A stretch of 57,868 nucleotides of DNA, counting the filler, from Sphacelaria rigidula (taxonomy: Eukaryota): assembly GCA_964200075.2 (NCBI GenBank). It is 3 parts of 3 records of this genome, joined end to end, with 100 filler letters (N's around TTAATTAATTAA, not from the genome) between each part and the next. Parts side by side here need not be neighbours in the genome. Positions count along the whole stretch, not along the records: positions 19,325 to 38,547 come from CAXNAA020000710.1; 2 more parts are not named here. One strand, written 5' to 3'. The notes under the pieces were generated by a model. That model did not search any database. It was given only the letters and a program-made list of their open reading frames with translations, and was not told the DNA's origin. This document shows, piece after piece, positions 1 to 57,868 of this stretch. How positions within the stretch are numbered: the first letter of the stretch is position 1; every line of letters begins with the position of its first letter. The position numbers and the translations under genes were made by a program.

Positions 1-531
1 CTAGAGGTCACACTGGGTATTGTAACATATTATTATGTACCCAAAATCTGAATACCTTTGGAAACGAAAGGGTTCGTTCTTTCAAAGTACGTCGACATGG
101 TTGAAATGACTCTTCTTACCCGAGGGATTGCGGCTTCCCCGTCCGCGCGCCAGGTATGAAAGAAGGACAGCATAGCGTTTGGGACCGCATGTGACGCCCA
201 CGGGGTAACACAGAGTTTCTCGTCTATGAAAATGCCCGTCTTCCTACCTGCAAACAGTTCGATGCCCGTTGGTTTCTGATAAGAACGTTAAATTGTCGAT
301 TTGTGATGATACTGTACTGATTGGCAGATGCCAATGCCAGGAAAGCTTCATGGTGCTTTTCGACACTATCTTCGAACGTTTGAACAGACCCGAAGCGGAC
401 ACTTTCCCTCCGGGAAGGAGAGTCATTCCAACCATGTCGATGTACTTTGAAAGAACGAACCCTTTCGTTTCCAAAGGTATTCAGATTTTGGGTACATAAT
501 AATATGTTACAATACCCAGTGTGACCTCTAG
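1..531. repeat. Long inverted repeat (foldback/MITE-like); arms 1-~125 and ~406-531
   Basis: The left arm ctagaggtcacactgggtattgtaacatattattatgtacccaaaatctgaatacc... is the near-perfect reverse complement of ...ggtattcagattttgggtacataataatatgttacaatacccagtgtgacctctag ending at 531. The left arm may extend beyond the window start. Confidence 0.85.
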
Positions 532-1338
532 GCAGACGCTCACAGACGGCAGGCAGTGAGTAGAGTAGATCAACGAAAGCTCCAGATCGCAGCTGACGCA
601 TCCCTCTGCACGACGCTAGCAACAGTTAGGTCACCACCGTAGGTATCTTTTTTCAGTCTGCATGTCAAGAAGATCTTCAGAAGTGTTTGATCTCTCGTGC
701 ACCCGCCCCCAACTGGCGTGTGGTCAAGCGGGGGGAGGTAGGGGAAGATCGACGATGAATAACACCCCCTAAGTTCATATTGGATCTATCTGGTTTTGCC
801 GCAGCACCGTCCTTGCGGGCATGTGTGTGACAGAAACAGTAGTAGCGGAGACGGGAATATTGCCCTGTTTTTCAACGACAGGTTTTTCAGCGCACAGAGG
901 CGCGTGCTGTCCAAAAAGAGAGCCAGAGAGAAAATGACCATCGCATCGGTGAGGTGCTCAGGCAAGACGACGAGACGAAATCTCTCCGCAGCTCGGTCTT
1001 CAGGCACTACATGGAAAATTGGGTACATGCTGTTAACATCGATGATGCCAGTCTCTCGAGCGATTGGTAACCGCCGAGCGAGGACACACAAAGGACACGG
1101 GCGAGGAGCTTCCTCTCTGTCGTTCCTCCTCTCTCTGGTGATATCGCCATCGACACTCGTGTACACCGCATTCATTGGGTGCACCTAGCCCGAACTGCCC
1201 ATCTTCTCCTACGGAGTTTTGGGGGAAAATATTTTCCTTGCGTGTTACTGCTTGGTATTTTCCCAACGAAAGCGATTTGCGGGTTGAACCCCACTTTTTA
1301 GTTCAACCCCACAAATTAGGATCCGCTGTTATATAGTG

Positions 1339-1587
1339 TTTGACGAAATAACGCCGTTCCGTTGAGTTGGTAGTGATGATCTGGATAATGACCGTTGGTG
1401 GTGATGATCTGGAAAACGACCGGGAACACATGGTTGATACCCTGGCGTGTCTAGGAGGTTGTGCCTACGAGGGCACTCCTGAAAAATGAGAATGTTGTGA
1501 AGGCTGACAACTGAAACTGAGGCCAGTAAGACTGGGGAGTCCCTCAACAGCAGTGATCTAGCAGCTCTCCCACTGGCTGGCGTCACA
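1339..1587 (+). repeat. 5' LTR
   Basis: Highly similar to 5405-5625 and ends in cgtcaca. It carries an extra internal copy of the gttggtRgtgatgatctgga motif. Confidence 0.9.
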
Positions 1588-1893
1588 ATATCGATATTAG
1601 TGCTGGTGCTGGTGTTAGTGCTAGAAACCTGCTGGAAAGGATTTCGGCGGAGAAATATGGTAGCTGTGTGAACCTGATAAACCACGGACGCGTGGAGAGG
1701 GTACCAGCTGAGGCAGCTGCAGAAAGGTGGCTGGCCTGTGATTGATCCCGACTGGAGACTTGCCGAAACTGCCTGCAGCGGGAGTTTGGAGGCTCCTACG
1801 ACTGTGTGGTGCGACGACGAAGCAAGGAGAGTGCAATTCGCGAAGGTCCGCTGGCCTGCAGCGGTTCGCAGATAGCCGGTTACAGCTGCAGCT

Positions 1894-2322
1894 ATGGCGA
1901 CACCCATGGTCATGCGGGAAGAGTTGCGACCTCCCCAGTATAGGGATATGTACTCAGAGAGTGCATCTCGCACTTTTATTACGAAGTACTTTGAGCACAA
2001 GAAGCGCGTGAAGCACGCTAACGCGGGTGGTGCTGTGCAACATCAGGTGGTGCTAATGGCTCAACAGGGCGCAACCAAATCACAATCACCCCGCCGCAAT
2101 TGGTTGCGCCGATCAAAAAGCATGCTGGACATGCGGCGGGCACTTGCCACTGTTGTGGCCAGGTCGGCCATTACGCGCGCGATTGCCCAACGTCTTCCGT
2201 TGGAGAGTCTGAGCAATCTCATGCTGCGTGCCATCAGCATCGTCAGCACAAGGGCGAAAGGTGAGGCAATCGTGGTGGCGGCGGCGAATGCTCCGGCGGT
2301 GGAGGATCGCAGTCGAGTCCTC

Positions 2323-2355
<33 letters not shown>

Positions 2356-5330
2356 GGCAGCATGGGTCTGGTTCTGGGTCCGGCGCCGCTGTTGGTGCTG
2401 CTGCTTTGCAACGGGCGGTGCAGGTGGGCCCGACTTCTACAGTGTCGAACACTGCGCTGGCGCCACCATCGGCGCCGGCGGCGACACCGGCAGCAGCGCC
2501 AGGCACGACGCCTGCTGGCGCGCTGGCCGGAGATTCGCCAAATTCTTGGTCTGCTGGCCGGGGGTCATACCCGCCGGCGGTGTCGTTTGAACCTGCCGGG
2601 ACGTCGTCGCCTGCGCAGTTTGCGCAGCCGTGGCGGCAAGTGGGAGTAGCGGCGCATCGGTCGGCGAAAAAATTGCCAGTGTGTCTCCTGTGTCAGCGGG
2701 AGCATGGAGCCATCGCGGTTCAAACTCAGTGGGATTCAGGCGGCCACTGGACGGGTCATGTGAGTCTGTCGGTACAGATTGTAGATATGTTGGAGGGTCT
2801 TCTCCCGGGTGTGCCGCTGCGCATTCCGTTTTTGCTCAGGGCGCAGCAGGCCGTCACCGCGTCGGGTCAGCATATTTACGTCACAGAGCGTACTGTTTCG
2901 GTCCAGCTGACTTTCACGACTTCCTGGGGGCCGGCGCAGTCACCTCCGATCTCGTTTGTGATCATGCCGGGGTCGGATGGCCTTATTCTTTTGGGTTTGC
3001 CGATGCTTCAGGATATTGGAGTCGACGCTCGGCGGTTGTGGGGCTCCATGAAGACGCGGATGTCTCTGCCTGGTCCACGCTTGGAGGCGCCCGCCGTTTT
3101 GGGCAGTCGTTGCGTGAGCTTGTCGGTCGATGCTTTTCAGGAGGCTGGAGTACAGGTGACCGAAGAGCGGGATGCGTCTGTGGAACGCTCGGTAGAGCGC
3201 GGCCCGGAGATGTTAATGATTCCGGTGGAAGAGGAGTTCGCTCGGAAGGTCGCGCTGGAGTAGAGCGTGACAGATGCTGGGGCGACAGGCCTCAGCGTCT
3301 CAGAAGCGGAATGCCTCCGCTGCATATTGCATTGCCGCGTCAACGCGTTTCATCGTGCGCTGCGGGGGGTTCCCCATGCGAGCGTGGAGCCCATGCATGT
3401 TCAGCTAAACCCTGGGGCGTCCGCGGCGGAGACGAAGCCGCGGCGGTACGATCCAGTGAAGTCGAGTTGAGTGGCGTCGTGCATGGCGGCTCTTTTGGCG
3501 CTCGGGTTGGTGTTACAGAATTTCAGGCGAGGTGGTCCAGTCCAGGTATGGCGCTTCCGAATAAGTCTGCATCGGGGACGGAGGGCAGGCTGTAGGCGTG
3601 GGCGGTAGCGAAGGATCTGGTGGCTCATGCCGTGACGCTGTTCCATCCTCGTCCTGATTGTCAGGCAGATGTTTATTTTTCCGGGCGCATCTGAGTACCA
3701 TTGGGGTAGTTTGGTCATGCAGGTGCCCACAGTCGAGAGTGAAATGTCTGTGCGCTCTGTGGCTGTGTATGGTCCGTGTGAACCTGATGACTCGATGCCG
3801 TCCAAATATGTTGTCCGCCAAGCGCAACGAAGAGACCTTGGGGCCGAAGATGCGGATATGCAATCTTCCGAGTCGGACGTTGGTACTGCTATCTTGGACA
3901 ATGAAGGTCTGTTTCGTGTGCATGTGCGTGGCCGAAGCGTTTTGTAATTTCCGAGTTCTGACATGCAGTTGCAGGTATGTCTGATGACTTGCGCGCACAT
4001 GCGCGACGCCGAGCATCGTGGTGTGCCTGCGACGCTCGTGCGCTTGCAAGAGTTTTGTGTCTGGCAGGGGATAGAAACTAATGTGCGCGAATTTTTCCGC
4101 CAGTGTCTTCACTGCGCTGGCTCGAGAGTGGGTGATGTCGTTCCCCGCCAGCTTGGCGGAACGGTCCATGGGACCACGCCGAATGAAGTCGTTCATTTTG
4201 ACTTCTTCGTGGGCGAGAGTGGCCCGCTAGCTTCCCAGGGTTTGCCGCAGGATGCTGGGTTTCGATACATTTTGGTAGTCATGGATGGCTCTGGAACTAG
4301 TGGCAGTGTGTACTGCCGAATCGACTACTGCATCTTTGCTGAGTTGGTGCAAAACTTTGGGGGTGCCGCGTGTGTGGGTGAGTGATACCGCCACGCATTT
4401 CAAGAGTAGGATCTTGGCCCGATTGCGAGAGGCTTTGCGCGTTGATCACCAGTTTGCGGTAGCATATTGTCCGTGGTCTAACGGTACGTGCGAATGCATG
4501 GTCAAGGAAGTAGTTCGTGCTCTCCGCTGTATTCTTCTCGAGCAGCGTAGAGCGGTTTCCGAGTGGGTGGGCGTGTTGCCGGCGGTGCAAAGGGCGCTCA
4601 ATACAGCGTATCGTCGTCGTTACGATAGTACACCGTACCACGTGATGTTTGGTCGTGCCCCTCGGACGTCTTTCTCGGTGCTGGCGTCTTCGTCGGCGGG
4701 GGAATGGAAGTGTAATGTTCTGGACGATGTTCAAACTAGAGTGCATTGCAACGAGCCTTGGACTTGCAAAAACGTTTCCACGTTCAAGTGCAGGAACGTG
4801 CTGCCGCTCAACGTGCGCGTAGACGTGAGGGGTCCTAGTCGGGGCTGGAATTGCCGAATTTTGAGGTAAGCGACTATGTCTTGTATGCACGCGCGCGTCG
4901 TCCGGGTGTTACGCCGAAGTTGACGGCAACGTGGGCTGGTCCATGGGGAGCGGCTGGTGCTCACCACCCGCACGTGTTTGAGATTCAGAACATTGTTTCG
5001 GATCGTGTTCAGACCGCCCATGTAGCTCGTTTGAGTTTTCACGCAGAGTCGCAGCTTAATGTTACGGCTGACGTTAAGGACGTATTCCAGCATGCTTTCA
5101 ATCAGGGGCAATTTCAGATGGCTGGTATTGTCCGAGTGGCAGAAGCAGATGATCGTTGGTTGATCTTGTTGACCGGCTGGATTGGTTTCGAAGTTAAAAT
5201 GTGTACATGTTAGCCTGTCAAGAATATCTTCGAGGCCGCTCCGGAATTTCTTACGAAGGAGTTGCGTAAATTGCGCGTGACTCGTGCCATTGCTGCTCGC
5301 ATTTCGAATGAGTTTGGTATGCAGTTGTGA
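1894..5330 (+). pseudogene. Frameshifted gag-pol remnant of the Gypsy element
   Basis: Zinc knuckle CHCCGQVGHYARDC (~2145-2186). Protease-like WDSGG and ILLGLPML. RT-leader-like KPRRY and WSSPGM. Integrase HHCC (HMRDAEH...CLHC), core VHFDF, WVSDTATHF and PWSNGTCE, GPY/F-like WAGPW, and chromodomain-like GWIGFE. Many stops and frameshifts, and no YxDD motif seen. Confidence 0.85.
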
Positions 5331-5404
5331 CTTCCTCGTCGTTTTTGCGTTTACTATGTGTCAAGTTTGTTGATCGATTTTCGTCCAATGCGCTTTGGGG
5401 GTGC

Positions 5405-5625
5405 TGTGACGAAATAACGCCGTTACGTTGAGTTGGTAGTGATGATCTGAGTAATGACCGGGGACACTAGATTGATACCCTGGCGTGTCTAGAAAGTTGT
5501 GCCTATGAGGGCACTCCTGAAAAATGAAAATGTTGTGAAGGCTGACAACTGAAACTGAGGCCAGTAAGACTGGGGAGTCCCTCAACAGCAGTGATCCAGC
5601 AGCTCTTCCACTGGCTGGCGTCACA
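5405..5625 (+). repeat. 3' LTR
   Basis: TG...CA ends with a 7-bp terminal inverted repeat tgtgacg/cgtcaca, preceded by the G-rich tract tttgggggtgc. Confidence 0.9.
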
Positions 5626-8349
5626 AATGCATTCCGCGTCTCTGTGACGTATTCAGTACAGTCTTGAATATCATGTGCACCATATCTCAACGTAACGAAT
5701 TATTAGGTGAAGGTGAGGCTGTCTATCGCTCCCCCGTGCTCCAGGCAATGTTTCCACCAAAAACATCATCCGCTCTACATGTCGTTTGAGTTTCTTACTG
5801 AATTTAGTATGCCCCTTAACCCCGTGCGGTAACGGAATTACTCGACATGGCGTGTGATGACGATGATGTTTGTTCGGTTTCGGACCATTTATCCAACAAC
5901 GAACTCTTCGGAATGCTAACCCTTTTACCTCGATAGTTCATGTGGGTCACGCAGTAACTCTTCAAGTAAAAATTATGCCGATGCCACTCGATAGATACCT
6001 CCGGCGCTGAATGTGGAATCGGCATTTTTTTCGCTTTCCCAGGGGGGAAAAATGTGCTGAAAAGCCCGCAATCAAATGCGAGACTCTCAATCCAGCGAAA
6101 AAGTTGTAGTATCTAGTGACAAAAGGTCATGTTTGGTGCTGTTCCGTAATGTGCTGAACTTCTTGCGCTATTATTGCAAACTCCAACATGATTCGTTCAT
6201 CACCGAAAAATAGATGACTGCATCGCTGGAAAGATCTCGTCCAGATCTTCCGACAGATCTGCTCCTCGACAGTACTGTATGTCGGCTTATGCGTCTCGGT
6301 AACCCGTTGGGACAGCGTGAAAACGTGATTCCTCGACGCTGACGGGAATCTTCCCCTTCTATATGGTGGTACCCACATCAACCCCTCCTTCATGAGCCTC
6401 TTCCCACGTTCTGTAAACTAGAAGAGCCTTGAAGGGGTAACCTTTGTCGCTGGCTAGCGGTGAGGATGTATACTTTGTTTCACATGTATTCAACGTGTGT
6501 TGGATTGCCAAGCCATTAGTCTCCGCACAAAACTGTCCAGTAAGACAGTGCACTCACTCTGCGTCGAAGGGATCGCACCAGTTTCCCTCTCCCCCACCAT
6601 TTATACCTCTTCATACGAAAACGGGCGATGGCACTTTTGTTTTTCGCCGCTCCGGGTGGTAGCCGGGATCTGAACCCGGCACCTTCTGCCCATGGAGCGT
6701 ATGAGTCATCTCTTGGGGTTGCCAAAATATGAAAAGGTGACTTCCTCAACAGTCGCGTACGGGAATTCTTCCCTTCCATGTGGTGGTATCCCAATGGGAA
6801 AAAGTTGCCAGAGAGGGCGTGCAACAAAGATAAGGGAAAGGGTGAAAATGTACTGATGTCTAGACAAGTGGCACTCGTTTTCCGAGCACACGCGAGAAAT
6901 CAAGCACCTTCTTCCAACGTCGACCCGTCCGTGCGTCACCTCTTACCTCAAAGCGAACACATGGGGTACTTTTCCTCCAAGCGAACATATGGGGTACTTA
7001 GTTCGTAAAATAATATCTATACCTCATACACGCGGTTGTCCATCCAACGACGAACGCCGGAGGGGCGCTCTTACAACCCCCTCCCCCTAAAAAAACTCCC
7101 CCACCGTCAGAGAATATATATAAGAAGGTTTCTCAACCGCATCTGTATCGGCGGTGTGTTAGCAGGTGGTTCCCGAAGTCAAACATGGAACTGGTACATG
7201 ATCGGTCCATTTGCACGTCCTCAACAGAGGAGACTCCTCCTGCGACGTCTTTCACCCTCGATCCCCCGTAACAACTCATTGACCATAGTTTTCGGCAGGC
7301 CGCAACCTTCCTTTTTCATGGCCCATATCGAACTAGCAATAACATACTTTCATGTTACAACTTCTGTTTTCCTCCTCAGGACAAGCTACAAAGTATAAAT
7401 CAGTAGACAACCGCGGCCTCATTCCGCGAGGAAAGTTCATGTATACCCGCCTCCGATTCGAGCACCGTCGCACACAAGGCAACTCGACCTGTAGTGCTGT
7501 GCCGCTGAATGCCCCTCCACTGAAAAACGATCACCATCCAACCGCGCGTAACGTGGCCATCGTGACGAGAGGTTTTCCCTCTCTGCGCTACAAAACAAGC
7601 GCCACAATGACAAACGCACGGCCGCGCAAAACACTTGACGGCACCGCTCATTTTCGGCCACCAACAGCATAATAAAAAGAACTAAAATATACAAGACAGT
7701 GGTGAAACACAACACTGAGAATCCGAAACTCCAACAGATGTAGTCTTCCCCGCGCATCAACACTACTCGACAGCCACCACAAATGTAGCGCAACCTAGCG
7801 CACCCCGTCACCCACACACCTACACCACCGATTACCTCCACCTCTGTGGCCCCAATACAGGATTGCGGCCAAATCAAAGACGAAGAACAAGGTTATTCCT
7901 GAGAAAAATCGAAAATCATCTCATTTTTGCCCCCTTTGTTCCGCCCGTTAAATCAATCCGCCGTTCACGCGTAGAGCGTACGAGAGTAGGAGTGCAAATC
8001 GTGCACTCCACCCTCTTTTTGGGCGGATGGCGATCGGATCTCGAAGCGAATAGCACCGTCGTACACCTCGGCGTGCGCATCTGCGAGTGATTTCACCCCC
8101 ATATCCTGCAGAATAGAGAGAAAGAAACGACATGTACACGATCCATGTGGGCAGGAAGGTGGGTAACGGGTAAGGCCGTTGGTTATTCAACGACCGAGCC
8201 GATGTACAAAAAAGAAGGAAAACTAATTTGACACGCGATGCGTCTACCCCGCAAAAACCACATGCTCCGCACATGAACGAAAGGCCTTTCGGGTTCGTAG
8301 ACTTGATGTTGCCCTTTTGATCGAAGAACCACGCGTACAGTAGTGGGCG

Positions 8350-8860
8350 GTCTAACTATTTAGGGGTGTTTTGGGATTTTCCTCGCGTACTACTCTTCGA
8401 TAGAGGTCAAAGTTGCCAGCGTCGGTAGATTTTGGTACAACAAAGCAGACCATCCTCGAAAAACAGTGCCCGAGTCAGTGTATGTTGATCTTATCGGGCG
8501 AAACGAGTAAGTACCCCGTTCACCAGGAGGGTGTTTTTGATCGTGAAACACAGTTTTTCAGCCCTAGTGCAATGAGTAGGCAAAATTTCAAAAAATTGAA
8601 ACTGTACATTTGTTGACATATGATCAGGATGGGCTCGATCGACCGAAAATACAGAAGAGTAAAAATCGGGGCTGACACGTTGCAGGACCCCCGATGACCG
8701 GTCAGCCCGAAAGTCACTCAATATTGAGCACAGATTACTTCTTCTTCCTGGAATGTGGAGCAGATACAAATATCTTCAGATCCCCGATGTGATGAGCGGT
8801 GGAAAGCGAAAAAAGTCCAAGAAAATCGCCAATTATGAAAAAATCACAAAATGCCACAAA
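8350..8860 (+). repeat. Dispersed repeat related to the interior of the 22028-22923 MITE
   Basis: Shared motifs caggagggtgt..tgaYcgt, ttgcaggacccccgatgaccggtcagcc and gtgatgagYggtgg also occur at ~22530-22850 and ~35290. Boundaries are approximate. Confidence 0.6.
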
Positions 8861-10082
8861 TGGAAGAGTTAGACCGCCCATTAATGTAGAGTTTTCATGT
8901 CTCGGTCCCCAGAGGTAGAATGTCTTCCCTTTTAGCTTTAGCTGAGTGCCCGAATAACACCGCTGTAGCCGAGGGAGGAAATGATCACACCTCTCTCCGA
9001 CTCGACTAGCCTACTGATGACCCGGGCCTGTCAACCCTAGGATCGAAGACAACCCGGAAAAGGTCATCTTCCAGTCTCCCGCATGGGCTATGGTCATGCT
9101 CCACATTTTGGGTGCGGCACCGCCAAAGTCCGGGCCACACGTTTACTCTTCCCGGCCCCTGTCCTGTGGCAAGACCCTTCGACTACCAGCGCACATCGCG
9201 TATCCACATTCCCGGGTAAGATATGCCATACCCGCTGTGACGAGTCACCTATCTAAAGGCGTCAAATTTGAGAGGGACTCGCTACATCGGGTACGAGCTA
9301 CCTCAACCAGGACTGAGGGTACACAGCAACCTAGCTTTTCACTCAGTACTAGACATATAGAGCGTGTGGAATGTGCGCCCGGGGGTGCCGTGATGCTGCA
9401 CCCGAATGAGGAGCATGACCATACTCGTAGCTCCACCGGGAGATTGGAGGATGACGTTCCTGGGGTGATCAGGTCCGGGTCATCCGTACGCGGATCGAGT
9501 GATGGAGTGGTCGTGATCACATTGAAACTGACAACAAAGCTGAGGACAGGTTCGATTGGGGCACATGATTAGTTTTATTTGCGCTTCAGGTCCGTCAGGT
9601 TCTTGATGTGTTCAACCTCCCTGTTATTTTGACAGCAAGCCGCCGCTACAGTTACACCCGCTCTTCAATTTTGATCGGTACAAACTGGTCACACTACTTC
9701 AGACAAAAAAAGCGTCTCCACCGATTCTTCATTGGAGGTGTGAGATAATTCCTCAAATTTTCAAAGGGCATCATTAGTGTGTTTTTTAATTATTATTTGA
9801 AGATACGTCCACTTGAGAGCTCCTCCAGAATAATATCCACATCTTGAGAGTAAGTATGGGGGGAAAACAAAACACACACACACACAAGTGATGCTCTTCA
9901 AATTATCGTTGCGTCCCTCTCCTCAACATGCCAGGTCCCGACTGTCAAACCTCGAATGAACATTCGAATACATGTTGATTCCCAAGGGAGCGGATCCCTC
10001 ATACATCATTGCGAATATATCCCCCCAGTGTTTGTTTTGCCCGTACCTTTTGGAGGGCGGCGAGTTAGGAGCCGGAACAGCT

Positions 10083-10341
10083 CACACATCGGACAGATCA
10101 TGAGCTACGTGAAAATTACTGCTCCTCAGTGCACTGATCCGGATCATGAGCTAACTCATTTGGCCTTTTTTCCCCCATATCTACTCCCTACAGCGCTGGA
10201 AGCCGAGCACGCGGAGTAGGGCAGAGGTAGCGCTTTGACTTCTCGGACCCTGCTGTCACGTATTCGGTGGTTTTGGACAAGGGGTCTGAGAGTCCTCGTC
10301 GATTAGCCATTCTAGGTAGCTCTTGAGCTGTCCGACATGTG
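10083..10341. mobile_element. ~260-bp MITE with CACAC...GTGTG-type TIRs
   Basis: TIRs cacacatcggacagatcatgagctac / gtagctcttgagctgtccgacatgtg. The interior is the reverse complement of the copy at 51295-51551. Confidence 0.75.
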
Positions 10342-12819
10342 AAAGGAGTTACCATCCTTGTCTTGACAGCTACACGCATACCCATTTTTCTCAATCATGC
10401 AAGACCTCGCGCATCTCAGTCTTGCACTAAACCGCCACCGAAGGAACCTCCATGGGCAAGAAGGCCCTTCTAAGGCGCGCCTCAAGTCGTGCCCAAGTAT
10501 AGTTTCCACATAGGAGCGTGCTCAAGTCGCCAACTCGTCCCTTGGCACGTCTAATGGATACCTAAATCGCGCCCGGCTATATGTGCATATGCACGACTGA
10601 ACAGACGCACTATTACTACAGCTCACTTCTAACGGCTACTGGGACGGCTGTAGCTGCAAACGCGATATTCGCAAACAGTGGTAGCAGACCCACAACGGCA
10701 AGAATGCATCATGCATTCCAGCAGAGTTCAGAGCATAAATACGGGATTTCACAAATTGCGGGTGGATTTGCGTTTGAGGATGGGCCCTGGAGTAGTGTTG
10801 AATATCGTATCGAAATATCGTTGTCGTTATCGTACCGGAAACATTTCGATAAAACGATAAAACGTGCAGCGTGACTATTGGTTGTGTCGAATCTGGACAC
10901 GTTCTCTCTTAGGCTAGGAGACATTGATTAGGCCAACCACGATGGAAATCTAAAATGGAGCCATGTATCCCAATTTTCTCGCCTCCGGCGGCGCCCAAGT
11001 GTTCCGAAACAAGACAGCAATTGCAGACACAGCTCGACAACAGCAGCTTTTTTCTTGCCGAATATTCATCAATACTCATTTCGCGTCATCTCTACACTGC
11101 TAGATGGCGCTCAGCTCCTTCACCATTTCACAAGGTCGAGTAACAACACGTCTGCGGCGCCTGCACCGTGCAAACGTTTTGACGACAGAACGACCCCGAC
11201 AATCATCACAGCGGCAATGGCGATGTTCCTAGTTCCGCAGACACTGCTGCTGCTGCGTCTGCATCCAGCACCAGCCCCACAGAACTTGCAGCAGGCACCA
11301 CAACAGCTGCAGCGGACCCCGCACCATCGGCGGGAATGACGGGGCAGGTTCTCGGAAACTACGTCTCCTGGCACTGAGGCGGCGCACTCGTGTGTTTTGC
11401 GTTCCGTTTGGAATAGTATCTTCATGTGTTTGCATATTGATTACACATGCTTGGATGACTTATCCTGTCTGAAAGCCCCTGGTCATGGTCAATATTGCAA
11501 TCGATCGTCAATTCTACACCTTGGAATGGTGGGTGGGGCATCACTTGCGAATACTTCATACCCTGGACAATATATGGTCAACAGATGCAATAGATGAGAA
11601 GTGTACTGCATTAAGTACAGGCCCTTTGCAACTATTGCCGGCCGACAACAGTCGCAATAGACCTACGCTTCATGCAGTACGTTTCTCGTCTGTTACAACT
11701 ATTGACCATATATTGTTCAAGGTGTGGAAAAGTTACAATAGGCCTATACTTCACGCAGTACATTTTTGGTCAATTGCGACATTTGACCATATATCGTCCG
11801 CAGTGTCAAGTCCTTGCTACCGAAATACCTGGGAGGGTCAACTCCAAACGAAATGTATCAATCAGACGCCAACTACTCTTGTGTACACACAGGGATCATA
11901 CATTGGTCGGTACCCGAAGTCCAACCTGTCTGACAGGCGACAGGAGGCACTCGTCGACAAGGAGAGTACAGTCTTTTTTTGTTGCCGCATATTTTCCTAC
12001 AAGTCACGGCATAGCGCAACGTATATCCATGTCTAAGGTGTTACGAATTGGAGGAAGTTCCTTCATCCTCTTCGGCTCCGAAACCAACCGGCCGAAGACC
12101 TCAGCTCATCGCGGGTCATATCAAAGCATACTTGAGCAACACTTTCCCTTCTGCAGGAAAGTCTAGGGGATTTTCCAGGCAAGCTTTTGCATACCACGAC
12201 AAATCTCGGACATGTTGAGGAAACTCACACCAGCTAAGGCACGTTCTAGGCTTGCAAAGGCTCCCACACAAACCAAGGCACATCTTAGGCGTGCAAAGGA
12301 AAGTTCTCGGCGGCCTCAGACACAAAAAGAGGGCTTGGGCAACGTGCCTTGAATTACATGAGCCCAAACCTTCTTTTTTTGTCGTTTTCACCGAATGCCC
12401 CAATCCTCCCTAACTTTCACACGCGAGTGCCGAGGAAAATCACGCCTGGACGGGCACCAGGCCCTATTCGGTATCCGTTCATAGTGTGAAATGATGAAAA
12501 GTGCCTACATGGGCGATCAGGGCGCGCGGCGCATCCCGGTTTTGCTCTACGGTTGCACACACCACTTCGCTGTTGCCCCGTTCATTCGCCCCCAAGACGA
12601 TTTTTTTCATCCAAAAAATGAGACCAGCCCGTTCGGCCGAAACAACACACACCAAGTGAAAATATGCAGATGTGCACGTATTATACATGAAACAAACGAA
12701 CAAAAAGTCACAACATGGCGTCAGTTTGCGTACCCTTCAAAAACACGTTTTGGGAAACGGTCCGCACTTTCGTGTCAAAAGCCTACTCGGCACGGCTATT
12801 CTCCTCAACCGTTGACTTT

Positions 12820-13254
12820 TAGAACTGTCGGGTACCGGTATGAAAGTCTCACAGAAATTACAGGACTTGTCGAGTACAGTATGGGAGGCGTACAGAAAAC
12901 CGGGACCGGCGATCGGGTAACTCTTTGAAGACATACCTGACTCTCGCGTTAAGGTGAAATTTTTGTAGAGAAGTCACATAACTGTCGGGTAATGGTATGG
13001 GAGGCTTATAAAACTCACATATATCGTCGGGTAGGGTATGGAGGTTGCGCAGAAAACCGTACCCGCAAACGGGTATCTTATGAAGAGCATACCCGTACCC
13101 CCCGGTAACGGTGCGTGAGGCTCGCAGAATTCACAGAAACTGTCGGGTACGGGTATGAACATCTCACAGAAGTCACAAAACTGTCGGGTACGGTAAATAC
13201 CCGTCAAAATATCCCGGGTATACAGAAAACCGTCCCCTACAGAACACGACCTTG
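12820..13254 (+). repeat. Interspersed element built of repeated cagaactgtcgggta motifs (copy 1)
   Basis: Recurrent agaactgtcgggtac and cagaaaaccgtacc motifs. It is colinear with 13893-14385, and both end in cagaaaaccgt..ccctac..aacac...cttgg. Confidence 0.7.
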
Positions 13255-13892
13255 GCATTATCATCACTCCTGTGGTGGGACGTACGTCACTACAACAGTG
13301 GCGAGATATAGATGACAGTTCACGTAAACTCTGAACAGCTTCACGGGGTCGATTGAGAAAGTCTACACGAACAATCGCAGTAGTACATGTGCACGGGATC
13401 GTCAACATCAATCGACTTCACGTACACTATCAGAGAGTACATGAAGGAGCATTCACGGCTACCCGTTCTCTGGAAGTCCTTCGGCACGCGACAAAATCGC
13501 CGACGGCCTTGACGACTTTCGATGGCAGCTCAGACTCTTGTGCTGTACATGTCGATAACGGCCTGGGGTTTGATGACCACGATACAACCACCATCAACGT
13601 CGATGACGTGCGTCTTGCTACTTGATCCTCTGGTGGCGCAGATGTGTCACCCCCGCTCGAGCCACAACTCGACTCTGGGGTGATCCATCCTGACAACCTA
13701 CAGGGCTGCTCATGTTTCGTGTTTACATTCAGCGGTAACTCGTATCCCGTCAGATCCCAAACTCAATAACTTTTCAACATTGAATCATTGTTGGTGTGCA
13801 GTTTTGAATGGAGGCGTTGGGTGGGTTGATCGATGGAGGTACACGTTCAGGTCATGAGGTTGTGTTTAGATCGAACCTTTATCCGTACCTCC

Positions 13893-14385
13893 CCAAGGTA
13901 TGCACCTGTGCCCATACCTGAAATCGGGTATATCTATAACGGTATACCCTTACCCCGGGTAGGGGTATGGAAGGCTTACAAAGCTCACAGAACTGTTGGG
14001 TACCACTACTGGATGAAAGTCTTGCAGAGTTTACAGAACTTGTTGGGTACAGTATAGGAGGCTTACAGAAAATCGGTACCGGCAATCGGGTATTTCTTGA
14101 AGAGCATACCCGCGCTCCGGGTACGGGTAGACATTATGTACAGAAGTCACAGAACTGTCGGGTAGGGTATGGAGGTTGCACAGAAAACCGTACCTGCAAC
14201 TAGGTATCTTATCGAGGGCGTACCCGTGCCCCCCGGTGACGGTACGGGAGTCTTACAGAGATTACAGAACTGTCGGGTATCGGTACGAAAGTCTTACAGA
14301 CGTCACAGAACTGTCGGGTACTGTAAATACCCGGCAAAATACCAAGGGTATACAGAAAACCGTACCCTACACAACACAAGCTTGG
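13893..14385 (+). repeat. Interspersed element built of repeated cagaactgtcgggta motifs (copy 2)
   Basis: Same motif series as 12820-13254, bounded by ccaag...cttgg (possible short TIR). Confidence 0.7.
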
Positions 14386-16129
14386 AAACGACGAGGCGTG
14401 GCTCAAATTTTCGATTTTTTTTAGTAAGACTTGACGCCAGAGAAAACGCACTCAGGCCTACCCTGTCCCTCCTTTGGCTCATAGTTCTACTTTTTTCTTC
14501 CTGGCTGGAAGGTTTTCAAAAATAGCCCAAATCAATCGCATCTCCCAAGGTGAGGGTGAAGGAGTGTCAAAATTTCACCCCGAAATTCGAAAAATTGAGT
14601 CGCGCGTGGCCTGTGGACTGTAGCCACAGAGCCTTGGCCCGCGCAGCTCGTAGTATATCATAGGGTCGCGATATAGTGCAGTCAGACCGCATGGCACTGG
14701 GACGCCCCGTACAACACGACCAACTATCGAGGGCGAAAAATGAAATTGACAACACAAATTCTCATAGCAAAAAGCACTTACTGTGTCAAGTCATATTTCT
14801 CACCTGGAACCCATGCCTCAGGGACTGGGACATGTACGGCACGAAGCGATGCAGGCTACCCCGGTCGACAACTACCCCGCTCACTCCGGACGCGGCAGAG
14901 GCATTGGAGCAATTCGTGTCGCGCTTCCGCTGCTGGGACTCTACACTTGTCAACGCCTGTCTCGATGCATCACAGACGAAAATTATTACAAAGTCCAGAA
15001 TCCGAATCCCAAACGGTGGAACGGGTGCTCAGGCTGGTGTTAAAATCAAGATTGCAGGGTGACAGATATGATTTTACTATACTGCATTTTCTGGCGGACT
15101 TCTTCGCGTGCTTCATTTGGTGGAGTACTAAAAAAAAACAAGACAAGAAATAAAAAATAAAAAAAATCCTGTGTTGACATGACCTTCCTCCTGTGTGACC
15201 CCGGCTGATGCGCCCACGTACACTGAAGGTGTCGAATGGCGCCTAGAATGGATGGGATAACACACAACAACACACTTCCCCTGTACCTTTTTCTTCATTG
15301 AACTCCGTTCGTTCGTGTCATTTTCGTTTTTATTTTCTCCATGCTCCCGTCTGATTTTGACTCGGGGACATCCGTTTTGTGGACACGGCTATATTTGCAG
15401 AGGACAAGTAGATGCGCAACAACAGCCAATCAGTCAAATACACGAGCACCGAAACAAACATCCGAACGCTGCAGCAATTCAAGTCTCCAGCGTTTTTTAT
15501 TCTTCACGGGCTGCACACGCACAACCCGTGAAAAACTCGTGGAGTGAGAGATTTTCGCCAACACAGGCATGCTGTCCCTGGCAACAAAAAAATGGGGCGG
15601 CCAGACGGCGTCCTCGCGCGGAGCAAATGTCGGGAACGGCTAGCCCAAGCACACACAGGGCAGAAGCAATGACAGCACCGCGGGTGCCGGCACCCTCAAG
15701 ATTGTCTGCCTGAACACCGTGTCGTCCCGAACGTGCAACAGTACGAAGACAATTTGGTCAATATTTTGCCAGGTGGGATCAGGGTAATATTCAACACAAA
15801 TTTCAAGTACAAAATAAACAAGCGGTATACCACCCCCACCCCCCACCCCGTTGGCGTCGGTTGGTAATGACGCTGTAAAACACGCCACTCGCCGCGTAAG
15901 CTACGCAACCAGGCCATCGTCTTGACTTTCGCTTGCATTTTATTTTTCCGACAACCGTGCTGGCGGCAGAGCTAGATACATTTCGTGCAGGGTGGAGAAC
16001 CTCAATTCCGCACAATGGGCATGATCGCACTACGTAATGTTTGAATGCAGAGACCCCCCACGAGGCAGTGTAGAACCCGCGGCTTCCTCTGGAAGTGGCG
16101 ATACCACAAGAAGAGGTAACACAACTCAT

Positions 16130-16380
16130 TGGAGGCTGTCCTCTGTACGCCATCCATATGCAAGACAATCAGTACGCTTCGTGCCGAACGATCTCGACGG
16201 GATGCAGCTCGCCCTTCATGCGCTCACCCAACACATCACGCCGCTTCACGCTCGGAGACTGCGAGCCTGTTGCGGCGACAACCCGGCGTGCTCCGCCCCC
16301 GCTTTGTGGGGACGCGGCATTAAATGGTCTCATGACTACGGTATGCAAGGCCATGAGTATCGCCCTCCCCCCCTCTCACC
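16130..16380. repeat. Dispersed repeat family (also ~30540-30675, ~32510-32660, ~36915-37170)
   Basis: Shared core gcgagcc...ggcgaaaacccggcgtgct...gggatgc...aatggtc...atgcaagatcatgagtacacccc, ending in a C-rich tract in all four copies. Confidence 0.7.
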
Positions 16381-16653
16381 CATTCCTCCATAAATACCCC
16401 TTCTTGCCGTATGCACAACTTTTTCATGTGAGGCGGCAGGACCGGCCCCGTTGTCGAATTTCACCGAAAAACTCTTTGGTCGTTCAGAGGTCTGGCCTCA
16501 GTAGTGAGAGCTAAATCACAAGACCTTCGAACCCTTGACGCTCCGCAGGTATCACGTGGGTTGTCTTGAAGTGACCTTACGGTGATGTGTGTGATGTGTG
16601 GCGTGTGGGAGGAAGGGGGGTCAGGTGATTTCACGCACGAACGAGTCACGTTA

Positions 16654-16777
16654 CAACCCTTTTGGAACCCATTGACGATTTTTGTTCTTGTAAATGATCA
16701 TCACCTTGACTTGAAAATGACTGAAAATGACGCCGATTCACAAGAACAAAAATAGCCAGTGGGTTTCAAAAGGGTTG
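16654..16777. mobile_element. Tiny foldback MITE (124 bp, ~38-bp TIRs)
   Basis: caacccttttggaacccattgacgatttttgttcttgt is the near reverse complement of acaagaacaaaaatagccagtgggtttcaaaagggttg. Confidence 0.7.
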
Positions 16778-17593
16778 AGGAGCCCTGGCATTCACAACAA
16801 AAATGATTTCAAGTGCTCCTTCAGATCGGTAAAACACGCGTTTCATTCGGCAAGATATCAAAAACAGTGATGTTGGCATTCTTTTACTTCGTGCCCCGCT
16901 TAACCCCAATCCCCTGCGGTAGAATTACTCTTCGAGGGGTGACAAAGAAAAAACGCCAAAAGTGAGACATGAAAGTTACATGATCAACTCCTGTATATCA
17001 CGTGGGGATCGTCTCAGAGCAGTCCCCCTCCCCCCCCGTAAAAGGCTTCTGTGTAACGAATGGAAGAAACGTAATGAGCGCCGGAATGTTGAAGGTGTCT
17101 CTACTAAGAGTAGGAACGGTGCTCCGTCACGAGAGGGATGCGTGGTCAGTGGTCAAACGGCCAAGGCAAGCAGCGAATGAGTACCGTATAGCTACCAGTC
17201 CTCTCTTTTGAGCGCTTGAATGGGCAACTATTAATAGTCGTTCCTATACGAAAACTGCGATGTACACCACGGCTACGCGAAATAAGGCACAACTCATTGA
17301 TCCCCACCGTTATCGGGAACGGTTTTTGCCGTGACCCATATTCCTCTCGATCTTCGTGCGTGACATCAATCCCAGATACATGCACATACAAATGCGACGT
17401 TGATTGGTTCACCCACTTCCCTCCCTGTCCTCACCGTTCTCTCATTAAAGGAAAGTTTTTGCCTACAGTCTGCAAGTACCAAAACGTCTGGGCGACCAAA
17501 AACAAATATATCGCTGCGTGGAACGAACTCTCAGGGTAGATTGCGATCAAAGGGTCAAAGACGTGCCCTCTCGCTTTGATTTACCTGATATAA

Positions 17594-18044
17594 CCGGTCA
17601 CCCCGGTGGGTCAGTTGGTAACCTAGAATCCTTCTGACGGTTGGATCGTGGGTTCGAAACTCGGTGCAGTCACACGGTCCGGCATTTGTTTCCACATGCC
17701 CAACAGTGGAGATCGAATATGTCGCGGGTACACAAAACTCGACTTCACAGTCGATGAGGGAAAGGAATCGATGAACCCCTCAAGCAAAAAAATCACGGCA
17801 ACCACCGTAAAAGGAAGGTGGAGACTTAGAAACACAGAAGAGAAGAAAAAAAATCCCGTGTTGGCCTTCCTCCTGGCTGGCCCCGGCTGATATACCCCCA
17901 TACACCGAGAGGTGTAGACTGGCGTCCAGAATAGATGGGATGGCAACACACAACAACAAGCGTTCTGCCTACATCCTGCAAACACCAAACACCTGGGCCA
18001 CCATAAACAGATATCGCGGTGTGGTGCTCTGAGGGAAGTTCCGG
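17594..18044 (+). mobile_element. Probable tRNA-derived SINE
   Basis: A-box-like tgggtcagttggt and B-box-like gggttcgaaactc lie at the 5' end. The 3' half matches a truncated copy at ~15165-15275. It is flanked by the 23-bp direct repeat tcaaagggtcaaagacgtgccct (17547-17569, 18045-18067). Confidence 0.6.
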
Positions 18045-18082
18045 TCAAAGGGTCAAAGACGTGCCCTTTCACTTGCACCCAC

Positions 18083-18313
18083 CTGATAATGTTTGAGCCG
18101 CATGCCTCGTTGATAAAAGTACTCCCCGGGAGCCTCTTCCGTGCCTGCCAGTAGGGACCCCATCATCAGGACACTGGCTCCGAGTGCCAGCGCCTTCGTT
18201 CCACACCCCGTGTTCGTAATGCCTCCATCCGCTATGACCGGAACTCCGTACGCGCGCGCCAGCTTGCTCACATGGTACACGGCCGAGATCTGCGCTCTGC
18301 CCACAGCTCGCAC
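18083..18313 (-). CDS. IMPDH: Single internal exon of inosine-5'-monophosphate dehydrogenase (or closely related IMPDH/GMPR-family protein); other exons not found
   Basis: ctcag|[77 protein letters not shown]|gtgggt. The [28 protein letters not shown] motifs are diagnostic of IMPDH. 231 nt, no stop. Confidence 0.8.
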
Positions 18314-19039
18314 CTGAGAGGTTTGAGGGGGGGTGTTCCGGGGCGGCATTTTCCTCATTTTACAATCGCACCAACCCCCTTTACCTCAGACCCACGATTG
18401 AAAGTCGGGAGGATTCCCGGGCAATCACGCATGATATTCATAGTCACCATCACATAATTCAATGAAAGTGGGGAGTAATACCACAAGACAGACAGCGGGA
18501 AGCACGATTGACAGCCGAACAAAAGAGATAAATCGAGGATAGAAAAAAAAAAACGACCTGAGGGGTGCGCATTCGAAATCTTCAATACGAAGTCTTCTAG
18601 ATGATATGTGCTCCTGGTGAGCATTTCGCTCTCATGGGGAGGGGGGAGGGGGCGTATTCTTCGTTGCTTGCTTCAGTCGCTTCATCAGTAGCCACGAGAA
18701 CCGGAATTGATATTTGAGGTGTGGGAGCGGTAATGTACTGGGGTCCAATGGTATTCCCATGAGTTGGTTTCTATGTGGTAACCATCTGCAAAAGACTAGT
18801 GAGCTGTTGAGAAATATAGATGTACACCACAGTTCCCGTTTGAGTTCACCCGCACTCTTAATTACGACAGCGGAAAGCGCTACAATAGCATGATCACAAG
18901 AGAGTGAAACGACTCGAAATTTCCACGAGTTCTTGCCACCACGAGCGCTAAAAATTGCCCGTGAGCTTTCAACTCCACCTTGGCCACAATGGCAAACAAC
19001 ATGAATTATCCCAAATATCGACTGACAGTATTGTCTGGT

Positions 19040-19224
19040 CTAGCGCGGTGGTGTAATGGTCCGACTGTCGCCATTAGAGTGGAGATAACGGGGGTTCGAT
19101 TCCGGTGCGTCGGGTTTTTCTTCGTAATGGATGATTTCCACCGTGGAAAGCGTGAGAACGTGAGAAATAAAACTAGTCGACTGGGCTAGTATGACGTGAG
19201 TTGACGCGGTGCGGGAGTGCTGAC
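19040..19224 (+). mobile_element. tRNA-like SINE head, truncated by assembly gap
   Basis: A box tggtgtaatggt and B box ggttcgattcc at tRNA-like spacing, but no good acceptor stem. Confidence 0.45.
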
Positions 19225-19324
19225 NNNNNNNNNNNNNNNNNNNNNNNNNNNNNNNNNNNNNNNNNNNNTTAATTAATTAANNNNNNNNNNNNNNNNNNNN
19301 NNNNNNNNNNNNNNNNNNNNNNNN
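19225..19324. other. Assembly gap with artificial TTAATTAATTAA linker
   Basis: N-run with ttaattaattaa at 19269-19280. Confidence 0.97.
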
Positions 19325-20050
19325 GGGCGGTACGTGAGCCCACCACAAAAAAAGAAAAAAAAAAAATCCCCCCCCCCCCCCCCCCCTCCCGCGCGCGCGC
19401 CCTCTTTTACTCTTACCCTTGGGGGCGGAACCCGTGTTTCCTGTGTAAATGGGCATGGTTGTGATCTGCACCACGTGAACGATCGTTGTTCTTGAGTGAC
19501 AGATGTTTATCTTTGACAATGGCTCGTGGTTTATCTGTCAGCAACGTCGGTTCAAAACGTAGGTGATCCCGAACAGCGGTGTACTCGGAGGGAAGGGTAA
19601 TAAGATACTTGTCCACGACAATCTTTTGAGCAATCTCCAATCCCAGCCACCTGGCATACGACTGCAACGACTGTAATCGGATCCAGAACTCATTGGTGTC
19701 TTGACCCCCGCTGTACTTTTGGTTGTTGGAGTCGCTCCAAACTTTCATCTTCGAACCTGATTTTTTCAGAGAAAACTGTTCATCCAATGCACACCATGCT
19801 ATGCAAGGTGATCACGACTCGAAAAGTATGTGTCTACCGACCCCATCATTGACAGTGTTGAGCAATAAGATACACGCAATCCATGCTCGTAAGATGTCGT
19901 CTGAATGCACACCCAACCCCAGTAGCTGCTGTTCGCTCAAAGGATCAACACACAGCGGCGGGTCTTTGAACAACTCCTGCGCGAAACCACACATGGAAGC
20001 ATATCGCTCAACTTCCGGCTAGAAAGTCACCCACGCATGGCCCATATTGC
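19325..20050 (-). mobile_element. Ty1/Copia-type gag relic
   Basis: ORF 19413-19787 has UBN2/Retrotran_gag_2-like features (EFWIRLQSL...KYLITLPSEYTAVRDHL), followed by an RG-rich linker before the gap. It is frameshifted, and no pol is visible. Confidence 0.55.
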
Positions 20051-20917
20051 TGTCGAAGGGGCGAATTTGTCGAGCCTCCAACGTTCGAGAATCGGCGCTC
20101 AAAAGTATTCATGTACCTTGGGTGTTACTTTGACTTTGCACACCGACACCCGTACTCAAACCCATTGCACTTGGAAATCCAAGGCCATACCTCATACCCA
20201 ACGCCGCGCTTGCGACCCGAGTACCTGCAGCATCCCCGGATCCAGCAGCGGTCCAGCTACTGAGCGGTGTCCTCCTTGCTCCGAAGTCCATCGGAGCAGC
20301 TTCCTGTCGGAGCTTCTTGTCGTGGCGGACCTGCCGTCCCCACTGTTACGGAAGCCTCTCTAGCCCTACTAGCTTGTTATTCCTTGCAACTATGCTAATG
20401 TTCAGGCGTGATTATGATCTCATGAGCAGGAACCTCTAATGTTCCACCGTGGCGGTCCAAGAACCTCATTTAGCAACTTGAGGCAGGAAGAGGGGATGGT
20501 GTCGAAGGCTTTGGCGTAATCTGATCCTTGGTTATATCAATAGACAAACATAACGAGCGCAATGGGGGGGAAATAGAAGACAACACCGTACCGTAATGTG
20601 AAGCATTGTGCTGCTGTACTGTGGGTTTTTGTCCGGCTGTCTCGACCTATACAGACAGCCGTAGTTGTGACGTGAAAATGAAGGATAAGCAGACCGTACG
20701 GCGGTGCAATGCAGCAGGGAGGTGTGCGTGTCATGGGTGTTGAAGGCCTTGTGCACTTCTTTTCTGACCGACAGGACTAATCATTCGCATCTTATCGGCC
20801 TGCACGATTTTTCATCAGGAAGAACCTACACACTTTTTCGAAACAATATCTTGTATTTTGTGGCCGCGATAAGCGTAGCTGTTACTGACTGCTTCTGCGT
20901 CGTGTACTACAATGCAG

Positions 20918-23900
20918 GGCAAATACGCCGAGGCCAAAACACTCTACGGACGTTGCCAGACGATCATGGAGAAGGTTCTCAACCCGGAGCACCCAAGCTT
21001 GGCAACAACGCTTCACAGCCGTGCTCTGCTGTTGAAAGCTCAGGTGAATACCGATGGAACTTTGTTGTGGTCGTGTGTCGACGTGTGAACGGCATTGTGT
21101 GTGCATGGTGTTCGCTGGTCCTGTGGGCCAACGTTGACTGAGGGGGCGAGCGTGTCGCCGCCAGCTCGTTGTACCTCTGAGTCGTCGAGATCGGGTACAG
21201 TGTCGTTGGCCCTGTACACACGACGCTCGCTGGCTGCACACCTGGGTGGGGTGGTAGCGCGAGTGCCTCGCCGTCGTTGTGGGTGTGACTTTCGCCGTTA
21301 CCACCTACTTTTTCATCGTGTACTACGTTGCAGGGCAAGTTCGCCGAGGCTGAGCCACTCTTCGAGCGGTGCCAGGCGATGCAGCAGAAGGTTCTCGGCC
21401 CGGAGCACCCAAAGTTAGCCACAACGCTTCACAACCGTGCGGGCTTGTTGCAAGCTCAGGTGTGAACCGATGGAGCTTCCTTGTAGTCGTGTCTCGACGT
21501 CTCAATGATTTTGTGTGGTGCTGATGTTGTTCGCTGATCCTATGAGCCAAAAGAAACTGACGAGGTGAGTATGGCTAGGCCAACCCGTTGAACCTCCGAG
21601 CAATCAAAATCGGACATAGTACCCTTCGTGCTGTACACGTGGTGCTCACCGGCTGCACACGTGGGCGGGGCGGTGGCCCGAGCGTCTCACTGCCGTTGTA
21701 GGTCCGACGTCAGCTGTCCTAAGCTTCTTGTCCGTCGTGAACTACGTTGTAGGGCAAGTACGCCGAAGCGGAAGCACTCTACGAGCGCTGCCAGGCGATG
21801 CAGCAGAAGGTTCTCGGCCCGGAGAGTCCTGAGTTGGCTGCAACTCTGCGTAGTCGTGCGGGGTTGTTGGAAGCCCAGGTGAGAGCCGATGGGACTTTCT
21901 CGTTGTCGTGTGCTGACGTGTAAACGACATTTTGCTGTCTTATTGTTTGCTGTTTTGTGGGCCAACGTTGAATGAGACGGGTGAGTAGCCAAATAGAGGT
22001 ACTTCCAAGCGGTCGGGGTCTGGCATATAGTAGTCAGCATCAGAAGTTTTCAGAATTCGTAGTTGTTCTATTTTTTTAGTTTTTCTGGAGTACTATTCTT
22101 CACTACGACTTGAAAGTGCTAGCGCCGGTAGATTTAGGGCAAAAGCGTAGGCCGCGCTCAAACTGCAGTGCTCAAGTTGGCGTTTTTGGGGCGATGCGGA
22201 CTTGATACCCAGGAGGGTGTTATTGACCGTTTTTGGTCCAATATGAGCAGTTTTCCCGCTCTTCAGCGACGAAACGGTAAATATTCAGAAAATGAACACG
22301 TATAAAACTCTTCACAATAACGATCGAGATCGTGTTTCCCTCCTATACTGCACAGACCTCAGTCTAGCATTTTCTGTGGATGGCCTATTTTCGGGGGGTT
22401 TTCGCATAAAATTTTCCATAAGCACTCGAAAGTGCTTGCGTCGATAGTTTTGGCAAAATAAGCAAACCATGCTTAAATGACAATCGCCCAAGTTGGTGTC
22501 GTGGGGGCGATACCGGGTAAAGACCTCGTTTATCAGGAGGGTGTCATTGACCGTAAACGGTCCAAGAAACATAGTTTTCCTGCTCTAGCGCAGTGACCAG
22601 GTGGGGTTAAAAGAAAAATAACGTTTTGAGTCTTCATTTATAGGATCCAGATCGAGTTGGTCCACCGAAAATACCGAAAAGCTAAAGCCTGGGGTCGTAC
22701 TTTCGCAGGACCCCCGAAGATCGGTCAAGCTCTTAAATCACTCATGATTGATCGCAGATAACTTTTATTTCAATATATGTCAACATGCATGAAATATCTC
22801 CGGATGCTCATGTTTTGGCATCCAAAAGTCACTGTGATGAGTGGTGGTAGGCAAAACAAATTTGGACAATCTTTGAGAAACTAAGAAATTACGGATTCTG
22901 CATACTTCTGACGCTGACTACTGTAGTACCCTTGGCCCCGTACAAATTGACCTTTCCCGCTGCACACCTGGGCGAGATGGTGACGCGAGCGCCTCGCCGC
23001 CGTTGTAGGTCAGACGTTGACTGTCATCGTCTGCTTCTGTGTCATACTACGGTGCAGGGCAAGTACGCTGACGCTGAGCCACTCTACGAGCAGTGCCAGG
23101 TGATCGAGGAGAAGGTTCTCGGTCCGGAGCACCCAACCTTGGCCACAACGCTCATCAACCGTGCGGGTTTGTTGCAAGCCCAGGTGAGAGCTGATGTGCC
23201 TTTATCGTTGTCGTGTGTCGACGTGTAAACGGTGTTGTATATTTTCGATATCGTTTTGCAGTCCCTTGGCCCGAAGCCAACCCGTTGTACGTCTGAACCG
23301 TCGAGATCGGCCATATTATCCTTGGCCCTGTAAGGCAAGCTCAGGTGCGAACCGATGTAACTTCCTCGTTGTCGTGTGTCGACGCGTGAGCGACATTGTG
23401 TTGTGTTGATGTTCTTCGCTGGTTCTGTGGGCCAACGGTGACTGACAGGGTGACTGCGACCAGGCCAAGCCGTTGTACCCCTGAGCCGTCCAGATCGGGC
23501 ACAGTACTCTTGGCCCTGTACACGCATCGCTCGCCGGCTGAACGCATGGGCAGGGCAGTGGCACGAGCAACTCTTCGTCGTTGCGGGTTCGGCATTGAAT
23601 ATTGTAAACTGCTCCTTGTGTTATTTACTACATTGCAGGGCAAGTACATCGAGGCTGAACCGCTCTACGAGCGGTGCCAGGTGATGCTGGAGAAGGTTCT
23701 CGGCCCGGAGCACCCAACCTTGGGGTCAATGCTGGGATGCCGTGCGTTGTTGTTGCAAGCGCAGGTGAGAGCCGATGGAACTTTATCGTCGTCGTGTATC
23801 GGTGTGTGAACGACATTGTAAGGTGTTGGTGTGGTTCGCTGATACTTTTGGCCAACGTTGACTCAGAGGATGATTGCAGCGAAGCTAACCCGTTGTGCCT

Positions 23901-26900
23901 CTGAGCCTCCGGGGTCGTGCAAAGTACCGTTGGCCCTGTACACGAAGCGCTTGCCGGCTGTACACCAGAGCTAGGGAAAGGCCCGAGCGTTTTGCGTTTC
24001 GCTGCCTTATCAGGTGCGATCTTGACTTATATGAGGTGCTTGTGCGTCGTGTTCTACATTGCAGGGCAAGTACGCCGAAGCCGAGGCACTCTTCGAGCGG
24101 TGCCAAGCGATGCAGGAGAAAGTTCTCGGCCCGGAGCACCCGAGCTTGGCCACAACGCTCGACAATCGTGCGGGTTTCTTGCAAGCTCAGGTGAGAGCAG
24201 ATGGAACTTTGTCGTAGTCGTGTGTCGATGCGTGATTGACAACATGTGACGTTGATGTTGTTCGCTGGTCCTGTGGATCAACGTCGACTTAGAGGGCGAG
24301 TGCGGCGAGGCCAATCCCTTCAACGTCTGAGCCGTCGAGATTTGTAATTGTGCTCTTGATCCTGTAGACATATAGCTCGCCAGCCGCACACCTCGGTGGG
24401 ACGGTGGCGGTCTCGTCGCCCTTTCAGGTCCGATGTCGACTGTTGCAGGCTGCTTCCGCGTCGTGTACTACATTGCAGGGCAAGTACGCCGAAGCTGAGC
24501 CACTCCACGAGCGGTGCCAGGCAATGCTTGAGAAGGTTCTCGGCCCGGAGCACCCAAGCCTGGCCACAACGATTCACAACCGTGCGGGTTTGTTGCAAGC
24601 TCAGGTAAAGTTAACCGAATTTCATCGTGATCGTGTGTTGACCCATGAACGGTTTAATGTGGTGTTGGTGTTGTTTGATGGTCCTGTGGGCCAATGTTAT
24701 CTGAGAAGGTGAGTGCGGCAATACTAACCCCTCGTATCTCTGAGGTGATGAGGTCTGGCATGATACCTTTGGGTCTGTACACATAGCGCTCACAGGCTGC
24801 ACACCTGGGCGGAGCGGTGTCGCGAACGTCTCGCCTCCGTTGTCGGTCCGACGTTGCTGTCGTGGGTTGCTTCTACGCCGTGTACTACATCACAGGGCAA
24901 GTACGCCGAGGCCGAGCCACTCTACGAGCGATGTCAGGCGATGAAGGAAAAGGTTCTCGGCCTACAGCACCCAAGCTTGGCCGCGACGCTCCATAACCGT
25001 GCGTTGTTGTTGCAAGCCCAGGTGAGAGCCAATTAAACTTTGTCGTGGTCATATGTCGATGTGTGAACAACTTTGTGGTGTTGATGTTGTGTCCAGGTCC
25101 TGTGGACCGCCGTTGGCTAAGAGGGTAAGTGCGACGAGGCCAACCCACGGGACCTCTTAGCCATCACAAATGGAGGTCGTAACAACTGCCCTTCCTAAAC
25201 GCACCCCCGGTTGGCTGCATTCCTGGGCGGGGCGATGGCGCGATCGTCTCGCTGCCGTTGTAGTCTGACGTTGAGTGTTTCAGGGTGCTTCTGCGTCGTG
25301 AACTATATTGCAGGGCAAACACGCTGAGGCTGAGCGTCTCTACAAGCGATGCCAGATGATTAAAGAGAAGGTTTTCGGCCAGGAACACCCAAGCCTGGCC
25401 ATCACTATCCGCGACCGTGCGGGGCTGTTGCAAGCTCAGGTGAGAGCCGATCGAATTTTGTCGTTTCCGAGTGTTCGTGTGGACGACATTGTGTGATGTC
25501 GATGTTGTTCGCTGGTCCTGTGGGCCAACGTTGACTGAGGGGGCGATCTCGGCTAGGCCATCTCGTTGTACCTCTACGCCCTCGAGATCGGACATGGTAC
25601 GCTTGGCCCTGTACACGCGTGGCGCTCGCCGGCTGCACACCTGGGCGGGACAGTGGAACGAGGATCTCTCCGCCGGTTTAGGTCCGACGTTGACTGTTGC
25701 GGGATGCTTCTGGGTCGTGCACTGCATTACAGGGAAATTACACCGAGGCTGAGTCACTTTTCGAGCGGTGCCAGGCGATCGAGGAAAAGGTCCTCGGCTC
25801 GGAGCACCCGAGCTTGGCCACAACACTCAACAGCCGTGCGGGTTTGTTGCAAGCCCAGGTGAGGGCTGATGTGCCTTCATCGTTGTCGTGTGTCGACGTA
25901 TAAACGACCATGTGTACTATCGAGATCGTCATGCAGTCCCTTGGCCCAACGTGACCCAGAAGATGAGTGCGGCGAAGCCAACCCGTCGTACGTCCGAACT
26001 GTCGAATTTGGCCGTAGTATCCTTGGCCCTGAAACGCATCGCTTACCGGCTGCACGCAATAGCGAGTCGGTGGCGCCAGCATTTCGCTGCCGTTGTACGT
26101 CCAACGTTGACTGTTACAGGCTGCTTCTGAATCTTGTACTAAATTACAGGGCAAGTACGCCGAGGCTGAGCTGCTATATAAGCGGTGCCAAGCGATCGCG
26201 GAGAACGTTCTTGGCCCGGAGCACCTGAGCTTGGCCGCCACGCTCCACAACCGTGCGGGGTTGTTGGAAGCTCAGGTGGGAGTCGATAGACCTTTATCTT
26301 TGCTGGGTGTTCGTGTGAGCGACATAGTGTCGTGTTGATAGTGTTCACTGGTCCTGTGGGCCAGCTTTGACTGAAGGGGCGAGTGCGGCGATGCGAACTC
26401 GTTGTACCCTTGAGGCATTGAGATGTTGCATAGTATCCTTGACACTGTACACGCATCGCTGACGGGCTGCGCACCTGGGTGGGGCGGTGGCGCGAGCGTC
26501 TCGCTGCCGTTGCAGATCCGACGTTGACTGTCACAGTATGCTCCTGCGTCGTGTCTACCTTTCAGGGCAAGTACGCCGAGGCTGAGCCATTATACGAGCG
26601 GTGCCAGGCGCTTGAAGAGAAGTCTCTTGGCCCGGAGCACCCAAGCTTGGCCACAACGTTGAACAATCGTGCGCATTTGTTGCAGGCTCAGGTGAGAGCC
26701 GAAGCACCTTCTCCACCTTCTCGTCCTCGCATGTGGAAAATGTTGTGTGGTGTTGATGTTGTTCGCTGGTCCTGAGGGTCAGTGTTACTAAGGCGATGAG
26801 CACGGCGAGACCAATCCGCTGTTCCTGTGAGTTGTCGAGATCGAGCACAGTACTCTTCGCCCTGTACGCACATAGCTCGCCGGCTGCATACCTGACTGTA

Positions 26901-28719
26901 GCTGTAGCGCGAACGTCTCGCCGCCGTTGTGAGTCCGACGTTTACTGTCCTAGGCTTCTTCTGCGTCCTGCGCTATTTTACAGGGCAAGTATGCCGAGGC
27001 TGAGCCACTCTACGAGTGGTGTCAGACGATCCAGGAAAACGTTCTTGGCCCGGAGCACCCAAGCTTGGCCACGACGCTCGACAACCGTGCGGGTCTGTTG
27101 CAAGCTCTGGTGAGAGTCGATGAAACTTTGTTGTTGTTCTCTGTTCGTATGAATGTCTTGTGTTGATGTTCTCACTGGTGGGTTAGTGTTGACGGGCTCA
27201 AGGCGTGAAAGGGGGGAAGTCAACCCGTCGTACGTTGTAGCCGTCGCGGGCAGCCCTAAGTATTTTAACACATCGAGGTCCGGCTGCATACCTGGGCGGG
27301 GCGGTGACTCGAGCGTCTCTCCGCCGTTCTAGGTCCCACGTTACCTGTGACGTGTTACTTATGCGTCGTGTACAATTGCAGGGTAAGTTCACCGAGGCTG
27401 AGCCACTGTTCGAGCGGTCTCAGGTGATGCACGAGAAGCTTCTCGGCCCGGAACACCCAAGCTTGGCCTACACGCTCCACAACCGCGCGAGACTGTTGTA
27501 TGACCAGGTGGGAGTCAATGTACCTTCATCGTAGTTGTGTGTCGATGTCTGAAAGGCATTGTCTTGTGTCTCATGTTCTCCGCTGGTCCTGTGGGCCAGC
27601 GGTGACTGAGAGAGTGAGTGTGGCGAGGCCAACCCGATGGAGCTCTGAACCATCGGGATTGGGCATTGTATTCTTGGCCCTTATTTACATGGCGCTCGTC
27701 GGCCGTATACCTGGGTGGGGCGGTGGGGCGAGCTTCTGGATGTGTTGTACGAAGGTCTGGCGTTGACTGTTCCGAGCTTCTTCTGCGTCATGAACTATAT
27801 TACAGGGCAAGTACGCCGAGGCTCAGCCACTTTATGAGCGGTGCCAAGCGATCCTGGAAAAAGTTCTTTCCCCTGAGCATCCTGACCTGGCTGCAACGCT
27901 GGGTAGCCGTGCGCGCTTGTTTCAAGCTCAGGTGAGAGCAGTTGGACATCGTCGTATTCGTGCGTCGACGTGTGAAGCACATTTTGGTTTCGATATTTTT
28001 CGCTAGTCCTGTGGGCAAACGTTGACGTGACAGTTTGAAAGCGGAAATGCCAACCCGTTGTACGTCTGAGCCGTCGATATCGGGCATAGTGCCCTTGGCC
28101 CGACCGCCTCGCCGCCGTTGTGGGTCCGACGTTTACTGTCCTCGGCTTCTCCTGCGTCGTGTACTAATTTACAGGGCAAGTATGCTGAGGCTGAGGCACT
28201 CTACGAGCGGTGCCAGGCGATGCAGGAGAAGGCCCTCGGCCCGGAGCACCCGAGCTTGGCCAAAACGTTCCATTACCGTGCGGGGTTGTTGCAAGCTCAG
28301 GTGAGAGCAGGTGAAACTGTGCCGTAGCCGTGTGTTGACGTGTGATCAGCATTGTGTGGCGTTGATGTTGTTCGCTAGTCCTATGGGCCAGTGTCTACAG
28401 ATATGGTGAATGCTGCAGCGCCAACTCGCTGTACCTCCGAGCGGTCGAGGTCGGGCACAGTATCCTTGGCCTTCTTCACATATCGCTCCCCGGCTGCACA
28501 CCTCAGCGCGGCGGTGGTGTGAGCGTCTCGCTGCCTTCGTAGATCTTACATTGATCGTTTTAGGCTGCTTCTGCGTCGTGTACTGCATCGCAGGGCAAGA
28601 ACGCCGAGGCCGAGACACTCTACGAGCAGTGCCAGGCAATGCAGGAGAAGGTTCTCGGCCCGGAGCACCCGAATTTGGCCGCCACGCTCCACAACCGTGC
28701 GGGGTTGTTGGAAGCTCAG
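20918..28719 (+). CDS. Array of 17 intact 126-nt phase-0 exons, each encoding one 42-aa TPR unit (kinesin-light-chain/TPR_10-12 type, as in brown-algal NB-ARC-TPR genes); no start, NB-ARC or terminal exon identified
   Basis: Exons, all AG|...|GT and without stops: 20918-21043, 21334-21459, 21753-21878, 23058-23183, 23639-23764, 24065-24190, 24479-24604, 24896-25021, 25314-25439, 25733-25858, 26150-26275, 26566-26691, 26984-27109, 27382-27507, 27806-27931, 28175-28300, 28594-28719. Consensus GKYAEAEPLYERCQAMQEKVLGPEHPSLATTLHNRAGLLQAQ. Confidence 0.92.
22028..22923. mobile_element. Tc1/mariner-type non-autonomous element inserted in TPR intron 3
   Basis: ~33-bp TIRs tagtagtcagcatcagaagttttcagaattcgt / acggattctgcatacttctgacgctgactactg with TA on both sides (22026-27, 22924-25). 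Removing it restores the intron consensus ggcaTAgtacccttggccc. Confidence 0.85.
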
Positions 28720-29455
28720 GTGAGAGCCGATGTATCAATCTCGTAGTCGTGTGTCAACGTGTCGACGATATTGTGCTGAGTTTACGTTGTTCGCTGGTCC
28801 TGTTGGTCAACGTCGGCTGACAGGGTGAGTGAGGCGAAGTTAAGCCGTCGTACATCTGAACCGTCGAGATCGGGCTTAGTACTCTTGGCCGTGTACACAC
28901 ATCACTCACTGATTAAATACCTGAGGGAGGCAGTAGCGACAGCTCCCTGCTGCCGTTGCACGGACCGCCCTTCGGAGATTCGGTGCTCTCGCGCAGTCAA
29001 CTGTATCCCAATTCATCGGCCGCACAAGTTAGGTCACAGCGTGTCACAGTTGGGTGTTGTCGTCAGCAGTGCAGGTGCAAATTTGGGTAATCTTTCGGCA
29101 AGGGTTAGTGGCTTCGGCAGTAGCTATATGGCAAACCTACGTTTTTACTTGCAGTGTTCCTCGGTCTTGAGTCTTTTCTCGTGATACATGTATATATTCC
29201 TTCCTAGTATTTCCGTGCCTCCCCTCTCTGGTTGGTGAGAGCTTGATTCTGTCTTCCTTGTTTTGTTTTCCAGCTTCTACTACGTTTTACATATATTTTT
29301 GTTTCTTTCGCTGTTTTTTTAAGCGAGCGTTCTGTTGTGTTTACGTTGGGTATATCTATCTTGAGGTCACGGCCAGGTCCCTCGGAGATCAGCTAGTTTA
29401 CAACAATCGATTTCCCAATCAAGCCAGTATAGCAGAACTAGATTACAGTTTTTTT

Positions 29456-30156
29456 CACGTCGGCCAGATAAGCTCACTGTAGCTCGAGCTAGCTCTTTTT
29501 TCGCGTAGCTCCTTCCTGAGCAATGAGAGCTACATAAGCTACGCATGTTTTTTTCCGTGGGTGAGCTACGAGAGTGCATGAGCTACCAATATGTAGCTCA
29601 TAAGCGGGTTTTACCCTAAATTAAGCATAAGAACTGCATAAGCAACGAATGGTGGCCCTGGTGAGTTACCGGACGTAGCTCATCCCCGAACTCTAATCCT
29701 ATCCCTATCCCCATCCCTCAGCTACATGAGCTACGCATTTTGAAGTCGGGGTGATGTATGAGAGCTACATGAGCTACGTGTTTTTGTCCTGAGTGAGGTG
29801 CCCGATGTAGCTCATCCGGACATGTTCCCCCGGGCTGAGTTACCCACGTGTGAGAACTACGTATGGGGCCTCAAGGCTGAATGCCACGCGAGAGGAGCTG
29901 TTTCTGTTCCGATGCACATGCACGTTGATCTATGAGGACATTCAAATATCTGTATTCTGTTTTGCCCGGTGGATGTCGTTGGAACATCCGTGGCATGACG
30001 GGCTACATCAGCTACGTATGTTTGCCCTGAAAGAGCTACCAACCCGTAGCTCACTCGCGCATGTGTACCCTGTACGAATTATCGGGTGTAATTCATCTGT
30101 ACAAGTGTGACCACGAGTGAGCTGCAGCTCACAGATGAGCTAGGTCACGAGGTGTT
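29456..30156. mobile_element. Probable non-autonomous DNA transposon rich in gagctac/gtagctc motifs
   Basis: Many gagctac motifs in both orientations and loosely complementary ends (cacgtcgg...agctc / gagct...cgaggtg). The same motif occurs in the TIRs of the 10083 and 51295 MITEs. Confidence 0.45.
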
Positions 30157-32876
30157 GGACGCGTAAAGTCTTTCCGCGTGGTCGGCGTGTTCTTGGGTAG
30201 TATTAGCCTAATGGGTTGTCCTTGAAGGATTTGTGATGCTCAGCCCCTTCCTAACGCGGACAGGCTGCGTTGTATGTCGGTACCGAATCCAATCAAGATC
30301 GACACACACTGCCCGTAGGAGGACCCGCAGTTCATAACCCCATTCGGCGCTTTGGAGAGGAGCTTGGTAGATAATTTTACCAAGTAGAACGACCAAGCTG
30401 AAAACCTTGCTCGTTTGTAGACCTGTGGGCTGACCTAAAAACATCCTGGAAAAACGTATGGTTGATCTCGGAAGCAATCATTGACGATCGGGGAACCCCT
30501 ACGCCCCTCCCCCCAAGATCATCACGGCGGTCCAAGATCATCACGGCGCTTCGCGCTTGGTGATTGCTTGCGAGCCAGGTCCGGCGAAAACCCGGCGTGC
30601 TGCGTCCCAGCGTTGTAGGGATGCGAGGTCAATGGTCATATGACTGGCATGCAAGATCATGAGTACACCCCCCGTCCAAGATATTGGGACCCCTGGACTA
30701 TCAGCCGGTGAAATCATTCCGAAGCGGTGCTGGGAGTCAAGGGGTTGGCCCCTTGACCGTTGGAATCGATTATTCGCTGACTCGTTATCATTTACGTTTG
30801 AGAATTCCTGGATGACCCACCTGACCTACCGTGGTGGTCAAAGAGCTCGTCATCTTCGTTGCGAACCCATTCCACAACAGTAGCAGTAACCTCAGGTTCC
30901 TCGTGCCCTTCACGCATGTTCTTGGCCCGTAGAAATCCCTGAGCAAACCTTGTGAGATCCAGCTGCTGGACCATTGCCAGCGAGGGTTGACGTGTGTAAT
31001 GAAAATGAAACATGTGTTTCATCAAGACATGTATCACCAAGCTATGAAAAATGAGTATCCGAACGGAAATCGCAAAACCAAGAGAAATGCGCGCAAGGAA
31101 ATGCGGTTCCTAGCGCGTCCTGTTCGACCACGCACGCGAAATGTTTCCGTGTGGGAGTCACGCTCACTCCCGAATGTTCATATCCAAGTAGTTGTACATT
31201 CCTGCTGACAAACCCACACATTTGGTTGTGATCAAAGCTTCAGTTTCTACGTTGTAGTTGCCGCATTCCCCCGCCCAAAAGGAAAATAACAGGAGGTGTG
31301 TATGGCCAATATATTGGGGTGTCAGGTCGGTTGGGGTATTTGTTGGTTTGGAGTTTCTTGAACAATAAGACAAAATAGTCGTAAATTTGGAGGGAGCGTA
31401 ATTGTACCGCGTATTGCCCCCGGCATTAGAATCACGGACATCTCCCATTGAGTCCGTTGATGACGGGAGCATTCTGGCTATTATACTACATGCGCTGACG
31501 ACACCTTTGGAATTTCCTCCGACGTCCCAACTTCGCACGCATATATACCATCATTGCGCCATTGCACTACCATTCTCGTTGAATCACGTCTAGTTGAATG
31601 CAGGCTGCTGCCAAGCTACCTCGTCGCGCCTCCTGTACGACCCGAGGTCAACGCACATACTCACGCGGAATGACGTCCCTGTCGCCTCATGATCGACCCC
31701 ATCGCCAATGTAGTTTGATAACCAGGTCGAACTTCTGATCTTGGTCCCGATGCGTATCAAGTTTACGGCGCTCCCGCGTTCAGCTCCCGATGCAGACACT
31801 GGGGAAATACCTTCTTAGAGCACGTCGCCGCGTGTATGCCTGAACAAACACGATTCTAGGAAGGTAACGCGCCGCGAACTTGCAACACACGCGCCTCTGT
31901 TCGAGAACCACCCACAATTGCTATAGGTCCTACTTATGCGCTCTAAATGGAACCTTGACGGTAACAGCTCGCCAGTCGTCGGGACTGTACCGCTGAATTC
32001 CCTCTCGCCAGAGAGCGTCATAACGTGTTTTCAAACGAAATCCTTTGGGTTTTCTCGTTACCATAGGCACATATTTTGGACCCTCGGCATGGTATCAAGT
32101 ACGATGCACGCAAGCATAGCAGTAGTGCTTATCCTCCGATTCCCCGCTTATCCGCCAGATGTCGACCTTACTGCAAGTATAACTCGACTCGATGATGATC
32201 GAACACGCGCCCCCGTCCCATTATAAGCCGTCTCTCCGCTCTCCCCAGCATTATCGGCAAATGAATCCCGACTTTCCGGTGAAAATACGTGGACCACGGG
32301 CAATCTGGCGACAACTGCCGGTGTAGTCTTCACACTTCACAATACCTGCGTGTAAGAGGCGACATATTCCCCCTACTCGAGCGCCAGCGCTTCCCAGCCG
32401 TTGGGCTAATGCATGTAAGGTCCCCACGGATGCGAACCTCCGGTATGTTTTTCCAGAGACAACAGAGTACTTCAGATGCGTGAGAGGATTTCTGCACGTT
32501 ACTAAACAGAGATTCTCCCCTCGCTGGTCTTGGAGCTTGGTGGTTGATGGCCAACCTGGTCAGGCGAAAGCTTGGTGTGCTTCGTCCCGGCTTTGTAGGC
32601 ATGCGAGGTCAATGGTCAGACGACTATGGCATGCAAGATCAAGAGCGCACACCCCCTTCACATCTAGACTCCTTGATTGGCGTCAAGTGCAACGGCGCTG
32701 TAAATCAAGCCACCAGAACCTAGACATATAATGTACAGACTATCACGGTACGTACACCAGAGACTGCCACTAGGCGAAAAACATTTCCGGACCGACAGAC
32801 ACACTGGGCATTCAAAAATTCAAAGAAATATTTTTTTTCCCTCCCAGAAAAGCACAAAATGGAGATAAACACGATA

Positions 32877-33924
32877 CTTGCTCTGTCCCACAAGTCTGGT
32901 CGGTTATGTTTGTACGAGCCCTTACCTGTGTCCGATCTGATTTTAGATGTTTTTTTCCCTATTTCTTGGCTGTTTTTGTAGTTAGAAGCATAGCTCCTTT
33001 GGTGCAGCTCGCTGTTGAACTATGCGACCGAACGGCCGCAAAAAATCAGTCGACCCCAAACTGGCCGTATTTCGCCCCTTTTTTCTCAGGGGCAAAAATG
33101 TGTCAGAGAAATTGACTGGTCGATCGGGGAAATTACCGGTCATCTCGTCCGCCTGGTCGCAGATGAAGTCGATCCAGCGAAGCTTCTGAGCAGGGGGAAG
33201 GGAGGGTTTGATACGGTGAGCCACGTTTGCTGCACCTTCTTTCTTGAACCACCGCTGCACAGTCTCCGCACCGTAATCCAGCCCGATGTCTCTCGGCTGA
33301 TCGGACACCTGCCGGAGCGTAAATGACCGATTCTGCTTTTTGACGTTCTTCAGCGCCGCAACCTTTGTTGGCGTGAGGAGCGACGGCCTTCCAGCCCTGT
33401 GTTATTTGAAAGGTCGACCTCCTGCCTAGCGTCGATCTGGGCTATATCGTTTTTCCACAATTTCGTCGGGTACTCGGAACCAACACCGTAGCAATCGCAA
33501 ATTGGCCCCAGGGAGCCCTCGGGCACCCTCACCTTGCCCGGTGGAACAGCGAGCGCAACCCCCATCGCAAGCTCATAGCGGCGACCCGCTTGTAACTCAT
33601 CCCCAGTCTTGCGAGAGGGGGGGGGGGTACTCGGGGGCAATTCTATCGTATTGTGATATCTGTGGACTAGGTGTGATATGTTTTACCCGAATTCTCAAGA
33701 ACAATCTCAAGACAGTTCTCACAAGAATTCTCAAAAAGACCAAAAATGAGGTTTATTCTGACCTGATTTTAGTATTGAAAACAGGGTTCTTATTTTATTT
33801 ATTTCTCATCAGCTTCGTACGCGCTTTATCTTTCTACCGAACACAACCATGAGGTCATCGTCAACACCGTTGCACCCAAACAACAAACCGGTTATAGCCG
33901 ACCAGGCTTCTGGGACAGAGGAAG
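32877..33924 (-). mobile_element. Internally deleted mariner-like (Stowaway/DD39D-type ends) DNA transposon with N-terminal transposase relic
   Basis: TIRs cttgctctgtcccacaagtctggtcggttat / atagccgaccaggcttctgggacagaggaag flanked by TA. The minus-strand relic reads ETVQRWFKKEGA...RIKPSLPPAQKLRWIDFICD, like the helix-turn-helix and linker before a mariner DDD domain. The catalytic domain is missing. Confidence 0.8.
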
Positions 33925-34519
33925 TATAAGAAGAGCTGAACGTTGTTGTTTTGTTTTGTATTGTTTTGTTTTCCCTAGTCTTTCCCATTGTACTCCTTGC
34001 TTTTCCTCTTTCTTTTTTTTTCTTCCTTTTCTATTTTTCTCTTTTTTCTGTTTTTGTTTCTCAGACTACCAGAACACAGCCTAGACATAGACATGAAATG
34101 ACGAAGCTAACAGCCCGGAAATAAACATAAAATGACGAAGCTAAACATCTTTTTTTCCCGAACCTACCATAACATAGCCCGGACATAGATATGGGACAAC
34201 GGAGCCACCTTTTTTCTTCAGCCTACCATAACACAGGCCGGAAATAGATATGAAATAGCGAGAAAGAAAGTTGTATTCCCCGTATCAAAACAGAAAACAA
34301 CGTAGATTCTTTACTCATATCATAGCAAAAGGTAAGGCACGAAAAAACCAACAAACAGATGTGCAAGTAATAGCGTGAAGGTTGACCACCTTACATGCAA
34401 ATAAAAAATACAAGAGATGTAACAAATACGGATAGGGTAGGGTCATCACTCCCGGCACGTTAAATTCACAAGGAGGTGGGGGTCTCGTGGTGAGATACCC
34501 GTTAAAACTTACCGATATC

Positions 34520-35150
34520 CATCAGGCAGTGGAAATCTGGTCAACCATTTTCCTGAAATTCCCGACATTAGATGCATATGCGTCTAGTGAAGGGAAATGG
34601 GTGGATAATGCATGACATAAATACGAAGACCTACTGCACTCATGAATTACACACCTTACCAATGACCGACCGCATGACCTACGAGAAGGAGCACCAAGCG
34701 GTACATCGGCTTGTTGAGATCTTGAAGGATATATGCTGGTACAAAGTGTGGGGGAATCGTTGGCCAAGCTTTCGGCAGCGAAGGTCTACTCGGAAGCATT
34801 AGTAGAGTAGCGATCCATGGTAAAGCGTACACGGAATTGGAAGGAGTGATGTACGGGACATCCCGATGTGTGAGTAAGACCTTGTGTTATGCAAACCGTT
34901 CTTGAACATTACACGGTGAAAATGACCTTCCTGGAGGAAAGTAGCCAGTACAGCAGTGGGGCAAGAAGATGGAAGATACGATCGTAGGATGCCTGGATAG
35001 TTTACCATGAAGATCGCTTCGCACAAACGTGGTGTACTTGTGTCAACGGTGTAGGACTTGGCTTCAGGCTACAAGCCCGTGATGGAGGCTATGAGCCAGC
35101 CAAACAACTGAAAGGCACCAGACCCTCAACAAGCACTAGAGTCGGGATAC
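34520..35150 (-). pseudogene. Possible highly decayed reverse-transcriptase relic (Penelope-like)
   Basis: Only faint resemblance (LHGKLSRHPTIVSSIF vs the LPKIHK...RPIVS motif), with many stops. Confidence 0.25.
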
Positions 35151-37136
35151 TCCAATACGTTGGCTACATCCCACCACAAAACTTGAAACGATCAAAATGG
35201 AGGTACTCTTGAAAGGGATCGAGAAATATCGGGATTACTTCAATCGCGCAAATGTACCGAAGGCACACAATTTGGGGCTGCGTATTTGCAGGACCCCCGA
35301 TGAGCGGTCAGCCTGTAAGTTCGATCAATGTCGAGTATATATTAGTTTTTCTTCACAATGTGGCGGCGGATGCTTGGAGACGATCCCCGACGTTTGGGAT
35401 CAAACGTTAATTGGGGTGGGGGTGACACACACAAAAAACTAATGGAAATTGCGAAAAAATACGAACTCCGTCTCGTTTAGCCGCCAAGTACTGTACTTAC
35501 GGACATACACCATAAATTCATCAGTCTTCCATCTACCTTATCTCTACATTGTCAACGTGAATAGACGTACCACCGCCAACCGTGTCGCAAACCCCACCCT
35601 AGCTAAATGTGGAGCATATCCGAGTCGAGAAAAAAATGTCGTGATCATCTTGTGCCGTGTTGCCTTCTTCACAATTCATAACCTACACAATTCTTCCTCC
35701 GCGTGTCACAATTTACAGTGGCGCTGACGGGTCCTAGCCAGGTGTGCACTAACATGAACCTTTGCATGACCTCAAAACCCCCTGGCCGTCGTCAAAACAT
35801 GGCCTTTCACCATGTGGTTGTCGCCTTGTTTCACCCATATCGTTTGGTTCTTTTCGTGTCAATACTTCTCCTAAGCGTTATTGGCCTGCGTCCGAGACCT
35901 TGAAGCAAACGTCCGCATTTGTCGCAAAATTCCGTTGTTGTGGCCTGTGTAATGGTAAGTTGCCCAAGGAAAACTTCACATGTCCTTCAATCACACAACT
36001 TCCGATGTACCCGTTCATTGCTGTATAAGAGTAGTTCTGATGCTCGACATTATTGCAACTACGTCACACACAAAATCAGCGACGACACCTCTCTGCCGGC
36101 CCCCAGGCCAAGCAAGCTCACGTACCTCACTGGTTCCGCAGCTTCTATGAAAGCGATCTCCGAACGTTTCTGTCCCCCGACGATACAGGTTCTTCCCGTG
36201 TCGTTCCCGCCTTTATTTCCATCAAAGATGGGTGCTGTAGGGGCGTTCCCATCTCCATCTTCTGTGAGAATAGTAAACTACTCTCAGAGTGGCCGTGGTC
36301 GCACTGGCCTTGTTCCCCCTCGGGAATCGTTCATGCGCTGTAATTTCACTAGTTCATGATCGTTTGCACCGTATCCACCCTCGAGGTGTCGCACGTCTTC
36401 CTCTACCCTTGTACACTCTCCACTCGCGCAAACCTCGCTAGTGCCCCATACAGGTGGCTAAAAGTCAATGATGCAGTTCCGACTGGTTGAATTTTGTCTG
36501 TAAGATCTCGCCACATATTGTCGCACTCTTGTCCCCACATTTCGCCTTCCGCTTATGTTTGATCACACCGCATTGTGTCGCTCGTGGCCTGTCAAATGTC
36601 AAGGTCATTGAGATCTCCCGTTTGCTATTATATTATCCGTTCCCGTCCCATGTGTTTCTTCGTGGCATGACCCCGTGGTTGGTTCCAACCTGCTTCACAG
36701 CACCTGCCCATCTAATAACTATGACGGATGAGATGTCTCCTCTCATTAGTGCTGGGTCACTTTCCGACCTCGATTTGTCCCTAACAATCAATGCCCGCAC
36801 CCATGCTGTCATGTTCAACGCGATCAGATCTACTGTGAAAAAGTGACTGCCTCGACAGACACATGTGGGATTTTTTCCTTCTGTGGTAACCCCCTCCTTC
36901 CCCCCCCCCTCCTGCCGTCGAGGCTGTGTCCCATTTTCGAGATGATTTGTACGCGTCGGGCTTAACAACCTTAGTAGGATGCAGCTCACCCTTCATGCGA
37001 CTCGCCGACATATCACGGCGCTTCGCGCTTGGTGGTTGCGAGCCTGATCCAGCGAAAACCCGGCGTGCTCCATCCCGACTTGGTGGGGATGCAATATCAA
37101 TGACTTTATGACCACATCATGCACAACGATGAGTAC

Positions 37137-37172
<36 letters not shown>

Positions 37173-37200
37173 CCCTCTCCCTCACAGAAGGAGACAGGGG

Positions 37201-37210
37201 NNNNNNNNNN
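37201..37210. other. Assembly gap (10 N) between poly-C tracts
   Basis: N-run. Confidence 0.95.
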
Positions 37211-38409
37211 TCTCGCCCAGCGGTGACTACCCCCCCCCCCCCCCCCCATGAGCCCCTTCGTACGTTCATTGACGAGAAGAGGTTTGTAGAGGTAACCTTT
37301 TCCGCCGACTAGCTGTGAAGATCATCGTACACCTTTCTTCACATATCTTGTGGTTGCTGAGTCGCCAACAATGTCTGCAGAAGACGTTCCCGTGAGTTTT
37401 GGAACTCCTTTTGCTCATCACCCACCAGGGTCCTGACTACCCTGCGATCTCACGACTCTTTGCCGCCCGCTTAACTTCACGGATCTCTCTCTCTCTTTCG
37501 TCATTCGAAACTTGTGAACTTTGGTCATTGCGCATAGAGAGATATTTCATGAAGCCGCCAACGTGAAAAAAGTGACTGTCTTCAGCGGACGCTTGCGGGA
37601 ATTGTCCCTTATCCGTAGCGGTGTCCACATGATGAATGAATGGACATCTCGCTATGTCGTGGATGTTCGTACGTTTCGTGTGCCCTCGAGTTCTCGTCCT
37701 CTGTCATATCATGCCCCCGCCACCTCCCCAATCTCCGGCAGTATCCTGCCATAGAATCTGCCCATTCCATCCGACATACATGCACTGGCGATCGTTGAAT
37801 ATTTGCAAAGAGGGGTGCATACATGTAGACCCTCTATTGCGAAAGCCCTTCCTTTAAAGATCTATCCACAATGCTGAATCCGCGTGAAGGTAATGTAACT
37901 TTCCTGGTACCATTGCCGTGTACCATGTTTGAATTTCCGAATAATCGTTTCCCATGTGGAACATGTGTCATCATCAATGCCCTCCGAATGGCATATCGTC
38001 CTGGCCGTACTATCGTTGCTATGTTGCGCAGTTTTCTCACTTCTGCTGTGAAATATATTGACTTTTGACTGTGTTGCCAAAAGCAGTCGAGAAGCGTCTC
38101 TATCAACTAGGAGCCTCGCTTTGAACTGTATCGTCTAGCTACGTCTCATAAAATGTCGGACCAGAACTTGCTCTCCAAGATACCGTCGTCACTGTCGCAT
38201 CATCTGGAAGAGGAATTGCCTTACCTTTCAAAGCTGGTCCTCCGACCGTAGCTGGAATCGTCACATCCCCTGCACGAGGTACAATTTTTACCGTCTCTGG
38301 GGCACTGTAGTTATGTGAAAGGGCGACGGCTGAAGCCAGAATGCTCCATATTAGGACGAAGATCCCCACCCCTAGGGCACCCTGCAGTCTACATGTCTAT
38401 TATTATATA

Positions 38410-38547
38410 CTTCGTCTGTCCCATTCCCATAAGTCTGCTCGGTTATGTTTGCACGGACATTTAACAATGCCCGATTCTTCACTGAGTGATGCTACGGTAG
38501 GGGTACAGAAATAATTTCTGAGGTTAGAATTTTAGGAGCCCCTTATC
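38410..38547. mobile_element. Left end of a second element of the 32877-33924 family, cut by the gap
   Basis: TA followed by cttcgtctgtccca...taagtctgctcggttatgtttgcacg, which matches the left TIR at 32877. Confidence 0.6.
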
Positions 38548-38647
38548 NNNNNNNNNNNNNNNNNNNNNNNNNNNNNNNNNNNNNNNNNNNNTTAATTAAT
38601 TAANNNNNNNNNNNNNNNNNNNNNNNNNNNNNNNNNNNNNNNNNNNN
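38548..38647. other. Assembly gap with artificial TTAATTAATTAA linker
   Basis: N-run with ttaattaattaa at 38592-38603. Confidence 0.97.
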
Positions 38648-39157
38648 TTCTCGGTGCTTACAGGGTGCTTGTGTGTTTTTGTGTGAGGGTGGCTTCTTAG
38701 GGCGTTCGAGAGGGAGCGGGGGGGTTGGGGGTCGGAAAATGTGGAACTGCACTGAATAGTAGGTGAAGGCATCGTGTTGGGCGTCCTTTAACGTGGAGAG
38801 CATGGTGCTCGACTGCGCGCGTGGAAAGTGCAATATGATTTTGACGAACTTCCGTATCCGCAGCATGTCGAGTGCACTGAACCGGAGGACTGGAAAGGGC
38901 GGGATAGAGCGATTCGCCATGCGTTTGCTCCTCTTCACAGCTCTTGCTGTTTCCTCGACAGCTATGCGGAGTACATGACCTCACTTTCCTGCTCAGCTTG
39001 ATCGTGTCCTGTATTTGCTGTCGTGTAAACTCAAAGCGCCCATGTGCTGTGAAACCGTCGCTTCGCTCTTCGCCGCCCCAATATTTCCCCCGTCCGTCGT
39101 CCTCCTTCCTCGTTTTCCATGATTTTTACATAATCATATTGTTCTGCCCTGATGTAG

Positions 39158-39894
39158 ATGCGGTGCGAACGATCATTCGCGAGGAAGGGCCAATGGCGCT
39201 CTACAAGGGAGCGGTGCCGGCTCTGATGCTGTGCACGCAGGGCGCGGTGCAGTTTACTGTGTACGAGTGGCTGAAGGCCAGAGTGCCAAAGCAAAACGAA
39301 AATGTACGCCCCATAGTCATGCTAGGCGCTCTCTCTCGCAGCGGCACCTTGCTCCTCCATATTCCGTAGAAAATCCAGTGTAATCTAGCCCAGCAGTCGT
39401 CGTGCGATGGAATACCATGCATGTTTTAATTGCAATTGACCACCGGATGTGCTCTGTGCGCAGCGTTGCCGCCGGGCATGCTCGACGTGTGGGACGACCT
39501 TACCTTGGACGGTTGTCACTATACGCATACGTACTACATTTGTGTTTTTTCGCTCGCACCCTTTCCGAAAACATGTGGGTGATCTTAGCCATTGACTCGA
39601 TCTGTTTTTTTTTTTGCTCGTTTTCTGCGTTTTTTTTTTTTTCCTGCGCTGTTTTTGCGTCATATATATTTTTTTTGCGTCTTTTTTGTTTTCTGCCCCT
39701 TTTTTTTGTTCGTCGAAAGTTAAGCTAGGGTAGTAATATGGTGGGGGACCGCGTGGAGAGCCCTGATTTGACTTGACTTTTGAACAGAGCTCCTCACGGG
39801 GTCCCCGTACTCCACCGTAGTACTATCCTGGCTTAACTCTTGACGTTAAACGTGAAACATGAACGTGTCACGTGTAGGGCCCTGAAAGAAGGAG

Positions 39895-39925
<31 letters not shown>

Positions 39926-41418
39926 GGCAGGTTTTTTGCCCGAGGGAATCGCAAGTCTGCGCTGTCCTGTTGGAAATCTGCGCCAATTATGGTCAATCCT
40001 CTTCAAAATCTGCCGTATTTTCTGAAAATCTGCGACATATTTCGTTTTTCCTGCTGTTTTTTTCGTGGCCATTTTTCTGATAAAAAATCCGGCATTCTGC
40101 TTTTTTTGCGACCGCAGATGGAGTCAATGACTAGGTGACCTGCATATGTTATCTAAGGTTTGATGAACGGTATTGCTGCTGTGCTTATGTAACGGATCGT
40201 CGACCGTTAGAAACCGATGGTCAGTCGTGGTGAAGTGATCGCGCTTTGCCGAAACCGGCAGTTGAAAGCTGTTGAACAAGACTTGTCATCCCGCGTTTCC
40301 TCGTTCCCTCGTGCTGCTGCTGCTGCTGCTGCTGCTGCTGTGCAGACACCTCTCGAATCACTCGTCATGGGCGGTATTTCCAAGATTTTTTCCAGCCTGG
40401 TGACCTACCCCAGTCAGGTGATGAGCAGAGGTGTCTTGCTTTCCCCCCGCATTTGTGCCGGCGGTGATGTTTCCGTGTGGGTGGGGCCGCGTGAATGCTG
40501 GTTGAAGCAGTAAAATAACAGAGGGGTACCATTAGTCTACTCAAACTTGTGATACCTGGCAGTTGTTTCCAACGCATGTTGCCCAACGGCAGTCAACAAT
40601 GCCTTCACAGAAGTCGAGACAACGAGGTCGACATGGGCCCTTGTGAGCATTTCCATTCTTCGAGAAGTGGGGCGCGTGCACTCGAAATCTTCAACCGAAG
40701 ATTTCCAGGGATATGTACGGATACACCCGTCGTTTTACGTATTCAAAACGGTAGCGTCAGAAATAAAAATAAATATGAGTGAAAGAGGGAACATGAAAAA
40801 GCAACCGGTCCGGGGACTCGATCCGCGCACATTCCGCTTTGAACGGATTCATATTACGGCCCCTCCTACGTAGCGAAAATTTCACGGATTTCAAACCGTG
40901 TTTTTTTTTTTCAAACGACTCCTGAGGGAGGAAGACGATGTATTTTGCAACGCGAACACGCTGCTTCGATTCCTCGTCATTATCAGCTGTTTTCTTTGCC
41001 CTTCTTTGCGTCAAACTTATTTTACTATTGATCTCAGAGCAAAAAAGAAGAAAAAAGGCGATTTTCTCCGTACACATCCATGAAGATTTCCAGGCCCGCA
41101 CTCGCTTACGCCTGCTCTTCTGTTGGCCATCCTTGCATGCCGAAAACCATCCACACACCCACACATGTGCACACACGTGTACACATCCAAACACACTCCC
41201 AGGTTATCAAGTCCCGGCTGCAGCAGCGGGGAACAGAAGACGAGATACGAGCAGGCGTTTCTCGGTACCGCGGGGTCATACACTGCGCGGCAAGCATCGC
41301 GCGAAGGGAGGGCTTGCGGGGCTTTTTCAAGGGTTGCGTGCCATATGCTGTCAGGGCAGCGCCCGCGTCTGCCATCACATTTGTAGTGTACGAAGAGGTG
41401 ATGAAATTTTTGACGTGA
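39158..41418 (+). CDS. Mitochondrial carrier family protein, folate/FAD carrier-like (SLC25A32/FOLT1-like); last three exons only
   Basis: Exons 39158-39303, 40346-40417 and 41203-41418 splice in frame: AVRTIIREEGPMALYKGAVPAL...AVQFTVYEWLK / SKIFSSLVTYPSQ / VIKSRLQQR...REGLRGFFKGCVP...PASAITFVVYEEVMKFLT*. The YPxQVIKSRLQ variant of the carrier signature is typical of folate carriers. 5' exons were not found. Confidence 0.9.
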
Positions 41419-42823
41419 TGGAGATCCAAGGTATCAGTTCTGTTTCGTCGTGTTGGTACTCTGAGGCCGGAACGAAGAGCTTCGTTTCTAGTCACTGCTT
41501 CTTGGCTCCCTCGTGTTTTGCAAGGTTTGAGCCTAGCGGTGTGTTTCGAGAGGGCGTTGTATCCATTTTCATTTTCCGTCGCCGTTGCCTTTCTAATTTG
41601 TTTGTGCTCGTTCTCCTCTGCTTGTCCACACCGAGTGTGTTGATTGTGTATCTATTTCCACACCCCTTGCTCGGTCACATCAATTAGAGTTCAGGTCATC
41701 TTTTGATGATCGCGTCGTCTAGTTTCAAGTTTTGAGAATGCCGCGGTTGGTTCGAGGAGAACCTCCTCGAGTGCAGGCATCTCACCCGGTAGCCTTATTT
41801 GTCTCGTGCTACGAGTAGTGTGTTATTGTCTATGTGTATGTGTGCTTGTATTGGTTTTGTCTTAGAGGCGATTTGTTGCGATACACGAGGGGGCTCTCTC
41901 ATCTACAGGGCAAATCGGCAGGGTAGAGATGATATTCAGTACACACGTATTTACGTTCGACGAGTGGGTAACACGGAGCATGGCTCTCTTTCAATGGTGT
42001 TCTTGCCGCCCCTGCGATTGCCTTTGTAAGCACGAGGACTTGAAAATATATGTCGGGTAGCATCCAGCAGCTCTCGTTTCAGGAACATTCCTCGGTTGGA
42101 GACTGGCTGTCCACCTCCCCGCACCGAGACTGGCTACCTTGAATGGGTCCGTTTCCCCCATATTGCAGTGTGAGGCGTTTGCCACGCACCAGCCCCATTT
42201 CAACATCTATTTTCCGTGTCGACGCTTGGACTCGTGCTCCGGGAAAAACAAGGCACGTGCTTCTTCAATATACAAAATATTATTTTAACTCACAGCATGT
42301 AGCCATTCCCTATAATAGTCGAAAGCAAAACTGAAGACGGGAGGTTACACTTCCGTTTACATCAACTCCCTGTGAGCTTTCGCTGCTGCGAGCTGATGTC
42401 ATCAGCCGAGCTGCAGAGCGATTCTCGCGTCTAATCCTCCTAAATACAGCGTCTATCGTATACCTTGCGGTAAACTATCATATCCCAGCGAATACGCCCG
42501 CTACTTGTACACTATTTACAGTTTTTTGTGCAAACGACGAGAAACATCCAGTCGATCCGACGCTCTCGTGTTCGCCCTGTTGAACAGTACAGCTGGCAGC
42601 AAATCGTGGTGCCTGTCGATTTTACTACCCCTTGTAACAAAACACCGGTTGCTTCCAAAACAACCAATGAGGTGAAGTCGGCTTCGACCTGGGAAAAAAG
42701 AAGAAGCGGATAACTCCCCTGTCACGTGTCCCCGTGCACTGTCACCGAACCGGTTACCTGCAAAAGCAACGTGCAAGAGACTGTACTCTCAATTCCAAAC
42801 ATGATGAGGCCGTTGCCATTTCA

Positions 42824-45772
42824 TCAACTGACTGCTGCGGTACTGCTCGTGCGGTCCCATGCATCCATTTCTTGGAGACGTCTGCCGAGCTCGATGTAGG
42901 GCTCCGTGCGGGCAGCTGTGGTCATCGCCGCAGCCCCACTGCTACTAGGCACGACGAAAACCTCGGTGCGCTCCGAAGGGAACGGCCAACCGGGGGGGCG
43001 AAGCATCGCCGGCTGCAGTCCGAAACGGAACGTGCCGTTCTTGCCTCCTCTAGTTTGCGCCTTTGCCGTTGTGGAAGCATCGTAAAATAGTTCCTCCCAC
43101 TATCGTGTGTGAGGCGGACGGCAGATACACAGACGTGTGATACGGCGGATAAATATTGGGACAAGTGGTACTGAAGGGTGCACCGCGTGTCCAGAACAAG
43201 CTAGGGTAACGCATTGGCAAGAAAATAAGACAGGGTGATGATTTGCTTTAGAGCTTCAAAACACTAGGCCGCGAAGCGCAAGCGCTGTACGGCTACCATT
43301 TTTGTACACGTGCTTCCCACGATCATTTGTTGGTTGTAAATCCCACCTGCCGCTTCCCTGCAAAGGCTACAATCTTCGGGTATCCACACGCAGCAGATTC
43401 GGCTGGTTCTGCTCCTTCTTCCTTTCCCCGCTCTGATAACGCTGCGGTGGCTGCCGCGCGCTCTGCGTGTGCCTTCAAACGCTTGAAAAAACCCTCCCTC
43501 CACGTGTGTAGGTCGGTCTTTTTAAATTCACTGGACACAGTTCCGGGGATGGAAAAGCCCTGGTGGCAAGGAACAAACATGAAATGTGGGCCAACCATCA
43601 CTCACGGCAGCGCAAATCTTTGGCCGACGTGTTCACTGGAAGGTGAAAATAACGTTTCGTGCACATTTTCTAAGTTTTGTCAGAAGTGGAAGTGTCTACA
43701 CGCCCATAGTAACGTATAATCAAGAGGGTGCCTGAGAGGAAACACTGGTGAAGGCAACGGATCAAAATGTCACCACGACAATAAAATTCGATTAGTCGTA
43801 GCATCAGTCTGCACGCGACACTGTCCAATGGGTTCCATACTTCAACTGACGCTTCGCAACACTGCTCGCCTCGCGAACCCACGCTTGCGCTCACCGCAAA
43901 CCCACATTTGAACTCACCACATCTGTGAATCCAACCCCACAAGTGATTGGACATCTATCGTCATCCGACGCAGTGAAGCCCACAGGTATGATCTTGGCCG
44001 TTGCGAGCAATTTGTACATCCGATTGGAGGGGTTGGCGTAGTAGTGCCCCTGCTGCCACGCTGTGTCACTTGGATTGTGCCCAACGATGATCAATCGCAA
44101 CGGCCATTCGGGCTCCTCAGGAGACCTTTTTGTGTGACAAAAGAGACGGGTCGGGGTGAGCATGGAGACGATGACTTTGTTTTCAGAGAAGGATGCCGGC
44201 GTTAGTGGTCGCTAGGGGTGGGCTGCGGGGTGACCAATGAATATGCTGCGATTGACGGCGACGGTAGCGCATTCTGTAAGACCTATGCTGTATTTCGGAA
44301 CAGAACCGGGCTGGCTATCATCCACATTGACTTGATATTTTTCTTCATCACCCTTTCGCTAGTTATGGTCGGACGCGTGCATATCTCGCGGGAATTCTCG
44401 TGTTCCTGGTGTTTGACTATTACAATATGTGTTGCACCATCAAGCCTTTGGCGGGTGGGTGTAGTCATGATATTATATGCCGAAATCATAAGACCATTCA
44501 TACCGTTGGGAAGGGAGGGGGGGGAGGCAACTGTGTACAGCCGAGTTCTTATTATGCTGTACTGTTGTGCCAAACACATAAAATGTATTCCATATTTACC
44601 AAGTTCATGCCAACGCACCACGTTGGATGTTGACCGCTGTATACGGTTGCTCCTATAGTACATTGAGCGATCCGGAACTCTCTACGATCGAAGGGTTCAA
44701 ACTCAACAATCCAACAAATCTATGCACGACTCATAAGCTGCTCACACAGGCTCTACCGTGCTTTGATCAATCCTCTGCCCCATGAGACTGACTGGATCAT
44801 GGTTCGTTTCACTAAATTAGTACCAATTCTTTATCCTGGGAGGGAAAGGGCTCCGCCATTTTTATTACCCTGGCGGATGAGAGCATCATCAAATTGCACT
44901 TCAACAGGGGAGCAGGGTAGGACTGTTCTCGGTAGCAGTTGCGGTGCGAAGAGCCGAAATATGCGATGATCAAGGACATACCGCACAAGATCAACAAAAT
45001 TGTCGCCCGCCCCTTCTCGTACACTACATCCAAAACACAACTGCAAGCAAAGAAAAACACAGGAACATCAGCACACGGAGTACACTTTTGACGCTGTACT
45101 GTTTGTTGACGAGTTTACTAGCGTTCGCGGCGCGGGTTTGCAGGAATACTGTACTGATTTTGATTTCATGATTGCTGTGAATGTTCAAAATGCGGACACG
45201 AGTATTGCGGAGAATTTGCTTTGGAGCAACTGAAACATACCTGGCAATTAATCGTTCGTTCGTGTGTCTAAGCGCTTCATTCCACCCTTGGCACACCAGC
45301 CACATAAAACAGGTCATATAGGGTGGCGTGGTGGCGACAAAGGAGAATCCTCGCACACTGTCTACCCTTCCTCTGGCACACAGACGCACCGACCGTGGGT
45401 TGTGGGCATCAAGCGTCGAGTAGCCTCGGAGAAACGACAGCTGTGTCACGATCATCACGTGATACCGCGCGTTCATGGGCTTGCAACAAGTAAGCATTCG
45501 ACTCAAACGAAATAACCACTATCTCACTTGTACTTCTCTACGAGACCCTGATGTCCCTCAGATGATCCAGCAGCAGAACAGCCCTTGCTGCTGTGACGCC
45601 GGATAGCGGTGCTCCCAGTCCTACCAGCTCCAATCGCCAAGGCGGTGCTAGTAGCACCATGGCTGTTTTTGAGTTGAGCAGCTGGCGCCGCCACGAACCC
45701 CGCCGATGTCGCTGTCGAAACCATCGCGAACCTCTCGAAAGGATTGAAACTAGCATCAGTCGGTGAAGACAT
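42824..45772 (-). CDS. Uracil-DNA glycosylase superfamily protein, MUG/TDG (family 2)-like, ~313 aa
   Basis: Exons 45772-45528, 44125-43918, 43559-43347 and 43099-42824 join in frame at GT-AG sites. Motifs LRLIIVGHNPS...GHYYANPSNRMYKLL, GVGFTDV, PKIVAFAGK and VFVVPSSSG. The start codon is less certain. Confidence 0.88.
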
Positions 45773-46653
45773 CAAGTTCGCAAGAGGCTGCAGCAGCCCA
45801 CGACTGGCGTGGTGAAAGATATCTTTTTATGTTTCCTGGTAGTACTATACGGGACTGTTGTGGACAGGCCCTGGTCATCAGCGCTACGCGTCAGTTTTGG
45901 TCATATATTAATATCCCCGCTCCACGGGAGAAAACGCCTCACAGGAAATAGTAAAAGCCAGGAATCGATGGTGTGGCTGCTCTTGCCCATCACTTGACGG
46001 GACAGGGCACTGACTGTCAGCCTAAGGTAAGGACACGGTATCTCGCACGTCTTGAGTATGTGTTCCACGTCCAGATTTAGGAGTAGTAACGTAGCTGTTA
46101 TCTGCTTCTTTCGAGTCCAACGCCCCTGAAAAATGTCTGGATAGGCGAGCTTTGCATCGCGACTACAGTACAGTGCGGTACTACTGTATTGACTGTACTG
46201 TCCTGTAGTGCGAGCTGCACGTACTGCCTGGGCTGTATGGTGGAGGGTCGTGGGGGCTGGGGCGACAGCGAGAGGAAGGGCGCGCTTGATTCTCCCAGGC
46301 TGCGTGGATATGGATTGAGACAGGACGAGAGGAGAAGGGCACTGATGAGCAGGCAGGGAATGGTGGATGCCCGTGGAGGACTAATGCTGCCCCTTCATCA
46401 GTACTTTTTTTCAAGCGAGGCTGTTGAGTCGACTGGCATTTCTCGAGTACCCACATGCTATGCCGTTACTTGGTGGGTGGCCGACTGTTGCCACTACTGT
46501 GGGCGTGGTGGTTTCGATCACGTACTCCGGTGAATTCATTACATTTTCAGTAGCGCCGATTGCAATCTTGCATCGCTTGGGCGCCTCTGCCATGTCACAC
46601 CACATACCCTTGTCGTTTGATGCTGCGAATGCGATGGGCTCCGTGCAGGGACC

Positions 46654-49600
46654 ATGGGGCTCCAGGACTACAGGGAAGCTGAACAGGTGAGCGCGCGGGC
46701 AGGATTGCTCGCGGAGGCTTATGTTAACGTAGCAGGTTGGGGCAGAGGGGGGGATTGTCGATAGCAGCAGCGGTGTCCACGGCTAGGGGTGACATTGCCC
46801 GGTACGTGAGGTTATTGAAATGGAAACCTTCGAGAGGAGACGTTGTGCGGCGTTGGACGTTGAACAGCATCGGGATTCATTGTACACTAAAAGCAGAGCA
46901 GATTGCCACATTGGACTCGTTCACCATATTTTGGTATAACGTATGTTCTAGTACAACGAGAGCGTCCGAAGAAGCACGCGGAATGTAGGTACCTCGCTGG
47001 AGAAAAATCTTCGTTGTCGCCTCGGTATCGTCCGCTCCCATGAGACAGATGTGACATCACCGGGGAAAACACGAAGGACGTAAGTTTGCAACGACAGTTT
47101 GCGTGTGATATCAAAAACAGACTACAACGGTGCTAGATGACGACTCGAATTGACGCTGTCTGCTCTTTGCTTTCCCCTCTCCGGATACGCGACGTGGATA
47201 AACGGTCAACCAGCACGAGAAGGCGTACCAGAAGCAGGATGCCATCTTCGTGGGCTCCAAGCGCGTGCTCGGCAAGAAGGTTGCGAAGGTACGCGATTTC
47301 ACCATCTACTCGTGAGCTTCCGCCCATGTATGAGACCACGGCATCGCACTTCGGTTTCATGTTCAGTGCACCCAGTTTGAAATGGTGTCGGATGAGCAAC
47401 GGCCATATCTAGGCGGAGCTGTCACATTGAGACCATTGCAGATGAAGACACCGGTCACAGCTCAGAGAATGAGCAGCCTTTTCTTTGGCCATGACAAGAA
47501 ATACGTCAACCTCACCCGTGGTCGTTGGTGGCCCCGTTCACGAGGGCTGCAGTATGTTCATGGGAATTCCCAAACTCGCGTTGAATTGATTTATTTGATG
47601 AAGAACACCCCATGAAAACTGATCACCTGATCCCCGGAGGATCCAATCGTTTGACAAGATGAAGGACACCCAAGGTGAAGGGGACGAATTGTTGAACGAT
47701 GATGGTGTTTAGCTGTCTCTGTCATTTATTCGACGTAAAAATTGCCGAGACGATGTTTTGATCGTGATGAAAAAAAGGGGTGGGAAGAGGAACAAGCTCC
47801 AAAATCAGTATGTTGACCAGTCGCCGCAATTATGGACACGCCGGGCGATCAATCAACATGTTGCTTCTCGAGCTTGTTCCTTGTCCTGCTTATTTTATTG
47901 CTGGGTCCCCACAAGACACCGCGTAACACCAGACGCGTTCGCGAAAGTTATGGGTCTTGACAGTGACGAATATTATGGAACGGACTAGAGTTTCTGACTG
48001 GCGTATCTTGTCCTGTTTGAAGATGAAAACCCTTGGCTGTCTGAGTCAAGACCCCCTTCGTCGTAGATCCGTGCACGTGCACATCCACGCTGCCTTTGGT
48101 GGAATCACCATGTTGCTGAAAGGGCGACCTGCCGGCTAGACGCACGGATTTGATGTGTCACTAGTTCGGGCGCTATGACGTAATATAGCAAACGATGAAA
48201 TACAAACCCTTCATGACTTTCAGTCACTTCGAGGCGTGTGATCACCGCTGATCAGTTGCGAAACGCGTGGGCACACTAATCAACACCCCAAAAATGTTCG
48301 AGCGTGATCGTGAAGTGTACACTGGAATCTCTGACTCACTTGGACTCAATTCACGCAGAGTACGTCTGATACGAGTACTTCAATCGTGAGGGGGCTCTGA
48401 GGAAAAATGAGTTGGAATCATACCGGTTGCTGGCACAAGAATGGTGCTCGATGATGTACTCCGGTGTGAAGGAAGAACATGTGAGACGATGGTCAAACAT
48501 TGAAACAAGCGAGAGTTCCTGATCACCTGTATTGCGCAGTATGCTTACCCATGGCTGTGTGGGTGTACGTCAAACCACGTATTCAGAGTGCCTCCTCGAA
48601 CGTCTGTAGCCTGAGGTACTTGAAGCTGAGATACTCACGAGAGGCTGGGCGATGACGAAATATTGGAACGGACTAGAGTTTCTGACCAGCTGTATATCAC
48701 TGCTGTGTTGAAGAATCAAACCCTTGGCTGTCCGAGCCTCGTTACCCTCGTGTGCCTTTGTGTCGATGCTCGAAATCGAAAAGCCATTTCCTGCGGAAAT
48801 AACCAACCGTTAGTTATACCCATTTTCCACGTGTCGCAAGTGCCTTGTTCAAAATCTTCACCTCGACATCTGCAGTTCAATTCATTCACGAGAGGCGGGG
48901 CAATGACGAAATTATGGAACGGACTAGAGTTTCTGACCAGCTGTATATCACTGCTGTGTTGAAGAATCAAACCCTTGGCTGTCCGAGCCTCGTCGGCCCT
49001 CGTATGCGTTTTTTTCGAAGCTCGACAAGTGGTGAGCTCCCGAAACGGTCCACTGCATTGTCCTCTTTCACCTATGTGCGAGCACCCCCCCCACGTGTTT
49101 GATTTTGAAGAATGAAGGCCGTGTCCCCGTAGACACGACGCGCGCTTTCTGTGGGTCTGACGGATTCTGCGTCTCCCTTCTTGTGTACCTTTTCTCCGTC
49201 GAGATACGGCAGTGACGAATCCAAGTAAACGGACTAGAGTTTCCGACGAGCTTTCGGCTGCTTGACGACAACGTGCTTAAGTTGTCCGAGTCGTATCTCA
49301 CGTGAGGGCCGGTCAAAATAAAATGGGTAAACGAGGTAACATTCTTCCCTCTATTTCCGACCACTTGTCATGACCACTCTCTAAAGTAAAATATCAACGT
49401 ATTTTTGGGATGTCGGCCGTTCCACCAGCAACTTGGGATGGAGATGTTTTCATTTACCATCGGAGAGTGGTCACCGCCTAATATCTGCACTTGTGGTGGT
49501 TGAGCGCCCGCCAGCTCAACAGGGTGAACAAAATTAACCGCTCTGCACTATTCATCCAACACTGATCTATAAGGCGGTATTTGGCGGTGCTGGGCGCTGT

Positions 49601-52600
49601 AGTGGTGGTTTTACAAGTGGAAATGCAATGTGTGAACTCGCAAGGAGGATCGTGAAACTGCTGTCGCGTTTTTCCAATCGAAATGTGAAGCAGCTAACGG
49701 AAGCTTTCCAATATTGTTCACGAGCCCAACTCTCCTTCCTTTAAAGCTCACCGCTCCATCCGAGACTTACCAAGGTTTCGCGCTTTTTTTCATGTTCGTC
49801 GGTATGGTCGATACCGCATACGGGGCACGTACTTTTCTCGGTCTCCGCACCTATAAACAGACGATGACGAATCAAAGTGAAAGGACTAGAGTTTCTGAGC
49901 CAGCTAACGCTTCATGAAGTCGAAGTGCTTTGTACCCGAGTCTGTTCAAAATTTGTTTTCAGTAATGGCCATTGTCTATTTTATGGGGCGAGTGAAGCGT
50001 GAAGTACTCCAGTGTGTATTGTGAAGATGCTTGACGTTGTGAGTTGAACCAACGCGGGGCAATGACGAACGTAAAGTAAACGGACTAGAGTTTCAGATCA
50101 GCTTCATGCTGTTTGACGATAAGAGCTTCATTGTCCGAGCCCTGTACTTTCGTGGAATCTGGTATCTTGTGTACCGTTGAAAAGTGTCGACGCAGGGTAC
50201 TGAAACAGGTGAACACCGCAGGTCCCGCCTCTCGTGACCACTTTTCGCTCGAGTTCTAGCAGCGCTCCAGATAGTCTCCATTTGTCTCGTGTACGTTCGT
50301 GGAAGGGCTTGAGCGGTGCATGCCAGGGTGTCACATTCGCTGTTGTAGTCGGCGGAGGGCGTTGTACTGTATCTGCGTGTGATGCGTAACTCCCACCATC
50401 GATCAGCAGTTCAATCACAGCATGGCGCCTAAAAATATTCGGTCCTCGAACCTTCAGTTGAGCCCGCTATTTCCAACTGGTGCCACTTTTCCCCCCGCTT
50501 GTCGTCCTCTCGTGCTTTTCAACACTAAACTCAACAGAACAAGGGCATGCGTTTCGTGAAAAATGTTGGCCTGGGTTTCAAGATCCCGAAGTCCGCCAAG
50601 GAGGGCACATATGTCGACAAGAAGTGCCCCTTCACTGGTGACGTATCCATCCGTGGCCGTATCCTGAAGGTGAGACCAATCCTTTACCCAAATCACAGAC
50701 TGCCTTGATTGCTGGGGCGTGCGGAGTCGCACAGAACGACGATGTGCACGATGGTGGACGCACTAAATTGTTTCCTCCCGAGTTGTATACAGGGTAGTTG
50801 TCAAATGTCGGTCTGTTGCTGTATGCCTTGCGTCCCCCGTTTGTGCAGGGCCTGGTGATCTCTGCCGGCAAGATGACCAACACCATCGTCATCCGCCGAG
50901 ACTACCTGCACTACATCTCCAAGTACCGGAGGTAAGAGGGATTTTGCACCTGGCAAGAATCGGCACTTCAAATTTTGCACCTCATCGATATTCCCTCACG
51001 CCTTTTTCAGATGTCAAAACCGCGCACATCATATTCGATGTGGCAAGCAGAGTAGGGTTCACGTGTGATCCTCGGAGGTTTGCTTACCCACCTGGTCCGA
51101 CAAATAATTGCTCGGGGATATGTTGTGTGCCCACATCTAACCGAAGACCCGAGATGGAGTGTTCCCTGTGGTGCCGATTTTGACGAGAACACGTTCTGCG
51201 CACGCGAGGAGCACTTGAGACCGTCATCCCCGTTGAAGATCTGAATATTGATGTTGACTATCTAATCGAGTGATGGTATTTTTGGTGGAAGTTCCACACG
51301 TCGGACAGCTCATGAGCTACCGAAAATAACAAATGGAAGGGGACTCTCGGATTGCCCGTCCTTGAACACGAATTACGTGACAGCAGGGCCCGAGGAGCTA
51401 AAGCGCTACTTTTGCGCCTCTCCGCGTGGTCGGTGTCCAGCGCTGTGGGGAGAAAATATAGAAGAAGCGATCGCATGAGCTAGCTCGTGATCCGGACCAG
51501 TACAGTAATAAGAAGTAATATTTAGGTAGCTCATGAGCTGTCCGACGTGTGGAAAGTTCCATCAGACAAAGTGTTGACCTATATGAGGTTCTCATCCGTT
51601 CTGCGCTTGTGGGTTTCATATCTTGCACACGTCGGACAGCTCACGAGTTACCCGGAATAACTAATCGAAGATGACTGTCAAATCCGCTGTACAAGTGCAC
51701 AAAACACACGACAGCAGTGTCCGAGGAGCCAAAGCATTCCCTTCCCGCTACACGGCGTGCCCGGCGTCCATCGCTGTCGGGAGCTAATACGGAAATGGTG
51801 GCCAAATGAACTGGCTCAAAATCCGGATCATTACTCCAATAACAAGTAACATCCAGGTAGCTCATGAGCTGTCCAATGTGTAATATCTTTTGAACCCCCG
51901 TGAAGTTTTGTGCTTCCCCTCGTTTTTTTCCGCGCCGTACTTCTTGCCCTGAATGACCCCCCCCCCCCCCCCCCCCCGTCGCCCGCCCGCCTAACAGGTT
52001 TGAGAAGCGCCACAAGAACATGACGGTGCACTGCTCGCCTTGCTGGCAAAATGTGAAGGAGGGTGATATCGTGACGATCGGACAGTGCCGACCTTTGTCG
52101 AAGACCGTGCGTTTCAATGTTCTCGAGCACGAGCCGTGCATCAACACGGTAAGTGGCCTGCCGGAAGTGTGTGAGAGAAAAAATTAACGTTTCGCACTCA
52201 TTTTGAGCTCGGAATGCCATCAAATGTAGTAACTTCATTGAGGGAGGAGGGGGAGCGCAAATATTCACTCATAACAATCGGTCTTGTGGGTGCGATGTAC
52301 AACTCCCTTACCGTGGTTGTATTTTCGAAGGGTACGGTGTCACTTTGATATGCGACATGTTGAACTTGACAGAGATCTCGCGTGTACTCATTGCCACCTC
52401 AAGCAATGTTTTGACTGATGTGCCGTTCTCTCGAGCATCCGCTTGACCGAAATACTTCCAAAGTGTGGTGAAATGACCCCGGGGGTCGTTGTTGATGGGG
52501 AACAGACGTCAACAACATAACCACGTCCTATGTGCGGTTCATGTTTTATGTGTCCCCTGGTAAGGTGTACGCTAACGGCCCAAAATTCGTCGCTTGGCCT

Positions 52601-52686
52601 GTACCCGTTTTTCGTTGTTCCTTGGAATCCGTCCCGTTTCATCACCACAGGCCGTGGCTGTGCGCAAGCAGTTCCGTATGTTCTAA
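46654..52686 (+). CDS. RPS11: 40S ribosomal protein S11 (uS17), 169 aa, six coding exons
   Basis: Exons 46654-46686, 47214-47288, 50538-50669, 50849-50931, 51998-52148 and 52651-52686 give [19 protein letters not shown]...VGLGFKIP...[23 protein letters not shown]...[20 protein letters not shown]...[15 protein letters not shown]...RKQFRMF*. The first exon is the least certain. A probable 5'UTR intron spans 46027-46648. Confidence 0.95.
47952..48054 (+). ncRNA. Intronic box C/D snoRNA, copy A (two LSU rRNA guides)
   Basis: 10-bp terminal stem gggtcttgac/gtcaagaccc. C box GTGACGA at 47963, guide CGGACTAGAGT before D' CTGA at 47994, C' TTGAAGA, guide CCCTTGGCTGT before D CTGA at 48041. The guides are complementary to the conserved LSU rRNA segments ACUCUAGUCCG and ACAGCCAAGGG. 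Confidence 0.85.
48641..48740 (+). ncRNA. Intronic box C/D snoRNA, copy B
   Basis: Stem gaggc/gcctc, C box ATGACGA, the same two guides, D' CTGA and D CCGA. Confidence 0.8.
48892..48991 (+). ncRNA. Intronic box C/D snoRNA, copy C (near-identical to B)
   Basis: Stem gaggc/gcctc, C box ATGACGA at 48903, the same guides, D CCGA at 48983. Confidence 0.8.
49201..49299 (+). ncRNA. Intronic box C/D snoRNA, copy D (D' guide only)
   Basis: Stem gagatacggc/gtcgtatctc, C box GTGACGA, guide CGGACTAGAGT before D' CCGA, C' TTGACGA, D CCGA. Confidence 0.75.
49856..49946 (+). ncRNA. Intronic box C/D snoRNA, copy E (D' guide only)
   Basis: Stem aacagac/gtctgtt, C box ATGACGA, guide GGACTAGAGT before D' CTGA, D CCGA. 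Confidence 0.75.
50054..50145 (+). ncRNA. Intronic box C/D snoRNA, copy F (D' guide only)
   Basis: Stem gcggggc/gccctgt, C box ATGACGA, guide CGGACTAGAGT before D' CAGA, C' TTGACGA, D CCGA. Confidence 0.75.
51295..51551. mobile_element. MITE in RPS11 intron 4 (copy 1)
   Basis: Perfect 26-bp TIRs cacacgtcggacagctcatgagctac / gtagctcatgagctgtccgacgtgtg. Confidence 0.85.
51626..51881. mobile_element. MITE in RPS11 intron 4 (copy 2, more diverged)
   Basis: TIRs cacacgtcggacagctcacgagttac / gtagctcatgagctgtccaatgtgt. The interior is colinear with copy 1. Confidence 0.75.
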
Positions 52687-55119
52687 GGCCAATCCCTGTT
52701 CGTCGAGCTGAGGTGTAGCCTCCCCGGAGTTGGACATGAGGAAGCCTGGTTGTCGATCTTGCGGAGGTGTCCGAATCATGGAGAAGACTTCGCGCGCCGT
52801 TCCGGGGCTGCTCTGTTGCTGATTGGCTGCTACAGTTCGAGGGGTTCTTTGTACCGTCGAGGGCGATGAACCGCTGAACTTTGCGACATGTGCCCTGTCG
52901 AAACATACAACAAGAAGTCAAAACTAACAGCTGTAAGCGTCCTCACCACGAGGTCCAGTTTTGTTATTGGTGACTGATCGTGTCCGTGGCCGTGGCCCTT
53001 TCATTATGCACACGGGGTAGCGTATATCGACACCATTTGTTGGTCTGTTGTGCTGAAACGAAATTGTCGGCGGCGACGGCTTGTGTCTATATCATTGTTT
53101 CCCCTACGTGCAGGAGAAGATCTCGCCACCTTTTTCAACCGGTGAAAAGAGATGGTATCGAATGCATGTGTGAACTCCGATGGGCGAGAGCCTCACATGC
53201 AGCGCCAGCTTTGAAACGCACGATCAAGACGCGTGTCTATCGCCCTTCAAGCCCCAGTGGTGGATCGTGAACCCCAAAATGAGGCCGCGAAGTACGTACT
53301 ACGGATGACGATGGTCGGCACATCTTGTGTCACTCACCGTCGTCTTCGAATATCGAAGTTGGGTACACCGAGTGTCAATTCCATTCGAGTGATCTCAGTC
53401 AACAGAAGAAATCATGCGCCCTCCCTCCTCTCTGCTCATATTTTTCATGCCGAGTACGCGGATTTGAGAACCCGGATTTCGATGGGAAAAGGAGTGTTTC
53501 CGGGGCGGGCAGCAAGAGCGGCTAAGATATTGAGAAACGGAAATATCATGTTTTCCGATCAAAACATATCGGTATTAATCACCTTTTGAGGGGTGAAGAT
53601 GATTATGGCCGAAAAAGATTGAGGAAGATTGAACGTCATCAGCTTCTCACACGCTTCGCTACTCGACGGAGGGACATGAACGAATTATGACTTCGGCCTC
53701 ACAAGCAATACTTCCGGTCAGACCACTGTCATGAAAACGATGATTTTACTGTGGACACTAACTACGTCACTCCTCGGACAATTTTATCGCTCACCCCTCA
53801 TCAACATGAGACATGACACTATTGGATTTTGATCAACATCTGTTGTCGCAAACGTGTCACTCCGGAGGGTCGGGTGAAAATCTGAAGTTCATTCGAAACC
53901 AGCTGGATACTGCCCGAAATGTCACCGCAACGAGGTGGTACAAGAGGAGGTCGAGACGAATTGGACGGGCTCGGGCTCACAAATGCCGGATTCTACCTAC
54001 GGTGGGGCGTACACGCCCAGATGATACGACGGTGCTTCGGGATATTGTGAAGGTTTAACTAACTTACTTCTTGGCAACTACGATCCTTGTCTCCAGATAT
54101 TCGACAACAAAAACTTTCGTACCCAAAACCTGGCAAGTTTGAACAATCCGCGATGAACAAATGGTGGCTCCATCAGCTACGTCCGCAATTGTGAAGACAA
54201 CGATGGAGGTGTTTCCACGGTGAACTAGATGCAAATAGCATGAGCGGAGAATGGAGTACGGCTTTAATACGACGTAGTCAGACACGTGCTCGCCGACGCG
54301 TCGGTGACTGCACCACAATTGCCCACTTCAATCACATCTGCATCGCTTGGACAATTCCTCAAACAAAACGCGAATGATACCTGCTGCTTAGAAGACATGA
54401 ATCGCGACGTGGCCCACACCGCGTACGATCAACAGGCGGTAATATTTTTTCCGCATGACTGAGAAGCACACGTCCAGCCCTGCACTTTCCGTACCTACAC
54501 CCCGAAAATGCCCACGTCGCCTGAATCGACTTCGGAAAGAGCGACATACGCCGGTGACTACATCCACCGTTTGCAAAAGGATGGGAGGGCACCCACCACC
54601 ACCAAGATGCTCCCCCCGCCAATAGGATCGTGTAAGAGCAGTATGTGTTACAGAGACAATTATTTCGGTCAAATCCTCTACACCCGTTCCTTCAACCTCT
54701 CGCCTCTACCACGTGAAAATCCTTGAAAAACAAGTCGATTTGAGGTACACGGTGTTCAGGAGAGAGAAGAATGGTCAACGAGTTCATAACCCATCTCACT
54801 TCCCACATGTTTATCTGCGAGACCTAATATACTTCCTGTGAAAGCTTCCCACTCAGACCGTTGATGTCACCGAGTAAAACATCGACATGTAGCAATAAAC
54901 ACACAACAAAGGTGAAGGCGAAGCAAAAGCGAAGAAACATAGCCACTTCCATTCTCACATAAACGTTTCTATACGTGTTCGAGCGCTCATGAGTAGACCC
55001 CATCATCCTTGTTTTGCTTTTTCAGCTATGTACCACCTCCTATACTACGGAATATGGATAACCCCCCCCGTCGTCGTCGTTGTATCCCACAAGCACATCT
55101 CTCCAGAATGCAGTCACGA

Positions 55120-57744
55120 CTATAAGTGAAAGTCATCCGGCAGCAGCACGAAGAGCGATTTTCGCGACTTGCCGTTCACCGCGCGAGAGCGGTGCCCCTG
55201 AGTTCATGGGTAGGGTGAACGCGTGTGTGTCAGGGGCAGGGGGGAAACGGCACAAAAGACGGGGTCAGTTCAGCGTGCTGATGTATTGATATCAACATGC
55301 GGCAGATTGGACACACAGAGCATGAAAAGAGCAAGATGGAACCGATGAGATGTCGAGGCAAGAAAAATATCAAAACTTGAATGTCAACTAGAGCAACCCT
55401 CTGGTGCTTACGGTAGGTTTGTTTCGGTACCAAAAGACAACGTTTTCGCAGCATATATCGATTTGTTGGCTGATCGTCGCACATCAACTGATTCCGAGGG
55501 TCGTACGATAGACATACCCAACGTCAACAAACCAACAAACCCCACTGAAAATAACGAACAGTGGTAAAAAGCAAGACAGAAACAATGAAAAAGGGCAATG
55601 ACCTAGAAAAGGGAAACCTCCTCGTTTATTGCAGGAGAAAGGTACGAAAATTGGCCAGAAACGCGAAAACAGCCAAACACGCCATTTTGACCGTTTTCGC
55701 TCCGACGTTCTCATACGCATCGTTCGGGGGGGGGTATTAGCACCCGGGCCTCGAGAAAAAACGGGAAAAAAACATGTTACTCGAGAAATATGGCCACGCG
55801 AAAACGGACGTCTCGCCTCCAGAAACCGCTTACTTTTTGTAGACCAAATTTCGCCAAGGTATCCTGATCTAGGATTTCTTTTCCAATCGTACCTTACCTG
55901 GGCCACCGATCGGTCGAGGACATACCTTTGCTAGGCCATCGCTCTCTACACTGTACCTGATGCAGCACATCGTGAGCAAGGGAGTCTATACGCGCCAACT
56001 CTAACCATGGCGCCCATACATTCGGCTATTTTCCCGCTCATTTGCCGTTCACGGACGCCACAACGACCACGCCCCTTTCTCGCCGGGAATGGCCCCCGAA
56101 TCTCTCCACATCGACACAATAACTGGACGTATAACTCACAGCGCGTCGGTCATTTGTGATCCGGTGGGTTGTGCAACACTATTGTACTGTTTCAGGCTAG
56201 GCTCTTCCACGACCAACGGGCGGTTGTCGCATCATCGATGGTTGATTCAAGCAACGAATACACTACTGGTCGTCACGCATATAGAGATAAGGACAGAGCA
56301 GTAATGGCGGTCAGCGCTACAAAAGCACAGAGCAACGTGCACTCAACGAAAAAACTCGTGGAACGAGGCTAGTCAACCCTATCTTATATGACCGCGAGGG
56401 TAGGTCACCTGCTGAACCGCCATCAATTTCACTGGCACAAGTATGCGTGATCCATGCGGACTAACCGCATCGCAGTCTAGGGGTTAACCAGCGTTGGGCT
56501 ACAAATGTTCATGGTTGACACAATTTTGCGAGTACCGCTACCCCTAACCCCAACCCAAACCCAACGCATACCGAGAACCCTCGGGTAAGGGCGGTACATA
56601 GCACTCCCTTGGCAAGGTGCGGCTTTGGTAGACCCCAAATTGGTGCCTATGGCGCCGATTTCAACGAAAACGCGTTTTGCGCATGCGAGGAGCGCACGGG
56701 ACTGTCAGCCCCACTAAAGATACGATTCTCGTTGCACACACTCAAATCAAGTAATATCAACCATGAACATTTGCAGCTCAACGGTCAACCGTTTAACAAC
56801 GACCGTAGGTCACTTGCTGAATCGGCATCAATTTCACTTGAAAAAATTATCGTGATCTAGATGGACTACCCACATCCCAGTCCAAGGGTTAACCCCTTTG
56901 ACCGCAAGGGTAGGTCACCTGCGGAATCGGCATCAATTCCGCTTGAAAAAAGTGTGCGCAATCCTGATGGACAACCCGCATCGCCGTCTAAGGGTTAACC
57001 CTTTGATCGCAAGAGTAGCTCACGTGCTGAATCGGCATCGATTTCACTTGAAAAAGTATGCGTGATCCTGATGGCCCCCCCGAATGATATGCGTGAAAAC
57101 TTCGGAGCGAAAACGATCAAAACGGCGTGTTTGGCTGTTTTCGCGTTTCCGACCATTTTTCGTACCTTTCTTCGGTAATTAACGAGAAGGTATCCCTTTT
57201 CTAGGCCATTGCCCATGAAAAAACGAAGCACATCGAAAAACAAGAAGTAAAAACGAGACGACAAAAACAATAATCAAGGATAACAGTGAACATCATTTTA
57301 TCATCATGAATGACACAACATAACATGAACGATGGGGTTCAAAAGTTGCACACGGCCGGTCAAAAACAACGATAATAAAAAAATCGAAGTTGAATACATA
57401 CCGCGCGAGCGAGGCATCAGCGTTTCGTGGTAGACTTTCATCCCCAGTCTATTTCATCAGCTACCGCACTACATGTACAAACCTTGCCCCACGTGTCCTC
57501 GACGAGCATCACAGTCCCTGCAGGGAATATTACTCGTGTCCCGTCGGTCACCTCGATCTCTACCCCGGCATCCAAGCTAGCAATAAGCTGCTTCGCTGGA
57601 GCTGTGTGGAAGTCAAAGTCGTAGTCACCTGGTGTTTCCCTAAACTTGACACCTGTAGGGGCAAGCGTGGGTACAGACTTGGAAGGTGATTGTTGCTCAA
57701 TGAAAGTCGTGATCGACGCCAACGAGGACTCCTCTTTGAAGAAC
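55120..57744 (-). CDS. Small cupin-fold protein, 3' portion (5' end outside window)
   Basis: The exon ending at 57483 (acceptor at 57652 or 57744) encodes GVKFRETPGDYDFDFHTAPAKQLIASLDAGVEIEVTDGTRVIFPAGTVMLVEDTWGK|gt. It splices in frame to the terminal exon 55197-55120, cag|GHRSRAVNGKSRKSLFVLLPDDFHL*. The H-x-AP-x-x-Q...EDT-x-G-x-GH pattern is typical of a cupin family. Confidence 0.8.
56373..57075 (+). mobile_element. Cluster of ~105-bp piggyBac-like MITE units, three in tandem sharing TTAA
   Basis: Units at 56373-56487, 56793-56892, 56889-56998 and 56995-~57075 (partial), of the form ttaa ccc(c)tttgaccgc...taggtcacctgctgaatcggcatcaatttcacttg...gtctaaggg ttaa. Confidence 0.7.
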
Positions 57745-57868
57745 CTCGTGTTTGATAAAAAGAGACACGCCAGCTGTGTAGGTGAATGTAGTCAGCGAAT
57801 AACATATGAGCTGGGCCAGCTTAAAAGCTGCTAAAAGTTGCTCACACCACAGCCCCCCCAGTTTCCCG

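Follow-up and report, generated by a model that had tools for sequence, protein, structure and literature searches.

The closest described system is the NB-ARC-TPR family of Ectocarpus (Zambounis et al. 2012, PMC3341825). According to the sections of that paper available, to which all comparisons below refer, its loci contain 126-nt phase-0 exons encoding one 42-aa TPR each (124 TPR exons in 13 loci, average ~9.5), and the family has an omega of 0.388 under M8 with positive selection reported at site 31. The paper itself states that there is no direct evidence for an immune role of the family. Teng et al. 2023 (Plant J 114:246), as cited in the available part of Teng et al. 2024 (PMC11378527), have claimed that NB-ARC-TPR genes undergo alternative splicing, and the statement in an earlier note on this DNA that the diversification mechanism is not known is therefore dated. 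The 2024 paper itself reports one-LRR exons and splice variants for brown algal ROCO genes.

We analysed a window of 57,868 nt of Sphacelaria rigidula (assembly GCA_964200075.2), in which positions 19,325-38,547 correspond to contig CAXNAA020000710.1. This 19.2 kb contig carries a TPR array built of ~417-nt duplicated units, each consisting of an exon and its intron, and is flanked at both ends by identical N44-TTAATTAATTAA-N44 spacers. The array has transposon debris on either side, and the contig ends only 1.6 kb upstream of TPR exon 1, probably within an intron that contains the copia-type gag fragment. The features of the locus are the following.

19225 to 19324, no strand: assembly spacer N44-TTAATTAATTAA-N44, bounding the contig on the left
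19413 to 19808, - strand: fragment of a copia-type gag, located 5' of exon 1 (PF14223, E 1.9e-5, 24.7 bits, under the curated cutoff of 27)
20879 to 20917, + strand: acceptor-side stub of 39 nt with unit-intron homology, left edge of the array
20918 to 21043, + strand: TPR exon 1, 126 nt, phase 0
21334 to 21459, + strand: TPR exon 2
21753 to 21878, + strand: TPR exon 3, TAG acceptor; joined to exon 4 over the MITE-containing intron
22028 to 22923, no strand: intron 3 insertion of 896 nt, MITE-like, bounded by 39-nt terminal inverted repeats and a TA duplication
23058 to 23183, + strand: TPR exon 4, 3' end and next intron like unit 10
23335 to 23344, + strand: 10-nt remnant of a deleted 18th unit (exon 3' end, then GT donor) in intron 4
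23639 to 23764, + strand: TPR exon 5
24065 to 24190, + strand: TPR exon 6
24479 to 24604, + strand: TPR exon 7
24896 to 25021, + strand: TPR exon 8, sharing a spliced contig with exons 9-10
25314 to 25439, + strand: TPR exon 9
25733 to 25858, + strand: TPR exon 10
26150 to 26275, + strand: TPR exon 11
26566 to 26691, + strand: TPR exon 12, spliced to 13
26984 to 27109, + strand: TPR exon 13, spliced to 14
27382 to 27507, + strand: TPR exon 14, spliced to 15
27806 to 27931, + strand: TPR exon 15, spliced to 16
28175 to 28300, + strand: TPR exon 16
28594 to 28719, + strand: TPR exon 17; read-through gives 8 extra codons, then a stop
28720 to 28962, + strand: donor-side ~240 nt with unit-intron homology, right edge of the array
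38548 to 38647, no strand: second assembly spacer (same N44-TTAATTAATTAA-N44), right limit of the contig

The earlier note had described 17 same-strand exons of 126 nt with intact AG/GT and neither stop nor indel, and this was confirmed: all 17 (20918-21043 to 28594-28719) lie on the + strand in phase 0, with 16 CAG acceptors, one TAG acceptor and GT donors throughout. Their coding frame is stop-free, and the other two frames contain stops in many exons. Each exon encodes one 42-aa TPR of the kinesin-light-chain type, an identity borne out by Pfam TPR_12 and TPR_10, which match five of the five exons tested. Run over the window, a profile of the exons picked out the 17 and no others at E<=8.3e-32 or better; its seven further matches are all at E>=0.15. 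The family signature GKYxEA[E/D]PL[Y/F]...Gx[D/E]xxx[V/I]AxxLxNxAxLLxxQ is followed by the majority of the exon alignment, except at position 28, which is Leu and not Val/Ile. The repeats also align without gaps to the 42-residue repeats of the kinesin light chain (PDB 5oj8, 6fuz) and of Podospora (4y6c, 4y6w). Unlike the array, the kinesin light chain has six repeats and a role in transport, and serves as a structural analogue only.

In exon type, signature and local duplication, here old, the array resembles the Ectocarpus NB-ARC-TPR genes (PMC3341825), as it does in omega (0.30, CI 0.19-0.42, versus 0.388) and in the inactivated unit at 23335, which lies on the coding strand, with no significant match on the - strand. 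The nearest repeats point the same way, since the top four of the 120 listed homologs, ranked by mean repeat identity (81, 80, 74 and 72%), are all brown algal proteins; the kinship to the Ectocarpus class proposed in the earlier note is thus supported. In contrast to what that paper describes, no NB-ARC is seen in the contig of the array, the exons number 17 against an average of ~9.5, all repeats are of a single Cys13 subtype, and no positively selected site was detected, by a simpler test, against site 31 in Ectocarpus. Uniform Cys13 arrays are also found in CBN79677.1 (the E. siliculosus NB-ARC and TPR protein, P0007), in the Ectocarpus cluster members P0121 and P0124 and in Nemacystus decipiens P0002 and P0005, and position 17 ranks with the most variable positions in the array and in these five proteins alike. 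The five are more homogenised, with a mean identity of 85-92% and identical repeat pairs in four of them, whereas the array has a mean of 72% (maximum 86%), resembling Sphacelaria P0006 (66%) and P0052 (70%).

The intactness of the exons exceeds what chance would give, because the rates measured in the introns predict both indels and stops, and neither is present. The 16 complete introns carry 26 indel events over 4080 nt, from which 13.65 indels are predicted in the exons; none was seen (P(0) ~1e-6). In a neutral simulation at intron rates, a stop arose in 10.5 of the 17 exons, a stop-free outcome was obtained in none of 3000 runs, and 280 amino-acid changes accumulated versus the 123 observed. 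The simulation led us to reject both a chance product of tandem repetition and pseudogene drift. The exons are under purifying selection, in line with the maintenance by selection proposed in the earlier note. Nine positions equivalent to the KLC1 groove carry 53 of the 123 amino-acid changes (p=0.0007), with substitution at 0.93 of the intron rate versus 0.29 at the remaining sites; in the part of PMC6214655 available, the KLC1 ligand-contact positions correspond to the variable positions of the array. The alignment with KLC1, from which the groove geometry is taken, suggests that variation concentrates at ligand-groove equivalents at an approximately neutral rate. At p<0.05, none of the 42 sites evolved faster than the neutral rate set by the introns (best p=0.06, uncorrected) in a test on 17 short sequences that is simpler than a codeml-type site model.

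We consider the array to be, with fair probability, an old, expressed and mostly in-order sensor part of a brown algal NB-ARC-TPR (NLR-like) gene, and not an active cassette library. It would form the C-terminal sensor part, with the 5' half of the gene past the contig end. Ancient tandem amplification of one ~417-nt exon-plus-intron unit would have produced 18 copies or more, of which 17 are left, and the phase-0 layout would permit gain, loss and exchange of units over evolutionary time with the frame intact. The main transcript would join the exons in order to give a long TPR superhelix, in which scaffold residues are under selection and concave-groove residues diverge between repeats about neutrally, producing a varied binding surface. 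The array would sense ligands and may have an immune role.

Expression was examined in two sets of contigs, X1 and X2, which are RNA-like by guess (neither run is on record as RNA), come from a single study and, as contigs, drop rare forms; all joint counts refer to the 15 joints listed of 91. The comparison covers X1, X2, X7 and X8, with the shares of X3-X6 left aside. Seven GT..AG joints occur in X1 and X2 alike, every one linking neighbouring exons, and six of the seven have a similar depth along the array (25-38). These neighbour joints are absent from the joints listed for the DNA-like X7 and X8. Seven of the 16 neighbour junctions are thereby spliced in order, and the other nine are not among the joints listed. 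Exons 8, 9 and 10 share one unbranched spliced contig of 365 nt in both X1 and X2, and spliced contigs differ from the genome by 0-2 letters. Transcription with splicing is hence supported, and one isoform may dominate. RNA-like cover is lacking beyond the 3' end of exon 17, from which no conclusion is drawn. Skipping of exons in the same gene, yielding a substantial combinatorial repertoire, perhaps only under infection or stress, would be favoured by the common phase 0 and near-identical splice signals of all exons, by the claim of Teng et al. 2023 for NB-ARC-TPR genes and the demonstration for ROCO LRR exons (PMC11378527, as far as available), by two TPR exons of Esi0322_0028 that lack EST support, and by the 15-of-91 scope of the joints. 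However, none of the 15 joints skips an exon, which, with the single 365-nt contig and the even depth, makes such a repertoire rather unlikely. The array shares with the ROCO genes (PMC11378527) and the NB-ARC-TPR genes of Teng et al. 2023 one repeat per exon, the status of candidate receptor and splicing as a proposed source of diversity; unlike the ROCO genes, it encodes TPR and not LRR, and against the splice variants described there, only in-order joints are listed here.

The earlier note suggested an HMM search of the flanking scaffolds for NB-ARC exons, and none was found in the window, where the contig extends beyond the array by 1.6 kb on the upstream side and by 9.8 kb on the downstream side. 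Neither tblastn of 31 of the 120 listed homologs nor profile searches revealed NB-ARC, linker or terminal exons in the window: 16 of 4688 tblastn pieces fell outside the array (nine weak ones of 21.6-29.3 bits in the intron of the last unit, seven with E>=0.42), and the best profile match outside the array among 2215 six-frame segments reached only E=0.029. This result would suit a TPR-exon gene with a different N-terminus (a TPR-only scaffold or another domain), as would the 11 of 18 scanned homologs with no NB-ARC match and the further repetitive TPR loci mentioned in PMC3341825. However, many of the NB-ARC-less matches are labelled partial, including several of those 11, and among the five proteins with Cys13 in every repeat, Pfam NB-ARC is found in four and a P-loop-like motif in the fifth (P0005). 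On these grounds we regard a different N-terminus as quite unlikely, and the repeat subtype argues for a link of the array to NB-ARC.

One further joint, present in X2, leads back from exon 7 to exon 2. It is highly doubtful that this is a true back-splice (circular RNA) or a rearranged somatic copy which, with condition-dependent skipping, draws on the 17 groove-diversified repeats for a Dscam-like repertoire. If true, such non-colinear products and repertoire would be direct evidence that a brown alga generates repertoires in a programmed way.

The array might also be an orphan or recently pseudogenised exon reservoir, severed from its gene by transposon insertions, of the kind proposed in PMC3341825. 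The debris on either side would fit, as would the absence of a start or family-type terminal exon in the 1.6 kb before the array and the 9.8 kb after it, profile searches having found no family-type terminal exon after exon 17 within those 9.8 kb. Against this, besides 17 lesion-free exons and the near-perfect spliced contigs, exon 1 seems to have an upstream splice partner: in both X1 and X2, an RNA-like contig is identical to the genome over 20915-21040 and continues upstream for 10 letters outside this match, so that exon 1 appears to be spliced to an upstream exon outside the contig. A severed reservoir is therefore very improbable.

The tandem amplification is old. Units diverge in a star-like manner, identity is 59-75% between full introns and does not exceed 89% between exons, none of the units is a recent copy of another, and the intron tree (median tip length 0.2) has support for one of 15 inner branches; such a star tree can equally come from old mosaic conversion. 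No link was found between identity and distance within the array. An intron piece of unit 4 is 86% identical to unit 10 and 60-73% to other units, which points to one later exchange after the array's amplification. Units 1 and 9 share a 44-nt identical intron tract of marginal significance (stratified p=0.037), and tracts in units 11/17, 12/13 and 2/3 were non-significant (stratified permutation p 0.15-0.27). A negative correlation between exon and intron distances over pairs was gone per unit (rho -0.19, p 0.48) and was dropped. The remnant at 23335 lies in an X7 DNA contig (23106-23657) with a gap-free match, and the MITE-like insertion has very high depth in DNA runs. A pattern scan of metagenomes returned six loci whose homology to the array is confined to a 21-23-nt motif, and they are therefore chance matches. 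Active reshuffling of units through recombination, either targeted in somatic cells or frequent in the germ line, a hypothesis put forward in PMC3341825, could draw on the 4/10 exchange, the 1/9 tract and the back-joint, but is extremely improbable in view of the low identities unrelated to distance, of the unit order kept with few SNPs over the listed pieces of X7 (short contigs from another study) and of the somatic recombinants described as unreported in the available text of PMC11378527. The combinatorial cassette library of the earlier note was not supported here, as the listed spliced joints all link neighbours, exons 8-10 are unbranched, X7 keeps the order and recent unit copies are lacking.

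As its layout is already published, the locus adds an example and not a new system. Its 17 exons are so diverged (only 25 of 2087 distinct 31-mers repeated) that nearly every junction can be distinguished in reads, with cleaner counts than in homogenised family members. The value of the locus is as a test case for in-order splicing versus skipping versus somatic shuffling, and a first look favours in-order splicing with slow evolutionary turnover.

The array occupies positions 20918-28719 on the + strand and comprises 17 exons, each of exactly 126 nt and in phase 0 throughout. All acceptors are AG (CAG in 16, TAG in one), the donors are GT and the coding frame is free of stops, as the earlier note had described. 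The TPR identity claimed there was also confirmed, Pfam TPR_12 and TPR_10 being matched by all five exons tested. A DNA profile built from the array exons recovered the 17 and no other significant match on either strand of the window. The duplicated unit is an exon plus its intron, ∼417 nt, and the homology begins 39 nt 5' of exon 1 and stops ∼240 nt 3' of exon 17. These edges fit tandem amplification of one exon with its flanks. The following features lie within introns:

Intron 3: MITE-like element of 896 nt, with an inverted repeat of 39 nt at either end plus a TA duplication
Intron 4: deleted 18th unit, of which the final 10 nt of the exon and its donor remain

A diverged relative of the intron 3 element (66-77% identity) is found at ∼8377-8740.

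The pairwise p-distance between units is 0.327 for introns versus 0.217 for exons. Exon differences at codon positions 1, 2 and 3 amount to 0.19, 0.14 and 0.32, so that third positions track the introns, indicating a similar age for the two parts of the unit. The pooled Nei-Gojobori omega of the exons is 0.30 (0.19-0.42, codon bootstrap), which may be somewhat low because their dS, at 0.59, is above the distance of 0.43 between introns. Indel events in the 16 complete introns number 26 per 4080 nt, a rate that predicts 13.65 in the exons, whereas none was seen. Under neutral simulation, 10.5 exons were expected to contain a stop, none of 3000 runs gave a stop-free outcome, and 280 amino-acid changes were obtained versus the 123 observed. 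The array is thus conserved, in agreement with the earlier suggestion that selection maintains it. In a per-site test, no repeat position exceeded the neutral expectation, the highest being position 17 (p=0.06, uncorrected).

The exon profile could be aligned to the repeats of kinesin light chain with no gaps. The KLC1 peptide-contact residues named in PMC6214655 map to exon positions 3, 17, 30, 33, 34, 37, 38, 40 and 41, with a self-consistent numbering anchored at N343/N344. These 9 of the 42 positions account for 53 of the 123 amino-acid changes (permutation p=0.0007), and dN relative to the intron rate is 0.93 there versus 0.29 elsewhere in the repeat. By analogy with KLC1, this pattern fits relaxed constraint or mild diversification of a putative binding face; it is no proof of positive selection.

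Identity between units is 59-75% for full introns and 64-89% for exons, with no relation to distance within the array. The intron tree is star-like, with a median tip length of 0.2 and one of 15 inner branches supported (intron 10 with the piece following exon 4, 86% identical). This suggests that the expansion of the array, or its last homogenisation, lies far back in time, although old mosaic conversion could have produced the star tree instead. When identical tracts were submitted to a permutation test, one was marginal (44 nt shared by intron 1 and intron 9, stratified p=0.037) and the next three gave p values of 0.15-0.27. Later exchange and loss of units in this old array were therefore rare. 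Five related arrays are more uniform (mean repeat identity 85-92% versus 72% here), whereas two are about as diverged (66-70%).

Eight sequencing runs were found, none on record as RNA, and four were compared with the window as contigs at 92% likeness. Two samples from one study, X1 and X2, behave as spliced RNA. Their GT..AG joints remove exactly introns 3, 8, 9, 12, 13, 14 and 15, at a depth of 25-38 (72-101 for intron 15), and depth is zero in a bin within intron 4. One 365-nt contig carries exons 8, 9 and 10 without differences in both samples. Judged from these RNA-like contigs, the array is expressed. The exon 1 contig has 10 extra upstream letters left unaligned to the genomic flank, which point to a splice from an exon beyond the contig; at the corresponding junction, a Gln codon is present in homologs. 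Read-through past exon 17 would meet a stop after 8 codons.

Among the 15 joints listed of 91, seven connect neighbouring array exons, seven lie in repeats (three in the MITE, four downstream) and one runs backward; none skips an exon, in contigs that drop rare variants. The combinatorial exon library proposed earlier is thus not borne out, and the data favour in-order splicing of an old array. The backward joint connects the exon 7 end with the exon 2 start (24601 to 21331) and occurs in X2 only, at a depth of 68, about twice that of the array's own joints. Exon 17 is also covered by deeper contigs with two silent differences in X1, X2 and the DNA-like run X7, which suggests that a close paralog exists at another genomic site. 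Both the depth and these variant contigs make a paralogous transcript the likelier source of the joint; a back-splice is less likely, and an assembly artefact is a further possibility.

X7 behaves as DNA from another individual. Among its listed pieces, unit order is kept, with 0-6 differences per piece. Three of the 40 differences listed (of 116) fall in exons of the array locus: G to E at codon 11 of exon 1, I to N at codon 33 of exon 4, a position that would be groove-equivalent, and one silent change. The other DNA-like run, X8, has low depth and contains an intronic deletion of 18 nt.

The 19.2-kb stretch carrying the array is bounded on both sides by identical N44-TTAATTAATTAA-N44 spacers, which we read as artificial joins, so that sequences across them need not adjoin in the genome. 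Upstream of exon 1 there is only 1.6 kb of contig, with a weak copia gag match. Other elements of the window are:

∼1876-5360, + strand: decayed LTR retrotransposon, broken across frames, carrying PF17921 (integrase zinc-binding domain, E 5e-7) plus weak similarity to an integrase core
∼30540-30675: short repeat of extreme depth in all four runs compared, a very abundant small interspersed element; look-alikes, by eye, near 16200-16370, 32550-32660 and 36980-37140
32874-33927: element with 34-nt inverted ends around a transposase-like HTH_32 fragment (- strand, E 0.0013), likely a Tc1/mariner relic
38908-39369 and 41032-41418, + strand: mitochondrial carrier gene exons (PF00153), on the contig after the spacer
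47954-48052, 48643-48743 and 48894-48994, + strand: three clustered C/D-box snoRNA copies (Rfam RF00333, snoZ157), scoring 56-64 bits, over the gathering score
56805-57074: 105-nt tandem repeat, 2.6 copies

According to PMC3341825 (Zambounis et al. 2012), 13 of 24 Ectocarpus NB-ARC loci have TPR exons of 126 nt (42 aa, phase 0), with local duplications and inactivated exons on the coding strand; somatic recombination is proposed there without direct evidence. The exon length and phase are common to our array; omega is 0.388 in Ectocarpus versus 0.30 here, and one site is positively selected there, whereas none exceeded the neutral expectation in our simpler test. PMC11378527 (Teng et al. 2024) describes splice variants of ROCO LRR exons, gives somatic recombinants as not reported so far, and attributes a claim of alternative splicing of NB-ARC-TPR genes to Teng et al. 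2023; PMC13449251 restated the same view in 2026. Our literature search, covering subscription journals thinly, found no long-read test of brown algal TPR exon use.

Relatives were drawn from the best 120 of 8000 candidates scored in a profile search, 31 of these 120 being taken as algal by name or source. Pfam NB-ARC was detected in 7 of 18 homologs scanned from these 120, and in four of the five proteins among them whose repeats all carry Cys13, a cysteine at repeat position 13. Judged from its relatives, the array comes from a brown alga. Homolog and profile searches of the window found neither an NB-ARC or linker exon nor a terminal exon of the family type. The array probably belongs to the brown algal NB-ARC-TPR family, and it behaves like the putative sensor arm of an NLR-type receptor.
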